A stretch of 64,000 bases of DNA from assembly GCA_023703655.1 (NCBI GenBank), contig CP097973.1, positions 276,813-340,812 on the forward strand, read 5' to 3'. The stretch is from SAR86 cluster bacterium (GTDB taxonomy: Bacteria; Pseudomonadota; Gammaproteobacteria; Magnimaribacterales; D2472). Made by a program: the position numbers and the translations under genes. Within the stretch, counting starts at the first letter, position 1. Every line of letters starts with the position of its first letter. Shown piece after piece: positions 1 to 64,000 of this stretch. The notes beneath the pieces were generated by a model. It was not told the origin of the DNA and did no database searches. It saw nothing but the letters and a program-made list of their open reading frames with translations.

Positions 1-119
1 ATTGAATAAAAATTATTTATTTGTCAAGTTTTTTGAATTTTAAATATTTGATAATTTGTTCGCTTTCATAATCTATGTTTTTATATTCCTGTTCAGCATA
101 AAAACCATAGGGGGGTATT

Positions 120-338
120 ATGGAAAATGCACTAGGAATGATAAAAGACTTAGTAAAGAGTCTTACAAGTATTCTTGTAGCTGTTATAGGTCTTGGAGTA
201 GTAGCCGGAGTAGTTTTCGGAGAAACTTGGTTTTTTGGAGATGTGTTAGATAATCTTGTCGCACTGATTCAAGGATTGGGTGAAGCTGGATTAGTTGGAC
301 TTTTAGCTGCTGCAATTCTTATTGGACTTCTTAAGTAA
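120..338 (+). CDS. small membrane protein with two predicted TM helices, unknown function (paralog A)
   Basis: 72-aa ORF with a purine-rich SD (AGGGGGG) just upstream of the ATG. Two hydrophobic helices (LTSILVAVIGLGVVAGVVFG and AGLVGLLAAAILIGLL). Clear paralogy to the next ORF (shared IK.L..S...IL, GVVFG, F.G, G..GL.GL.A..I). Confidence 0.55.
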   Translation: MENALGMIKDLVKSLTSILVAVIGLGVVAGVVFGETWFFGDVLDNLVALIQGLGEAGLVGLLAAAILIGLLK

Positions 339-354
339 TTCTTAAGATTCTATT

Positions 355-375
355 GACGCCCATTTTTTGGGCGTC
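355..375 (+). terminator. perfect 8-bp GC-rich stem-loop between the two small ORFs
   Basis: GACGCCCA-TTTTT-TGGGCGTC read directly from the sequence. No clear downstream U-tract, so terminator function is uncertain. It is one of the very few GC-rich hairpins in the window. Confidence 0.3.
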
Positions 376-388
376 ATTACCATTATCA

Positions 389-622
389 ATGCCAAAATTT
401 ACCTTAAAATCAATTATAAAGTTTTTAAACTCAATAATAGATATCCTGATACCTATAATAGCTGTATCACTTCTACTAGGTGTAGTTTTTGGTCCTGATG
501 CACCTTTTGTTGGCAGTATTTATTTAAATATAAATCAAGTAATTTCAATGATTGGTCAGGATGGACTCCTAGGACTCATCGCAATAATTATAATTCTATT
601 CTATATTCGTAAAAATCAATAA
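389..622 (+). CDS. small membrane protein with two predicted TM helices, unknown function (paralog B)
   Basis: Paralog of 120..338. I prefer ATG 389 (MPKFTLKS...) to the track's TTG 353 because the N-termini of the paralogs then align and the hairpin stays outside the CDS. No obvious SD. The stop lies 2 nt from the tRNA-Met 3' end. Confidence 0.45.
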   Translation: MPKFTLKSIIKFLNSIIDILIPIIAVSLLLGVVFGPDAPFVGSIYLNINQVISMIGQDGLLGLIAIIIILFYIRKNQ

Positions 623-624
623 AT

Positions 625-701
625 TGGTGGCTATGGGTGGAATTGAACCACCGACCCCAGCGTTATGAGTGCTGTGCTCTAACCATCTGAGCTACATAGC
701 C
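625..701 (-). tRNA. tRNA-Met (anticodon CAU), elongator-like
   Basis: The reverse complement reads GGCTATGTAGCTCAGATGGTTAGAGCACAGCACTCATAACGCTGGGGTCGGTGGTTCAATTCCACCCATAGCCACCA. It forms a cloverleaf with a CTCATAA anticodon loop and an encoded CCA, and resembles E. coli elongator tRNA-Met. A lysidine-modified tRNA-Ile2 cannot be fully excluded. Confidence 0.88.
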
Positions 702-734
702 GTGATGGAAATGATAACCATAGTAGAAAACATG

Positions 735-1820
735 TCAAACGTTAAACTTAAAAAGAATAATATCCCCGTCTTTAACAACGTAATCCTTGCCTTCAATCCT
801 TAATTTCCCATTGTCTTTAGAGCCTTTGTAACCCTTGTTATCAATAAAGTCACTGTAAGCAATCACCTCAGCCTTTATGAAACCTTTTTCAAAATCAGTA
901 TGTATTGTGCCTGCTGCAGATGGTGCAATTGATCCATGTGGTATGGTCCAAGCCTTAGTCTCATTTTCACCAGTCGTAAAAAAGGTATCTAATCCAAGTA
1001 TTTTGTATCCTGAGACAATAATTTTATCCAGCACAGGCATATCCATATTTAAAAGTTCTAGGTATTCTTTTTTTTCTTGATCCTCTAGATTTGATATTTC
1101 GTTTTCATTTTTTATATTTGTTGGTAAAAATGAAACATTCTTATTTTTTAAAAAATCTTCTATTTGATTAATATCATTAAGAGCCTCATCATCTGAAATA
1201 TTACCAACTACAAAATATGGTTTTAAAGTCAATAAATTGAGAGAATCAATAAAACTTTTTTCAGATTCAGAATAATCATCTATGCATATTTCATTCTCAT
1301 TAGATAATGTTTCAATTAATTCAGCAATAACTCTTTGCTGACTGAGATCAGATAGATTACCGACTTTAGTTAATTTCAAAAGTTTTTCATTTCTTTTTTC
1401 TAAAAGTTGGATATCTGCTAACAATAATTCAAGATAAATAGTCTTAAAATCAGAAATCGGATCAACTTTATTATTCACATGAAGAATTTTTTCATTTTTG
1501 AAACATCTCACCACATGAACAATTGCATTTACCTCTCTAATATTTGATAAAAACTCATTGCCAAGTCCCTCACCATCAGATGCTCCTTTCACTAAACCTG
1601 CAATGTCTACAAATGTAGTGGTTGCATGAATAAGTTTTGAAGAATTTGAAAGCAAAGAAATGCTAATTAATCTATCATCAGGAACACTCACTACGCCAAC
1701 ATTCGGCTCTATTGTACAAAACGGAAAGTTCTCTGCGGGTATTGATGCATTGGTGATAGCATTGAATAATGTTGATTTCCCAACATTTGGCAGACCCACT
1801 ATCCCACATTTAAATCCCAC
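735..1820 (-). CDS. ychF: ribosome-binding ATPase YchF
   Basis: N-terminal G1 motif GLPNVGKSTLFNA, C-terminal YchF/TGS-type domain, conserved ychF-pth neighbourhood. Confidence 0.95.
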   Translation of the reverse strand: MGFKCGIVGLPNVGKSTLFNAITNASIPAENFPFCTIEPNVGVVSVPDDRLISISLLSNSSKLIHATTTFVDIAGLVKGASDGEGLGNEFLSNIREVNAIVHVVRCFKNEKILHVNNKVDPISDFKTIYLELLLADIQLLEKRNEKLLKLTKVGNLSDLSQQRVIAELIETLSNENEICIDDYSESEKSFIDSLNLLTLKPYFVVGNISDDEALNDINQIEDFLKNKNVSFLPTNIKNENEISNLEDQEKKEYLELLNMDMPVLDKIIVSGYKILGLDTFFTTGENETKAWTIPHGSIAPSAAGTIHTDFEKGFIKAEVIAYSDFIDNKGYKGSKDNGKLRIEGKDYVVKDGDIILFKFNV

Positions 1821-1822
1821 TT

Positions 1823-2389
1823 TTAATCAGTGTTAAGAAATTTTTGACAATTTTCAATACCATCTTTAGCTAAGATATCAAGAGAGTTATGAAATTTTAT
1901 AAAGGCATTATCTAAAGTATTTTTTTCAGATGGAGAGAACTTCGTTAGAACCCAGTCTGTAACCAAATCCTTGTTACCTGGATGACCAATTCCAATTCTA
2001 AATCTATAAAAATCTTCCCCAAAATGCTGAATTATATTTCTTAATCCATTATGACCACCATGACCTCCACCGCACTTTAATCTTATTTTGCCAATTGATA
2101 AATCTATATCGTCATGCACTACAAAAAATTTAGATTTGTCATTTTTATGATATTTAATGATTCTAGAAAATGTTTTATATGAGTCATTTACATATGAATT
2201 ACTCATATATAAATGTATCGAGAGTTTATTTAAAAAAAAGTAATCAGCATAAAGTGAGCTTTTCGTTGAAACTTTTGATTTTGATGAAGATGCTATCTTT
2301 GCAATCCAATCTTTGCCAATATTGTGTCTTGTTTTTGAGTATTTATTACCTGGATTACCTAGACCTAATAATGTAAAAGGATTAATCAA
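1823..2389 (-). CDS. pth: peptidyl-tRNA hydrolase
   Basis: LGNPG..Y..TRHNIG N-terminus and the HGGHNG motif. Located between ychF and rplY. Confidence 0.9.
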   Translation of the reverse strand: MINPFTLLGLGNPGNKYSKTRHNIGKDWIAKIASSSKSKVSTKSSLYADYFFLNKLSIHLYMSNSYVNDSYKTFSRIIKYHKNDKSKFFVVHDDIDLSIGKIRLKCGGGHGGHNGLRNIIQHFGEDFYRFRIGIGHPGNKDLVTDWVLTKFSPSEKNTLDNAFIKFHNSLDILAKDGIENCQKFLNTD

Positions 2390-3108
2390 TTATCACTTTT
2401 TGTTTCTTCGCCTGAATCATCATTATCTAGAGTTTCTTCAGCTGAACCTGTATCAGCTTTTACCTCTCCTTCGTCAGAATCAGCTTCCATACTTTCATCA
2501 TCAAGCATTTCAGGCTCGTCCTCAACAATTGCTTTTGGAGGAGCAACATTTACTACCATTTGATCAGAGTTATCATCGAGGTTAGGAATTTCAACACCTT
2601 CCTCAAGCTTTATATCTGACAATCTTAAAGATTCATTTAAGCTAACTTCAAGTAAGTCTAATTCTATAGCCTCAGGAATATTAGAAGCTAGGCAGGAAAC
2701 CTCAAGTTCTCTGATAAGTTTTGTAATTACGCCACCTTCATTTTTAACACCAATACAGTCATCCTCATTAGTAAACTTAATTGGTACAACAACTTTGAGT
2801 TTTGTTTTAGAAGAAACTCGCATGAAGTCAGCATGCAAGAGCTTTCCTTTTTCGGGCTCTCTTTGAAGCTCCTTCAGAACAACTTTTTCTTCATTTCCAT
2901 CAAGCATTATTTTGAGTACTTGTGTAAAAAATAACTCTGATTCAGAAGCTTTAGTAATTTCATTAAGATATAGTTTGATATTTTTTGTATCCTGATTATT
3001 TCCATAAATAACAGCTGGAACCATAGATTCATTTCGTCTGATCTCACGATTCTTGTTTGTACCAGTTCTTACTCTGTTATCTGCATTTAGTACTATTTCT
3101 TCACTCAT
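2386..3108 (-). CDS. rplY: 50S ribosomal protein L25 (long Ctc form) with acidic C-terminal tail
   Basis: L25/Ctc N-domain (RTGTNKNREIRRNESMVPAVIYG). I prefer ATG 3108, preceded by GAGAGGGAAA, over the track's TTG 3120. 4-nt ATGA overlap with pth. Confidence 0.85.
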   Translation of the reverse strand: MSEEIVLNADNRVRTGTNKNREIRRNESMVPAVIYGNNQDTKNIKLYLNEITKASESELFFTQVLKIMLDGNEEKVVLKELQREPEKGKLLHADFMRVSSKTKLKVVVPIKFTNEDDCIGVKNEGGVITKLIRELEVSCLASNIPEAIELDLLEVSLNESLRLSDIKLEEGVEIPNLDDNSDQMVVNVAPPKAIVEDEPEMLDDESMEADSDEGEVKADTGSAEETLDNDDSGEETKSDN

Positions 3109-3120
3109 TTTCCCTCTCAA

Positions 3121-4083
3121 TTATAAAAAAAGTGCACTTAACGATTCTTCATTATTAAGTCTTCTCATACATTCCGCTAGTGTTGAAGCTAGTGAAATGA
3201 CGCGTATTTTACTGCATTTTTTAGCATCTTGCGAAAGAGATATTGAATCAGTAACAATTAGCTCATCAATACTTGATTTTGATATACGCTCTATTGCAGG
3301 TCCAGACAGTACAGGATGAGTGATATATGCAATTACTTTTGATGCCCCAGACTTTTTCAATACATCAGATGCATTGCATAATGTGCCAGCCGTATCAATA
3401 ATGTCATCTGGCACAATGCATATTCTGTTCTTAACATCACCAATAATATTCATCACCTCAGATACATTGTCTGCTGATCGTCTTTTATCAATTATGGCCA
3501 AATCAGCATCATCTATAAACTTTGCTAATGCCCTTGACCTTACTACACCTCCAACATCTGGAGACACGACTGTAACCTTAGATAAATCATCTCTATAGTT
3601 ATTTTTTATGTCATTTAACATCACTTTAGTTGCATATACGTTATCAGCTGGCATATCAAAAAAACCTTGAATTGTTTCTGAGTGAAGATCAACAGTTAAA
3701 ATTCTATGAATTCCAGCTTTATAGAGAATATCAGCTACTACCTTTGCACTAATTGGGACTCTTGCAGATCTCACTCTTCTATCTTGTCTTGCATACCCAA
3801 AATATGGAATAACAGCTGTAATTTTTGAGGCTGAAGAGCGTTTCAATGCATCTGCAATTAGGATTAATTCCATCATATTATCATTTGCGGGATATGATGT
3901 TGATTGCACGATGAAGGTTTCATGACCCCTTACATTTTCCATCAATTCAACCTTAATCTCTCCATCAGAAAACTTTGATACATCTATATGACCAATATCT
4001 GTATCAAGAATTTCTGCAATACCTCTTGCTAAATCCGGTACAGAGCTACCGGAAAATATATCAAAGTTAACTCTACTACTCAT
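3121..4083 (-). CDS. prs: ribose-phosphate pyrophosphokinase
   Basis: Full-length match to the Prs family (FSDGE, YFGYARQDRR, DLH, PRPP-binding loop VSPDVGGV). Confidence 0.95.
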   Translation of the reverse strand: MSSRVNFDIFSGSSVPDLARGIAEILDTDIGHIDVSKFSDGEIKVELMENVRGHETFIVQSTSYPANDNMMELILIADALKRSSASKITAVIPYFGYARQDRRVRSARVPISAKVVADILYKAGIHRILTVDLHSETIQGFFDMPADNVYATKVMLNDIKNNYRDDLSKVTVVSPDVGGVVRSRALAKFIDDADLAIIDKRRSADNVSEVMNIIGDVKNRICIVPDDIIDTAGTLCNASDVLKKSGASKVIAYITHPVLSGPAIERISKSSIDELIVTDSISLSQDAKKCSKIRVISLASTLAECMRRLNNEESLSALFL

Positions 4084-4086
4084 TTT

Positions 4087-4161
4087 TGGCTGGGGTGGTA
4101 GGATTCGAACCTACGCATGACGGGATCAAAACCCGTTGCCTTACCGCTTGGCGACACCCCA
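4087..4161 (-). tRNA. tRNA-Gln (anticodon UUG)
   Basis: The reverse complement reads TGGGGTGTCGCCAAGCGGTAAGGCAACGGGTTTTGATCCCGTCATGCGTAGGTTCGAATCCTACCACCCCAGCCA. It closely resembles E. coli tRNA-Gln and has anticodon loop TTTTGAT. Confidence 0.9.
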
Positions 4162-4162
4162 T

Positions 4163-4972
4163 TTAAATATTTAATATTGGTGAGTATTGTAATGGTTCAA
4201 CCAAAAAGAATCTCCATTTTTTTGGAATTTTCTCTAAAAATAGTTTAGTGGATTCATTACGCACCCATGGTGTAAAAAAACATGAACCAGTTCCAGACAT
4301 TAAAAATTCAAGTCCATACTTATCATTTGCATCATTGAAAAAAGAGTAAACCTCAGAATAATTTTTTTCAAAAACATACATAAAGTCATTTTTCAGATTC
4401 TTTTTAGTTATATTTGCCTTATCAAATTCATTAAACATCATGGCTGTGGACAGATATAAATTCGGATATATGATTAATAACTTATGATTATAATTCTTCG
4501 ATTGAGCCAATTGATTACCAAAACCATATACATATGCATTTTTACCATGCATAAAAAAGGGGATATCGGCACCAATTTTCGCTGCAATTTTATTTAGCTT
4601 TCCTAAACTCAGGCCAAGTTTAAATAATTTATTTGTAGCAACAAGAAAAGATGCCGCATTTGAGCTACCACCACCAAGTCCAGCACCAATTGGAATATTC
4701 TTCTTTAGAGAAACCTCACATCTCAGGTTATCACCAGTTTCTTGAGTTAAATGATAATGCGCTAGATTTAAAATATTATTTTGTAAAAATTTTTTTTTGT
4801 TAAGATTTGACTTAATCAGGAAATCACAGTTTGTCTTTTTAATCATAAGATCATCATATAAATCAACTAATTGAAATCTTGATCTAATATTATGTAGCCC
4901 ATCTTTTCTTAAATTTCCAACTTTAAGGTATAAATTAATTTTAGCAGGACATTTAGTTTTGATAATCTTCAT
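4163..4972 (-). CDS. ispE: 4-diphosphocytidyl-2-C-methyl-D-erythritol kinase
   Basis: GHMP kinase motif PIGAGLGGGSSNAA, N-terminal PAKINL.L, conserved lolB-ispE-prs order. Confidence 0.9.
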   Translation of the reverse strand: MKIIKTKCPAKINLYLKVGNLRKDGLHNIRSRFQLVDLYDDLMIKKTNCDFLIKSNLNKKKFLQNNILNLAHYHLTQETGDNLRCEVSLKKNIPIGAGLGGGSSNAASFLVATNKLFKLGLSLGKLNKIAAKIGADIPFFMHGKNAYVYGFGNQLAQSKNYNHKLLIIYPNLYLSTAMMFNEFDKANITKKNLKNDFMYVFEKNYSEVYSFFNDANDKYGLEFLMSGTGSCFFTPWVRNESTKLFLEKIPKKWRFFLVEPLQYSPILNI

Positions 4973-5442
4973 TATTCCTTTAAAGATAACTCCAAAATAC
5001 CACCATATGCTGAATTAATTTTGATTTTATAGGATCTATTTTGGATTTCACAAATTGATTGAAGCTTCTCATAATTTTTTTTGTGCACTAGGCACTCAAT
5101 TAATCCAGGAATTTCAGTTAAAAGATCTTTAAAATGAATCCCATACTTCTCAACATTTGATTTTTCTTCATAATGAAAACCACTTAATGTAACATCACCG
5201 TCTTTAAAATTTATTTTTAATCTTTCGTAATTACCTAATATTGCACTATATGGCTGTATAATAAGATATTTATTATAAATACTAATGAGAATTCTTGATC
5301 TATATACTTCATTGTTATAGCTAAACTTCAAACTTCCTTTCAAGATATTTAATGGCTGATCATTGAATGTCGCACATGCAGAATGAATAATTAATAAAAA
5401 AAATATGGAAATAAATTGAATGAATCTTAGATTATTTGGCAT
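4972..5442 (-). CDS. lolB: outer-membrane lipoprotein LolB-like (called mainly by position)
   Basis: Occupies the canonical lolB slot between hemA (divergent) and ispE. Signal peptide ends in a Cys (LLIIHSAC), although the lipobox is atypical. Sequence similarity is too weak to judge by eye. Confidence 0.5.
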   Translation of the reverse strand: MPNNLRFIQFISIFFLLIIHSACATFNDQPLNILKGSLKFSYNNEVYRSRILISIYNKYLIIQPYSAILGNYERLKINFKDGDVTLSGFHYEEKSNVEKYGIHFKDLLTEIPGLIECLVHKKNYEKLQSICEIQNRSYKIKINSAYGGILELSLKE

Positions 5443-6640
5443 AAGTCATAAAATAGCTAATCTCGAGCAGAGAGAATCATTTATATTATCAAAAAATCAT
5501 ATTAACTATATTACTGATCTCCTTGAAAGGAAATTTTCAGATCAATTAAGCTCATTATTTTTTTTATCAACATGCAATCGAACAGAGTGTTACATGATTT
5601 GTGAAACTGAACAAACTTGTAGAGATTTTTTCTTAGAGATTTATAAGATGTTAGATAGTGATTTGGATCAAGAAAGTTTTTTTTATTTTAAAGCCCGAGA
5701 TGATGCATTTGTTCATTTGTGTAAAGTTGGCAGTGGTGTTGATTCAAGAATCATTGGAGAAAAGGAAATATTTGGTCAATTAAAAAATGCATTCAAAGAA
5801 TATGATGAAATGGGTCTAATCTCAAATCAAATGCGTGATATATGTGATAGAGCGTTTTCCATATCAAAGTTTATTCGAAATGAAACTAAAATTGATTCAA
5901 CTCCAATATCGATATCCACATTGGTATTGAAGTTGCTTAAGGAGTTATTTGAAAATCCAACCGAACAAAATATTCTGCTTATTGGCGCAGGTGATGTAGC
6001 GACAAACATTATTAAAAATCTTCATAAAAATGGATATAAAGAAATAGAGTTCCATAATCGAACAAAAAAAATAATTTCTATTTCAAACTCACTTAAACTT
6101 GAATCCAAACCTTTAAACAAGATCAATTTAGCCCTTAAAAAAAATGATATATTGATTTCATCCATCAATTCAGACTTTCCAATTATAGGCAAAGGATTGA
6201 TTGAAGAAAACTTAAAATTAAGAAAGAATAAACCACTTTTACTAATAGATTTAGGCGTGCCTAGAAATATTGAAGCAGCGGTTTCCTCATCTGAGTTTGT
6301 TTACCTGTATACACTAGAGGATATTGAAAATTTTAGTTTTAAAAATTTAAAAGAAAGAAAACAATCTGCATCTCATGCAACTACTCTAATTAAGGCAATG
6401 GTTGCAGATTCAATTAGGGAGATAGATGAAGACAATGCTAAAGAACAAATATTTATAACCTTATCTTCGATCTTAAGAGGTAAAAATGAAGCATATATTA
6501 GTCAGCTTTTATCAAACAAGAAAATTGCTGACGTAATTATTGAGGATTTTGATATTGAAGATGATTTAGCACATAAATTAACAACTATGGATAACAAAAT
6601 AGTTATATCAATGATTAAGGAGATTTCGCGTGCTTCCTGA
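5420..6640 (+). CDS. hemA: glutamyl-tRNA reductase
   Basis: The N-terminus MNLRLFGISHKIA aligns residue-for-residue with E. coli MTLLALGINHKTA. Catalytic STCNR motif and NAD(P) fold GAGDVA are present. Confidence 0.9.
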   Translation: MNLRLFGISHKIANLEQRESFILSKNHINYITDLLERKFSDQLSSLFFLSTCNRTECYMICETEQTCRDFFLEIYKMLDSDLDQESFFYFKARDDAFVHLCKVGSGVDSRIIGEKEIFGQLKNAFKEYDEMGLISNQMRDICDRAFSISKFIRNETKIDSTPISISTLVLKLLKELFENPTEQNILLIGAGDVATNIIKNLHKNGYKEIEFHNRTKKIISISNSLKLESKPLNKINLALKKNDILISSINSDFPIIGKGLIEENLKLRKNKPLLLIDLGVPRNIEAAVSSSEFVYLYTLEDIENFSFKNLKERKQSASHATTLIKAMVADSIREIDEDNAKEQIFITLSSILRGKNEAYISQLLSNKKIADVIIEDFDIEDDLAHKLTTMDNKIVISMIKEISRAS

Positions 6641-7721
6641 ATCTGTAATTATAAAACTAGATGCATTAAGAAAAAGAAGAGATGAGATTGAAGTGCTTCT
6701 CTCACAAGAAGATGCCACAAATGACATAAATAATTTTAAGGCTTTAAGTAAAGAATTTTCCGAAATCAATCCAATTATTGATCACTATGATAATTACAAA
6801 ATAGTAATAGCATCAATTGATGATTCAAAGGAAATCATTAACACAGGTGATGAGGATCTTAAATTGTTGGCTTTGGAAGAAATAGACACTCTTAATAACG
6901 ATCTAAATGTAGTAGAAAAAGAATTAAAATTAATGCTTTTACCAAAGGATAAGTCTGATGCTGGCTCAGCATACCTTGAAATCAGGGCTGGTGCCGGTGG
7001 TGATGAAGCTGCAATATTTGCAGCTGAATTATTACGATTATATCTAAGACTTTGTGAAAGAAAAAAATGGAAGTTTGAAATAATTTCTAACAAACCATCA
7101 GAACCCAACGGTACAAAAGAGGCGGTGCTACAAGTTGATGGATTAAATGTTTATAAATCATTGAAATTTGAGTCTGGAGTTCATCGAGTGCAAAGAGTTC
7201 CTGAAACAGAATCTCAAGGCAGAGTCCATACATCAACTGTTACTGTGGCTGTATTACCAATGCAAGATGAAATTGAAGAAAAAGAAATTGATAAAAATGA
7301 ATTAAGAGTAGATACCTACCGAGCATCCGGTGCTGGAGGACAACATGTTAATAAGACTGATTCTGCAATAAGAATTACTCATCTTCCAACCGGGATTGTT
7401 GTTGAGTGCCAAGATGACAGATCGCAACATAAAAATAAAACCAAAGCACTAAGTTTACTATCAGCAAAACTTAAGGCGAAAGAGCTTGAAGAGCAACAAC
7501 AAAATATTGCTAATGAAAGGAAGTTACTTGTGGGTTCTGGTGACAGAAGTGAAAAGATTAGGACATATAATTTTCCACAGGGCAGGGTGACAGATCATAG
7601 GATCAAACTAACCCAACATAATCTGGATAACATTATGGATGGTGATTTAGAATCTATTTTGGATGCTTTGCTTACAGAGCATCAGTTAGAGCAACTATCA
7701 AGTTTAGAAGAGAATGGTTAA
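6630..7721 (+). CDS. prfA: peptide chain release factor 1
   Basis: GGQ motif (SGAGGQHVNKTDSA) and PxT-type tripeptide region RVQRVPETESQGRVHTS. GTG start overlaps the hemA end. Confidence 0.95.
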   Translation: MLPESVIIKLDALRKRRDEIEVLLSQEDATNDINNFKALSKEFSEINPIIDHYDNYKIVIASIDDSKEIINTGDEDLKLLALEEIDTLNNDLNVVEKELKLMLLPKDKSDAGSAYLEIRAGAGGDEAAIFAAELLRLYLRLCERKKWKFEIISNKPSEPNGTKEAVLQVDGLNVYKSLKFESGVHRVQRVPETESQGRVHTSTVTVAVLPMQDEIEEKEIDKNELRVDTYRASGAGGQHVNKTDSAIRITHLPTGIVVECQDDRSQHKNKTKALSLLSAKLKAKELEEQQQNIANERKLLVGSGDRSEKIRTYNFPQGRVTDHRIKLTQHNLDNIMDGDLESILDALLTEHQLEQLSSLEENG

Positions 7722-8544
7722 AGCATATTCAACTGAAAATCTCATAGAGATTTGTAAAGAACATCAGGATCAGTATCCAATGATATTTAGAGATATTAAC
7801 TTCTTTTTAAAGGAAAAAAATATTTCAGATATTCCTATAGAAATAAATTATTCAGGATTTATTGAAAAAGATTCTATAAAGTTGATTGAGGCTGAATTTT
7901 TTCAACAATATTTGAACAGTGTTCCACTTGATTACATTTTAAAAAATTCAAATTTTTACGGATATAACTTCTATGTAGACGAAAATGTTCTGATTCCAAG
8001 ACCAGAAACAGAATTGATTTTAGATTACGTCATTGATATGGGGATTAACAACAAAACTATCATAGATGCTGGGACAGGATCAGGCTGTATTGGCGCAGTT
8101 CTATCAAAAGTGTTAACTGACTCGAACATTTATGCAATTGACAATAATATTAAAGCCATTGATATTGCTCAATACAATTTCAACAAGCTAGATTGCAAAA
8201 ATATTCAAACAGTATTAAGTGATTGGCTTTCATCTTTTGAAGCAAACTCAATTGACATAATTGTTTCGAATCCTCCTTATATCAAAGCAGATGATCCTCA
8301 TCTTGATGAATTGCATTATGAACCAAAGGGTGCGCTTATTGGAGGTAAAAATGGTCTGATTCATTTTGACAGAATATTCTTTGATGCGAAAAGATGTCTT
8401 AGGCCTGATGGATATTTAATTTTTGAGCATGGATTTGATCAACAGGAGCAGATTATTTCCTTATCAAAAAAATACTTATTTAATTTAGTGGCCCCAATTA
8501 ATGATTTACAAGGTCACAATAGAGGTTTAGTGTTTAAGAAATGA
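7714..8544 (+). CDS. prmC: release-factor glutamine N5-methyltransferase PrmC/HemK
   Basis: SAM motif DAGTGSGCIG and catalytic NPPY. Follows prfA as usual. Confidence 0.88.
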   Translation: MVKAYSTENLIEICKEHQDQYPMIFRDINFFLKEKNISDIPIEINYSGFIEKDSIKLIEAEFFQQYLNSVPLDYILKNSNFYGYNFYVDENVLIPRPETELILDYVIDMGINNKTIIDAGTGSGCIGAVLSKVLTDSNIYAIDNNIKAIDIAQYNFNKLDCKNIQTVLSDWLSSFEANSIDIIVSNPPYIKADDPHLDELHYEPKGALIGGKNGLIHFDRIFFDAKRCLRPDGYLIFEHGFDQQEQIISLSKKYLFNLVAPINDLQGHNRGLVFKK

Positions 8545-9278
8545 ATTCAATTTTCTTTGAAAAAGTACTAAAACTTGATGAGTTTAGTAAATCAGATCTT
8601 ACAGACCTCTCACAAAAAAGATTTCTCATAATTGGTGCAGGAGGAATTGCTCATCCTTTGATTATGAATCTTCTAGGCCACGGTGTTAAACACTTATCTA
8701 TAGCTGATGGTGATAAAGTTGAAACTGATAACTTACATAGGCAATTCTTGTTCGATTTTGAGGACATTGGATTAAATAAGGCTCTTACAGTCAAAAAAAA
8801 ACTAGTAAATAAATTTCCTAATCTAAAATTAGAAATATTTGATAGATTTCTTGATGAAAGAGATCTTTACGATAATTTAAATACTTTTGATATCGTTGCA
8901 GATTGCTCAGATAATTTTGCTACAAAATATAATTCAAATGAAATCTGTCATGAATTTAAAAAACCATTATTTATTGGTTCAGCAAATGGATATATTGGAC
9001 AAGCAATTTTCATCCCAAATTCAGTTTCTGGTCCATGTTATGAATGTTTATTTCCTCGGAGCTCTTACTTACCTGAGGAGACATGCAATGAATCTGGTAT
9101 AGCACCATATGTTTTAAGTTATGTAGCTTCAATACTAACTATGTTGATAACGAATTTTGTTATTAGCGGGCATAGTGCACCAATAAAACTTTATAGAATA
9201 GATGCTAAGAAGATGGAATTAAGTTCTTCAACTTTGCGTAGTGATACAAGTTGTATAATTTGTGGGGCTGATGATTAA
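8541..9278 (+). CDS. moeB: ThiF/MoeB-family E1-like adenylyltransferase
   Basis: Rossmann motif IIGAGGIA, D.D.V...NL.RQ motif, two CxxC pairs (CYEC, CIIC). As I recall, a moeB follows prmC in Pseudomonas too. Assignment to MoeB versus ThiF or another E1 is not possible by eye. Confidence 0.75.
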   Translation: MNSIFFEKVLKLDEFSKSDLTDLSQKRFLIIGAGGIAHPLIMNLLGHGVKHLSIADGDKVETDNLHRQFLFDFEDIGLNKALTVKKKLVNKFPNLKLEIFDRFLDERDLYDNLNTFDIVADCSDNFATKYNSNEICHEFKKPLFIGSANGYIGQAIFIPNSVSGPCYECLFPRSSYLPEETCNESGIAPYVLSYVASILTMLITNFVISGHSAPIKLYRIDAKKMELSSSTLRSDTSCIICGADD

Positions 9279-10311
9279 GGGTTATATAGAGGGTTATTAT
9301 GGCGCAATTCTTTCTTGGAAAGATAGGAAAGCTATCATAAACCTTCTTCCAAAACTAAACCTAAATTCATATTTATATTGTCCCAAGGAGGATCCTAAAC
9401 ATAGGATTCAATGGAAATTAGATTATTCAGTTGATGAGCTTAATAATTTTAAAGAAATTTCAGAATTAGCTAATAAAAATAAGGTTAATTTCATATTTGG
9501 TATATCTCCAGGCAATGAAGAGCCCATAGATTTTGATAAACTTGCAAATAAAATAAGTATATTTCGAGAGATTGGATTTAAAAATTTCTGTATATTATTT
9601 GATGACTTACTTGAGCCAGGCAATCCAATTAATCAAGCGAATACGCTAAATAATTGCCGAGAAAGTTTTCAAGATTGTACTTTTTATTTGGTACCTGAAA
9701 TATATGCGAATTCATTGTCAAACTCTGATATTTTTGAAAATAAATATTTAAAAAATTTATTTAGTAATATTGATGATAAGCCAAATATTTTTTGGACAGG
9801 TAAAAAAGTGATTTCTAATAAATATGACCATGAGGAAATTAAAAAACTTGAGGATTTTTATAACTTAAACATATACATTTGGGACAATTTTTACGCGTCT
9901 GATTATTGTGAGCCTAGAGTAACACTGGATAAATATTTACCTTTTACTGGCAATATACCCTCTGACATTTCAGGAATTATGATCAATGCAACAGGTAAAA
10001 TTAATTTAGATCTATTAATCTTAAGATTATACAGCCTGGGTTTTCAAAGAAATGATTTTGAAATATCTGATTTCCTTAGTACTGAATTACATCCTGCATT
10101 TAAATCAATTTCTAAGTACTTCACTTTTAACGGATCTTTGATTAAAGCCGATGACTGTGAATATGTTAATGATATTTTACAAAATTGGATACATCCCATA
10201 AAAAATGAGATATACCCATACCTTCATCTTTTAAAATTTTTGATGCAAAATACTGGATCAAGAGATTCTAATTTCATAAAAAGAATTCGTCTAAAAGAAG
10301 GGGAGAGCTAA
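9271..10311 (+). CDS. GH84-family beta-N-acetylglucosaminidase (O-GlcNAcase/NagJ-like), no signal peptide
   Basis: Aligns by eye with the human OGA catalytic domain. GYIEGYYG..W matches VVEGFYGRPW, LNSYLYCPKEDPKHR matches LNTYLYAPKDDYKHR, FIFGISPG matches FIYAISPG, FCILFDDL matches FALLFDDI (the catalytic Asp-Asp pair), and IWDNFYASDY matches IWDNIHANDY. I prefer ATG 9271 (ATGATTAA overlapping the moeB stop) to the track's GTG 9262. Confidence 0.7.
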   Translation: MIKGYIEGYYGAILSWKDRKAIINLLPKLNLNSYLYCPKEDPKHRIQWKLDYSVDELNNFKEISELANKNKVNFIFGISPGNEEPIDFDKLANKISIFREIGFKNFCILFDDLLEPGNPINQANTLNNCRESFQDCTFYLVPEIYANSLSNSDIFENKYLKNLFSNIDDKPNIFWTGKKVISNKYDHEEIKKLEDFYNLNIYIWDNFYASDYCEPRVTLDKYLPFTGNIPSDISGIMINATGKINLDLLILRLYSLGFQRNDFEISDFLSTELHPAFKSISKYFTFNGSLIKADDCEYVNDILQNWIHPIKNEIYPYLHLLKFLMQNTGSRDSNFIKRIRLKEGES

Positions 10312-10313
10312 TA

Positions 10314-11927
10314 ATGATCGGAGATATGCAAAAATGGACACCAAATATTGCTGGCATCATAGAGCATGCAAAAAAGATCCATCCTAAATCAGAAATAATT
10401 TCTAAACTCACAAATGGAGAAATTCATAGAACTAATTATGATGAGGTTTGTTTGAGATCAAGAAAGCTTGCTTCTAAACTTTGTCAGGATGGCTACAAAG
10501 AAGGTGATGTCTTGGCAACTCTTGCTCTTAACACATTTAGACATTTAGAAATCTATTATGGTGTTTCTGGAATGGGCGGCATTGTTCATACCTTAAATTT
10601 TCGCCTACATCCTGATCAGGCTAAATATATTATTAATCATGCTGAAGATAAAATTATTTTTCTCGAGGTACCATTTGTTCCAATATTGGAGGCATTAAAG
10701 GACGATATTTCATCTGTTGAAAAATTTATTTTACTTTGCGATAAAGATGAGATCCCTGAGACAAGTTTAAAAAACGTATATTCTTATGAGGAATATATTG
10801 AAGATGGCAAGGAAGATTTTGATTGGCCATCATTAAAAGATGATGCTGCATGTGGCTTATGTTATACCTCAGGCACAACAGGTAATCCAAAAGGCGTATT
10901 ATATTCACATAAGTCGACTATCTTACATGCTGCTTCAGCTATTACCGCTATGTCAATTGATCAAGACGATTCTATTTTGATGGTCGTACCAATGTTTCAT
11001 GTTATGGCATGGGGTATTCCATATTATGGCCCTATGTTAGGAAATAAAATTGTTATGCCTGGAATGCATATGGATGGGGAGTCGCTGTATACCCTTATCA
11101 ATGAAGAGGAAGTTACTATGGCTGCCGGTGTTCCAACAATTTGGATGCAATTACTCGCATACTGTAGAGAAAATAGCAAAAAACTTACCGCTCTCAAAAA
11201 TACAATCATAGGTGGTTCAGCTTTATCACTTGCAATACTTAAGGAATTTGACGAATTTCATGATGTTAATGTTGTTCATGCCTGGGGAATGACTGAAATG
11301 AGCCCTCTAGGCACGACTAATGTACCAACTAGAGAAATGGAATCAATGACAAAAGAAGATAAATATAATCTTCAGTTAAAACAAGGTAGGCCTTGTTTTG
11401 GTGTAGAGTTAAAAATAACAAATGATAAAGGTGATGCATTACCAAACGATGGTAAATCTTATGGCCACTTGCTGGTAAGAGGGCCATGGATACTTCAAAA
11501 ATATTTTAAATCCGATGAGAATGCTGTTGATAATAATGGTTGGTTCGATACCGGTGATATTTCAACAATTGATAGTGATGGCTATATGACCATTGTAGAC
11601 AGATCAAAGGATGTAATTAAATCTGGTGGTGAATGGATAAGCTCTATTGATCTTGAGAATGCAGCTGTTGGACATGAGCATATTGCCGAGGCATGTGTTG
11701 TTGGCGTAAGACATCCAAAATGGGATGAGAGACCAATATTACTTGTTGTTGCTAACGAAAAAAATGTTAGTAAAGATGAGATAAATAAATTTTTGTCAGA
11801 CAAGGTCGCAAAATGGTGGCTACCAGATGACATTATTTTCGTTGATGAACTCCCACATGGTGCAACTGGTAAGCTTTTAAAGGTTGAACTACGTGATAAA
11901 TATTCAGATCATTTAATGGAGAAATAA
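10314..11927 (+). CDS. AMP-dependent acyl-CoA synthetase (medium/long-chain FadD/DmdB-like subfamily)
   Basis: AMP-binding motif YTSGTTGNPKGV, GWFDTGD, and a C-terminal lysine region GKLLK. Confidence 0.85.
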   Translation: MIGDMQKWTPNIAGIIEHAKKIHPKSEIISKLTNGEIHRTNYDEVCLRSRKLASKLCQDGYKEGDVLATLALNTFRHLEIYYGVSGMGGIVHTLNFRLHPDQAKYIINHAEDKIIFLEVPFVPILEALKDDISSVEKFILLCDKDEIPETSLKNVYSYEEYIEDGKEDFDWPSLKDDAACGLCYTSGTTGNPKGVLYSHKSTILHAASAITAMSIDQDDSILMVVPMFHVMAWGIPYYGPMLGNKIVMPGMHMDGESLYTLINEEEVTMAAGVPTIWMQLLAYCRENSKKLTALKNTIIGGSALSLAILKEFDEFHDVNVVHAWGMTEMSPLGTTNVPTREMESMTKEDKYNLQLKQGRPCFGVELKITNDKGDALPNDGKSYGHLLVRGPWILQKYFKSDENAVDNNGWFDTGDISTIDSDGYMTIVDRSKDVIKSGGEWISSIDLENAAVGHEHIAEACVVGVRHPKWDERPILLVVANEKNVSKDEINKFLSDKVAKWWLPDDIIFVDELPHGATGKLLKVELRDKYSDHLMEK

Positions 11928-11929
11928 AA

Positions 11930-12391
11930 ATGAAAACAATTAAACCTGATGAAATTAATTCTTATATTGGTAAAGAGATCGGAGTCTCTGAATGGGTAAC
12001 TATCGACCAAGAAATGATAAATAAGTTTGCAGATGCTACGCTTGATCATCAATTCATTCATGTTGATCCTGAACAAGCTAAACCAATTTTTGGTTCGACA
12101 GTTGCTCATGGATTTTTAACATTGTCACTTACCGCAGGTATTCCTTTTTCACAGGAAGGCTTAGGCCTTGTTCTTGAGGGCACAAAGATGGGTCTTAATT
12201 ATGGACTCGATAAAGTAAGATTTTTGAGCCCAGTACCAGTTAATTCAGAGGTAAGGTTAAAAATAAAATGTAATGATATTACTGAAAAAAACCCTGGTCA
12301 GTTTTTACTAAAGAACGAAGTCACTATGGAAATTAAAGGTGTTGAGAAACCTGCATATATTGCAGAAACTCTAAGTATGTTTGTTACTTAG
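11930..12391 (+). CDS. MaoC-like (R)-specific enoyl-CoA hydratase/dehydratase (hot-dog fold)
   Basis: Hydratase motif D.Q.IHVDPE.A......STVAHG. 153 aa. Begins 2 nt after the acyl-CoA synthetase stop. Confidence 0.8.
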   Translation: MKTIKPDEINSYIGKEIGVSEWVTIDQEMINKFADATLDHQFIHVDPEQAKPIFGSTVAHGFLTLSLTAGIPFSQEGLGLVLEGTKMGLNYGLDKVRFLSPVPVNSEVRLKIKCNDITEKNPGQFLLKNEVTMEIKGVEKPAYIAETLSMFVT

Positions 12392-13807
12392 TGCTTTTTT
12401 CAAAATTAAATTGACTGACTTTGGATTTGCCTTGCCTTGAGTTGCCTTCATAACTTGCCCAACAAAAAAACCAAATAGTTTGTCTTTACCATTATTGTAA
12501 GCTTCTACTTGTTCGGGATTTTTCGCTAATATTTCTAAGATAATTCTTTCAATTGCATCCTCATCGCTGATCTGAGTTAAGCCTTTTTCTTTAATATATT
12601 CATAAGGCTCTATATTTTTTAATCGGATTTGATCAAGCACATCCTTAGCAATTTTTCCAGAGATTGTTCCATCAGAAATAAGATTGATTAATTGAGTAAT
12701 ATTTTCTGGGGTAAAATTTGTATCAGTTATTTCTTTTGCATCTTTGTTAAGAAGTGAACTTATGTCGCCTACTAAAATCTTTGCTAACAACACTTTATCA
12801 TTCACAATCTTAATACAGTCCTCAAAAAAGTTTGAAAGGTTTTTAGAGTTTGAAATTATAGATGAGTCACTTTCACTAATCCCAAATTCTTGAACATATC
12901 TTATTGATTTCTCTTTAGGCATTTCGGGAAAATGCTTTTTAATATCATTAATTTCTTTATCAGTTATAACTACTGGCAAAAGATCAGGCTCAGGAAAATA
13001 TCTGTAGTCATTTGCGAATTCTTTTGAACGCATAGGTCTAGTTTCATTCTTTATACTGTCATATAACCTAGTTTCCTGTTCAACCTTTTCTTTAGATTCA
13101 AGAACAGCAATTTGTCTTTTAATCTCATATTCAATTGCTTTTTCAATAAATTTAAATGAATTTATATTTTTAATTTCAGTTCTAGTTCCTAACTCTGTCT
13201 CTCCCTTTTGCCTAATTGAAACATTCGCATCACATCTTAATGATCCTTGCGACATTTCACCATCAGACACATCTAAAAATGTAACAATTTTATGAAGTTC
13301 TTTCATGTAAGCTACTGCTTCTTGAGATGATCTAAGTTCTGGCTCGGACACAATTTCTAGCAATGGAGTACCGGACCTGTTTAGATCAATACCGGTTCCT
13401 TTAAATCCCTCATGGATGGATTTTCCAGCATCCTCTTCTAAATGAGCTCTAGTAATATTTATTTTTCTTTTTAAACCATCAATGTTAATTTCAATTGATC
13501 CACCTTCTAAAATTGGTTTTTCCATTTGAGTAATCTGGTAACCCTTTGGTAAGTCAGGATAAAAATAATTTTTTCTATCAAAAATTGATACTTTATTTAT
13601 TGATGCATCAATTGCCAGCCCAAATTTTACAGCTTTATAAAAAGCATTCTTATTTACAGTTGGAAGTACGCCAGGCAAGCCGCAATCAACCAAATTTACA
13701 TTTGTATTTGCTTCGTCACCAAATGTTGTTGAAGCTCTTGAGAATAATTTAGTTTCAGTTGATAGCTGAACATGTGCTTCAAGCCCTATAACAGCCTCCC
13801 ATTTCAT
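12371..13807 (-). CDS. gatB: Asp/Glu-tRNA amidotransferase subunit B
   Basis: Full-length GatB similarity (WEAVIGLE.H.QL, C-terminal YqeY-like domain) in a gatCAB operon. Confidence 0.95.
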   Translation of the reverse strand: MKWEAVIGLEAHVQLSTETKLFSRASTTFGDEANTNVNLVDCGLPGVLPTVNKNAFYKAVKFGLAIDASINKVSIFDRKNYFYPDLPKGYQITQMEKPILEGGSIEINIDGLKRKINITRAHLEEDAGKSIHEGFKGTGIDLNRSGTPLLEIVSEPELRSSQEAVAYMKELHKIVTFLDVSDGEMSQGSLRCDANVSIRQKGETELGTRTEIKNINSFKFIEKAIEYEIKRQIAVLESKEKVEQETRLYDSIKNETRPMRSKEFANDYRYFPEPDLLPVVITDKEINDIKKHFPEMPKEKSIRYVQEFGISESDSSIISNSKNLSNFFEDCIKIVNDKVLLAKILVGDISSLLNKDAKEITDTNFTPENITQLINLISDGTISGKIAKDVLDQIRLKNIEPYEYIKEKGLTQISDEDAIERIILEILAKNPEQVEAYNNGKDKLFGFFVGQVMKATQGKANPKSVNLILKKALSNKHT

Positions 13808-15261
13808 GCAAATCCCTCCAAATTTGGTTTTTTTAGATGATGATCAGTTTCTTTTTGAAAATAATGTCCAAGCTTCAGAATTTTTTCTTCATCAAGATAA
13901 TTACCAATTAATTGAACCCCAACTGGCAAACCATTGATGAAGCCATTTGGCATTGACAGAGCTGGTAAACCAGCTAAATTTGCTGAAATTGTATATAGAT
14001 CTTCCAAGTATAACTCTGTTGGATCTTTTTTACCTTTGGAACCAAATTCAAATGCTTGACTTGGAGAGGTTGGAGTGAGAATCACATCTACTTCTTTGAA
14101 AGCATTTCCAAAATCATTTTTAATCAATCTTCTAACCTGCTGTGCTTTTTTATAATAAGCATCATAATATCCAGAGGACAATACATATGTACCCATTAAG
14201 ATTCTTCTTTTAACTTCTTCTCCAAATCCTTCCGATCTTGAGTTCACATATAAACTTTCAAGGTCGTCTGCATTACTGCTCCTATAGCCATACTTTACTC
14301 CATCATATCTTGATAAATTAGATGAGCATTCGGCTGGAGCTACAACATAGTAAGTTGGAACAGATTGAACAATATTTGGTAATGAAATCTCTGAAATTTT
14401 TGCTCCTAAATTTTCGAATTCCTTAATGGTATTACTAAAAAGTTGCTGTGAATCTACTGATAAATCACTCTGTTTAAACTCTCTTACAATTCCAATATTG
14501 AGATGTTCTAGAGGCTCATTAATATTATTATTTATTTTTGTTGGATCTATTTTTAGTGAAGTAGTATCTTTTTCGTCATACCCACTCATAGCATCAAGAA
14601 GTAACGCACAATCCTCTGCGTTTCTGCATATTGGACCTCCTTGATCAAGGCTTGATGCAAAAGCAATCATACCCCACCTAGACACTCTCCCATAGGTTGG
14701 TTTAATTCCAGTAAGCCCACATAAAGCAGCAGGTTGTCTAATCGAGCCACCAGTATCAGTTCCTGTTGCCGCAGGCACAAGACCTGCTGCGACCGCAGCA
14801 GCTGATCCACCAGAGCTACCTCCAGGTACAAAACCTTCTTTCCAAGGGTTGTGAACATTGCCGTAAAAACTTGTTTCATTAGACGAACCCATTGCAAATT
14901 CATCCATATTTGTTTTACCTATACAAATGGTACCTGCACTATTTAAATTTGATACTACCGTTGCATCATATGGTGGAACAAAATTTGAAAGCATTTTCGA
15001 ACCACAAGTTGTTTTAAGACCTTTTGTGCAAAATAAATCTTTTTGCGCTATTGGAATTCCAGTTAAACTGTTTTGATCATTACTTACATTTAGCTTTTTA
15101 GCATCAATAAGCGCCTGTTTTTGATTAAGAGTTATGAAGGAGTTGATAGAAGAGTATTTTTTAATTAACAGAAAAGTCTCATCTACTAATTCTTCATATG
15201 AGATTTTTTTGTTCTTTAGCAAATCGCTGAGCTGGCTTATAGTGAGAAATTGTATTGTCAC
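13804..15261 (-). CDS. gatA: Asp/Glu-tRNA amidotransferase subunit A
   Basis: Amidase signature GGSSGGSAAAVA and catalytic region GTDTGGSIRQPA. Confidence 0.95.
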   Translation of the reverse strand: MTIQFLTISQLSDLLKNKKISYEELVDETFLLIKKYSSINSFITLNQKQALIDAKKLNVSNDQNSLTGIPIAQKDLFCTKGLKTTCGSKMLSNFVPPYDATVVSNLNSAGTICIGKTNMDEFAMGSSNETSFYGNVHNPWKEGFVPGGSSGGSAAAVAAGLVPAATGTDTGGSIRQPAALCGLTGIKPTYGRVSRWGMIAFASSLDQGGPICRNAEDCALLLDAMSGYDEKDTTSLKIDPTKINNNINEPLEHLNIGIVREFKQSDLSVDSQQLFSNTIKEFENLGAKISEISLPNIVQSVPTYYVVAPAECSSNLSRYDGVKYGYRSSNADDLESLYVNSRSEGFGEEVKRRILMGTYVLSSGYYDAYYKKAQQVRRLIKNDFGNAFKEVDVILTPTSPSQAFEFGSKGKKDPTELYLEDLYTISANLAGLPALSMPNGFINGLPVGVQLIGNYLDEEKILKLGHYFQKETDHHLKKPNLEGFA

Positions 15262-15539
15262 TCTACAACCTTAGGAACAATGAAATAATCACCGTCAGAT
15301 TCAGGAGCATTTTCTAAGAAAAGAGATTTCTCATTATCTGAGCTAACTGTATCTTCAAAAACTCTAGAGGTTTCTTCAAGAGGATTATGAAGTGGCATAA
15401 TATTATCAGTATCAATTTCCTTTAGGGAATTAACCATTTCAAGGATTGCTTTTAGATCATTTTTAATCTTTTCAGACCCATCCTTATCCTGTTTTAATCT
15501 AGAAAGGTAGAAAATTGTTCTGACGGTTTTGTCGTCCAT
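15258..15539 (-). CDS. gatC: Asp/Glu-tRNA amidotransferase subunit C
   Basis: 93 aa, GatC-like, 4-nt overlap with gatA. Divergent from mreB, as I recall is the case in Pseudomonas. Confidence 0.85.
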   Translation of the reverse strand: MDDKTVRTIFYLSRLKQDKDGSEKIKNDLKAILEMVNSLKEIDTDNIMPLHNPLEETSRVFEDTVSSDNEKSLFLENAPESDGDYFIVPKVVE

Positions 15540-15606
15540 ATGATATTATTCCTTTTTGTGCGAGTTATTATACAAGTAAACTGTTTAAATTTTCTGGTGG
15601 TGTAAT

Positions 15607-16656
15607 TTGGAATTCAATATTTTTAAGTCAATAAGAGGCCTTTTTTCAAATGATCTATCAATCGATCTTGGTACAGCAAACACTTTGATATACACAAAAG
15701 AGGTTGGCATAGTTTTAAATGAGCCTAGTGTAGTTGCTATAAGAGAATCTAAAGGTCAAAAAACAGTTGTGGCTGTTGGGCATGAGGCTAAAAAAATGCT
15801 TGGAAGAACTCCCGGTAATATTCAAGCTATTAGACCATTATCTGATGGCGTAATCGCAGACTTCCAAGTAACTGAGAAAATGCTGCAACATTTCATAGCA
15901 AAAGTCCATGAGCAAAGATTCATTAAACCAAGTCCAAGAGTGCTAGTTTGTGTTCCTTGTAGGTCAACACAAGTTGAAAGAAGAGCCATAAGGGAATCTG
16001 TGCTCGGTGCTGGAGCAAGGGATGTAAAGTTAATTGAAGAGCCAATGGCTGCTGCTATTGGAGCAGGATTACCAGTTGAAGAAGCAAATGGCAACATGGT
16101 CGTAGATATTGGGGGTGGCACTTCAGAAATTGCTATATTATCTTTAAACGGAGTTGTTTATGCTGAATCCGTTAAGATTGGTGGAGATAAAATGGATGAA
16201 GCAATTACTTCATGGGTAAGAAGAAATTATGGTTGTGTTATTGGTGAGTCGACAGCAGAAAAGATAAAGCAGACAGTTGGATGCGCTACTGAAGATTCGC
16301 AAAAAAAAGAAATGCCCGTGACTGGTCGAAATCTAGCAGAGGGCATTCCAGAGACATTTAATGTAACAAGCTTGCAAATATTTGAGGCAATGAAGGATCC
16401 ATTATTTGGTATTGTTAGAGCTATCAGAAATGCACTCGAACTTTCACCACCAGAATTAGCTGCAGATATTGCAGAGAGAGGAATTGTACTTACTGGAGGT
16501 GGAGCGCTACTGAGAGATCTCAATACTCTAATTTCAAAATCAACAGGAATACCTGTAATAGTTGCAGAAGATCCCTTAACATGTGTTGCGAGAGGTGGTG
16601 GTCAAGCTCTCGAAATAATAGATAAATACAATATTGACCTCCTATCAACAGAATAA
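15607..16656 (+). CDS. mreB: rod-shape-determining actin homolog MreB
   Basis: [19 protein letters not shown] and a high-identity actin fold throughout. Apparent TTG start preceded by GGTGGTG. Confidence 0.95.
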
Positions 16657-16663
16657 ATAAGAA

Positions 16664-17452
16664 ATGGCGATAGGAACGCCTGTTTATACTCCGAAGCTAC
16701 CATACTTATTTGCAATGATGTTTGCACTTGGAATTCTTTTTTTAGATCAAAAATATGACTATTTTGCTCCAATAAAGAACACCAAAACATATCTTTTTGC
16801 AGAAACAAAAGCGCTCACAAACAAATTACTCATAAGCTCTAATAATTTTTTTGATGGATTTAAATCAAGTCAGAAACTAGCTTTTGAAATCGATATGCTT
16901 AAAGAAAATATTGATTTGCTCTCTATAGAAAATAACTTTATCAAGCAAAATATTGATTCAAGAAATATTACATTCAATGGCAAGCCAAGTAAAATCATAG
17001 AGTTTGATACCAATCAATATTTTTGTTGCAGTAATCATAGATTAATTGTTAGCACTGATTCAAATTATATCCACGGATACGTTATAAATGAGGCTGGTCT
17101 TATTGGCCAAATATATAATCAGACAGAAAAATATGTTGAAGTAATATTACTGTCAGATAAAAGACACAACATTCCACTTATGCATAATCAAGAGAATCTT
17201 TTTTGTATTGGTAAGGGCATGGGTAAGCCAAATAAAATACAATGCGAGATTGATAATAATCTTGTTAACAAAAATCTTATTGGTTCATTAATGCAGACAT
17301 CAGGCTTTGGAGGTATTTTTGATCGTGGGATTAATGTGGGATATGTGATCGATACAGAATTGAAATCTGAGCTCTTGGTGATTACTATAGAGTTGATTGC
17401 AAGCCCTCTTATAACTGATAAGGTTTATATTCTTACAAAAAATGACTCTTAA
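16664..17452 (+). CDS. mreC: rod-shape protein MreC
   Basis: Position after mreB, N-terminal TM helix plus coiled coil, C-terminal beta domain with a GFGGIFDRGINVG-type motif. Confidence 0.8.
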   Translation: MAIGTPVYTPKLPYLFAMMFALGILFLDQKYDYFAPIKNTKTYLFAETKALTNKLLISSNNFFDGFKSSQKLAFEIDMLKENIDLLSIENNFIKQNIDSRNITFNGKPSKIIEFDTNQYFCCSNHRLIVSTDSNYIHGYVINEAGLIGQIYNQTEKYVEVILLSDKRHNIPLMHNQENLFCIGKGMGKPNKIQCEIDNNLVNKNLIGSLMQTSGFGGIFDRGINVGYVIDTELKSELLVITIELIASPLITDKVYILTKNDS

Positions 17453-17918
17453 AGAATTTTTAATAATATTCTCAATGATTATCTTTGGATCAATATTAGA
17501 TGACTTAGTTTCATCAAAAATAGAAAACTTTTATTTGCATACTAACTTTGCCTACTTAGTATTTTCTTATTGGGTGTTTGCCTGCCCCGAAAAAATCGGC
17601 GCTCTTTTTTCAATATTGTTTGGATTAATCATTGATTTCATATCTGGGTCAGCGATCGGATTTCACGCATTCATGTATTTATTATTCGCATACATCATTC
17701 ATATATATGCATTCACCTTTAGATTATTCTCGTATTTGCAACTCGCAGTCTTTTTTGGTGGTTCAGCTACATTTATAACTACCATTAATTATCTGATTGA
17801 GCATACATCCAATTATTCATATGCAAACATATTTATTGCTCTAGTCTTCCACATTATTATTTGGATACCATTTTACAAATTTATTAGATTTGCAAGACAA
17901 TTATCAATGAATGAATGA
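17442..17918 (+). CDS. mreD: rod-shape protein MreD
   Basis: 158-aa polytopic membrane protein immediately after, and overlapping, mreC. Confidence 0.75.
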   Translation: MTLKEFLIIFSMIIFGSILDDLVSSKIENFYLHTNFAYLVFSYWVFACPEKIGALFSILFGLIIDFISGSAIGFHAFMYLLFAYIIHIYAFTFRLFSYLQLAVFFGGSATFITTINYLIEHTSNYSYANIFIALVFHIIIWIPFYKFIRFARQLSMNE

Positions 17919-20293
17919 GAGCTTTTTTAAAATTTTCTATTAGTTTTATCTTAGCAATTTGTCTCTTTTTTTTATTAATTTCATTTTTGCTTACTTTCAA
18001 TACTGAGCGTCTAATAAAACTCGTCGATAACAGATTTCTAGAAGATTTAAGGATTTCACCACAAAATATAACTCTCCATTACTCTGGAATTTATCCTGGA
18101 TTTGAGATAGAAACTTTAGAAATAAGAAATAACAATAATGTAAAAATACTCACCTTAAATGATGTTTCTTTTAACATAAATTTGTTTAAATCACTCATTA
18201 ACTTCAATGCTATTTTTCAAAAAGTAAATTTTGAAATATTTGGGTTTATTAATACTCTTAGGGGACTTCATATTAAAGAGAATCTACTTTTCATAGAAGA
18301 TTTTTATGTTAAATATGATGACTTTGATTTTATATTTTTTGAGTCAGTAATTCAAAATCAAAAAAATTTATACTCACTGAAGTCAAAGTCTGGAAAAATT
18401 GCTGAGTTACCTTCAGGAAGTATTGACTTAGAGTTTAATCAAGAGGCCAAAGTTTTATTTTTTAGATCTGAACATAACTTAAAATCTAAAGATTTAGAAG
18501 AATTTATAACTGCAAGAAGTTTTAAGTCATTAGAAACATCCACAGTATCAGATATAAATTTCATTCATTCCGGGTATTACGAGATTGAAAACAATAAAAT
18601 CAAACAAAGATTTAAGTTACAAAAAGTAATTCACTCAGAAATAAAAATTTTAAATAAAAGTCTAGTCATTGTTGATGGAGATCTTTTTCTTGAAAATTTC
18701 AATGATCTTTCTGGAGTAATTAATGCAAATTACTCCTCTGAAGAATTAGCTTTTAACATTGATGGTAAGAATTTAACAACTTTACCAAATTTAAGTTTGA
18801 GCACTGCGATTGAATTAGATATTGAAAGTATTCTTGATAGAACTGCTATATATACTGCCAGTGGTAAAACAAAGATGAATATTAAAATTGTTAATAAAAA
18901 TGGAGAATCCAAAGTTTTTTTTAAGAGTAACTTGAAAGGCATATCAATAGACTCCCCATTTTCTTATTTACAAAAAAGAAAAAATGCTGTGTTAGCTACT
19001 GAGGGTAATGTTTCAAATTTTTTTGCACCCAAGGTTCAGCTATCAAACAAAAAATATGCAATATCTTTACATGATATAAAAAATTTGTATGGAGATATTT
19101 TTATTGGCACAAATGATCTCAACTTGGAGAGTAACAATTTAACTAAATCATTGAATATTTTTATTGATGTCGAAAATTTTGATTTAGATGAATACTTATT
19201 GATGTCAAATAATCTTAATCAATCATCCAGATTCATTCAGACATTAAATATTTTGTTTGATATTAAAAAACTTCGAATGTATGACAAAAATTATTATAAA
19301 TCTTCAGGATCATTGAAATTTGATAATGACTCATTAAAGATTAGTTTCATTAAAGGCGATTTATTAGGAGACATAAATACTGACCTCAAAAGAAATTTAG
19401 ACATCAACCTAAGCGGCTTAAATATTGATTCCAATAAATTTAATATTGCTCGACCAAAGACACAATCTATTAATGATTTTACTATCAATCTAAGCTTGAA
19501 AGACTCTGTGATTGACTCTTATAAAATTAAAAATTTTTCATCATCAATTTACATTAATGGGTCGGATTTTGAGATACGAGATTTAGAGATGAATTCAAAT
19601 ATCTTAAAGGTTCTTAGTAGTTCACAGGACACATATTTTATATACAAGGAAGACAGCAATTCTAATGAGATTAAAGGACATTTTCAGATAGCAAACATGA
19701 ATAGCATTCCTTTTCTTTATATAGATGAAAAGTTTTCTGTTGGATATTCTGATTTGCTGATTGATTTGAAATTCAATGAATACAAAGATTTTTACAATCT
19801 GCAAGGAAATATAGATATTTTATTGAAAGATTTTTCTTTAAGTAGCTTTTTACCAAATTCGAACATATTAAATATAGTAGGAATTTTTAATTTAAGGAAT
19901 ATTCTTGGTAAGGTTGCCAATTTAGACTTGAGCCTTCAGGAGTTTGCACAAACAGAGATAAATAGGCTAGAAACAAATATTATTATTGATGAAGATGGCT
20001 TATTTATCAGAGATCAGATGGTATTAGACACAAATTCAGCAAAAATGCTTTGGAGAGGCAGTATTAATAAAAATGACTCTCAATATCTAGAAGAATTAGA
20101 TTTATATTTAAAAATGCGATTAAGAGTAGGTGAAAATATTCCATGGTATGCGGGAATATTTGGGGGGTTACCAGTCGCAGCCAGCGCCTATATTTTTAGA
20201 GAAGTATTCGAATCAGACATTGATGAGGCAACCACTTTTGAATTCGATGTTGTTGGTAGTATTAATAATCCTCAAATTAAAAGAATTAATTAA
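17915..20293 (+). CDS. YhdP/AsmA-like envelope protein (short form, 792 aa)
   Basis: N-terminal TM anchor and a long low-complexity beta-rich body. The C-terminus (PWYAGIFGGLPVAASAYIFREVF...FEFDVVGSINNPQIKRIN) looks like the YhdP/AsmA-family C-terminal motif. It lies downstream of mreBCD, as E. coli yhdP does. Confidence 0.6.
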   Translation: MRAFLKFSISFILAICLFFLLISFLLTFNTERLIKLVDNRFLEDLRISPQNITLHYSGIYPGFEIETLEIRNNNNVKILTLNDVSFNINLFKSLINFNAIFQKVNFEIFGFINTLRGLHIKENLLFIEDFYVKYDDFDFIFFESVIQNQKNLYSLKSKSGKIAELPSGSIDLEFNQEAKVLFFRSEHNLKSKDLEEFITARSFKSLETSTVSDINFIHSGYYEIENNKIKQRFKLQKVIHSEIKILNKSLVIVDGDLFLENFNDLSGVINANYSSEELAFNIDGKNLTTLPNLSLSTAIELDIESILDRTAIYTASGKTKMNIKIVNKNGESKVFFKSNLKGISIDSPFSYLQKRKNAVLATEGNVSNFFAPKVQLSNKKYAISLHDIKNLYGDIFIGTNDLNLESNNLTKSLNIFIDVENFDLDEYLLMSNNLNQSSRFIQTLNILFDIKKLRMYDKNYYKSSGSLKFDNDSLKISFIKGDLLGDINTDLKRNLDINLSGLNIDSNKFNIARPKTQSINDFTINLSLKDSVIDSYKIKNFSSSIYINGSDFEIRDLEMNSNILKVLSSSQDTYFIYKEDSNSNEIKGHFQIANMNSIPFLYIDEKFSVGYSDLLIDLKFNEYKDFYNLQGNIDILLKDFSLSSFLPNSNILNIVGIFNLRNILGKVANLDLSLQEFAQTEINRLETNIIIDEDGLFIRDQMVLDTNSAKMLWRGSINKNDSQYLEELDLYLKMRLRVGENIPWYAGIFGGLPVAASAYIFREVFESDIDEATTFEFDVVGSINNPQIKRIN

Positions 20294-21644
20294 CCAGAAA
20301 GATTGTTGCTAACCCTAAAAATGAAAAGAAACCAATTACATCTGTAACAGTTGTTACGACAACACTACCTGCAATAGCCGGATCTTGATTAAGTTTATTA
20401 AGAATGATTGGCACAAAAATTCCTGCGATAACAGAGCTAACAAGGTTTATTACAATTGCTGCACAAATTAGTATTGATATAAGTAATTCTTGAAACCAGA
20501 AGTATGTAACAATTGAAATCAAAATTGACAAAAAAATTCCATTTAGAATTGATACGAATAATTCTCTTCTAAATAGCCAGTTTAAGTTAGAGCTTTTTAT
20601 TTGCTCAAGAGACAATCCTCTTATAACGATTGTAAGTGTTTGAGTAGCTGCGACGCCACCCATGCTTGCGACTATAGGCATCAGCACAGCTAAATATACA
20701 AATTTATCAATTGTTGTTTGAAAAAGATTTATTGTTGCTGCAGCTATAAAAGCAGTTAATAAGTTAATCGATAACCATAAAGCTCTTGATTTTGCAGCTC
20801 TTCCCGGAGGTGCAAAAGTATCTTCAGCTATTCCTGTCAAACCAATAAGATTTTGGTCTGCATCTTCAATTATTACATCAACCACATCATCGACAGTAAT
20901 CCTTCCAAGCAACTTCATATCTTCATCAACCACTGGAGCAGAAACTAAATCATTTTGCTCGAATAGTTTTGCTACTTCTTTATCATTTGTATCAGCAGCA
21001 ATCGGCTTCACTTCAGTTTCCATTAACTCTCTGACAGTAAGACTAGGCTCAGATACTAAAAGTTTAGATACTGGTAATTCTCCTAGATATTTATCATCTC
21101 TTGAGACAACAAATATTTTGTCAGTATTGTTGGGTAATTCCTTTTTACTTCTCAGATATCTCATTACAACTTCAAGCGAATGTCTTGGCCTCACACTTAT
21201 AACATCAGTATTTAATAATCCACCTGCTGAGTCTTCAGAATATTCAAGAACGGTCCTAATTCTTTCGCTATCCCTTCTAGCAATTTTTGATAGCACACTT
21301 TCCACTTTTACCTTAGGTAAATTTTGTAAGATATCAACTAGTTCATCTACTTCTAAGTCTGAGATTATCTTGACCAATTCATCAGATTTAATTTCAGCCA
21401 TCAATTCTTGTTGTATTTCATCATGAAGTTCTGCAAGGATTTCGCCTTCAGCAGAGGTATCAAGCAAGGACCAAATTAACCTACGCTCTTTTGGTGGAAG
21501 AGATTCAATTGTATGCGCAACCGCTGATGGATTCATTTCTTGCAGTTGTAAAGAGATTTGGTTTAAAGATATTTTTGCATCATTATCGGAAATACTTTTG
21601 ATTAATTCATTCGTATTTATATCTGAATTCTGCTTATCATTCAT
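20286..21644 (-). CDS. mgtE: magnesium transporter MgtE
   Basis: MgtE N-domain, CBS pair, and a C-terminal 5-TM domain containing the PIVASMGG motif. Confidence 0.92.
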   Translation of the reverse strand: MNDKQNSDINTNELIKSISDNDAKISLNQISLQLQEMNPSAVAHTIESLPPKERRLIWSLLDTSAEGEILAELHDEIQQELMAEIKSDELVKIISDLEVDELVDILQNLPKVKVESVLSKIARRDSERIRTVLEYSEDSAGGLLNTDVISVRPRHSLEVVMRYLRSKKELPNNTDKIFVVSRDDKYLGELPVSKLLVSEPSLTVRELMETEVKPIAADTNDKEVAKLFEQNDLVSAPVVDEDMKLLGRITVDDVVDVIIEDADQNLIGLTGIAEDTFAPPGRAAKSRALWLSINLLTAFIAAATINLFQTTIDKFVYLAVLMPIVASMGGVAATQTLTIVIRGLSLEQIKSSNLNWLFRRELFVSILNGIFLSILISIVTYFWFQELLISILICAAIVINLVSSVIAGIFVPIILNKLNQDPAIAGSVVVTTVTDVIGFFSFLGLATIFLVN

Positions 21645-21683
21645 TGCATGATTTTAACTTAATAATTAAATATCTTTTGGGCC

Positions 21684-22925
21684 TTAACTAAATTTAGATT
21701 TTTTTCTGTATTTATTTATTGTTCTTCTTGCCAGATTGAATCCTTTTTTATTAAGTATGTTAGTAATCATTTGATCACTTATTCTTGATTTTGATGCATC
21801 AATTATTTTCTCAATTTCTCTGATTAGATTTGTACTTGATACCTTTTTTGATCTTGAAACCGATGAAACTAGAAGTGATTTAAATGGAATAATACCACCA
21901 TCATATTGAATATATTTTGATTTAAGAATTCTTGAAACAGTTGAGTTAGAAAGTCCTAGCTCTTTAGCAATTTCATTACCGGCTAATGGTTCAATATCAA
22001 CGGCTTGTTTGCTCAAGAACCTTTTCTGTCTTTCACATATAAATTTTGCAACCCTATAAACATTCTCATTTCTTCTGTCGATTGATCTGATAAAGGATTT
22101 TGCATCATTAGCTTTACCAATTAGTTTTGTATTGGGCTTATCTTTACTGTTTTTAACATTCATATAGAGTTCGCTATCAAAGGCAATATTAGGCATGCCA
22201 CTCTTAAGAAAATTTACTTCAAATCCATTCTGATTTTTCCGTATTTCAACGTCAGGCAACACAAATTCATTTTTTTTGTAATTTAGCCCAGGACTTAGAT
22301 CACATTCTCTTATAATATCTAGAGCATTTTTTATATCCAATGATTTATATTTCATTTTTAAAGTATTCTCAATTTCTTCAAAAGTATTAAGATTACTTAC
22401 ACTTAAAATTTCATTAATAATTTCTTTATAAATACTTTTAATTTCCATCTTACTGGTCTGGATAGCTATCATTTCTTTAAAATCCCTTGCTCCGATTCCA
22501 GGTGGATCAAAATCATGAATTACATAAAAAAGATTTCTAAGAATATCTTTCTTTGGATATTTGAATTCTAATATCTCTTCAATTTCATCAATCTCAGAAT
22601 CCAAAATACCATTTTCATCGATTGAATAAATTATGGCAGAGCATATGGCTCTATCATTTGAATTAACTTTTTTTTCGTTAAGCTGTTGGATGAGGTAGTC
22701 ATATAATCCACCTTCTTCTTCTATTGAATCTAAATCTCGTTCCTTACTGTAAAAATCGTCATAATCGGAATCATTTAACAGAAACGGATTTTCATTTATT
22801 GAATCTTTGATCGTCTGGAGTAACTCATTTCTTGAAAGCTGCAATAACTCTATTGATTTTCTTAAAGAAGGTGTTATGGCCAGTTTTTGAGATAGATTTA
22901 TGTTTCTGACAAGCTTTATGTTCAT
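21684..22925 (-). CDS. rpoN: RNA polymerase sigma-54 factor (short, 413 aa)
   Basis: C-terminal RpoN box ARRTINKYR, HTH region, position after lptB. Confidence 0.9.
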   Translation of the reverse strand: MNIKLVRNINLSQKLAITPSLRKSIELLQLSRNELLQTIKDSINENPFLLNDSDYDDFYSKERDLDSIEEEGGLYDYLIQQLNEKKVNSNDRAICSAIIYSIDENGILDSEIDEIEEILEFKYPKKDILRNLFYVIHDFDPPGIGARDFKEMIAIQTSKMEIKSIYKEIINEILSVSNLNTFEEIENTLKMKYKSLDIKNALDIIRECDLSPGLNYKKNEFVLPDVEIRKNQNGFEVNFLKSGMPNIAFDSELYMNVKNSKDKPNTKLIGKANDAKSFIRSIDRRNENVYRVAKFICERQKRFLSKQAVDIEPLAGNEIAKELGLSNSTVSRILKSKYIQYDGGIIPFKSLLVSSVSRSKKVSSTNLIREIEKIIDASKSRISDQMITNILNKKGFNLARRTINKYRKKSKFS

Positions 22926-23642
22926 CTAATCAAATGATTTACCCAAATATCTTTTTTTAATTACTTCATTTGCAGTGATTTCGTTTTTATTACCTGACAT
23001 AAATACTGAGCCATCGAATAAGATATTAGATCTGTCACATATATTGAGGGTATCTCTAACATTATGATCAGTAATCAAAATAGATATCCCATCATTTTTA
23101 AGATTTAGCAAAATTTGTTTTATTTCTTCAACAACTATGGGATCAACGCCTGAGAATGGCTCATCAAGCAGTACAAGATTTGGTTCAGTTAATAACATTC
23201 TAGCTATTTCTGTTTTTCTTCTTTCTCCACCTGACAACATTCTGCCAGTTTTATCTAAAATATTTGTCAATTGAAACTTCTCTATTATGTTATTAACCTC
23301 GTTATCACCGACTGGTTGGTCAATTAGTTGGATTGTTCCATAAAGGTTTTGTGAAACAGTTAAATCCTCAAAAATTGATGATTCTTGAGGCAAGTAAGCT
23401 AAACCTCTTTGACATCTAGCATACATTGGGAGGTCACATATTTCCTCATCATTGTAAATAATTGATCCAGAGTTGATGTGAGTAATGCCCGCGATTGAAT
23501 AAAATGTTGTAGTCTTGCCTGCACCGTTAGGGCCGAGCAAACCAACAATTTCACCTTTGTCAATATTTAAAGAAACGTCAGATAAAATTTGCTTGTTATC
23601 TATGCTTTTACAAATATTTCTGACTTTAAGTAAATTTGTCAT
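22926..23642 (-). CDS. lptB: LPS export ABC transporter ATPase LptB
   Basis: Walker A GPNGAGKTT, ABC signature LSGGERR, Walker B LLDEP. Conserved lptA-lptB-rpoN order. Confidence 0.95.
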   Translation of the reverse strand: MTNLLKVRNICKSIDNKQILSDVSLNIDKGEIVGLLGPNGAGKTTTFYSIAGITHINSGSIIYNDEEICDLPMYARCQRGLAYLPQESSIFEDLTVSQNLYGTIQLIDQPVGDNEVNNIIEKFQLTNILDKTGRMLSGGERRKTEIARMLLTEPNLVLLDEPFSGVDPIVVEEIKQILLNLKNDGISILITDHNVRDTLNICDRSNILFDGSVFMSGNKNEITANEVIKKRYLGKSFD

Positions 23643-24034
23643 TTTGTTGAAATGGAATATGTAATTTCATCTGAATTTAGATTTAATTCATCTGTTAATA
23701 AAATCGCATTACCTAACAATTTTATATTTCTAGTGGGATTAAATACTATATTTTCAGCAGAGCCTTTGATTTGCTCAGGAAAAAAAATTTCTATGCTTGC
23801 CGGTTCTCCTGAAAATTCAATAATTTCACTTTTTAAAAAAATTTTTGCTGAATTACTTTTTATGTTTAGGTCTTCAGAAATAATTGACACATCTGTCTCA
23901 AGATAAATAATTTCGTTCTTAGGATCATAAAAAACTTTATTTGAAGTTATCTCTAAGTCTTCTCTATCAATTTGTGAATATAAGCACAAACTACACAAGC
24001 TAAGTAATAATTTGATTAGAAAATTGAATTGCAC
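23639..24034 (-). CDS. lptA: OstA-N/LptA-like periplasmic LPS transport protein (131 aa)
   Basis: N-terminal hydrophobic leader and a beta-jellyroll repeat pattern (I.S......D...N......V.I, LLGNA.L, I.SDEITY) in the lptA slot. Whether it is LptA or LptC cannot be settled by eye. Confidence 0.65.
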   Translation of the reverse strand: MQFNFLIKLLLSLCSLCLYSQIDREDLEITSNKVFYDPKNEIIYLETDVSIISEDLNIKSNSAKIFLKSEIIEFSGEPASIEIFFPEQIKGSAENIVFNPTRNIKLLGNAILLTDELNLNSDEITYSISTK

Positions 24035-25002
24035 TAAATAATTCCTGCCTCAAGCAAGGTATGCATTGTGATAACACTTGGACCTGAATTATTTTTAACA
24101 ATCAAAGTAAAAATCTTATTTTGTTCCATTAGCTTTGCCGCTTCTGTGGCTAGAGCTTTTGAATCAACACTTACGTATTGTTTTGTCATCACATCATTTA
24201 TCTTTACTTTATCAAGTTTTGTGTTTTCATTTAAAAATCTCCTTAAATCTCCGTCAGTGAAGATTCCTATGATTTTTTTCCCGTCTTGAACTAACGTAAT
24301 ACCTAATTTTTTTGAGGATATTTCAATTATAGCTTCGCTTATAAGCGTATTTTTCTTAACTATGGGAACTTTTTTTCCGGTAATTGCTAAGTCAGAAACG
24401 AGGGTTGTTAACTTTTTTCCAAGTGATCCAGCAGGATGACTCTTCGCAAAGTCCTCAGGAGAAAATTTTCTAGCTTCAAGTAGAGATATTGCAAGTGCAT
24501 CGCCTACAACCAAAAAAGATGTTGTTGATGTTGTGGGTGCTAAATTATGAGGACAAGCTTCTTTTAATATTTTTATTTCAATATGAATATCTGATGCTTT
24601 CGCGATGGAAGATTTTTTAGAATTTGTAATTGAGCAAACACTTTTTATTTTTTTTCTTAATGCAGGCAAAATAGAAATTATCTCATTTGTTTCTCCAGAA
24701 TTTGAAAAAATTAAGATCAAATCATTTTTATCTATCATGCCCAGATCACCATGAGCTGCTTCAGTTGGATGAATAAAGAAAGATGGTGTCCCAGTGCTAG
24801 CTAAAGTCGCAGATACCTTCTCAGCTATATGTCCAGATTTACCAACCCCCATTAAAATTAATTTGCCTTTAATTTTAAGAATTTTTTTGCACAAATCTTC
24901 AAAATCAGAATTTATTTGATTTTCAAGAAATTTAATGGACTCTGCCTGAATACAAATAGATTCTCTAGCAGATTTTAATAAGCGTTCATTATCCATAAAC
25001 AA
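24034..25002 (-). CDS. kdsD: arabinose-5-phosphate isomerase KdsD (SIS + CBS pair)
   Basis: GVGKSGHIAEK SIS motif and a C-terminal CBS pair. Confidence 0.92.
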   Translation of the reverse strand: MFMDNERLLKSARESICIQAESIKFLENQINSDFEDLCKKILKIKGKLILMGVGKSGHIAEKVSATLASTGTPSFFIHPTEAAHGDLGMIDKNDLILIFSNSGETNEIISILPALRKKIKSVCSITNSKKSSIAKASDIHIEIKILKEACPHNLAPTTSTTSFLVVGDALAISLLEARKFSPEDFAKSHPAGSLGKKLTTLVSDLAITGKKVPIVKKNTLISEAIIEISSKKLGITLVQDGKKIIGIFTDGDLRRFLNENTKLDKVKINDVMTKQYVSVDSKALATEAAKLMEQNKIFTLIVKNNSGPSVITMHTLLEAGII

Positions 25003-25034
25003 ATATTACATCATCGTAATGTTATAATGAAAAT

Positions 25035-25655
25035 ATGCGTAAATTTTTTTATAGCATATCTCTTTTCATTTCAATAGCTTTTTTTAGCTCCCAGGAAATT
25101 CAGGGCGATGATATTAATAATCCTGAGATTTATGTTGATACTAAAGCTCAACAGATGGTTAGTGTAATTGTAAATAATCAAGATTTGTTTAAAGAAAATC
25201 CTGAAGATTTTAAAAAACTTATTAAAGATATATTTGAGCCTATGGTTGATTTTCGAAGAGTCTCCGCCTTGGTAATGAGTAAAAAATATTATTTGTCTGC
25301 AACACCTGAACAAAGATCAGCTTTTATAGAGATTTTTAAAAACTCTTTGTTAGATACTTATTCTTCAACACTTGCAGAATGGGGAGATCAAGAAATAGTA
25401 ACTATGTTTTCAGCTGATATAGAATTTAAAAAAAATGTTGAAGTAAAACAAATGCTTGTTACCAATTCTTCAGAGTACCCAATTACATACAAGCTTAGGT
25501 TAGGTAAAAATGGATATAAAATAATTAATATAGTGGTGAATGGGGTTAATTTAGGACTTACATTTAGAAATCAGTTCAAAGCATTGGCAGATAAACATGA
25601 TGAGAATATTGATGCAATTATTTCAGAGTGGAAGTCTGATGCAAACATTTACTAA
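25035..25655 (+). CDS. mlaC: phospholipid-binding periplasmic protein MlaC (Ttg2D family)
   Basis: Signal peptide plus alignment to E. coli MlaC (YYLSATPEQRSAF versus YYKSATPAQREAY; VNGVNLGLTFRNQF versus AEGVSMITTKQNEW). Confidence 0.8.
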   Translation: MRKFFYSISLFISIAFFSSQEIQGDDINNPEIYVDTKAQQMVSVIVNNQDLFKENPEDFKKLIKDIFEPMVDFRRVSALVMSKKYYLSATPEQRSAFIEIFKNSLLDTYSSTLAEWGDQEIVTMFSADIEFKKNVEVKQMLVTNSSEYPITYKLRLGKNGYKIINIVVNGVNLGLTFRNQFKALADKHDENIDAIISEWKSDANIY

Positions 25656-25657
25656 AC

Positions 25658-25888
25658 ATGAATGAAGAGAAAATACGATCAAGTATCTTAAATGTTCTCC
25701 CAGACGCATTTATTTCTTTCCATGAAAAGGACTGTAATTTTAAGATTAAAATTATTTCTAAACAATTCACTGGATTAAATATCATGCAGAGACATAAATT
25801 AATTTTAGGTGCTCTTGAGAAATTTATTAAATCGGGTGAATTACACGCTGTTAGTCTTGAGACACTATTGCCTGCAGAACATAATTAA
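25658..25888 (+). CDS. ibaG: BolA-family protein (IbaG/YrbA-like)
   Basis: 76 aa, BolA-like RH...L motif region (MQRHKLILGAL), directly upstream of murA as in E. coli. Confidence 0.75.
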   Translation: MNEEKIRSSILNVLPDAFISFHEKDCNFKIKIISKQFTGLNIMQRHKLILGALEKFIKSGELHAVSLETLLPAEHN

Positions 25889-27144
25889 TGGAAAAACTAA
25901 GAATTATTGGTGGTGAAAGCCTGCAGGGTGAAATCAACTGCTCTGGCTCAAAGAATGCAGCGCTCCCAATTATTGCAGCCTCAATAATGTCAGATAAAAA
26001 GATCATTATTGAAAACCTTCCCTACCTTCAAGATATCACAACTATGTTTGAATTAATGGGATCTATGGGTGCAGAAATCATTTTGGATGAGACTATGAAT
26101 TTTTCAATTTCCACAGCAAATCTAAATAATTTTGAAGCACGATATGAATTAGTTAAAACTATGCGTGCTTCGATCCTTGTATTGGGTGCTTTGTTGGGCA
26201 AGTATGGTACTGCAAAAATTGCTCTACCTGGCGGTTGTGCTATTGGTACTCGACCTGTTAACTATCATTTAGATGGCCTTAGAAAACTAGGAGCTGATAT
26301 TGAGATCAGAAATGGTTACATTCATGCATCATGCAAGAGATTAGTAGGGACCAATCTTAAATTTGAGGGCATGACAGTCACTGGAACTGAAAATTTAATA
26401 ATGGCGGCAACCTTAGCCGAAGGTACTACTAGACTAAAAAATGTTGCTAAAGAACCTGAGATTATTGATTTAGCAAATTTTTTAAATATTCTTGGTGCAA
26501 ACATTAAAGGTGCTGGTACTGACGAAATTATTATTGAAGGTGTAGATGAATTATCTGGAGGAAGATTTTCAATTCCTTTTGATAGAATTGAGGCTGGAAC
26601 ATATCTAGCAGCCGCAGTTGCAACAAAAGGAAATATAAGAATCAATAAAATAGATTCATCTAGAATGGGAAACATGATTGAAAAATTTCAGTTAATGGGC
26701 GCATTTGTTGAGTTAAACGCAAATTCTATTCATATCAAAATGGAGAAAAATATTAAGCCAGTTGATGTAATTACTGAGCCTTTCCCAGGCTTCCCTACAG
26801 ACATGCAAGCACAATTTACACTTATCAATTCTGTTGCAAATGGAAGTGCTACTGTGACAGAAAAAATATTTGAAAATCGTTTCATGCATGTTCAAGAACT
26901 TGTACGTATGGGTTGCGATATAACGGTAAATGGAAACAGCGCCTTTATAAATGGAGTTAAAAAGATTTATGGAGCGCAGGTTATGGCAACAGATTTGAGG
27001 GCATCAGCATGTTTGATTTTAGCAGGTTTATGTGCCGTGGGAGAGACAATTGTTGACAGGGTATACCACATTGATAGGGGATATGAGCGTATTGAAGAAA
27101 AATTATCTTACCTTGGAGCAAATATTGAGAGATTGCCTAGATAG
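25888..27144 (+). CDS. murA: UDP-N-acetylglucosamine 1-carboxyvinyltransferase
   Basis: Full-length MurA similarity, including the active-site loop LPGGCAIGTRPV. Confidence 0.96.
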   Translation: MEKLRIIGGESLQGEINCSGSKNAALPIIAASIMSDKKIIIENLPYLQDITTMFELMGSMGAEIILDETMNFSISTANLNNFEARYELVKTMRASILVLGALLGKYGTAKIALPGGCAIGTRPVNYHLDGLRKLGADIEIRNGYIHASCKRLVGTNLKFEGMTVTGTENLIMAATLAEGTTRLKNVAKEPEIIDLANFLNILGANIKGAGTDEIIIEGVDELSGGRFSIPFDRIEAGTYLAAAVATKGNIRINKIDSSRMGNMIEKFQLMGAFVELNANSIHIKMEKNIKPVDVITEPFPGFPTDMQAQFTLINSVANGSATVTEKIFENRFMHVQELVRMGCDITVNGNSAFINGVKKIYGAQVMATDLRASACLILAGLCAVGETIVDRVYHIDRGYERIEEKLSYLGANIERLPR

Positions 27145-28108
27145 AGCCAGTCTTAATTTCAATTGTTTTGAAGTTACCAGTTTTATCAATTATTACCAGC
27201 TCAATCAAATTTCCAGGGAATGCATTTTGAAGGGTTTGATTTAAATTATCCCAGGTTGCATTTTTTGAATTAATCTTGAAGATACAATCTGAGTTTTTTA
27301 CATCCAAATTATCTTTGAGAGGCCCACTCGCAAGATCAATTATTTCAAGACATGGACTTATATTAGAATTAATAAAAACCTTTCTTTGAATTACTTTAAA
27401 GTTTCCAATCCAGGCTTTTTTAGCGGAGCCAAACTTAATAATCTGTGATGAGATCTTTGTTATTGTATCAATGGGCAACGCAAAGCTTATGCCAGAAAAA
27501 GTACCATCTACTGAATAGATTTTTGAAATCATGCCAACAAGTTCTCCTGAAGTATTAATTAGCGCACCTCCTGAATTCCCCGGATTAACTGCAGCATCTG
27601 TTTGAATTAAGTCTAGGTAAGGATTTCCAATATCACTCCTGTTTCCACTAATAATTCCTTCAGTAACAGTTATTCCAAGACCATATGGATTGCCGACAGC
27701 AAATACTTTACTTCCTACCTCAATACTATCATTGCCAAATTTTGCAGGCCTTATGTCTGAAAATTCTTTGAGTTTCATAATTACAATATCTGATCTATTA
27801 TCAAAGCCAACAACTATTGCCTCAAAGATTTCATTATTAAAATTTTCTACAAAAATCTGTTTTTGGTTTTTTATAACATGTAAATTTGAAATAATGTATC
27901 CATCTTTTGAGATCACAACTCCTGAGCCAAGATCTACTAATGTTTTCTGATCACTATCAGTTGAACCTTTTATAAGAACAACACTTTTAATTGCTGATTG
28001 AATTAACGAATTGTTGTCTTTGGCGTTAAAATTATGAAATAAAATTAGTACTAAAAACATCACAAGAAATGTGATGATTAAATTTATTAAATTAGCTTTT
28101 GAAAACAT
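27137..28108 (-). CDS. degS: DegS-like membrane-anchored serine endoprotease (trypsin domain + PDZ)
   Basis: N-terminal TM anchor, catalytic triad contexts SNLHVI, SDIVIMKL and GNSGGAL, short C-terminal PDZ. Confidence 0.8.
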   Translation of the reverse strand: MFSKANLINLIITFLVMFLVLILFHNFNAKDNNSLIQSAIKSVVLIKGSTDSDQKTLVDLGSGVVISKDGYIISNLHVIKNQKQIFVENFNNEIFEAIVVGFDNRSDIVIMKLKEFSDIRPAKFGNDSIEVGSKVFAVGNPYGLGITVTEGIISGNRSDIGNPYLDLIQTDAAVNPGNSGGALINTSGELVGMISKIYSVDGTFSGISFALPIDTITKISSQIIKFGSAKKAWIGNFKVIQRKVFINSNISPCLEIIDLASGPLKDNLDVKNSDCIFKINSKNATWDNLNQTLQNAFPGNLIELVIIDKTGNFKTIEIKTGSI

Positions 28109-29150
28109 GGACTATCAATTAAAGTTAAATCAAATTTTAGATGAATTTAAGAAAAAAGACATTTCTTTAGATTCATATCAAAAAGATATAACTGAGAAAA
28201 TATTGCTTCTTGCAATCAAAATAAAAGATGAAACTCCATTTAAGATTTTTACAAAAGCAGAATATGGTTTATATCTGCATGGAAGTGTTGGAAGAGGAAA
28301 GACCCTTATTACAAGAACCATTCTCGATCATGTTTTCAAAAATTACCTTTACTTTCACTATGCAGACTTTTTAAAGCATATCCGAAGTGAGCTTGAGGAT
28401 TTGAAATCTGACAAAAACCCACTAAAAAAAATAGTTTCAAACTTGCACAACACCAAAAGAGTTATTTTTATTGATGAATTTCAAGTTGAAGATATTGCAG
28501 ATGCAATGATATTGAGTGATGTTATACCTAGCTTGATAAAGAAAAGATCAAAGATTTTTTTAACATCAAACTTTTCTATCAATGGACTATATCCTAATGG
28601 TCTACAACGAGATAAATTCATTAATTCTATGTCTGTACTTAGAGATAAATTGAATTACTTTCAACTCAAAGGAGACCTAGACTATAGACTCAGAAACATA
28701 ATCAATCAACATTCGAAGGAATCCTCAATGATTGAGATTCAATCATTTATTGAAAGTTTATTCATTACAGATGCTAAACAAAATAATGAATTTTATGTAA
28801 ATGATAGAAGATTCCCATGCCTTTCCTATGGTAATGAGTTTTTATGGTTATCTTACATTGATTTTTTTAAGGTTCCCGTTGGTTATGAGGACTTTAAAAC
28901 CATATTTGATGAATACAAGTGGTTGTTTATTAGTGAATTTCAACAATTAAATGATGACAATGCAGATCTTGTTAGAAGATTTATTACATTTATAGATCTG
29001 GCGTATATTCAAAAAATGAATATAAAATTGTTTTTGAAATATGAAGAAATAGATAATTTATATCAAGGCAACTTATTGAAAGATTTATGGGTTAGAACTT
29101 CTAGCAGATTAATTGAAATGTCCTCTGCTAACTATTTAACAACAAATTAA
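28107..29150 (+). CDS. zapE: cell-division AFG1-like ATPase ZapE
   Basis: Walker A GSVGRGKT, Walker B VIFIDEFQV, adjacent to rplM-rpsI as E. coli zapE (yhcM) is. I prefer ATG 28107 (MDYQLK...) to the track's 28071. Confidence 0.8.
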   Translation: MDYQLKLNQILDEFKKKDISLDSYQKDITEKILLLAIKIKDETPFKIFTKAEYGLYLHGSVGRGKTLITRTILDHVFKNYLYFHYADFLKHIRSELEDLKSDKNPLKKIVSNLHNTKRVIFIDEFQVEDIADAMILSDVIPSLIKKRSKIFLTSNFSINGLYPNGLQRDKFINSMSVLRDKLNYFQLKGDLDYRLRNIINQHSKESSMIEIQSFIESLFITDAKQNNEFYVNDRRFPCLSYGNEFLWLSYIDFFKVPVGYEDFKTIFDEYKWLFISEFQQLNDDNADLVRRFITFIDLAYIQKMNIKLFLKYEEIDNLYQGNLLKDLWVRTSSRLIEMSSANYLTTN

Positions 29151-29201
29151 TAAATATATTGATTTAAATCTGTTAACTCTTTAATATGCTCGATATTTAA
29201 A

Positions 29202-29636
29202 ATGAATACTAAATCTATAAGAAAAGAAGATGTAGAACATTCTTGGTATTTGCTTGATGCAGAAGACCAAATACTTGGTAGATTTGCCACAGTTGTTGCA
29301 AACAAGTTAAGGGGCAAGGATAAACCAACTTTTACTCCTCATGTTGATAATGGTGATTTCATTGTTGTGGTGAATGCAGCTAAGATAAAAGTTACTGGTA
29401 ATAAATTTGAACAAAAGAAATATTATCATCACTCTCTTTACCCTGGAGGCTTAAAGACTTCTTCATTCAAAGAGAAAATTAACAAAGATCCACAAAGTAT
29501 TATTTTAAAGGCAGTAAAAGGCATGTTGCCAAAAAATAAATTGTCCAACCAAATTTTAAAAAAACTCAAAGTTTACTCAGGTGAATCCCACCCTCATGAG
29601 GCTCAAAACCCAATACAAATTAATTTAAGCAAATAA
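29202..29636 (+). CDS. rplM: 50S ribosomal protein L13
   Basis: [16 protein letters not shown] and full-length L13 similarity. Confidence 0.96.
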
Positions 29637-30025
29637 TGTCTGATACTCATTACGCTACAGGTAGAAGAAAAACCTCAACTGCAAGAGTTTACCTCTCCAA
29701 AGGAAAGGGGAAAATTATAGTAAACGATAAACCATTAAATGAATATTTTGGAAGAGAAGTTGCACAAATGTTAGTTATGCAGCCTTTAAATTTAGTGGAA
29801 CTTTTAGAAAAAATAGATATTAGAGCAATGGTAAATGGCGGGGGGAGTTTTGGGCAAGCTGGTGCAATTCGTCATGGCATTTCAAGAGCACTCGTTGAAT
29901 ATGATAATGAGTTAAGACCACAACTTAAAAAGGCAGGTTATTTAACAAGAGATCCCCGTAAAGTTGAGAGAAAGAAATTCGGTTTAAAGAAAGCAAGAAA
30001 AAGCTCACAATACTCAAAGCGTTAA
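29636..30025 (+). CDS. rpsI: 30S ribosomal protein S9
   Basis: [12 protein letters not shown] and the C-terminal [12 protein letters not shown]. Confidence 0.96.
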
Positions 30026-30067
30026 TGGTTTATATTTATTTTTTATAATATAATATAAGTCATAATA

Positions 30068-30649
30068 ATGGAACAAAACCCTGATAAAACTCGCCGTAAA
30101 GTGCTTATAAGCATGACAGCCTCTGTTGGTGCTGTTGGTGCAGCTTTTGCGGTTACTCCATTTATTGCATCTTGGAATCCAAGTGCTAAAGCCAAAGCAA
30201 TGGGTGCTCCAGTAAAAGTCGATATTTCAAGAATTGAAGTAGGTCAGATTATTCAAGTTGCATGGAGAAAACAACCAGTTTTTGTAGTTAGACATTCCAA
30301 AAATGCTTTAGAGAGTCTTGGGAAAATTGAAAACAAACTAGCAGATCCAAATTCTGTTTCGATAGAAGAGCCTTATAGAGATCTTCATCCAACTCGTTCA
30401 AAGAGTAATGAATACTCTGTTTTAGCTGGAGTTTGTACTCATCTTGGTTGTGCACCAAAATATCATCCTGAAGTTGAACCAAAACCTTGGGATGCAACTT
30501 GGCTTGGTGGATTTTTTTGCCCATGCCATGGATCAATGTTTGATATTGTTGGGAGAGTATTTAAAGGTGTACCAGCTCCTACAAACCTAAAAGTACCCCC
30601 ACATAATTTTCAAGGCAATACATTAACAATTGGCGAGGATAAAACATAA
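30068..30649 (+). CDS. petA: ubiquinol-cytochrome c reductase Rieske iron-sulfur subunit
   Basis: Rieske boxes CTHLGC and CPCHGS, Tat-like N-terminus (TRRKVL). Confidence 0.93.
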   Translation: MEQNPDKTRRKVLISMTASVGAVGAAFAVTPFIASWNPSAKAKAMGAPVKVDISRIEVGQIIQVAWRKQPVFVVRHSKNALESLGKIENKLADPNSVSIEEPYRDLHPTRSKSNEYSVLAGVCTHLGCAPKYHPEVEPKPWDATWLGGFFCPCHGSMFDIVGRVFKGVPAPTNLKVPPHNFQGNTLTIGEDKT

Positions 30650-30650
30650 C

Positions 30651-31856
30651 ATGGATACTATTTATAAATGGTTTAACGAGAGACTACCTATTTCAAATAC
30701 CTTTGAAAGACATCTATCAAAGCATCCTGTCCCTAAAAAAGTTAATTTTTGGTATTTATTTGGTGCATTGGCGTCAGTTGTGCTGATTGTTCAAATCCTC
30801 TCAGGAATCTGGTTAATGTTCGGTTATGAAAACAGTGAGGAGGGTGCATTTGCTTCTGTTGAGTACATTATGAGGGACATAGACTATGGCTGGCTTATAA
30901 GATACATGCATACAACAGGAGCATCGATGTTTTTTGCTGTTGTTTATCTACACATGTTTAGAGGATTACTTTATGGTTCATACAAGAAGCCACGAGAGCT
31001 TGTATGGATATTTGGGATGAGCATTTATTTAATTATGATGGCAGAAGGTTTTCTAGGTTATGTTTTACCTTACGGCCAGATGTCTTACTGGGGTGCTCAA
31101 GTTATTATCTCTTTATTTGGCGCCATACCATACATTGGTGAATCTCTTGAAATTTGGATAAGAGGAGACTACTACATATCAGGTTCAACAATCTCAAGAT
31201 TTTTTGCGTTGCATGTTGTTGCCTTACCATTAATGTTAATTGCTCTTGTGTTCATGCACTTAGTTGCATTACATGAAGTAGGAGCTGGCAATCCTGAAGG
31301 CATTGATATTGAAAAACATTTAGATGACGATGGAATACCGCTTGATAGTGTTCCATTTTTTCCATACAAAGTTTTAAATGCACTTGTAGGAATTGGTGTG
31401 TTTGGAACTGTTTTTGCAATATTTATGTTTTTTTTCCCCGAAGGCGGTGGTTATTTCATTGAAGCACCAAACTTTGAGGAAGCAAATCCATTAAGTACAC
31501 CTGAGCATATTGCACCCGTTTGGTACTATTCACCATATTATTCAATGTTGAGAGCTGTACCTGACAAACTTGGTGGTTTTGTGGTTATGGCTGCTGCAGT
31601 CGCAATCTTATTTGTAGTGCCATGGCTTGATAGAAGTAAAGTAAACTCAATAAGATATAAAGGTATTTGGAGCAAGATAGCAATTTTGTTATTTGCGGTT
31701 AGTTTTATCACATTAGGATACTTGGGCACTGTTCCAGTTACAGAGATCAGGACTTTGATGAGTATAATTTGTACGGTTATTTACTTTTCTTTTTTCTTGC
31801 TAATGCCGATTTACACTAGCTTCGAAAAGACTTCTGTTCCACCTGAAAGGCTATAA
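30651..31856 (+). CDS. petB: cytochrome b
   Basis: Cytochrome b N- and C-domains with haem-ligand His contexts. ATG 30651 (MDTIYKWF) sits 1 nt after the petA stop, so I prefer it to the track's TTG 30630. Confidence 0.93.
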   Translation: MDTIYKWFNERLPISNTFERHLSKHPVPKKVNFWYLFGALASVVLIVQILSGIWLMFGYENSEEGAFASVEYIMRDIDYGWLIRYMHTTGASMFFAVVYLHMFRGLLYGSYKKPRELVWIFGMSIYLIMMAEGFLGYVLPYGQMSYWGAQVIISLFGAIPYIGESLEIWIRGDYYISGSTISRFFALHVVALPLMLIALVFMHLVALHEVGAGNPEGIDIEKHLDDDGIPLDSVPFFPYKVLNALVGIGVFGTVFAIFMFFFPEGGGYFIEAPNFEEANPLSTPEHIAPVWYYSPYYSMLRAVPDKLGGFVVMAAAVAILFVVPWLDRSKVNSIRYKGIWSKIAILLFAVSFITLGYLGTVPVTEIRTLMSIICTVIYFSFFLLMPIYTSFEKTSVPPERL

Positions 31857-32650
31857 TGAAGCATATCACATCTCTTTTTTTTGTAATATTTGCAGCATAC
31901 ATGTTTTCGGCTGGTGATGGTGCACCATGTGGTGATTATGGTGAATGCGACACTTTTGAACCAGACCTTTGGAACAATGAATCTCTTCAAAAAGGTTTTT
32001 CAACTTATATCAATTATTGTTATGGTTGCCATTCTCTAAAATATTCAAGATGGAATCGAATTGCAACTGATTTGGATATACCAGAAGATTTAATGTTTAA
32101 GTATTTAATTTTTGATTCAGAAGTGAAATCAGGCGATTTAATGACAGGTTCTATGATCAAGTTTAATGCTGAGCAATGGTTTGGAGTTGCGCCCCCAGAT
32201 TTGACGCTTGTTACAAGAGCTCATAGTCCTGAATGGGTATACACCTATTTGCGTACTTTTTATGAAGATGGATCAAAACAATATGGCGTTAATAATCTAG
32301 TTTATCCTGGTGCTGCAATGCCCAATGTACTCTTATCACTTCAAGGCCAGCAAATACTTGGATGCAAAGATATGTTGACATACGCATCTAATGGAGGTGT
32401 AAAAAGAGATGAAACAGGAAATAATATTACTGAAGAGAGATGTGGCTATCTCTTGTCATTGAACAATGGTCAATTAAGTACAGAAGAGTTTGATCAACTA
32501 ATTTATGATCTAACAAACTTTCTAACCTATGTAGGTGAGCCAGCAAAAAGGGTTAGAGAAAGGATGGGTTGGTATGTTATATTCTTCTTTATAATATTTA
32601 CAGCATTAGCTCATTTACTCTATAGAGAATATCAAAAAGACTACCATTAA
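31856..32650 (+). CDS. petC: cytochrome c1
   Basis: Haem motif CYGCHS and a C-terminal TM anchor. Third gene of the bc1 operon. Confidence 0.9.
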   Translation: MKHITSLFFVIFAAYMFSAGDGAPCGDYGECDTFEPDLWNNESLQKGFSTYINYCYGCHSLKYSRWNRIATDLDIPEDLMFKYLIFDSEVKSGDLMTGSMIKFNAEQWFGVAPPDLTLVTRAHSPEWVYTYLRTFYEDGSKQYGVNNLVYPGAAMPNVLLSLQGQQILGCKDMLTYASNGGVKRDETGNNITEERCGYLLSLNNGQLSTEEFDQLIYDLTNFLTYVGEPAKRVRERMGWYVIFFFIIFTALAHLLYREYQKDYH

Positions 32651-32661
32651 TTTTAAGTAAT

Positions 32662-33270
32662 ATGATTTTATACTCTGACAAAGACGATCACTATAGTCAT
32701 AGGGTAAGAATTGTTCTTGCTGAGAAAGACATAGCCTGTGAAATTAGAGAAACATCTAATGATGAAGCACCTGAAGAAGTATTATCAATTAATCCATATC
32801 ACAGTCTTCCTATTCTCATCGATAGAGATCTTGGTTTATATAACACATCAGTGATGATGGAATATTTAGATGAAAGATTTCCTCACCCGCCATTACTTCC
32901 AGTATATCCAGTTACTAGGGCAAATAGCAGATCATTAATGTTAAGGATCAATAGAGAGGTTTGCCCGTTATTAGATAAAGTTATTGCAGGTATGGGCAAT
33001 GCTAAAAAAATAAAAGAGAATAAAGAAAATTTACTACATGAAATTTCGTCATTAGCACCAACTTTCAAGGAGTATCCATTTTTTATGAATGATGAATTCT
33101 CATTGACTGATTGTTATTTGGCCCCGATTCTTTGGAGACTTCCATCACTAGGCATTAATCTACCACTGACTAAAAATATCAAACCATTGTTGGACTATCA
33201 AGAAAAAATTTTCGATAGACCAGGTTTTCAAGACAGTCTTTCCCTAATAGAGAGAGATCTTCGTGATTAG
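32662..33270 (+). CDS. sspA: stringent starvation protein A (GST-like)
   Basis: YSHRVRIVLAEK and MEYLDERFPHPPLLPVYPV are near-identical to E. coli SspA. Confidence 0.93.
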   Translation: MILYSDKDDHYSHRVRIVLAEKDIACEIRETSNDEAPEEVLSINPYHSLPILIDRDLGLYNTSVMMEYLDERFPHPPLLPVYPVTRANSRSLMLRINREVCPLLDKVIAGMGNAKKIKENKENLLHEISSLAPTFKEYPFFMNDEFSLTDCYLAPILWRLPSLGINLPLTKNIKPLLDYQEKIFDRPGFQDSLSLIERDLRD

Positions 33271-33362
33271 CTAATCTACTTGATAATAACTTTTCTTCCA
33301 GAACGTCAGCTCTTCACTAATAAAATAATTTAAAATTAAGTTAACTATTTATTTTTGCAAGT

Positions 33363-34202
33363 ATGCTATCGATTATTTCTTCTCCAATTGGAAACTTAAA
33401 AGACATATCTTATAGATCAATTGAAGCACTTAAATGTGCATCTATTGTTTATTGTGAAGATACAAGAGTCACAAAAAAATTATTAAATCATTACTCAATC
33501 AAAGATAAACTGCTACTTCCATATAATGACCATAATGAAAAAAAAGTACTTAAAGAAATAATAGAAAAACTTGAGCATGATGAAAATATAATTTTAATAT
33601 CAGATGCTGGGACACCACTAATATCAGACCCAGGCTTTCCACTCATAAGAGAATGTATCAAAAGAGATATTGATTTTATTGTTTTGCCTGGCCCAACGGC
33701 AATAATTCCATCACTAATCTACTCAGGATTTCCAATTGATAAATTCAGCTTTTATGGCTTCATTCCAAGATCAATAAATAAGCAACAAGAGCTTGCCAAA
33801 ACTATAATTACAAGCAAGAGTCCTATAGTTTGTTTTGAAAATATAAAACGGCTACAAAAAACATTAAACAACATGAATGAAGTGTTTGATAAGAACATTC
33901 AGGTTGTGATATGTAGAGAAATTACAAAAAAATTTGAAAAAATCTACAGAGGAGATGTATCTTCAATTATTAATCGGATTGAAAACAATACTCTGAAGAT
34001 AAAAGGAGAAATCGTAATAGTTTTTTATGCAAAAAACGCAATTGCTGTAAAAGATAATGAAAAACTAATCAATGAAATTGGAGAAAATTTTTTAAAATAT
34101 CTCTCTAAAAGAGATGCATCAAAGCTAATCTCGGAACTTTATGATATTGACAGATCTGAAACATACAAATTTTTGGTAGATATATCTAAAAAACACATTT
34201 GA
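33363..34202 (+). CDS. rsmI: 16S rRNA (cytidine1402-2'-O)-methyltransferase RsmI
   Basis: Tetrapyrrole-methylase-fold motifs (CEDTR, SDAGTPLISDPG). Confidence 0.88.
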   Translation: MLSIISSPIGNLKDISYRSIEALKCASIVYCEDTRVTKKLLNHYSIKDKLLLPYNDHNEKKVLKEIIEKLEHDENIILISDAGTPLISDPGFPLIRECIKRDIDFIVLPGPTAIIPSLIYSGFPIDKFSFYGFIPRSINKQQELAKTIITSKSPIVCFENIKRLQKTLNNMNEVFDKNIQVVICREITKKFEKIYRGDVSSIINRIENNTLKIKGEIVIVFYAKNAIAVKDNEKLINEIGENFLKYLSKRDASKLISELYDIDRSETYKFLVDISKKHI

Positions 34203-34217
34203 TATTAAAATATCTCC

Positions 34218-34540
34218 GAGTTGGTCGGATGATCGCTGAATTTTCAGAGGAAAGTCCGGACTTCATAGAGCAAGACGCCAGGTAACGCCTGGGGGGCGTG
34301 AGCCCACGGATAGTGCAACAGAAAATATACCGCCTTATAAGGTAAGGTTGAAAAGGTGAGGTAAGAGCTCACCGCTAAAATGGTAACATTTTAGGCAGTG
34401 TAAACCCCGTCTGAAGCAAAACCAAATAGGAGTCTTTTGAGTTGCTCGCTTTAGACTCGGGTAGGTTGCTAGAATATTGTGGTGACACAATATCAAGATA
34501 GATGATCATCAATACAGAATCCGGCTTATAGACCAACTCA
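34218..34540 (+). ncRNA. rnpB: RNase P RNA, bacterial type A
   Basis: P1 pairing of GAGTTGGTC (34218-) with GACCAACTC (-34539). Universal GAGGAAAGTCCGG, the GGTAACGCCTGGG loop, AGCAAAACC..ATAGG, and ACAGAATCCGGCTTATAG near the 3' end. As I recall, rnpB sits between rsmI and mraZ in Pseudomonas too. Confidence 0.92.
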
Positions 34541-34566
34541 ACTAACACTAATTTTTTTTTGATAAA

Positions 34567-34605
34567 AAGTGTGTAAAAGTGTGCAAAAAATGTTATAAAG
34601 TGTGT
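34567..34605 (+). promoter_or_regulatory. putative MraZ operator: four direct AAAGTGTG-type repeats at 10-11 bp spacing
   Basis: AAGTGTGT (34567), AAGTGTGC (34577), AAATGTTA (34587-34588) and AAGTGTGT (34598). GTGTG cores lie at 34569, 34579, 34590 (ATGTT) and 34600. The array ends about 20 nt upstream of the mraZ ATG. It matches the published AAAGTG[T/G] and TGGGN direct-repeat logic of MraZ boxes. Confidence 0.6.
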
Positions 34606-34625
34606 AATTAGACATTTTTTTTAAC

Positions 34626-35093
34626 ATGTACGGATACAATTTAGTTGCAATTGACACAAAGGGGAGAATCTCTTTACCATCAAAATATAGAGAAAGCCTC
34701 AAAGATTTTGAAGCTTCAAAAATAATTATTACAAGAGACCCTCAATATCCTTCCTTAAAGCTTTATCCAAAAAAAACTTGGGATTATATTTCATCAAACC
34801 TTATTTCTTTACAGACACTTGATCCAATTGTAAGAAAGTTGCAATGGACCATATTGGGAAATGCTTCTGTAATTAATTTTGATCTTAATAATCGTATGAA
34901 TGCTCTCATTTCATCTGACTTACGTGAATATGCGGAATTAAACAACGAAAAAAAAGTTGTCTTAATTGGTATGGGAGATAAATTTGAAATTTGGAATAGC
35001 GAGAATTGGGATGCAAGGCAAACATCAAGCGCATTATCTTCAGAAATTTTAGAAATAGTTTTACCAGACAGTGTTAAAAATCTTTCATTTTAA
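34626..35093 (+). CDS. mraZ: division/cell-wall cluster transcriptional regulator MraZ
   Basis: Duplicated SpoVT-AbrB halves (DTKGRISLPSKYR in the first). First gene of the dcw cluster. Confidence 0.9.
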   Translation: MYGYNLVAIDTKGRISLPSKYRESLKDFEASKIIITRDPQYPSLKLYPKKTWDYISSNLISLQTLDPIVRKLQWTILGNASVINFDLNNRMNALISSDLREYAELNNEKKVVLIGMGDKFEIWNSENWDARQTSSALSSEILEIVLPDSVKNLSF

Positions 35094-35104
35094 AAGGGGA
35101 AAAT

Positions 35105-36220
35105 ATGAATTGGGAAATAATTGATGACAATACACAGCAAGCCAAAATCAAAGTAATTGGAGTTGGGGGTGCTGGGGGCAATGCTGTGATTCATATGATG
35201 AATCATAATATTGAAGGTGTAGAGTTTATTTGCGCGAATACAGATTCTCAGGCGCTATCAAATGCAAAAGGCGCAACAATTTTAAAACTTGGTATTACAA
35301 ATGGTCTCGGAGCGGGGGCTAATCCAGAGATTGGTAGACAAGCAGCTGAGAGAGATCGTGAATCAATAACAGAACTGCTTCAAGGATCAGATATGGTATT
35401 TATCACAGCTGGTATGGGTGGAGGTACAGGTACAGGCGCAGCTCCAATAATTGCATCTATCGCTAAAGAAGTTGGTGCACTGGCTGTGGCAGTAGTGACC
35501 AAACCATTTAAATTAGAGGGCAAAACACGAGAGAAAGCTGCGGAAGGTGGAATAGCAAGCCTTGTTGAAGAGGTAGATAGCCTTATAACAATCCCAAATC
35601 AAAAACTTATGGAAGTATTAGGTTTAAACGTATCAATGGAAGAAGCCTTTGCTAAGGCTGATGATGTCCTAAAGGGAGCAGTTCAAGGAATTTCAGATAT
35701 TATTATGAAGCCCGGATACATAAATGTAGATTTCAATGATGTAAAAACTGTAATGTCTGAAAAAGGTATTGCTATGATGGGTACGGGTATTTCCTCAGGA
35801 AAAGACAGAGGTAGTCTTGCTGCATCTGAAGCAATAGGATCAGAACTACTTGAGGATATTAATCTTCGTGATGCACGTGGCGTACTAGTAAATTTAAGTG
35901 CAAAATCCCCAACTCTTGGAGATATGGATGAGGTCAGTAAAGTAATAGAGGCGATTGTCGCTGAGGATGCACAAGTTATTTATGGCGCAGTTATCGATGA
36001 TAGTTTGAGTGATGATGAATTAACTGTAACAGTCGTTGCTACTGGGGTAAATCAACAGTTACCAAGAGTTGCAGTCGAAAATTCACAATCTACCGTTCAG
36101 CTATCTCCAGTAGGTTTAGATAAAGACCATACTAAGTCAGAAGATAATGTTGGTACATCGTCTGCAGAGGATATGGATATCCTTGATGTACCAACTTTTA
36201 TGAGAAAGCAGGTCGATTAA
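35105..36220 (+). CDS. ftsZ: cell division GTPase FtsZ
   Basis: IKVIGVGGAGGNAV, tubulin signature GGGTGTGAAP, NVDFNDV, C-terminal peptide DILDVPTFMRKQVD. High identity to E. coli FtsZ throughout. SD AAGGGGA lies upstream. Confidence 0.97.
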   Translation: MNWEIIDDNTQQAKIKVIGVGGAGGNAVIHMMNHNIEGVEFICANTDSQALSNAKGATILKLGITNGLGAGANPEIGRQAAERDRESITELLQGSDMVFITAGMGGGTGTGAAPIIASIAKEVGALAVAVVTKPFKLEGKTREKAAEGGIASLVEEVDSLITIPNQKLMEVLGLNVSMEEAFAKADDVLKGAVQGISDIIMKPGYINVDFNDVKTVMSEKGIAMMGTGISSGKDRGSLAASEAIGSELLEDINLRDARGVLVNLSAKSPTLGDMDEVSKVIEAIVAEDAQVIYGAVIDDSLSDDELTVTVVATGVNQQLPRVAVENSQSTVQLSPVGLDKDHTKSEDNVGTSSAEDMDILDVPTFMRKQVD

Positions 36221-36223
36221 TTA

Positions 36224-37117
36224 ATGTCTCATATTCCAGTTTTACTGGAAGAATCAATTGATTTCCTCAGAATAATTCCAGGTGGTAATTATTTTGATGG
36301 AACGTATGGAGAAGGCGGTCACTCAAATGCAATACTCAAAAATCTCAACAAAGAAGGTAGATTATTTGCAACTGATCTAGATCTTGGTGCAATTGAGATC
36401 GCAAAGAAAAATATGGTTGATAATCGTTTTAGTATATTTCATAGTTCATTTAGTAACATCAAACATTTGGACATTCCTCATTTAGATGGCGCTATTTTTG
36501 ATTTTGGCATGTCATCAAATCAACTGGATGATCCATCAAGAGGATTTAGCTTTAAAAATAATGGACCTATTGATATGCGAATGAATACAGAAAGCGATGC
36601 AAATCTTAAAAAATGGATAAATAATGCTTCAGAAAATGAAATTGAGGATGTAATAAGACAGTTTGGTGAAGAGAGTAACGCTAAAAAAATATCTAAAAAG
36701 ATTATTGAAGTTAGGCAAAATAAATCTATTAATGATACACATAATCTAGCTGAAATTATAAAAAGCGTATCGCGATTTAAAAAAAATAAGATTCATCCGG
36801 CAACAAAAACTTTCCAAGCATTTAGGATCTTTATAAATAATGAACTTGATGAAATACAAAAATTGTTAAGTTCAATTGATGATATGATGAAAGTAGGAAG
36901 TAGATTGGTTTTTATATCTTTTCATTCTTTAGAAGATAGATTGATCAAAAACTTTTTTCGACCAAAAGAAATCAATTATCCACGCGATATCCCCATTAAT
37001 AATGAAATTGAAATTAGATATAAGGCGTTAGGAAAAAAGATTCGTGCATCAAAAGATGAAATTAAAATAAATCCTCGAAGTAGAAGTGCAATTTTGCGAG
37101 CATTTGAAAAGATATGA
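36224..37117 (+). CDS. rsmH: 16S rRNA (cytosine1402-N4)-methyltransferase RsmH
   Basis: HIPVLL and DGTYGEGGHS motifs. Confidence 0.93.
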   Translation: MSHIPVLLEESIDFLRIIPGGNYFDGTYGEGGHSNAILKNLNKEGRLFATDLDLGAIEIAKKNMVDNRFSIFHSSFSNIKHLDIPHLDGAIFDFGMSSNQLDDPSRGFSFKNNGPIDMRMNTESDANLKKWINNASENEIEDVIRQFGEESNAKKISKKIIEVRQNKSINDTHNLAEIIKSVSRFKKNKIHPATKTFQAFRIFINNELDEIQKLLSSIDDMMKVGSRLVFISFHSLEDRLIKNFFRPKEINYPRDIPINNEIEIRYKALGKKIRASKDEIKINPRSRSAILRAFEKI

Positions 37118-37386
37118 ATAACACTGCAAATTTTTCTTTTATATCAGCTATAGGATTAATTTTTTTAATTTCGAATCTCTTGCTAATCAAAATAAAATGG
37201 GAGAATGCTGTCATGTCAGGACAGCTTGATCGTTTGAATCTTGAAAATACAAAATTACAAGAAATTAATTTAAAACTTAATACAGAGAAATATTTTTTGT
37301 CTTCTCTATCACTCAATGAGAGGATTGCATCAGAGGAATTGCAAATGGTTAAAGCTGAGCCAACAATTTACTTAGTTCGCGAATGA
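37114..37386 (+). CDS. ftsL: cell division protein FtsL
   Basis: 90 aa, single TM plus a leucine-zipper-like coiled coil, in the canonical slot between rsmH and ftsI. Confidence 0.75.
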   Translation: MNNTANFSFISAIGLIFLISNLLLIKIKWENAVMSGQLDRLNLENTKLQEINLKLNTEKYFLSSLSLNERIASEELQMVKAEPTIYLVRE

Positions 37387-38963
37387 AAACAAGAAGATCT
37401 CGTCTGATTACGGTTATAAGTGTTTTCATTTTGACACTAGTAATAATCATATCAAGACTATTTTATTTATATTTTGAAGATAGTGGATTTTTACAAAATA
37501 AAGGTAAATTAAAACTAATCACATCGAGAAAAATCTCATCTATTAGAGGACAAATTTTAGACAAAAATAATAATCCGCTCGCTGTGACTGTTATGCAATA
37601 TGATCTTTATGGATTAAAGGGTTTAAATTTAAGCCATGACGATTTACTTACACTTAATTTAAATCCTGAAAACAAGATTTTAAATAAAAAGGCACTGCTA
37701 AAAAGAGATATAACCTTAGGTGAAATAGAATTAGTAAAAAAATTTAAAAACAACTTATTGGAGATTGAAAATACTCCTAAAAGGTATTACCCATTGAGTG
37801 AGCAAGCATCGCCATTAATTGGATTTTCAGGGAAGGATAATATAGGCCTTGAGGGGCTAGAAAAAATTTATCAAGAATCGATTCAAGGAGAGGATGGCGA
37901 AATTGAAATACATAAAAACGCTCATCAAATAGCTATTAAACCTCCAATAGTTAAAAAAGAATCAATTGAAGGAAAAGATATTTATCTCACCATTGATAGA
38001 GACATCCAATTCAAAGCTTATAAACATTTATCTGCAGGTGTGATATCAAATAATGCTCGGGGTGGTAGTTTAATTGTATTAGATAACTTGAATGCTGAAA
38101 TCTTGGCAGTTGCAAGCTTTCCTTCTTATAATCCAAATGATCCACAAAGGAAGATTCAGAGAAACCGTGCCTTTTTAGATAGTTTTGAACCTGGATCATT
38201 ACTGAAACCTATCGCACTTGCAATTGGATTAGATAAGGATTTTATTGATAAAAATATAAAGATTCAGACCAGCCCAGGAACTTTAACTCTTAATGGAAAT
38301 GTGGTTCATGATTCGAATAACAATCATGGTGAGTTATTGCCATCAGGTGTAATAGTTAAATCAAGTCAAGTAGGAGCAGCAAAGATTGCATTAAAGATAG
38401 GGGAAGAATCTCTTCTTAAAGGATATAAAGAATTTGGTTTTACTAATAATCCATACATTAGTTTTCCAAGTATTTCATTTGGATCTGTAATCAGTCGAAA
38501 TGATCTTAGTGATCACGAGATAGCAAGTTTAGGTTATGGTTACAATATTGAAGCCACCGCCTTACAGATTGCTTTAGCTTACTCAGTGATTGCTAACGGA
38601 GGGATTAAGAAGGAATTTTCATTACTAAAAAATGAGAATACTGGATCAAAAAGAATAATTTCTCAAGTAAATTCAGATTATGTTTTATCTTCTTTAAGAG
38701 AGGCTGTACTTATGGGAACAGGATATAGAGCCAATTCAAATAAAATAGAAATTGCAGGTAAAACTGGAACTGCTCATAAAAGTGGAGGTAAGGGTTATAG
38801 CCAAAGTAAATATACAGCAAGTTTTGCCAGCATTGGCCCACTTTCTAATAGAAAATACACCGTAATTGTTGTTATTGATGAACCAGATCCAAATAAATAT
38901 TTTGGTGGTGAAGTTGCTGCACCAATCGCAAAAAGTTTATTTGAAGATTTGCTTTCAATCTAA
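37383..38963 (+). CDS. ftsI: peptidoglycan D,D-transpeptidase FtsI (PBP3)
   Basis: N-terminal TM, SxxK (GSLLKP) and KTGT motifs, canonical position. Confidence 0.9.
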   Translation: MKTRRSRLITVISVFILTLVIIISRLFYLYFEDSGFLQNKGKLKLITSRKISSIRGQILDKNNNPLAVTVMQYDLYGLKGLNLSHDDLLTLNLNPENKILNKKALLKRDITLGEIELVKKFKNNLLEIENTPKRYYPLSEQASPLIGFSGKDNIGLEGLEKIYQESIQGEDGEIEIHKNAHQIAIKPPIVKKESIEGKDIYLTIDRDIQFKAYKHLSAGVISNNARGGSLIVLDNLNAEILAVASFPSYNPNDPQRKIQRNRAFLDSFEPGSLLKPIALAIGLDKDFIDKNIKIQTSPGTLTLNGNVVHDSNNNHGELLPSGVIVKSSQVGAAKIALKIGEESLLKGYKEFGFTNNPYISFPSISFGSVISRNDLSDHEIASLGYGYNIEATALQIALAYSVIANGGIKKEFSLLKNENTGSKRIISQVNSDYVLSSLREAVLMGTGYRANSNKIEIAGKTGTAHKSGGKGYSQSKYTASFASIGPLSNRKYTVIVVIDEPDPNKYFGGEVAAPIAKSLFEDLLSI

Positions 38964-38965
38964 CA

Positions 38966-40387
38966 ATGAACTCAAACTTCAAACATCAATCAATTCAAAA
39001 ACATTTTGGAGTAATAATTGAAAATGACAAGGTTATAACAAACATAACTGATAGCACAGAAAATATTTCAAAAGGCTCAATTTTTTTTGCAAGAGAGGGC
39101 ATGTCATCCCATGGTAGTGACTATATTAATTTAGCTCTTAAGAGGGGAGCAATTTTAATAATTTCCTCTAAAGCTATTAACAATAAAAAAGTACATTACG
39201 TACCTGATCTTGAAAATATACTCGCTGGATTTCTTTATGACTATTATGATATTGAACAGAAGAAAGTAAAATTTTTTGGGATAACTGGCACTAACGGTAA
39301 AACATCAATAGCATATTTGGCTCATAAAATAACTCAAGATCACAAACAATCATCTGCTTATGTGGGTACATTGGGATATATAAGTGAAAATTTCAGATCA
39401 AAAAGTAACAATACAACACCATCAATTTTTTTTATTTTTGATTGTATTTCTCAGACAAAATACAGTAATACTTTATATGTATATTTGGAACTCTCCTCCC
39501 ACGGATTATCTCAAAGACGATTAAATAATCTTTGCTTTGAGAAAGTATGTATTTGTAACATTGCCTCAGACCATCTTGATTACCATGAAAATCATGAGGC
39601 ATACACAAAGTCAAAACTTTCGGCACTGAAACTTTATGCTCGAAGAGAACCACTTATTAATCATGAAATAACCGAAAAAAATGCAATGAATGTTAACCAC
39701 TATTCAATATCTGAAATAAATGAAAATGCGACTTTTTATGTAAATATTGTAAGATCATCTCCCGAAAGATCTGAATGTAATATTTTTAACAATAAACAAA
39801 AAATTTTTTCGTTCTCAACAGATTTTTTTCCCGACTTTAATATACTTAACGCTTGCTATTCTATTTGTTTAATTTTAGACCAAGATTTCTTTAATTTTCA
39901 AAAAATTGATTTTAAAAGATTATCTCTACCACCTGGCAGAAATAATATTTTCAAAAAAGATCAAAAGATGATAGTGGTTGATTTTGCTCATAATCCTAAT
40001 GCTTTAGAATTGATAATATCATCGTATAGATCTTCATATAAAAGTATTTGGACTTTGTTTGGTTGTGGAGGGAATAGAGATAAATCAAAGCGGAATAAAA
40101 TGTTTAAAATTGCAAAAAAATACTCACAGAAAATTTTTATCACCTCTGATAATTCAAGATTTGAGAACTTCAATAGTATTGTTAGAGACATATTAGGAGA
40201 GGACAGATTTGATAATTTAGAGGTTATAAAAGATAGAGATTCAGCTATTAAGATCGCAATTGATACATTACCAAAAAATGTGCCTTTGTTGATTCTTGGA
40301 CGCGGGCATGAAGAAACATTAAGTTTAGGAAAAAATATAATTAATCATTCTGATATAAAAGCTGTGCAAAGGTATATTTCTTTATGA
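38966..40387 (+). CDS. murE: UDP-MurNAc-tripeptide synthetase MurE
   Basis: Mur ligase P-loop GITGTNGKTS, position. Confidence 0.88.
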   Translation: MNSNFKHQSIQKHFGVIIENDKVITNITDSTENISKGSIFFAREGMSSHGSDYINLALKRGAILIISSKAINNKKVHYVPDLENILAGFLYDYYDIEQKKVKFFGITGTNGKTSIAYLAHKITQDHKQSSAYVGTLGYISENFRSKSNNTTPSIFFIFDCISQTKYSNTLYVYLELSSHGLSQRRLNNLCFEKVCICNIASDHLDYHENHEAYTKSKLSALKLYARREPLINHEITEKNAMNVNHYSISEINENATFYVNIVRSSPERSECNIFNNKQKIFSFSTDFFPDFNILNACYSICLILDQDFFNFQKIDFKRLSLPPGRNNIFKKDQKMIVVDFAHNPNALELIISSYRSSYKSIWTLFGCGGNRDKSKRNKMFKIAKKYSQKIFITSDNSRFENFNSIVRDILGEDRFDNLEVIKDRDSAIKIAIDTLPKNVPLLILGRGHEETLSLGKNIINHSDIKAVQRYISL

Positions 40388-41721
40388 AAATTTTAAATGA
40401 TCGATCTTCAGTTTTCCGCTATCTAGAGATTCCTTTATCAGAGAAAGCCAACAAAAAAATTTCTAAAATTGTAATTGATTCTAGAAATGTAAAAGAGGAT
40501 TGCCTATTTTTTGGCTTAGAGGGTAAAAATACAAATGGAAGTTTATTTGCAGAGGAAGCGTTGCAAAATGGAGCTTCATTAGTTGTATCAAGTAACAAAA
40601 GTTTTGCTATGGATTCTCCAAATCACATTTTTCATGAGTCTCCAATTGATGCTATGGCTAAAATAGCATCAGGTATTATTGATGATTTTACAGGTAACAT
40701 TATTGGAGTTACTGGCAGTAGTGGAAAAACAACAGTAAAAAACCTCATCCAACATACTTTGAATGATTGCTTTGGAACAATTGGAAACTATAACAATGAA
40801 ATAGGTTTGCCTTTCAGTGTTATGAATTTAAGTCAGAACCATAAAACAGCAGTTTTTGAATTAGCTGCAGGCAAACCAAAGGATATAGATTTTTTAGCCA
40901 AGATCGTAAGACCACATTTTGGAATTATAACGTCCATTGGCCATGCACATCTCAAACAAATGAAATCAATTGAGGGAGTTCTAAAAACAAAGTCAGAAAT
41001 CATACCTAATATTCGTGAAGGTGGTTTTCTTTTGATACCTCACATTGAGTATGTTGATTATTGGAAATCAATTAGGAATGATATAACAGTATTTACATTT
41101 GGAGATCATCCTGATTCTGATTACAAAATATCAATGATAGAACCTAGCGAAAAATTAATTAATTTTTCTGTTTACGTAAAAGAATATGGTCAAACATTTG
41201 ATTTTGTTACCGACTTACTCGGGATGCATAATATCCAGAATATTACAGCTGCCTTCATCTGCTCTCAATTAATTGATAATGACTACCTTGCTTTTCAAAA
41301 ACGTTTAGAGGCATTTAAAAATAATGAAAACAGACTTTCTGTATCTAGATGGATTAATGGATCAACAGTTATTAATGATACCTATAATGCAAATCCTGAA
41401 TCAACTGTCGCAGGCATCAAAGTTTTATGTGACTTTCCAAAAAGAAAAATCATGATATTTGGTGATATGTTAGAGCTTGGAACACTTTCCGATGATTTTC
41501 ACAAGATGATTGGTAATTTTGCTAAAGACTCTAACGTTGACTTATTTATAGGTTTTGGAAATAAAACTAAATTAAGTGTAAAAGCATATGGGAAGAATGG
41601 GCTTTTTTTTAATGATGCAAAAAAACTTAATCAATTTCTTGCAAGAGAAATAAAAAAAGATGACATAATCTATATTAAAGGGTCAAGAGGAATGAAAATG
41701 GAGAGGTTTATAGAAGAATGA
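40384..41721 (+). CDS. murF: UDP-MurNAc-pentapeptide synthetase MurF
   Basis: P-loop GVTGSSGKTT, position. Confidence 0.9.
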   Translation: MKILNDRSSVFRYLEIPLSEKANKKISKIVIDSRNVKEDCLFFGLEGKNTNGSLFAEEALQNGASLVVSSNKSFAMDSPNHIFHESPIDAMAKIASGIIDDFTGNIIGVTGSSGKTTVKNLIQHTLNDCFGTIGNYNNEIGLPFSVMNLSQNHKTAVFELAAGKPKDIDFLAKIVRPHFGIITSIGHAHLKQMKSIEGVLKTKSEIIPNIREGGFLLIPHIEYVDYWKSIRNDITVFTFGDHPDSDYKISMIEPSEKLINFSVYVKEYGQTFDFVTDLLGMHNIQNITAAFICSQLIDNDYLAFQKRLEAFKNNENRLSVSRWINGSTVINDTYNANPESTVAGIKVLCDFPKRKIMIFGDMLELGTLSDDFHKMIGNFAKDSNVDLFIGFGNKTKLSVKAYGKNGLFFNDAKKLNQFLAREIKKDDIIYIKGSRGMKMERFIEE

Positions 41722-42800
41722 TAGAAATTTTAGGTGCATATTTACTAAATTTCGATCCAGGTTTTAATATTTTGCGATATTTAACTTTTAGAACACTCGG
41801 CGGTACAATCACAGCTCTGACATTATCAATTTTACTTGGTCCGATTTTTATAAATTTTTTAAAAAATATTCAATTCTCTCAAGTCATTAGAAAGGAGGGA
41901 CCTCAATCTCATCAGAAAAAGTCTGGTACTCCTACTATGGGTGGTTTGATTATTATTGCTTCAGTAATAATCTCAACACTTATCTGGGCTGATTTATCCA
42001 ATGCTTATGTATGGACACTTATCATTGTGACAATTTTATTTTCAATAGTTGGTTTAATCGATGATTATTTAAAGATTTCTAATAAAAATTCAAAAGGATT
42101 ATCTGGCAAAATGAAGCTTCTTCTTCAAACTGGCTTTGCATTGATTACTCTCATAATTTACTTGTATTATTCAACCGATAGCCAACTATATTTCATTCTA
42201 CCATTTAACAAAAACTTTATATTTGATATATCTATTCCATTATTTTTATTAATTAGCACTTTTGTGATTGTTGGATCTTCAAATGCTGTCAATTTAACTG
42301 ATGGCCTTGATGGGCTAGCTATTTTACCAACAGTTTTGATAATGGGTGGTTTGGGATTAGTTGCATATGCAATGGGTAACATCATTATTGCTGATTACCT
42401 TTACATTCCTCATTTACCTCAAGCAGGTGAATTAATTGTGGTTGCAGGATCATTTATCGGAGCAGGTATTGGCTTTTTATGGTACAACACATATCCAGCT
42501 CAAGTATTTATGGGTGATGTTGGATCGTTAACTCTTGGGGCTATACTTGGAACTTTTTCTGTAGTACTTAGACAAGAAGTAATCTTTGCATTTATGGCAG
42601 GTGTTTTCATAATGGAAACATTAAGTGTAATTATTCAAGTGCTCTCTTATCGACTTTTTAAAAAAAGAATTTTCCTCATGGCACCAATACATCATCACTT
42701 TGAACTCAAAGGTTGGGAAGAGCCAAAAGTAATTGTTAGATTTTGGATTATTACTTTTTTATTGGTTTTATTTGCTCTAGCAACACTAAAGATTAGGTGA
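41718..42800 (+). CDS. mraY: phospho-MurNAc-pentapeptide translocase MraY
   Basis: NAVNLTDGLDGLA and PIHHHFE motifs, polytopic membrane protein. Confidence 0.95.
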   Translation: MIEILGAYLLNFDPGFNILRYLTFRTLGGTITALTLSILLGPIFINFLKNIQFSQVIRKEGPQSHQKKSGTPTMGGLIIIASVIISTLIWADLSNAYVWTLIIVTILFSIVGLIDDYLKISNKNSKGLSGKMKLLLQTGFALITLIIYLYYSTDSQLYFILPFNKNFIFDISIPLFLLISTFVIVGSSNAVNLTDGLDGLAILPTVLIMGGLGLVAYAMGNIIIADYLYIPHLPQAGELIVVAGSFIGAGIGFLWYNTYPAQVFMGDVGSLTLGAILGTFSVVLRQEVIFAFMAGVFIMETLSVIIQVLSYRLFKKRIFLMAPIHHHFELKGWEEPKVIVRFWIITFLLVLFALATLKIR

Positions 42801-44041
42801 AAGAGAATTTTTTAATTATTGGTGCAGGTAAATCAGGTTTATCTGTTGCAAAATTTTTAAAAAAAAAGGGCATTACTCCAAAAATTATAGATACAAGATC
42901 TAAAAAAGAATTGTATTCGATCGAAAACTTAATTAACCATGATATTGAATATGAAACAGATCTTATAAACTTTCAATTTAAAGATTTCAATAAAATATAC
43001 ATATCACCAGGTATAAATCCAATTTTGATTGGTCATTATAAAAATAAAATTCTAAGCGAATTAGATTTATTTCTTAATGAAACAAGTAAGCCAATCATCT
43101 CGATTACTGGTACTAATGGAAAGAGCACTGTAATTTCTTATTTATATCAAATTTTTAAGAAGCATAATTTAAATACTCCAATTGGAGGAAATTTTGGTAT
43201 GCCAATGTTGGATTTATTTGATCAAAAAGATGAAACTGATTTTTTTTTACTTGAATTATCAAGCTTTCAACTTGAATTTTTTAGTGGAAAAAAAGCTCAT
43301 CATCAATCAAAAGTATTTGCCTCGTTTTTAAATTTTTCTCAGGATCACTTAGACAGGCATGGATGTATTAAAAATTATTTAGCTGCAAAATCAACTATAT
43401 CTAAAATGACTTTAAAAGATGATTATTATTTTTATAATCTTGAAAATCAAGAAACCAACCTATTAACTCAAGCTAAAAAAGTACCATTTAAACAAAATAA
43501 AAATGATCCTACCAACGTAAATGAAAAAGTTGCTAAATTAATTGCTGAGACAGTGTTGAGAAATTTCAATATCCCCATGAGTAAAAAGAATTTTCAAATG
43601 GAAGAATTAAAATTCAGGAATCAAATTGTTAAAGTAAATTCGAAACTAACTGTAATCAACGACTCTAAATCTACAAATCCGAATTCAACAGAATTTTCAA
43701 TCAAAAAACTTAAAAAAAAGAACTCCATTTTAATTCTTGGAGGAAAGAAAAAAGGTTGTACATTTAATAAGCTTTTTATTCCAAATATTATAAAAAGAGT
43801 TTACGTATTTGGTGATGACTATGAAAGTATTGCTAAAGAGATTAATTGCAAGAATGTTTTTGTTAATGAGAATCTGAAGGAAGTGATTGCGGATATATTT
43901 AATTATTTAAAAACAAAAGATTCACTCAGCAATTGGCAAATTCTTTTCAGTCCTGGATGCGCAAGTTTTGATCAATTTAAAAATTATGAGGATAGAGGTA
44001 GATTGTTTGACCAATATATTATTGAAAATTCATGCAAGTAA
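42797..44041 (+). CDS. murD: UDP-MurNAc-L-Ala:D-Glu ligase MurD
   Basis: IGAGKSG Rossmann motif and P-loop ITGTNGKST. GTG start overlaps the mraY stop. Confidence 0.88.
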   Translation: MKENFLIIGAGKSGLSVAKFLKKKGITPKIIDTRSKKELYSIENLINHDIEYETDLINFQFKDFNKIYISPGINPILIGHYKNKILSELDLFLNETSKPIISITGTNGKSTVISYLYQIFKKHNLNTPIGGNFGMPMLDLFDQKDETDFFLLELSSFQLEFFSGKKAHHQSKVFASFLNFSQDHLDRHGCIKNYLAAKSTISKMTLKDDYYFYNLENQETNLLTQAKKVPFKQNKNDPTNVNEKVAKLIAETVLRNFNIPMSKKNFQMEELKFRNQIVKVNSKLTVINDSKSTNPNSTEFSIKKLKKKNSILILGGKKKGCTFNKLFIPNIIKRVYVFGDDYESIAKEINCKNVFVNENLKEVIADIFNYLKTKDSLSNWQILFSPGCASFDQFKNYEDRGRLFDQYIIENSCK

Positions 44042-45138
44042 ATAATTCATTTTTTTTAACTATTACTTTTACGCTTATACTTTTATTTGGATTAACCTTT
44101 GTAGCATCCTCATCAGTCTTTGAGGGTTTCGAACTTTCTGGCGACCCTTTTTACTTTGCTAAAAGACAATTTATTTTTGTGATTATTGGGATAATATCAA
44201 TGTTAATAATCTTGAACATCCCATCGGATAGTTACGCAAAATTCGATTGGTTAATAATCATATTTTGTTTTTTATTACTTTTAGCTTTGTTTGTTCCAAA
44301 TATTGGTAAGGTAGTTAATGGAAGTCTCAGATGGATTGATTTAGGCCTCTTTAATTTACAACCATCTGAACTTGCAAAGTTTGGATTAATTATCTATGTA
44401 TCCGGATATTGTGTACGAAGATCAAATCAAATTTCCACAATTTTTGGCTTTGTGAGACCTCTAATGGTTGTATCATTATTTTCATCTGCAATCATTTTTC
44501 AACCAGACTTAGGTTCAGTGGTAATTATCTTTTGCGTAATACTATCTTTATTATTTTTAGCTGGTATATCCATAGGGCAATTCTCATTATTAGTTTTAGT
44601 GCTTTCTGTTTTAGCATACATTGCCGTAAGGCATGAGCCATATAGATACGCAAGACTAATTTCATTCACTGATCCTTTTGCTCCTGAGTTTGAGGAAAGA
44701 TCTGGATACCAATTATCAAATGCATTAATTGGTATAGGTAGAGGTGAGTTTTTTGGAGTTGGGCTTGGAAATAGCATTCAAAAAAATGCATATTTACCTG
44801 AACCACATACCGACTTTATTTTTGCAATAATTCTTGAGGAAACTGGAATTCTCGGGGGTCTAGCATTAATTTTTTTGTTTATATTTTTGCTTTTCTTAAT
44901 TTTAAAAATTTCAAATGAATCATTTAAGATTAAAAATTCATATCAAGGTTTTCTTTGTTTTGGGATAGCTACACTCATCGCTATACAAACAATTTTTAAT
45001 CTTGGTGTTAATCTAGGATTATTACCAACCAAGGGACTTACTTTGCCATTTGTAAGTTATGGAGGAGCAAGTTTAATTACCTTTATGGCAATGATAGCAA
45101 TTGTTTTGAGAATCGATTATGAAAATAGAAGTTATTAA
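44032..45138 (+). CDS. ftsW: SEDS peptidoglycan polymerase FtsW
   Basis: QPSE.AK and PTKGLTLPFVSYGGAS motifs, 10-TM protein. Confidence 0.92.
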   Translation: MQVNNSFFLTITFTLILLFGLTFVASSSVFEGFELSGDPFYFAKRQFIFVIIGIISMLIILNIPSDSYAKFDWLIIIFCFLLLLALFVPNIGKVVNGSLRWIDLGLFNLQPSELAKFGLIIYVSGYCVRRSNQISTIFGFVRPLMVVSLFSSAIIFQPDLGSVVIIFCVILSLLFLAGISIGQFSLLVLVLSVLAYIAVRHEPYRYARLISFTDPFAPEFEERSGYQLSNALIGIGRGEFFGVGLGNSIQKNAYLPEPHTDFIFAIILEETGILGGLALIFLFIFLLFLILKISNESFKIKNSYQGFLCFGIATLIAIQTIFNLGVNLGLLPTKGLTLPFVSYGGASLITFMAMIAIVLRIDYENRSY

Positions 45139-46185
45139 ATGAAGATAATTATTGCAGGAGGAGGAACTGGTGGTCATATATTTCCCATAATTGAATTTAT
45201 CAACGAGTGTGCTGCAAGAAAAATTGAAGTTTTGTGGTTAGGAACAAACAGAGGTCTTGAAAGAAAACATAAACCTGACGGATGTACACTCATTGAAATG
45301 AATATTTCAGGATTTAGAGGAAAAAACTTATTTAAAAAGTTCATTTCAATAGTTTCATTATTTTTCTCAATCATTAAATTAATTCCAAAAATTTTATTTT
45401 ATAGGCCAACAGCAATTGTATGTTTTGGAGGTTATGTATCCTTACCAGCTGGTATAACATCAATTATTTTAGGTAAATCATTATATTTGCATGAGCAAAA
45501 TGCAGTGTTTGGAACATCTAACAAGATTCTAAAATTCTTTTCAAAGAAGATTTTTCTTGGTTTTCCAATTAATGGCTATAATTCTCACAAAATAGTTCTT
45601 ACAGGAAATCCGATAAGAAATAATTTACAAAATCAAACTCAATCATCCAAACAACATGATGAATTCAATGTACTTGTTACAGGTGGCAGTTTAGGTTCAG
45701 AATTTATAAACACTCATGTACCTAAAGTGCTGTCATCAATAAATTTTGCTGATTATGGAATTAATAAATTAAATATTTTTCATCAAACTGGTGTTAATAA
45801 ATCTGACTACGTTAGAGATCTGTATTCAACTAGTATTTGTTTGCAGACAAAAGATTTTTTTGATGACATGCATCAATATATTTTCAATGCTGATTTAATC
45901 ATTACCAGAGCAGGCGCATTAACATTGTCAGAAATCTCAGCTTATAAAAAATATTGTCTGATGATTCCTTTGCCAACCAGTATTGATGATCATCAATTAA
46001 AGAATGCAAGTATTATTGAAGACTTGGATAGAGGAACAATTTTTGAAGAGCATCAAGAAATAAAAATTCTTCAGGAAAAAATAAAATTCATAATGCACAA
46101 CAAAAAGTATGCTTGCGAAGACTCTAAAGTTATACCAAACCACTTTGATGCAGCAAAGAAAATTCTAGATTGCATATTAAACTAG
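45139..46185 (+). CDS. murG: lipid II synthase MurG
   Basis: GGTGGHIFP N-terminal motif, GT28 fold, position. Confidence 0.9.
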   Translation: MKIIIAGGGTGGHIFPIIEFINECAARKIEVLWLGTNRGLERKHKPDGCTLIEMNISGFRGKNLFKKFISIVSLFFSIIKLIPKILFYRPTAIVCFGGYVSLPAGITSIILGKSLYLHEQNAVFGTSNKILKFFSKKIFLGFPINGYNSHKIVLTGNPIRNNLQNQTQSSKQHDEFNVLVTGGSLGSEFINTHVPKVLSSINFADYGINKLNIFHQTGVNKSDYVRDLYSTSICLQTKDFFDDMHQYIFNADLIITRAGALTLSEISAYKKYCLMIPLPTSIDDHQLKNASIIEDLDRGTIFEEHQEIKILQEKIKFIMHNKKYACEDSKVIPNHFDAAKKILDCILN

Positions 46186-46195
46186 TTTTTTTGTA

Positions 46196-47587
46196 ATGCT
46201 AACAGGAATTACCAGACATAATAGAATCCATCTAGTCGGAGTAGGCGGATCCGGCATGATTGGCATAGCTAGAATTCTTTTGAAACAAGGTTTCGATGTT
46301 AGTGGTTCAGATCTAAATGACTCAGATGAACTGCAAATACTTAAGTCTCTTGGTTTGAGATTGCAAAACAATCATTCTCCAAATTTAATTAAAGATGCTG
46401 AGCTTATTATTGTTTCATCAGCTATAAGTGCAAATAATTTAGAACTTATCTATGCAAATAAAAATAAAATTATTGTTATCCCCAGATCTGAAATGCTTAG
46501 CTCATTGATGAAGCCTTTTAGAAGTATTGCGGTGGCAGGATCTCATGGAAAGACAACCACAACAAGCTTGATAGCAAACATATTTAATGAAGCTGATTTA
46601 AGTCCAACATATGTTATTGGTGGAAAAATACTCAGTGATGATCAAAGTGCTGACCTTGGCAAAGGGGAGTATATGATTGTTGAGGCAGATGAAAGTGATG
46701 GATCTTTTTTAAGCTTAAATCCCGAAATAATAGTTATCACAAACATCGATAATGATCATCTTGCTTTTTATGACTCAAAACAATCAAAATTAAACGAGGG
46801 ATTTCTTAAATTTATAAATAACTTACCATTTAATGGTTACGTACTCCTCAATCAAGATGATCCAAATGTTCGTCTGATTAAAAATAACATCAAAAGGAAA
46901 GTTATTACTTACGGAACCTCATACCCATGTGACTACCAGATAATTTTTCATGACAGTGAAAATTTTTCTCAAGAATTCAAAGTTATAAATAAGAAAAACC
47001 GCTTAAGCATAGATTTAAAGACATCCTTGCTAGGAAAACATAATCTTTATAATGCTGCAGTTGCATCAATAATATCGATTGAGGAGGGCATAGCTATAAA
47101 CCATATTTCAAGAGCTCTAATAAAATTCTCTGGTGTTGAAAGGAGACTAGAGTTCAGCAGTATCACATTTACTGAACGAAGATTAGATATTATTGATGAT
47201 TATGGCCATCATCCAGCTGAAATTAGCGCAACGCTTAGTGTAATTGATTCTCTTTATGAGAAAAAAGAGTATATTATGTTTTTTGAGCCACACAGATACT
47301 CAAGAACTCTTCAATTAATGAATGAATTTGCAATACTATTAAGCAAAGTAAAAAACTTATTTATTTTAGAGATTTATCCAGCCTCAGAAGAGAATATTAC
47401 TGGCATCTCTTCTGAAACACTCATTGATGAAATTAATTTAAGAGGCGGTAATGCATCATTTGTAAAATTCAATGAGATTGACAATATAATTATTAATTCA
47501 AATAAGACAATTAAAGCAATTTTAATGCAAGGAGCTGGAAATATATCTGCTAAAACAAAACAACTAATTCATGAAATCCAATCATAA
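46196..47587 (+). CDS. murC: UDP-MurNAc:L-Ala ligase MurC
   Basis: GVGGSGM and P-loop AGSHGKTTTT. Confidence 0.92.
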   Translation: MLTGITRHNRIHLVGVGGSGMIGIARILLKQGFDVSGSDLNDSDELQILKSLGLRLQNNHSPNLIKDAELIIVSSAISANNLELIYANKNKIIVIPRSEMLSSLMKPFRSIAVAGSHGKTTTTSLIANIFNEADLSPTYVIGGKILSDDQSADLGKGEYMIVEADESDGSFLSLNPEIIVITNIDNDHLAFYDSKQSKLNEGFLKFINNLPFNGYVLLNQDDPNVRLIKNNIKRKVITYGTSYPCDYQIIFHDSENFSQEFKVINKKNRLSIDLKTSLLGKHNLYNAAVASIISIEEGIAINHISRALIKFSGVERRLEFSSITFTERRLDIIDDYGHHPAEISATLSVIDSLYEKKEYIMFFEPHRYSRTLQLMNEFAILLSKVKNLFILEIYPASEENITGISSETLIDEINLRGGNASFVKFNEIDNIIINSNKTIKAILMQGAGNISAKTKQLIHEIQS

Positions 47588-48503
47588 GAATATTGCAGTC
47601 CTTTGCGGGGGATCTTCATCTGAAAGGGAAATTTCTTTATTAAGTGGAAAAGGAGTTCATAAGGCAATTATTGAATTTGGTTATCAATCTGAACTAGTCG
47701 AATTTGATGATTTAAATAATCTTGAGGAATTAAAAAATTATGATTTTGTATTTATAGCACTTCATGGCTTTGAAGGTGAAGGAGGATTACTACAAAAAAA
47801 ACTAGATGATTTAAATATTCCATATACTGGCTCAAACTCTGAGGCCTGTAAAAATACTTGGAATAAAAAATTAACAAAAGAAATTCTTGAAAAGAATAAT
47901 ATAAAAACGCCAATGTGGCTTGAAATTGGAAAATTTAGTAAAACCATTGTCAACCATGGATTAGAAGTTTCTCCATTTGAAAGGTTCAGACCATTTAAAT
48001 ACCTTTTTTTAAAACCTCAAGAGGATGGGTCAAGCGTAGATATATTTAAAATAAGTGATATCCAGAGTTTAAAAAATGCTTACCGAGAATGCGCTGATCA
48101 TGACAGAGGATTCATGTTTGAAGAGTTTATTGATGGTAAAGAATTTACTGTAACGATTATAAATGATGTGTGTTACCCGCCAATAGAAATAATTACACAA
48201 AATGAATTTTATGATTATGATGCAAAATATATTTCAGATGATACGATTTTGAGAGAACCTATATTATCTGCTGCTGAGCTAGAGGAAATTCAAAAAATAT
48301 CCATTGATGCATATAAAGCTTTAAATTGTAGTGTTTGGGGCAGGGTGGATTTAATGCAATGCAAAAATACTCGGAAATTTTATGTCATTGAGATAAATAC
48401 AGTGCCGGGCATGACAGAACATAGTTGTGTTCCTAAATCTGGAAGTATGCTTGGTCTATCTTATGGCGAGATTGTTAAGAAAATAATTGATGCATCAATA
48501 TAA
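47571..48503 (+). CDS. ddl: D-alanine--D-alanine ligase
   Basis: GGSSSEREISL.SG, ALHG..GE.G, and an ATP-grasp C-terminus. Confidence 0.92.
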   Translation: MKSNHKNIAVLCGGSSSEREISLLSGKGVHKAIIEFGYQSELVEFDDLNNLEELKNYDFVFIALHGFEGEGGLLQKKLDDLNIPYTGSNSEACKNTWNKKLTKEILEKNNIKTPMWLEIGKFSKTIVNHGLEVSPFERFRPFKYLFLKPQEDGSSVDIFKISDIQSLKNAYRECADHDRGFMFEEFIDGKEFTVTIINDVCYPPIEIITQNEFYDYDAKYISDDTILREPILSAAELEEIQKISIDAYKALNCSVWGRVDLMQCKNTRKFYVIEINTVPGMTEHSCVPKSGSMLGLSYGEIVKKIIDASI

Positions 48504-49122
48504 GTTACATTTTTTAGTAATATTTTTATTTACTTCAGTTCCGATTAAAGCTTTAGAAAAGCATAATTTAAATATTTTTTTCGAATTTCCAGTAAAAAAT
48601 AGCTACGAAATGGAATTTATTGAAAATGTTAAATTAATAAAAATCCAAGATATTAAGGAGTATTTAGATTCACAAAATTGGGTCGAAACATACTTTTTTA
48701 AAAGATTTTTATTAGGCGACAGTTATCTTGTTATTAAACAATATCAGCCAATCTCAAAGTGGAATAATTCTTTTTTCATTAACGAAGATGGCAAGAAGTT
48801 CTTGATAGATGAGAGTGCCACACTCCCCAATATCGATTGTGATGAGAGCAAATTAAATGATGGTATTACATTATTACGCTTATTGAGCCCGCTGATTAAT
48901 AAAGCATCAAAAGAAATTTCATTAATTTCTTTCGAATATGGAGTAGGTTGGTCGATAACTACAGATGGGTATCAAAAAATTAGGTTTTCAGAAAAACTCT
49001 CGGAGAATAAAATCTCTGATTTCGAAATCTTATACACATATTTATTAGAAAATAACAAAAATCCTAGTATTATTGATATGAGAAATAAATCTGGAGCTGC
49101 ACTAAGGTATGACAAAAAATAA
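48487..49122 (+). CDS. ftsQ: cell division protein FtsQ (short, divergent)
   Basis: Single N-terminal TM, POTRA-like region, WSITTDGYQKIRF-type motif, canonical slot between ddl and ftsA. Confidence 0.65.
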   Translation: MMHQYKLHFLVIFLFTSVPIKALEKHNLNIFFEFPVKNSYEMEFIENVKLIKIQDIKEYLDSQNWVETYFFKRFLLGDSYLVIKQYQPISKWNNSFFINEDGKKFLIDESATLPNIDCDESKLNDGITLLRLLSPLINKASKEISLISFEYGVGWSITTDGYQKIRFSEKLSENKISDFEILYTYLLENNKNPSIIDMRNKSGAALRYDKK

Positions 49123-50338
49123 TACAATCAACGGCAATTACATAGCCGCGCTTGATATTGGTACCTCCAAAGTTGTTTGCTTAATTGGAAGTATCAGTGA
49201 TTCCCACTCAATAGAAATAGTTGCGATGGGTTCGTATCCATCGTCAGGATTAAAAAAAGGAGTTGTAGTAAATATTGACGCAACAACTGATGCAATACAA
49301 AAATCAATTGAGCAAGCAAAAAATTCCTTTGAAGGCAAAATTAAGAATGTTTTTGTTGGTATTGCTGGAAATCACATAAAAAGCTTAAATTCTCATGGAA
49401 TAGTAGGTATCAAAGATAAAGAAGTTACTCAGCTTGATATCGAGAAGGTCATCGATGCTGCCCAAGCAGTGGCTATTCCATCAGATCAAAGAGTATTGCA
49501 TGTGCTTCCACAAGAATTTGTTATAGATGATCAAGATGCTATTCGTGAGCCTCTAGGCATGTCAGGTGTTAGGCTTGAATCACATGTTCATTTAGTAACC
49601 TGTGCAAATAATGCAATTCAAAATATTGAAAAATGTGTAAAGAGATGCGGAATTGGAATAGATGGTTTTGTCCTTGAACAATTGGCAAGTTCATACTCTA
49701 TATTATCAAACGACGAAAAGGAACTTGGTGTTTGTATTGTTGATATTGGAGGAGGAACAACAGACATTGCTATATTTAATAACGGATCAATATGTTTTAC
49801 AGGAGTAATTCCTATTGCAGGTGATCAGGTCACAAGTGATATAGCCGTGGCTTTGAGAACACCTACACCTCAGGCAGAAGAGCTTAAGCAAAAATTTGGC
49901 TGCGCTGTTTCAGAATTTACAAAAGAAGCGGACTCAATCGAAGTTGCAGGAGTTGGAGGTAGGCCTCCTCGGGAACTATCCAGAAAAGTTTTGTCTGAAA
50001 TAATAGAACCAAGGTATGTTGAATTGTTTGAGTTAGTATTGGCAGAAATTCAAAGAAATGGATTTGAAAACAAAATTCCAGCTGGAATTGTCCTCACAGG
50101 TGGTACATCAAGAATGGAAGGCGTTGCAGAATTAGCTGAATCCATTTTCAAAACAACTGTTAGGATTGGTATCCCAAATAATTTCAAAGGCATGGAAACT
50201 ATTCTTAAGAATCCGATATATGCAACAAGTCTTGGATTACTAAACTATGGTTTTGATAAAATCATGCAAGGGTATGCAATTGATCAAAGTAAAAGTTTTT
50301 TTGATAAGGCTTTTGGATGGCTGAAAAGTAACTACTAA
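49109..50338 (+). CDS. ftsA: cell division protein FtsA
   Basis: Actin-fold motifs ([22 protein letters not shown]) and a C-terminal amphipathic helix FFDKAFGWLKSNY. Confidence 0.95.
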   Translation: MTKNNTINGNYIAALDIGTSKVVCLIGSISDSHSIEIVAMGSYPSSGLKKGVVVNIDATTDAIQKSIEQAKNSFEGKIKNVFVGIAGNHIKSLNSHGIVGIKDKEVTQLDIEKVIDAAQAVAIPSDQRVLHVLPQEFVIDDQDAIREPLGMSGVRLESHVHLVTCANNAIQNIEKCVKRCGIGIDGFVLEQLASSYSILSNDEKELGVCIVDIGGGTTDIAIFNNGSICFTGVIPIAGDQVTSDIAVALRTPTPQAEELKQKFGCAVSEFTKEADSIEVAGVGGRPPRELSRKVLSEIIEPRYVELFELVLAEIQRNGFENKIPAGIVLTGGTSRMEGVAELAESIFKTTVRIGIPNNFKGMETILKNPIYATSLGLLNYGFDKIMQGYAIDQSKSFFDKAFGWLKSNY

Positions 50339-50381
50339 TTATTGATTTTTACTTTTTCATTCTTTAAAATTCCTTCTCCTT

Positions 50382-50401
50382 GGTTAGGTTTTGACCTAAT
50401 C
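50382..50401 (+). promoter_or_regulatory. 8-bp stem-loop in the ftsA-rpsF spacer (dcw terminator or rpsF leader element)
   Basis: GGTTAGGT-TTTG-ACCTAATC (one G-U pair), followed by TTT and then the rpsF SD GAGGA. Its function is not determinable from sequence alone. Confidence 0.3.
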
Positions 50402-50418
50402 TTTAACCATGAGGAAAA

Positions 50419-50919
50419 ATGAAAAATTACGAATTAGCACTAATCATTAATCCAGACCTAGCCTCTAGGTTTAATCCTTATAAAGAACATCTCGAATCAG
50501 TTTTAAGCGAGTTGGATTTTAAAAATATTTACTGTGAAAATGTAGGCATTAGAGAACTTGCTTACCCTATAAAAGAATTTACAAAAGGCCATTACTTAAT
50601 TTATCAGCTGGAGGGTAATCCTCCAAAAATTGCTGATTTAGAGAACAAATTAAAATATGATAATTCGGTGCTAAGACATTTATTGATCACTATAGATGAG
50701 TTAAGTTCCAGTGATTCCTTTCTTACCCAGGATACTAGAGATTCAAAAAAACTTGCAGAAGAAAAAGCTCATGAGGCTAAACTAAAAAACGAGACCTCAA
50801 TAAACGCCGATTCTGATACACAAATTAAAGATAACTCTAAGTCAACGCAATTAAAAGAAACTGAAGAAAATGACAACGATGAAGCGACTGAAAATAATAA
50901 TACAAAGGATGAATCATGA
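50419..50919 (+). CDS. rpsF: 30S ribosomal protein S6 with long acidic C-terminal extension
   Basis: The N-terminal ~100 aa are S6-like ([13 protein letters not shown]...). The C-terminal ~60 aa are rich in D, E, N and K. Confidence 0.92.
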
Positions 50920-51113
50920 GCACTGAAATTCCAACTAATTTTAATTATAAAGACATAAAAATCTTAAAACAGTTTCTTACTGAAACTGGTAAGATCATTC
51001 CTGCAAGAGTCTCTGGTTTATCGGCTCAACAGCAAAGGAAAGTTACTAAGGCCATTAAAGTTGCAAGATTTTTGGCATTGATACCATATACCGATAAACA
51101 GAGCCGTGTATGA
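50916..51113 (+). CDS. rpsR: 30S ribosomal protein S18 (N-terminally short, 65 aa)
   Basis: [24 protein letters not shown]...[20 protein letters not shown] matches the S18 core. An in-frame TGA at 50910-50912 prevents any upstream extension. Confidence 0.92.
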
Positions 51114-51556
51114 AAATAATTTTGCTTGATAATATTCCAAAGCTAGGAAATATCGCCGACATCATTGATGTTAAATCTGGCTATGCAAGGAATTATCTCA
51201 TTCCTCAAAAAAAGGCTATGTTTGCTTCCAAAGAAAACATTGAATACGTTGAAAAAAGAAAATCTGAACTCGCAAAAGCATCTAGTGATGAAGTTGCTGT
51301 TGCACAAGAAAAGGCTGATCAAATCAACGGATCCTCTGCAGAAATCAAGGTTCAGGTAACCGAAGAGGGAACGATGTATGGTTCAGTGGGAACTCGTGAG
51401 ATATCAGATGCAATTTCTTCAGAGGAGCTGGTTGTTGATAAAAGCAATGTTTTTTTACCTTTGGGACCAATCAAGGAAGTCGGAGAACATCTAATAACAA
51501 TTTCATTTCATCCAGAGGTTAATGCAGAAGTAACTATTATTATTTCACCAGAATAG
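51110..51556 (+). CDS. rplI: 50S ribosomal protein L9
   Basis: [36 protein letters not shown]. Confidence 0.95.
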
Positions 51557-51593
51557 TTGTCATCAGGTAAATATGATGTGAAAATCTGACTCT

Positions 51594-52982
51594 ATGTCTG
51601 AAACATCTAATTTTGAAAACTCTGAACATGTTAGAAGCATTGAGAGAGCTGTTCTTGGCGGATTAATGCTTGAAACTGAGAGATATGACTCAGTTTGCCT
51701 GATAATTTCACACAATGATTTTGAAGGTAAGGATCACCAATCTATATTTAAATCTATGGGGGAGCTTGTTGAAAATAATAAGCCCCTGGACCCTTTTACA
51801 TTATCAGACAAACTTGATAGTAGAAATCTTCTTCAAAGTACTGGTGGGAGAGATTATCTTGTTGAGCTTGCCCAAACCTCACCAACTGCAGCCAATCTAG
51901 AGGCATATGCTGAATTAATTAGAGAAAGATCAATTAGAAGAAAGTTGCAAAAAATAAATTCTGAAATTTCAGAATTAATAACAAATCCTCAAGGTAGAGA
52001 TTCTGGTGGTTTGCTTGATGAAGCTGAATCCAAAATTTTTGCGCTAAATGATGAGGCAAGTAGAACTTCAAATAAAATTAGATCGTTAGAAGAACTTATC
52101 CCTTTATCGATTGATATGTTAAATGAGTTATCTCAAAAGGGACCTTCATTAATTGGTTCTTCAACCGGCTTTAAAGCTTTAGATGAAAAAACTCAAGGCT
52201 TACAAAAAGGAGATTTAATAGTTGTTGCTGGAAGACCAAGCATGGGTAAAACTTCATTTGCAATGAATATTGCTGAGAATTTTCTTGTTGATGAAGATGT
52301 TAAGGGTGGTATCTTGGTATTTAGTCTAGAAATGTCGGCAGAATCACTTACCACAAGATTATTGGCTAGTAATGCCAAAATTGATCAACAAAGTGTTCGC
52401 GCAGGAGAAGTAAGTGCCGAACAATTAGGGAGATTAATGAACTCACAAAAAAGACTTCAAGATTGCCCGTTATACATTGATGATAGCAGCCTCATATCAC
52501 CGATGGAGATTAGAGCAAGAGCAAGAAGGATCGCTAGACAAGAATCTGATGGTTTGGCACTTATAGTTGTTGATTACATACAATTAATGCAATTACCTGG
52601 ATCAAATGAAAATAGAGTCAATCAGATTTCTGAAATTTCAAGATCTCTAAAATCTTTAGCAAAAGAATTAAATGTACCTGTTATTGCTCTATCACAGCTT
52701 AATCGAGGCGTAGAATTAAGAACAGATAAGAGACCTATGATGGCAGATCTTAGAGATTCTGGTGCAATTGAGCAAGATGCAGACCTAATACTTTTTATAT
52801 ATAGGGATAAAGTTTACAACAAGGAAACTGATGTGGGTAATATGTCAGAGGTAATTATTGCTAAGCAGAGAAATGGACCAATCGGAAAAATACCACTTTC
52901 GTTCTTAGAATCGTTTACAAGATTTGAGAATTTTTCAGGAAAAATAGACGATTTTCCATCCGATGATATTTATCAAAACTAG
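51594..52982 (+). CDS. dnaB: replicative DNA helicase DnaB (no intein)
   Basis: Walker A GRPSMGKTSFAMN, VVDYIQLM, LSQLNR, and a RecA-like C-domain. Confidence 0.96.
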   Translation: MSETSNFENSEHVRSIERAVLGGLMLETERYDSVCLIISHNDFEGKDHQSIFKSMGELVENNKPLDPFTLSDKLDSRNLLQSTGGRDYLVELAQTSPTAANLEAYAELIRERSIRRKLQKINSEISELITNPQGRDSGGLLDEAESKIFALNDEASRTSNKIRSLEELIPLSIDMLNELSQKGPSLIGSSTGFKALDEKTQGLQKGDLIVVAGRPSMGKTSFAMNIAENFLVDEDVKGGILVFSLEMSAESLTTRLLASNAKIDQQSVRAGEVSAEQLGRLMNSQKRLQDCPLYIDDSSLISPMEIRARARRIARQESDGLALIVVDYIQLMQLPGSNENRVNQISEISRSLKSLAKELNVPVIALSQLNRGVELRTDKRPMMADLRDSGAIEQDADLILFIYRDKVYNKETDVGNMSEVIIAKQRNGPIGKIPLSFLESFTRFENFSGKIDDFPSDDIYQN

Positions 52983-52985
52983 TTA

Positions 52986-54038
52986 ATGACACTGTTAAAC
53001 GCTGAATTGCATATAAATGTTTCAATTCTTAAAGAAAATATTTGTTATTTAAAAACTAAAATAGATAAAAAATCTAATTTTCTTGCAGTTGTAAAAGCAA
53101 ATGCATATGGCCATTCGCTCAAAAAGTTTGTCGAAAAACTCGATGATTGCGTTGATGGTTACGCATTAGTAAGGCTTGATGAAGCCTTACAAGTAAGAGA
53201 TTTATCAAAAAAGCCTATATTGCTTATGCAGGGTATTTATGATGATGATGAGGCCTTAATTGCAAAGAGAAATGGCTTTATGTGTGTTTTACATACTCAA
53301 GAACAGATTAGAACTTATTCTCGAAACCTTGAAAATAAGAATATTTGGCTAAAAGTTAATACTGGGATGAATCGACTCGGCTTTTCAGAAAATGTACTAA
53401 ATGATCTAAATCTTCTCAACATTAAGCCATCAGTTTTAATGTCTCATCTTGCCTCATCTGATGACTTACATAATCCATCCAATAATAAACAATTTAAAGT
53501 TTTTAATAATATTTTTGAAAAATATTCAGATATTAAGCAAAGAAGTATTCTAAATACTGGCGGAATAATTAATTTCCCTGAGCATGCATATGATTGGGTC
53601 AGATGTGGCATTGGAATGTATGGAGGTTTTAATGGCGAGGAAAATCTAAAAACAGCAATAACATTCAAAAGTAAAATTATTTCCATCAACAATGTTAAAA
53701 AAGGTGAAAGTGTTGGCTATGGCGGAAGAATAACAGCTAATTCTGACAAAAAGATAGCATCAGTTTATTGTGGATATGCTGATGGATTCCCGCAATCAAT
53801 AATTGATGGAACAAAAGTAATGATTGGTGAACACGAAGTACCAATTTTTGGGAGAGTATCTATGGATATTGTTACAGTTGATGTGACAGACGTACCTGAT
53901 ATACAATTTGGCAATTGGGTTGAATTTTGGTCTCCAAAAAACTCAATTAATAAAATATCTAATAATAATAGTTTTATTTCATATGAAATGATGACCCGTA
54001 TTGACAACAGAGTAAAAAAAGTAATATATGAAGATTAA
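52986..54038 (+). CDS. alr: alanine racemase
   Basis: PLP-lysine motif AVVKANAYGHS and a C-terminal beta domain. As I recall, alr follows dnaB in Pseudomonas too. Confidence 0.9.
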   Translation: MTLLNAELHINVSILKENICYLKTKIDKKSNFLAVVKANAYGHSLKKFVEKLDDCVDGYALVRLDEALQVRDLSKKPILLMQGIYDDDEALIAKRNGFMCVLHTQEQIRTYSRNLENKNIWLKVNTGMNRLGFSENVLNDLNLLNIKPSVLMSHLASSDDLHNPSNNKQFKVFNNIFEKYSDIKQRSILNTGGIINFPEHAYDWVRCGIGMYGGFNGEENLKTAITFKSKIISINNVKKGESVGYGGRITANSDKKIASVYCGYADGFPQSIIDGTKVMIGEHEVPIFGRVSMDIVTVDVTDVPDIQFGNWVEFWSPKNSINKISNNNSFISYEMMTRIDNRVKKVIYED

Positions 54039-55107
54039 AGAACTAGAGGATGGTTATAGAAAGATCAAGTTTGAAAAAGATCTTGATAATTTTATGACTG
54101 ATAAAGCGGCTGACGATATCATTGAGATATTTAATACCCCATTAACAGGAACATATAATTGGGACTATACAGTCCAAGACAATCGAATAAAGAAACTTTA
54201 TGAGCTTGGAAAAGAACTGAATTGGAATGTTTCTTTAGATGTTGATTGGTCAATACCTTATGAGCCGATTACTGAACCTATTCCTATGTTTTGGGATGAA
54301 TATCCTCCATATCAGAAACTTTCTGATAAGAGAAAAGTAGAGTTCTTGCATCATCGACAAGCATGGAGTGTAAGCCAATACCTTCATGGCGAACAAGGAG
54401 CATTATTAGTGGCTTCTCAGCTTACTTCCTGTGCGCCAACATTCAATGCTAAGTTATATGCAGCATCTCAAACATTTGATGAGGCAAGACATGTTGAGGC
54501 ATTTAACAGATATATTCAAACACGTCTAAAGATGATGTATCCAATTGGCAATGCACTTAAATCTATACTTGATAAAATATTGACTGATCCAAGGTGGGAT
54601 CTAAAGTTTATTGGTATGCAACTAATCATTGAAGGTCTCGCACTTGCAGCTTTTCAATCTACGCGAGAGCTTGCTAAAGATCCGGTTCTGTATGACATGC
54701 TTGGTTTAATAATTAGAGACGAAGCAAGACATGTAACTTTTGGAGTGAATTATCTTGAAGAATTTGTCTCGACTCTTTCTGAAGAAGAGAAAAATGATAG
54801 GGCTCAGTTTGCTTATGAGGCCTGTCTTTTAAGCAGAGAAAGACTTCTATCAACAGATGTGTTTGAATATTTTGGATGGGACGTTGAGGAGGCAAGACAA
54901 TTTCAGCTTGGTTCAGATTTAATTCAACATTTTCAAAAACTCTTATTTCAAAGAGTTATGCCAAATTTAGCAAGGATCGGACTCCTAACAGATTCAGTAA
55001 AAGGTAAATTTGAAGAGCTTGGCATTCTTGAGCTTGCAAGCTTACCCAGTGATGCAGATGTCGACTGGGCTGATTTATCAAAACCATTATTTGAAGATTC
55101 AGCTTAA
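54028..55107 (+). CDS. ferritin-like di-iron carboxylate protein (AurF/di-iron oxygenase-like), unknown substrate
   Basis: Four-helix-bundle ligand pattern E...ExxH...E...ExxH: HGEQGAL, DEARHVEAF, IIEGLALAAF, DEARHVTF. 359 aa, no signal peptide. Start overlaps the alr end by 11 nt. Confidence 0.55.
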   Translation: MKIKELEDGYRKIKFEKDLDNFMTDKAADDIIEIFNTPLTGTYNWDYTVQDNRIKKLYELGKELNWNVSLDVDWSIPYEPITEPIPMFWDEYPPYQKLSDKRKVEFLHHRQAWSVSQYLHGEQGALLVASQLTSCAPTFNAKLYAASQTFDEARHVEAFNRYIQTRLKMMYPIGNALKSILDKILTDPRWDLKFIGMQLIIEGLALAAFQSTRELAKDPVLYDMLGLIIRDEARHVTFGVNYLEEFVSTLSEEEKNDRAQFAYEACLLSRERLLSTDVFEYFGWDVEEARQFQLGSDLIQHFQKLLFQRVMPNLARIGLLTDSVKGKFEELGILELASLPSDADVDWADLSKPLFEDSA

Positions 55108-55159
55108 TAAGTTTTTATTAGATCAAATATCTGATATTCTGTTAACCCATCATATATAA

Positions 55160-57623
<2,464 letters not shown>

Positions 57624-57624
<1 letters not shown>

Positions 57625-58910
57625 TGTCTAAGATTAAAAGTATTCAAGCGATTCAAGTACTTGATTCAAGAGGCTATCCTACAGTTGCATGTAAAGTTGC
57701 GACTGAAGCACATTCGGCAATTTCAATGGTTCCAAGTGGAGCATCTACAGGAAGTAAGGAGGCTCTAGAACTAAGAGATAATAACAATGAATATTGCGGT
57801 AAAGGTGTTGCAAAGGCTGTAGATAATATTAATTCAAAGATAAAAAATGCGATTATTGGAATGGACTGCTCTCAACAATTTAAAATCGATGATATTCTTA
57901 TTGAACTAGATGGTACAACTACAAAATCTGAACTAGGAGCAAATTCTATCTTAGCTGTTTCAATTGCTGTGATGAAATTAGCAGCAAAAACGAAACATAT
58001 AGAGCTTTTTCAATATGTTAATGACCTTTTCAATATTAATTTTTCCTCAGAAATTCAAATGTCTTTACCTGTCCCGATGTTAAATATTATTAATGGAGGA
58101 GAGCATGCAAATAACAATATTGATATTCAAGAATTTATGATTATTCCAAATGGTGCTGAGTCTTTTTCTGAATCTATAAGATGGTCAGTTGAAATCTATC
58201 AAGCACTAAAAACTAATCTTAAAGTATTAAGCTACCCTACAACTGTTGGAGATGAAGGTGGATTTGCTCCAAATTTGAACTCAAATCAAGAGGCTTTAGA
58301 CCATATAATGAGAGCCATAGAAGATGTTACGCTCAAACCTGGAGTAGATGTAAGTATTGCACTTGATTGTGCTGCCTCTGAATTTTATAGCGATGGTATG
58401 TATAAGCTTAAAGCAGAAAAGAAATCTTACTCTTCTACAGAATTTACGTCATACTTAACTTCATTGGTAAAATCATATCCAATTCTTTCCATCGAAGACG
58501 GCATGGATGAGAATGATTTGAAAGGATGGAAATTTTTGACAAAAGAATTAGGCCAAAAATGTCAATTAGTTGGAGATGATTTGTTTGTTACCAATGTTAA
58601 TGAATTGAAAGAAGGCATTGAAAATAATGTAGCAAACTCCATACTTATCAAATTTAACCAAGTAGGAACAATCAAAGAAACTTTTGAAACATTTCTATTG
58701 GCAAAGAATAATAATATTAAAACAATCATTTCTCATCGTTCGGGTGAAACTGAAGATACAACCATATCTGATATTTCAGTTGGTTTATGTGCTGAACAGA
58801 TTAAAACAGGTGCACCTGCACGATCAGATAGAACATCAAAGTATAATCGCCTGTTATTTATTGAATCAGAAAATCAATCTTTAGATTATGCAAACAAAAT
58901 TTTTAATTAG
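57624..58910 (+). CDS. eno: enolase
   Basis: QVLDSRGYPTV, GDDLFVTN, SHRSGETED. GTG start. Confidence 0.96.
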
Positions 58911-59193
58911 TCTTTTAGTAATACTACTCAGCATTTTGACAATAAAAAATACGTGGGATTTTTATTTCAGCTCTAGCAATAATAGTTTAAATAATATACT
59001 CAGAAAATCTGTCATAGAGCAAAGCGAAAAAAATAGCGAACTTCTGGAAAAAAATAAAAACTTAGAGAATGAAATTAGATCCATGCAAAACAATATAAGC
59101 TTTGCTGAAAGTTATTCTAGAGAAAATCTTGATATGGTATTTCCCAATGAGATATTAGTAGAAATAAATCAAAAAGCTGATCAGGATGAGTAA
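58888..59193 (+). CDS. ftsB: cell division protein FtsB
   Basis: 101 aa, N-terminal TM plus coiled coil, in the canonical eno-ftsB-ispD slot. Confidence 0.75.
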   Translation: MQTKFLISLLVILLSILTIKNTWDFYFSSSNNSLNNILRKSVIEQSEKNSELLEKNKNLENEIRSMQNNISFAESYSRENLDMVFPNEILVEINQKADQDE

Positions 59194-60331
59194 TTTTGTT
59201 GTCATTATCCCAGCTGCTGGGATTGGAGAGAGATTTAACTCAAAACTACCAAAACAATATACAAGCATAGGCGACTCGTCCATTCTGGAAAAAACGGTAT
59301 CTAAGTTTCTTTCGCAAGACTACATAAAGAAAGTTATTATTTCTGTTTCTTCGACTGATAGCTTCTATCAATCTTTAAACTTTATTACAAATCCAAAAGT
59401 GCATATAGTAACTGGTGGTGATTCGAGAATGGAATCGGTATTTAATGCTATGCATGAGGTAGATTCAAATGAATTTCCATTAACAATTATCCATGATGCA
59501 GTTAGACCTTTCTTAAATATTCAATCTCTAGATACTATGATCGATAAATTTGCATTAAATAACAAAGATGGCATCGTGCCATGCATTGATATAAATGATT
59601 CTATTAGAAATAGAGCCTTAGGTTTCTCTCCAGCAAATAGAGAGGATTTTGTTGCAGTCCAGACCCCTCAAATTTTTAAAACAAAACCTCTTAAAGAATC
59701 TATCAATAAGGGCATCAAAGATAAAAATTTTTTTTCAGATGAATCACAGGCTTTGACTCATTATGGCTTTGATGTTGACTTTGTAGCTGGAGATAGAGAA
59801 AACTTTAAGATCTCTTTTCCCGAGGATATTAACCTTATTTCTCCTTTTGATGCATTTGTTGGAAGAGGCATTGATTTCCATAGATATGAATATTGTGCTG
59901 GATCACAAATTACTCTTGCGGGAGTTAAAATTAAATCAGATCACAAAATTATTGCACATTCTGATGGAGATATAATTTTCCATGCGCTCGCTGATTCTTT
60001 ATTAGGTGCAGGTGGCTTTAGAGACATCGGTTTTTACTTTCCTGATAATGATAAATCTAATTTCCAGCTTGATAGCTCAAAGATTGTTTCTAAATCTTTG
60101 GATCTTCTGAAAGAAAGAGGGCTTATGCCAAAAAATATCGATATTACCGTTGTTGCTGGGGTACCTAAACTTACTAAATATATTGATGATATGATTGTTA
60201 AGACTGCAAAATTAACTTCACTGGCCAAAGAAAATATTTCCATTAAAGCTACAACAAGTGAGGGGTTAGGAAGGGTTGGTGATTCAAGCGGAATTGCAGT
60301 TTATTCTCTTGTAAGCCTTACATCACTATGA
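59186..60331 (+). CDS. ispDF: bifunctional IspD/IspF (MEP cytidylyltransferase fused to MEcPP synthase)
   Basis: N-terminal half has IIPAAGIGERF (IspD). C-terminal half has GIDFHRY...AHSDGDIIFHALADSLLGA...DIGFYFPD (IspF) in one uninterrupted frame. Confidence 0.9.
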   Translation: MSNFVVIIPAAGIGERFNSKLPKQYTSIGDSSILEKTVSKFLSQDYIKKVIISVSSTDSFYQSLNFITNPKVHIVTGGDSRMESVFNAMHEVDSNEFPLTIIHDAVRPFLNIQSLDTMIDKFALNNKDGIVPCIDINDSIRNRALGFSPANREDFVAVQTPQIFKTKPLKESINKGIKDKNFFSDESQALTHYGFDVDFVAGDRENFKISFPEDINLISPFDAFVGRGIDFHRYEYCAGSQITLAGVKIKSDHKIIAHSDGDIIFHALADSLLGAGGFRDIGFYFPDNDKSNFQLDSSKIVSKSLDLLKERGLMPKNIDITVVAGVPKLTKYIDDMIVKTAKLTSLAKENISIKATTSEGLGRVGDSSGIAVYSLVSLTSL

Positions 60332-61068
60332 CAATTTTATTAACAAATGATGATGGCTATGATGCTGATGGTATATGCTATCTTAAAAGTGAAATTAAAA
60401 AGATTGAACAAACTGTTACCTTTGCACCAAGGCAAAATTGTAGTGGTTACAGTGCAGCAATATCATTAGGCAAAGATATTGAAATCGAAGAATTAAATAA
60501 AGATACATTTGTTATATCAGGTACTCCAGCAGACTGTTCGTACTTTGGTTTGCATGGATCAAAAAAATTTGATTTTACACAGCTAGTCTCAGGTATAAAT
60601 TTAGGATCTAATTTAGGCACTGATATCTTTTATTCTGGTACTGTTGGAGCAGCAATTGCCGGACTTAAGCTTAGGTATCCGCCAATTGCTTTTTCCGTTG
60701 CATCTTATCAGCCAAAAGATCTAGACTTTATTGCAAAAAAGTGTGCTGAAATTTGTTTATATGTAAGAAATATAAATATTGCAAACAGATACCTTGTAAA
60801 TGTTAATTTTCCTGATATAAACGAAAATAATTATATTGGTAGCAAATTGACAACTCTTGCTGAGAGAGAAAAACCCGAATCACCAATAGAAAATAACTCA
60901 GACGGATGGAAATTTAGATTCAATGCCTCAGGCAAAATGAAACAAGATCAAATGTCTTCAGACATTGATGCAATAAATAATGGATTTGTATCTATTAGCC
61001 TATTTGATTATGACTTAACAAGAAACATAGACTTAAAGAAAATAAATTGGAATATTGATGGAGCATAA
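60328..61068 (+). CDS. surE: 5'/3'-nucleotidase SurE
   Basis: ILLTNDDGYDADGI N-terminus, GINLGSN, YSGTVGAA. Confidence 0.92.
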   Translation: MTILLTNDDGYDADGICYLKSEIKKIEQTVTFAPRQNCSGYSAAISLGKDIEIEELNKDTFVISGTPADCSYFGLHGSKKFDFTQLVSGINLGSNLGTDIFYSGTVGAAIAGLKLRYPPIAFSVASYQPKDLDFIAKKCAEICLYVRNINIANRYLVNVNFPDINENNYIGSKLTTLAEREKPESPIENNSDGWKFRFNASGKMKQDQMSSDIDAINNGFVSISLFDYDLTRNIDLKKINWNIDGA

Positions 61069-61732
61069 ATCTGGTTTTACTTTTCAAAGAATGAAAGACC
61101 AAATGATCGAGGAACTCTTGAATAATGGGATAAAAGATTTTCGTGTTCTAGACGCAATGTCGAAAGTAGAAAGACATAAATTCGTAGACGAGGCATTGTG
61201 GTCTAGAGCATATGAAAATAGATCGTTGTCTATAGGACATCGACAAACAATATCTCAACCATATATTGTAGCTAGAATGACAGAGCTTCTTATTCAAAGA
61301 TTTGTTGGACGTGGATTAGTCATGAAAAATGTATTAGAAATTGGTTCAGGATGTGGCTATCAAAGTGCAGTACTTGCACAGCTATCAGAAAATGTTTTAG
61401 GATTGGAAAGAATCAAGCCTTTAGTAAGAAAAAGCAGAATAAATTTGCTTGAATTGAGAATATCAAATGTCAAGATTAAGCATGCTGATGGTTTTCAAGC
61501 TGCAGATGAATTAGAAGAATGCTTTGATGGGATCTTATGTGCTTCTGCACCAAGAGATATACCGACTGAATTGATACCTCTTCTAAAAAAAGATGCAAAT
61601 TTGGTCATCCCAATTGGATCTTCCGAACAAACGCTTACGGTCATAACAAAAAAAAGTAAAAAAAATTACATAAGTGAACAATATGATAAGGTTGCTTTTG
61701 TTCCAATGTTAGAAGGAAAGTCCAACCATTAA
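61055..61732 (+). CDS. pcm: protein-L-isoaspartate O-methyltransferase
   Basis: TISQPYIVA and SAM motif LEIGSGCGYQSAVLA. Confidence 0.92.
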   Translation: MMEHKSGFTFQRMKDQMIEELLNNGIKDFRVLDAMSKVERHKFVDEALWSRAYENRSLSIGHRQTISQPYIVARMTELLIQRFVGRGLVMKNVLEIGSGCGYQSAVLAQLSENVLGLERIKPLVRKSRINLLELRISNVKIKHADGFQAADELEECFDGILCASAPRDIPTELIPLLKKDANLVIPIGSSEQTLTVITKKSKKNYISEQYDKVAFVPMLEGKSNH

Positions 61733-61743
61733 GTTAAAGTTTT

Positions 61744-62463
61744 ATGATTAAGAGAATTAGATATTTTTTTGCTGGTTTTTTTATGGGCGTTGCTGAATTA
61801 ATCCCAGGAATATCGGGTTCAACAGTTGCATTATTATTTGGTATTTACAAAAATTTGATCCAAATTCTATCTGAATTAAAGTTTAACAGGAAAACATTCA
61901 CACTAGATTATTTGCAAAACAAGCTTCAAATATCACTAATAATCTTTCTTATCATACCAATGTTTGCCTCATTAATTTTATTTGCTGAATTAATAAATTT
62001 CCTTATTGAAAATTACAATTTTTATTTTTACAGATTCTTAAGTCTATTGATGTTAGTTATTGGTATATATGTTTTAAAAATATTTGATAAAGCATTGGTG
62101 TTTTATAAGAAAATACTATTGTTTTTAATTGGCTCAATATTTGGATCTTTGATTGGATTGATTGACATTCAATTCGTTGAAAGCTTTCCATTTATTTTTT
62201 TGGGTGGATTTATTGCATTTTCTTTTTTCTTAATACCAGGAATTTCAGGGAGCGCAATCTTAGTAAGTATTGGTTTATATGAAACAATGATCAATTCAAT
62301 TGCGACAGCTAACCTGCCAATTATAAGTTCTTTTTTGTTAGGTGCTTTGGTCGCATTAATATTGATGCCCAGGTTTATAAAAAAGATTTATTTTAGGCAC
62401 AATCACAAAGTAGATTCGCTTTTTGCAGGCTTGATTGTTTATTCCGGAGTAATATTACTTTGA
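61744..62463 (+). CDS. DUF368-family polytopic membrane protein (PopT-type candidate polyprenyl-phosphate translocase)
   Basis: Duplicated (L)IPG(I)SGS motif (AELIPGISGSTVALL and FLIPGISGSAILV), typical of DUF368. About 7-8 TM segments. Confidence 0.7.
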   Translation: MIKRIRYFFAGFFMGVAELIPGISGSTVALLFGIYKNLIQILSELKFNRKTFTLDYLQNKLQISLIIFLIIPMFASLILFAELINFLIENYNFYFYRFLSLLMLVIGIYVLKIFDKALVFYKKILLFLIGSIFGSLIGLIDIQFVESFPFIFLGGFIAFSFFLIPGISGSAILVSIGLYETMINSIATANLPIISSFLLGALVALILMPRFIKKIYFRHNHKVDSLFAGLIVYSGVILL

Positions 62464-62468
62464 GTTAA

Positions 62469-62792
62469 TTATCTTTCTAGGAGATGTTTTTTTTCTTTGA
62501 TTCCAGCAAATTCTTTTGCTTCAGGTAGTTCAGATATTTTTTCAGTAATATTTGGCCATTCTTCAGCCAATTCTGCATTGATTTCAATAAAATCTATCTG
62601 GTCATCAGGTATTTCATCCTCCGAAAATATTGCATCTACTGGACATTCAGGCTCACACAGCGCGCAATCAATGCATTCGTCAGGATGTATTACAAGAAAA
62701 TTCGGGCCTTCATAGAAACAGTCCACTGGACATACTTCAACACAGTCGGTGTGCTTGCACTTAATGCAGGCTTCGGTAACAACAAAGGCCAT
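62469..62792 (-). CDS. fdxA: 7Fe ferredoxin FdxA ([3Fe-4S][4Fe-4S])
   Basis: [43 protein letters not shown], 107 aa, Azotobacter/Pseudomonas FdI type. Confidence 0.93.
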
Positions 62793-62868
62793 AAAAGAAT
62801 TTTAACAATGGTGACGGCTCAAGTCAGTAAATATAATATTATAGGTTTACTTTTTTATTTTTATAGTA

Positions 62869-62888
62869 TACTGTATATTTATACAGTA
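62869..62888 (+). promoter_or_regulatory. LexA (SOS) box upstream of recA
   Basis: TACTGTATATTTATACAGTA is a perfect CTGT-N8-ACAG palindrome. Its flanks are identical to the E. coli recA operator TACTGTATGAGCATACAGTA. It ends 10 nt before the recA ATG, overlaps a TATACT -10-like hexamer, and is followed by the SD AAGGAG. Confidence 0.85.
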
Positions 62889-62898
62889 AGGAGTAATA

Positions 62899-63900
62899 AT
62901 GTCTGATAAAACAAATAATTTAAAAGAAACACTATCTGAAATCGAAAAGCATTTTGGCAAAGGAACAGTAATGCGAATGGGTGATAGGGAAAATATTGAT
63001 ATTCCATCTGTATCAACTGGTTCACTTGGATTGGACATTGCACTCGGAATTGGTGGCTTACCAAAAGGAAGGGTTATTGAAATTTTTGGTCCTGAATCAT
63101 CCGGTAAAACAACATTAACATTACAAGTTATAGCAGAATGTCAAAAAGCAGGAGGAACTGCTGCTTTTATAGATGCCGAACATGCTCTTGATCCATCGTA
63201 TGCAAAGAAATTGGGAGTGAATGTTGATGAGCTATTGTTATCACAACCTGATACTGGCGAACAAGCACTTGAGGTTACTGACATGTTAGTAAAATCAAAA
63301 GGTATCGATTTGATTGTTGTTGATTCTGTTGCTGCTTTAACCCCAAGAGCTGAAATTGAGGGCGAAATGGGTGATCATCATGTTGGACTTCAGGCAAGGT
63401 TAATGTCCCAGGCCCTAAGAAAAATTACTGGCAATATCCAAAGATCAAATGCAATGGTTATATTCATCAACCAAATCAGAATGAAAATTGGTGTTATGTT
63501 TGGTAATCCTGAGACAACAACAGGGGGTAACGCCCTCAAATTCTATTCATCTGTAAGACTTGATATTAGAAGAATTGGTGCAGTTAAAGAGGGTGATGAA
63601 GTTATAGGTAATGAGACAAGAGTAAAAGTAGTTAAAAATAAAGTATCACCTCCATTTAAACAGGCTGAATTTCAGATTATGTATGGAAAAGGTATAAATG
63701 TAGATGGAGAAATCCTTGAATTTGGTCAAAAACTAGGACTAATAGAAAAATCTGGTGCTTGGTACAGTTATAACGGTGAAAAGATTGGTCAAGGCAAGAT
63801 AAATGCTAGCAACTTTTTAAATGAAAATACAAAAATTAAGAATGCACTCCTAAAAGAGATTAGAAAGTCATACTTAGATAAGAAGAAATCAAATAAATAG
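62899..63900 (+). CDS. recA: recombinase RecA
   Basis: Walker [11 protein letters not shown]1/L2 loop regions, full-length high identity to RecA. Confidence 0.97.
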
Positions 63901-64000
63901 CTTTTACCTTAACGTGATTATTTATTTCAAATTAATCTAAAAATTGTTTAATATATCTTTACAAATTTTAAAGATTGATAATGAATAATGCATACATAGT

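Follow-up and report, generated by a model that had tools for sequence, protein, structure and literature searches.

Few bacterial gene clusters keep their gene order as strictly as the dcw cluster. The position of ftsZ after ftsA helps model organisms to balance FtsZ against FtsA, and in Escherichia coli the FtsZ:FtsA ratio is set by internal promoters together with RNase E. MraZ, as Fisunov et al. reportedly found in 2016, is an activator and not a repressor in at least one Mollicute. In Bacillus subtilis, MraZ has two DXXXR motifs and requires R15 and R86 to repress. The published MraZ consensus consists of GTG(G/T) boxes with a 6-nt separation (PMC12957436). The reduced Mollicute operon, mraZ-mraW-ftsA-ftsZ (as in Mycoplasma genitalium), has a MraZ-bound promoter with boxes of the AAAGTG(T/G) type, four of them in M. 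genitalium (PMC12957436; PMC8475190).

SAR86 makes up ~2–6% of the surface-ocean community (PMC11582366), and in the papers that we found on SAR86 and ftsZ, the gene serves purely as a growth marker. Here, we describe a SAR86 dcw cluster in which ftsZ is the second gene, between mraZ and rsmH. The window, by which we mean the whole 64,000-nt stretch of DNA analyzed, comes from the order Magnimaribacterales, family Suzuki/D2472, genus MED-G82. The operon, the RNA gene upstream of it, and all elements described with them lie on the + strand.

Results

ftsZ is the second gene of an otherwise canonical cluster

The original prediction gave the order as mraZ, ftsZ, rsmH, ftsL through ftsA, and then rpsF, and every coordinate in it agrees with the ORF list and the family matches. 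The first gene, mraZ (34626–35093), has no Shine-Dalgarno (SD) sequence; its product scores 97.2 bits against TIGR00242, 1.1 bits short of the cut-off of 98.35, and PF02381 is on record for an identical protein. An 11-nt spacer (35094–35104) holds the ftsZ SD, AAGGGG (35094–35099), and is followed by ftsZ (35105–36220). The hallmarks of FtsZ are the GTP-binding signature GGGTG(T/S)G, the T7 loop, and a C-terminal peptide that binds FtsA and ZipA. All three are readable in the translation: GMGGGTGTGAAP (GGGTGTG), the T7 loop INVDFNDV, and the C-terminal peptide DILDVPTFMRKQVD. The tubulin signature and the C-terminal peptide DVPTFMRKQ had been named beforehand; both are present, and the protein ends in DVPTFMRKQVD. 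The protein matches the TIGR00065 equivalog at 381.5 bits (cut-off 295.2), with PF00091 and PF12327 on record. rsmH (36224–37117; TIGR00006, 321 bits) starts 3 nt past the ftsZ stop and has no consistent SD. The remaining genes, ftsL-ftsI-murE-murF-mraY-murD-ftsW-murG-murC-ddl-ftsQ-ftsA (37114–50338), are in canonical order. They were assigned from the ORF list, family matches (FtsL, FtsI, FtsQ, and FtsA, as well as ribosomal protein S6), and Pfam, the Mur, MraY, FtsW, and Ddl genes having Pfam matches on identical or related loci.

The predicted gaps of 11 nt and 3 nt beside ftsZ are as described, and all junctions from ftsL to ftsA are ≤10 nt or overlapping (gap table). Since no gap exceeds 11 nt, the whole run from mraZ to ftsA, about 15–16 genes, is most likely transcribed as a single unit. 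Apart from ftsZ, which in a canonical cluster would come last, directly after ftsA, every adjacency is canonical. The surrounding backbone, rplM-rpsI-petABC-sspA-rsmI-rnpB-mraZ...ftsA, is conserved, with rnpB (RNase P RNA; 34217–34544; Rfam RF00010, 327.9 bits) directly upstream of the operon. No repeats flank ftsZ, in keeping with the prediction, since the repeat search returned only AT-rich chance matches, and no mobile genes are present near ftsZ in the window, where all genes are housekeeping.

At the site where ftsZ and lpxC would normally come, the cluster is followed by the expected 80-nt spacer (50339–50418) and by rpsF. The window contains neither a second ftsZ (tblastn) nor lpxC, as had been claimed for the region behind ftsA; secA is likewise absent from the 64 kb, and both lpxC and secA trail ftsZ in outgroups. 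The spacer carries a predicted sigma-70-like promoter for rpsF (50342–50370) and a predicted rpsF leader hairpin (50382–50401), and a search of the + strand after ftsA found no intrinsic terminator. The junction ftsA-rpsF-rpsR-rplI-dnaB recurs in a divergent SAR86 lineage (FtsA 84% identical). Both breakpoints of the relocation are therefore common to divergent SAR86 lineages.

The order recurs across SAR86

At ~180 SAR86 loci from independent assemblies, ftsZ follows mraZ and is followed by rsmH wherever the contig reaches that far. The exact FtsZ protein of the window shows this order in six independent assemblies and is listed in 575 index blocks. A junction pattern applied to metagenomes, which required a SAR86-type MraZ motif and so had lineages with another motif or with the canonical order beyond its reach, gave 120 loci with FtsZ 65–100% identical to that of the window and GC of 0.295–0.43; 44 more loci with the mraZ-ftsZ order were picked independently of the pattern. 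The 81 distinct FtsZ sequences fall into 17 clusters at 90%, with a lowest pairwise identity of 64%, and other dcw proteins are just 29–59% identical between lineages that have the order in common. Mapping to named taxa covers two genera of the Suzuki/D2472 family, with the other three SAR86 families, CHAB-I-7/TMED112, RedeBAC7D11/AG-339-G14, and Magnimaribacteraceae, covered solely by inference from sequence divergence. As far as these comparisons go, the mraZ-ftsZ order is an old trait across a broad SAR86 clade.

According to the original prediction, the order would not be novel if it were already widespread and documented in the lineage. Our literature search found no paper describing the SAR86 ftsZ relocation, the operator, the SD pattern, or the ftsZ-tail element discussed below, and the SAR86 isolate paper and one dcw synteny paper do not mention the order. 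The arrangement is, however, a trait of a broad SAR86 clade and not a peculiarity of this genome.

A predicted MraZ operator precedes the operon

Upstream of mraZ, we found a predicted MraZ operator (34566–34606) with GTGTG boxes at 34569–34573, 34579–34583, and 34600–34604 and a weak box, ATGTT, at 34590–34594. The boxes fit the consensus in that there are at least three direct repeats with ~10-bp periodicity just upstream of mraZ. They are invariant in an alignment in which the mraZ codons diverge. Of 92 distinct upstream sequences from SAR86, 88 share this architecture, which ends 18–26 nt before the ATG. Across SAR86 lineages, the 3′ end of rnpB lies 12–37 nt upstream of the first box. The proposal that ftsZ is gene 2 of the operon, straight behind a MraZ operator, is thus upheld for a putative operator that is conserved across SAR86. 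MraZ itself has both DXXXR motifs in the window (D10-TKG-R14 and D86-LNN-R90), which are kept in 94 of 100 (first) and 91 of 100 (second) SAR86 MraZ sequences. The second repeat is atypical in the genus of the window, reading DLNNRMNALISSD as against DPxGRMLxLxPSE elsewhere in SAR86. A candidate extended −10 element, TGtTATAAA (34592–34600), overlaps boxes 3–4, which is where we place the presumed promoter. Its position is left unfixed by the sequence because two different −35/−10 geometries fit different lineages and a consensus promoter scan at the operator made no call.

Translation signals single out ftsZ

The ftsZ SD has a predicted duplex energy of −7.8 kcal/mol, the strongest among the 16 operon genes of the window, and −6 kcal/mol or lower is reached by 98% of 60 distinct ftsZ leaders. 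For mraZ, the anti-SD duplex of the window is predicted at +0.5 kcal/mol, and the median over 64 distinct leaders is −0.1; for rsmH, the median is −2.7, with 3% of leaders at or below −6. Spacing is conserved along with these signals. The mraZ-ftsZ gap is 10–22 nt in 122 of 125 loci, with a conserved AGGGG or GGAG core in an otherwise variable spacer, while the ftsZ-rsmH gap is 1–4 nt in 85 of 85 loci. Because rsmH starts so close to the ftsZ stop, its translation may be coupled to that of ftsZ and weaker.

These observations bear on the possibility that the relocation has no regulatory consequence, with ftsZ and the downstream genes each driven by internal promoters and the order fixed by chance during genome streamlining. 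Conservation detects promoters poorly in AT-rich genomes; an AT-rich internal promoter may be active without any trace of synonymous-site conservation, and ftsZ may thus be transcribed independently. Several internal promoters are mentioned for the E. coli cluster (PMC5089854), and the ftsZ-tail element described below might itself be a promoter for rsmH-ftsA. On the other hand, the mraZ-ftsZ spacer holds an SD alone, and the 3′ half of mraZ has no conserved synonymous sites (third-codon entropy is normal) and hence no sign of a hidden ftsZ promoter. Although neighboring proteins are down to 29–59% identity between lineages, gene order, short gaps, and SD asymmetry persist, which argues for selection rather than drift. 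We consider it unlikely that the order is without regulatory effect. A candidate ftsZ promoter inside mraZ, TTGACA-18-TACCAT (34651–34680), was rejected because it is unconserved in other lineages, and a search of the + strand from 34100 to 37500 found no intrinsic terminator.

A lineage-specific element occupies the 3′ end of ftsZ

The last 70 nt of ftsZ contain a SAR86-specific element. Normalized synonymous-codon entropy drops to 0.22 in codons 341–360, while every earlier 20-codon bin is at 0.68–0.82. In SAR86, 73 of 92 loci have the element motif, with its offset fixed, whereas none of the 79 outgroup ftsZ tails among the matches listed has it. The median fold z is −2.76 for SAR86 ftsZ tails, against −0.19 in outgroups and −1.39 in an internal control. 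The predicted structure is a hairpin (HP1, 36149–36195) with an outer stem (36149–36159/36185–36195), whose arms were also reported by the repeat finder, an inner stem of predicted pairing (36167–36173/36178–36184), and an invariant unpaired bulge, GTCTGCA (36160–36166). In the covariation analysis, 92.7% of cells are paired, compared to 40–55% in slid controls, and five pairs show changes on both sides, which was matched by 0 of 500 shuffles. At pair 34–76, for example, there are 27 CG and 4 UA with none unpaired, the UA form being present in several FtsZ groups. These data give modest support to the view that HP1 pairs are maintained by compensatory changes beyond coding constraint; most pairs are invariant. 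A small invariant hairpin, UUCCAG/CUGGAA (HP2, 36234–36250), lies within rsmH; it is 98.9% paired, yet its invariance leaves it without covariation evidence, and all 31 of 31 sequences use CTG for the Leu codon that takes part in the pairing. Another helix, between the AUGAGA codons of ftsZ and the rsmH start, appeared in the MFE fold of the window and was rejected, being 68% paired and no better than shuffles.

No credible match to the element was found in Rfam, and the idea of a dispersed motif was discarded since it is confined to this site in 1.14 Mb of SAR86 DNA. One sublineage (L195, L113, L132, and L143) has lost the element, which must therefore be dispensable there. The element is a candidate for a new, lineage-specific cis-regulatory element, and it probably controls how far expression continues into rsmH-ftsA.

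The same nucleotides could be read as a sigma-54 (RpoN) promoter that drives rsmH-ftsA apart from mraZ-ftsZ. The window has the sigma-54-like arrangement TGGTAC-N5-CTGCA (TGGTAC 36151–36156, CTGCA 36162–36166), and most lineages have TGGCAC-N5-CTGCA, one mismatch (10/11) from TGGCAC-N5-TTGCA, with the correct GG/GC spacing at the fixed offset in 73 of 92 loci. The −12-like CTGCA falls within the unpaired bulge, whose invariance a hairpin leaves unexplained; rpoN is in the window (21684–22925); both half-sites are lost together in the one sublineage; and the motif is missing from the 79 outgroup ftsZ tails among the matches listed. However, the window copy has two mismatches (9/11), and such matches occur at chance level (19 found versus 14.6 expected). 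No conserved activator site was seen upstream, where the linker codons vary, no enhancer-binding protein was identified, and the sampled SAR86 DNA offers no other sigma-54 site for calibration. Moreover, a promoter fails to explain the synonymous constraint that the GTG and TTC codons of the 3′ arm show, or the covariation at pair 34–76 (CG 27, UA 4). We judge a sigma-54 promoter to be unlikely.

SAR86 ftsZ looks native

We compared the locus with an outgroup of distant relatives taken from an FtsZ scan of a genome collection, among the matches listed. In agreement with the predicted departure from canonical order, ftsZ follows ftsA in 79 of 79 informative outgroup loci among the matches listed, and since SAR86 differs from all of them, its order is no chance feature. 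Behind ftsZ, the outgroup loci have lpxC, an M23 peptidase, and secA (among the matches listed).

A foreign ftsZ might have been inserted by mraZ and the native post-ftsA copy then lost. SAR86 FtsZ is at most 55–61% identical to any outgroup FtsZ among the matches listed, and one top match there is a betaproteobacterial MAG. But FtsZ identity to Cellvibrionaceae/SAR92 (55%/51%) resembles that of the unmoved FtsA (58–59%) and MraY (52%), and across the 79 outgroups among the matches listed, FtsZ similarity tracks that of FtsA (Spearman rho 0.76) and MraY (0.72), as expected of the relocation, rather than foreign paralog, that had been proposed. The nearest relatives, again among the matches listed, are mostly Pseudomonadales and Cellvibrionales gammaproteobacteria, likewise for FtsA, and neither repeats nor mobile genes lie beside ftsZ. 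Replacement by a foreign gene is thus very improbable, and SAR86 ftsZ looks like a native, vertically inherited gene of the gamma type. An assembly or binning artefact is effectively excluded, because the same junctions recur in many independent assemblies, including single-cell genomes, TARA scaffolds, and ENA, JGI, and GOS contigs, some of them >1 Mb. We are nearly certain that the relocated ftsZ is a real, clade-wide, vertically inherited trait.

Discussion

We propose that ftsZ, a native gene, moved from its post-ftsA site to one between mraZ and rsmH and became fixed there before a broad clade of SAR86 (Magnimaribacterales) diversified; the remainder of the gammaproteobacterial backbone stayed as it was. 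A single transcript from mraZ to ftsA would start at a promoter overlapped by the MraZ operator, and with MraZ repressing it, MraZ autoregulation would directly govern FtsZ synthesis. Translation would account for the high output of FtsZ compared with its neighbors, through a strong ftsZ SD next to essentially none for mraZ and rsmH, with rsmH translation coupled to that of ftsZ and weaker. The ftsZ-tail element would mark the new ftsZ-rsmH boundary and tune the expression that reaches rsmH-ftsA. For this combination of relocation, operator control, translational boost, and boundary element, we estimate a probability of roughly 70%. FtsZ:FtsA control may accordingly differ in SAR86, for which the ribosome-binding-site pattern and the boundary element are circumstantial support. 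We entertain more tentatively a stricter form of the proposal, in which ftsZ would be transcribed solely from the MraZ promoter and boosted at translation, and the tail element, either as a bulged RNA hairpin or as an overlapping sigma-54 promoter, would gate about 14 downstream wall and division genes in place of the internal-promoter and RNase E scheme of E. coli.

A globally abundant clade keeps a different dcw solution across deep divergence and can serve as a natural experiment to learn whether the amounts of division proteins depend on gene position. The boundary element is a candidate for a new cis-regulatory element, and the mraZ-ftsZ order is a simple genomic marker for the clade. Caution is warranted for field growth indices based on ftsZ transcripts or on the ratio of ftsZ to RNase P RNA, because SAR86 ftsZ and rnpB are neighbors and ftsZ is in an operon with about 15 other genes. 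The predictions are testable because a cultured strain of M. mokuoloeensis with a closed genome exists (HIMB1674).

Compared to the canonical gammaproteobacterial dcw cluster (E. coli and Pseudomonas), the SAR86 cluster has the same 15 genes, the same order from rsmH to ftsA, and a MraZ operator at the 5′ end. The upstream neighbors in Pseudomonas aeruginosa are presumably also rplM-rpsI-petABC-sspA-rsmI-rnpB. In the canonical cluster, ftsZ is last and lpxC is adjacent, whereas in SAR86, ftsZ is gene 2, lpxC and secA are not adjacent, and rpsF-rpsR-rplI-dnaB lie behind ftsA. The ftsZ-rsmH boundary element is a SAR86 feature and not one of the canonical cluster. The SAR86 boxes, AAAGTGTG, are close to the Mollicute AAAGTG(T/G) form, and both systems place ftsZ near the MraZ promoter. 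In Mollicutes, however, this nearness came about by loss of intervening genes, and ftsZ is still last, after rsmH and ftsA, whereas SAR86 retains the full cluster with ftsZ ahead of rsmH. The B. subtilis mra operon, which is autorepressed, has three promoter repeats of the GTG type and, as in SAR86, two DXXXR motifs in MraZ. Its MraZ regulon is mraZ-mraW-ftsL-pbpB with ftsZ outside, whereas ftsZ would head the list of affected genes in SAR86. Finally, UpsM of Rhodobacteraceae provides a precedent in which a conserved dcw cluster has gained a family-specific cis-acting RNA element (PMC5089854). UpsM lies upstream of mraZ, is both 5′ leader and sRNA, and has a terminator, whereas the SAR86 element is intragenic, lies at an internal gene boundary, and is without terminator features.

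Results

The original prediction placed ftsZ second in its operon, with rsmH, the run from ftsL to ftsA, and then rpsF following, and open reading frames and family scores bear out this order throughout. mraZ occupies 34626–35093 (+; TIGR00242 97.2 bits, 1.1 bits below the curated cut-off; Pfam PF02381 on record), ftsZ 35105–36220 (+; TIGR00065 381.5 bits against a cut-off of 295.2), and rsmH 36224–37117 (+; RsmH model 321 bits), beyond which an uninterrupted run to 50338 encodes FtsL, FtsI, Mur/MraY/FtsW/Ddl, FtsQ, and FtsA, with ribosomal protein S6 next. The measured spacings agree with those predicted (11 nt and 3 nt flanking ftsZ, 80 nt between ftsA and rpsF), and the translation contains the expected tubulin signature (GGGTGTG) and C-terminal peptide (DVPTFMRKQVD), together with the T7 loop. 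Also as predicted, a repeat search at the ftsZ junctions gave none, and rpsF stands after ftsA; the 64-kb window contains no second ftsZ and neither lpxC nor secA, both of which lie downstream of ftsZ in outgroups. The remaining window is housekeeping DNA, including mreBCD and rpoN, with no mobile elements among its genes. Measured against the canonical division/cell-wall (dcw) order, the SAR86 cluster departs in one feature, the position of ftsZ, and conforms in the others. Elsewhere in the window, a 156-aa ORF between ispE and hemA (4972–5442, –) matches no Pfam family at E ≤ 0.001 and, judged by position, could be a divergent lolB.

The assembly collection lists the exact window FtsZ protein in 575 blocks, and six independent assemblies carrying it (single-cell genomes, TARA, ENA) have identical gene order. 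The mraZ-ftsZ-rsmH context also surrounds FtsZ homologs of 73% and 78% identity, whose neighbors are just 29–59% identical to the window proteins. We scanned JGI metagenomes with a degenerate DNA pattern for the junction (MraZ motif, 150–180 nt gap, FtsZ GVGGxGxNA motif), which matched at least 120 loci; all those listed were marine, with GC 0.295–0.43 and FtsZ 65–100% identical to that of the window, and among them the sspA-rsmI-mraZ-ftsZ-rsmH backbone was present wherever the contig was long enough. Homolog lookups reached 44 further loci with the same order, which are therefore free of junction-pattern bias. The ftsA breakpoint is common to a second lineage (FtsA 84% identical), where ftsA is followed by rpsF-rpsR-rplI-dnaB. 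Among outgroups (Cellvibrionales, Halieaceae, SAR92, Pseudomonas, Xanthomonadales, betaproteobacteria, and others), ftsA lies directly upstream of ftsZ in 79/79 informative loci, and lpxC, M23 peptidase, and secA lie downstream. With the same junctions in independent assemblies, divergent lineages, and metagenome loci, the concern about misassembly falls away: the mraZ-ftsZ-rsmH order is neither an artifact nor peculiar to this genome.

The 81 distinct FtsZ sequences have a lowest pairwise identity of 64% and form 17 clusters at 90%. An FtsA 100% identical to that of the window is labeled SAR86 cluster bacterium by NCBI. The exact window locus is carried by GCA_902600705.1 and GCA_902542515.1, which the supplementary data of PMC11582366 place in genus Su-G1 of family Suzuki (for GCA_902600705.1, GTDB gives f__D2472, g__MED-G82); genus Su-G3 (g__D2472) of the same family holds the 73% FtsZ cluster. 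Because the loci sharing the arrangement are so divergent in sequence, its conservation is likely order-wide, with the mapping to named taxa covering two genera of one of the four SAR86 families. Between the window and abundant divergent SAR86 clusters, FtsA is ~84–85% and FtsZ ~73% identical (two separate searches, genomes not paired); the variable C-terminal linker appears to account for much of the divergence in FtsZ. Two JGI entries are irregular. Protein P0261 (525 aa) combines the domains MraZ, Tubulin, and FtsZ_C in one called product; either mraZ and ftsZ are apparently fused or a stop codon has been lost. On the 989-kb contig of locus L225, mraZ is truncated (127 aa) and rsmH is split into fragments of 168 and 36 aa. 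Indel errors in long reads could explain these cases, as could genuine decay.

As to origin, SAR86 FtsZ is 55% identical to that of Cellvibrionaceae and 51% to that of SAR92, on a par with the unmoved FtsA (58–59%) and MraY (52%). FtsZ bit scores correlate with those of FtsA over 79 outgroups (Spearman 0.76) and with those of MraY over the 48 outgroups whose MraY match was long (0.72), as expected of a gene with the same history as its former neighbors. We infer from these identity levels and score correlations that the native ftsZ was relocated and is of vertical origin. Acquisition of a foreign paralog, which the original prediction had also discounted, is disfavored.

Just upstream of mraZ lie the AAAGTGTG boxes of the MraZ operator (starts 34569, 34579, and 34600, with a weaker box at 34590), which are invariant in the SAR86 alignment although mraZ codons diverge. 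The architecture recurs in 88/92 distinct SAR86 upstream sequences, its 3′ end 18–26 nt before the mraZ ATG and its 5′ end 12–37 nt past the RNase P RNA gene; ftsZ stands directly behind the operator as gene 2, as claimed. Depending on lineage, the promoter may be a TGnTATAAA extended –10 over box 4 or a TTGCAA-17-TATATT pair on either side of that box. The boxes overlap the core promoter under either geometry, which suggests that they act in repression. SAR86 MraZ keeps both DXXXR motifs, which are required for repression by MraZ of B. subtilis. The second DNA-binding repeat of MraZ (residues 86–98, window 34881–34919) is atypical in the genus of the window, DLNNRMNALISSD versus DPxGRMLxLxPSE in other SAR86 lineages; the D...R is retained and the usual Gly and Pro are gone, which may account for the TIGR00242 shortfall.

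Directly upstream of mraZ-ftsZ on the same strand is rnpB (34217–34544, +), with a T-run and no separate terminator hairpin on its 3′ side. In a field study from 2026, the ratio of ftsZ to RNase P transcripts serves to index growth, with values reported for SAR86 (PMC13349992); as SAR86 rnpB and ftsZ are neighbors, read-through could couple the two. Between sspA and rsmI, other SAR86 genera carry an oppositely oriented gene of 367–381 aa without a Pfam hit (fetched loci L087, 7149–8252, –, and L089, 7085–8230, –); the window's genus has only a 92-nt gap there (33271–33362). In Pseudomonas, this position is occupied by lpoA.

Predicted anti-SD pairing in the window is strongest for ftsZ among 16 operon genes (–7.8 kcal/mol; mraZ +0.5). 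Leaders reach –6 kcal/mol or lower for 98% of ftsZ (n = 60 distinct), 0% of mraZ (n = 64), and 3% of rsmH (n = 34), and the 10–22-nt mraZ-ftsZ spacer keeps an AGGGG or GGAG core while the remainder varies. The rsmH start follows the ftsZ stop by 1–4 nt in 85/85 loci, which fits termination-reinitiation. We saw no sign of a hidden ftsZ promoter, third-codon entropy being ordinary across the mraZ 3′ half; the single good sigma-70 match within mraZ lacks conservation across lineages. The + strand has no intrinsic terminator from 34100 to 37500. The ftsA-rpsF spacer (window 50342–50401, +; about 11240–11320 in loci L211 and L213) holds a conserved sigma-70-like promoter (TTGATT or TTGCAA, 17 nt, TAAAAT). 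It also holds a leader hairpin whose two arms differ between lineages in a compensatory manner (UUAGGU/ACCUAA versus UUAUUUGC/GCAAAUAA); this hairpin falls below Rfam's gathering threshold and is probably the autoregulatory rpsF (S6:S18) leader.

The ftsZ 3′ end is unusually stable in a fold scan of five divergent lineages (z –2.4 to –4.3). Across 54 non-redundant ftsZ sequences, normalized synonymous-codon entropy is 0.68–0.82 in all 20-codon bins up to codon 340, 0.22 at codons 341–360, and 0.49 at codons 361–371. Near-fixed codons in this stretch (Gly-GGC, Ser-TCG, Ser-TCT, Ala-GCA, Glu-GAG, Phe-TTC, Val-GTG) encode residues that elsewhere in the alignment are variable or favor A/T-ending codons (e.g., Val-GTT/GTA, Phe-TTT). 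The hairpin has an outer stem (36149–36159/36185–36195), an inner stem (36167–36173/36178–36184), and a bulge (36160–36166), and its 3′ arm codes for the essential DVPT of the C-terminal peptide. In a 31-sequence alignment, 92.7% of cells pair, compared with 40–55% when partners are slid 1–3 columns. Five pairs changed on both sides, a number reached by 0/500 shuffles; pair 34–76 is C-G in 27 sequences, U-A in 4, and unpaired in none, the U-A form recurring across different FtsZ groups, and the inner stem is compensated at the expense of altered amino acids (GAA AUU GAU UUC versus GAU AUG GAU AUC). The element occurs at a fixed offset in 73/92 SAR86 loci and 0/79 outgroup ftsZ tails (median fold z –2.76 and –0.19; internal ftsZ control –1.39), at one site only in 1.14 Mb of SAR86 DNA, and matches no Rfam family. 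A sublineage without it (loci L195, L113, L132, and L143) changed its peptide too (GGTSSAE to SSPSSLE), which argues that nucleotides rather than the peptide are conserved in the other lineages. In this sublineage, neither sigma-54-like half-site is left and the rare Ser codons have been replaced (TCG TCT to TCA TCA); the genes keep their order, with 1 nt still separating ftsZ from rsmH.

Pairing alone leaves the 7-nt bulge, GUCUGCA, unexplained, as it is unpaired but invariant. The 5′ arm and bulge read TGGCAC-N5-CTGCA, which differs at one position from the sigma-54 core TGGCAC-N5-TTGCA; the window also carries rpoN. Against a promoter, the window copy has two mismatches, a level no commoner than chance (19 versus 14.6 expected), no conserved activator site was seen upstream, and a promoter would leave the covariation unexplained. 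Given these points, we treat the element first as RNA: most likely it is a structured RNA with a sequence-specific bulge, possibly overlapped by a sigma-54 site. This element at the ftsZ-rsmH boundary is a new, SAR86-specific candidate cis element. A small hairpin at rsmH codons 4–9 (36234–36250) is invariant (Leu codon CTG in 31/31) and without covariation; a third helix, spanning the start of rsmH, was rejected after testing.

Discussion

The finding remains a change of gene order, with possible regulatory consequences. A single mRNA would start from the promoter overlapped by the MraZ operator; MraZ would feed back on its own operon, so that ftsZ would be the first gene under its control. 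The strong ribosome-binding site on ftsZ alone would yield FtsZ in excess over MraZ and RsmH, with downstream genes at lower output through coupled translation and perhaps also the boundary element. In E. coli, the FtsZ:FtsA ratio is set by internal promoters in ddlB-ftsA and by RNase E processing. With ftsA 13 kb beyond ftsZ and last in the SAR86 operon, the ratio would have to be set otherwise.

SAR86, the order Magnimaribacterales, comprises small coccobacilli with genomes of 1.05–1.66 Mb and 31–40% GC that make up about 2–6% of the surface-ocean community (PMC11582366). Its operon is a clear, old exception to a famously conserved gene order, in a globally abundant clade and with a candidate new cis element, and a cultured strain makes its predictions testable now. 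The original prediction allowed that the order might be a documented lineage trait and hence not novel; a lineage trait it is, but we found no description of it in the literature searched, which lies outside the major survey of dcw clusters by Megrian et al. (2022).

MraZ of B. subtilis represses mraZ-mraW-ftsL-pbpB only, whereas in SAR86 ftsZ would come first under MraZ. Functionally, the nearest parallel is the reduced Mollicute operon mraZ-mraW-ftsA-ftsZ, although there ftsZ came near the MraZ promoter through gene loss and is still last, while SAR86 ftsZ moved. The UpsM leader of Rhodobacteraceae sets a precedent for the addition of a lineage-specific RNA element to the dcw cluster (PMC5089854, which also mentions dcw internal promoters, transcript stabilities, and protein ratios).
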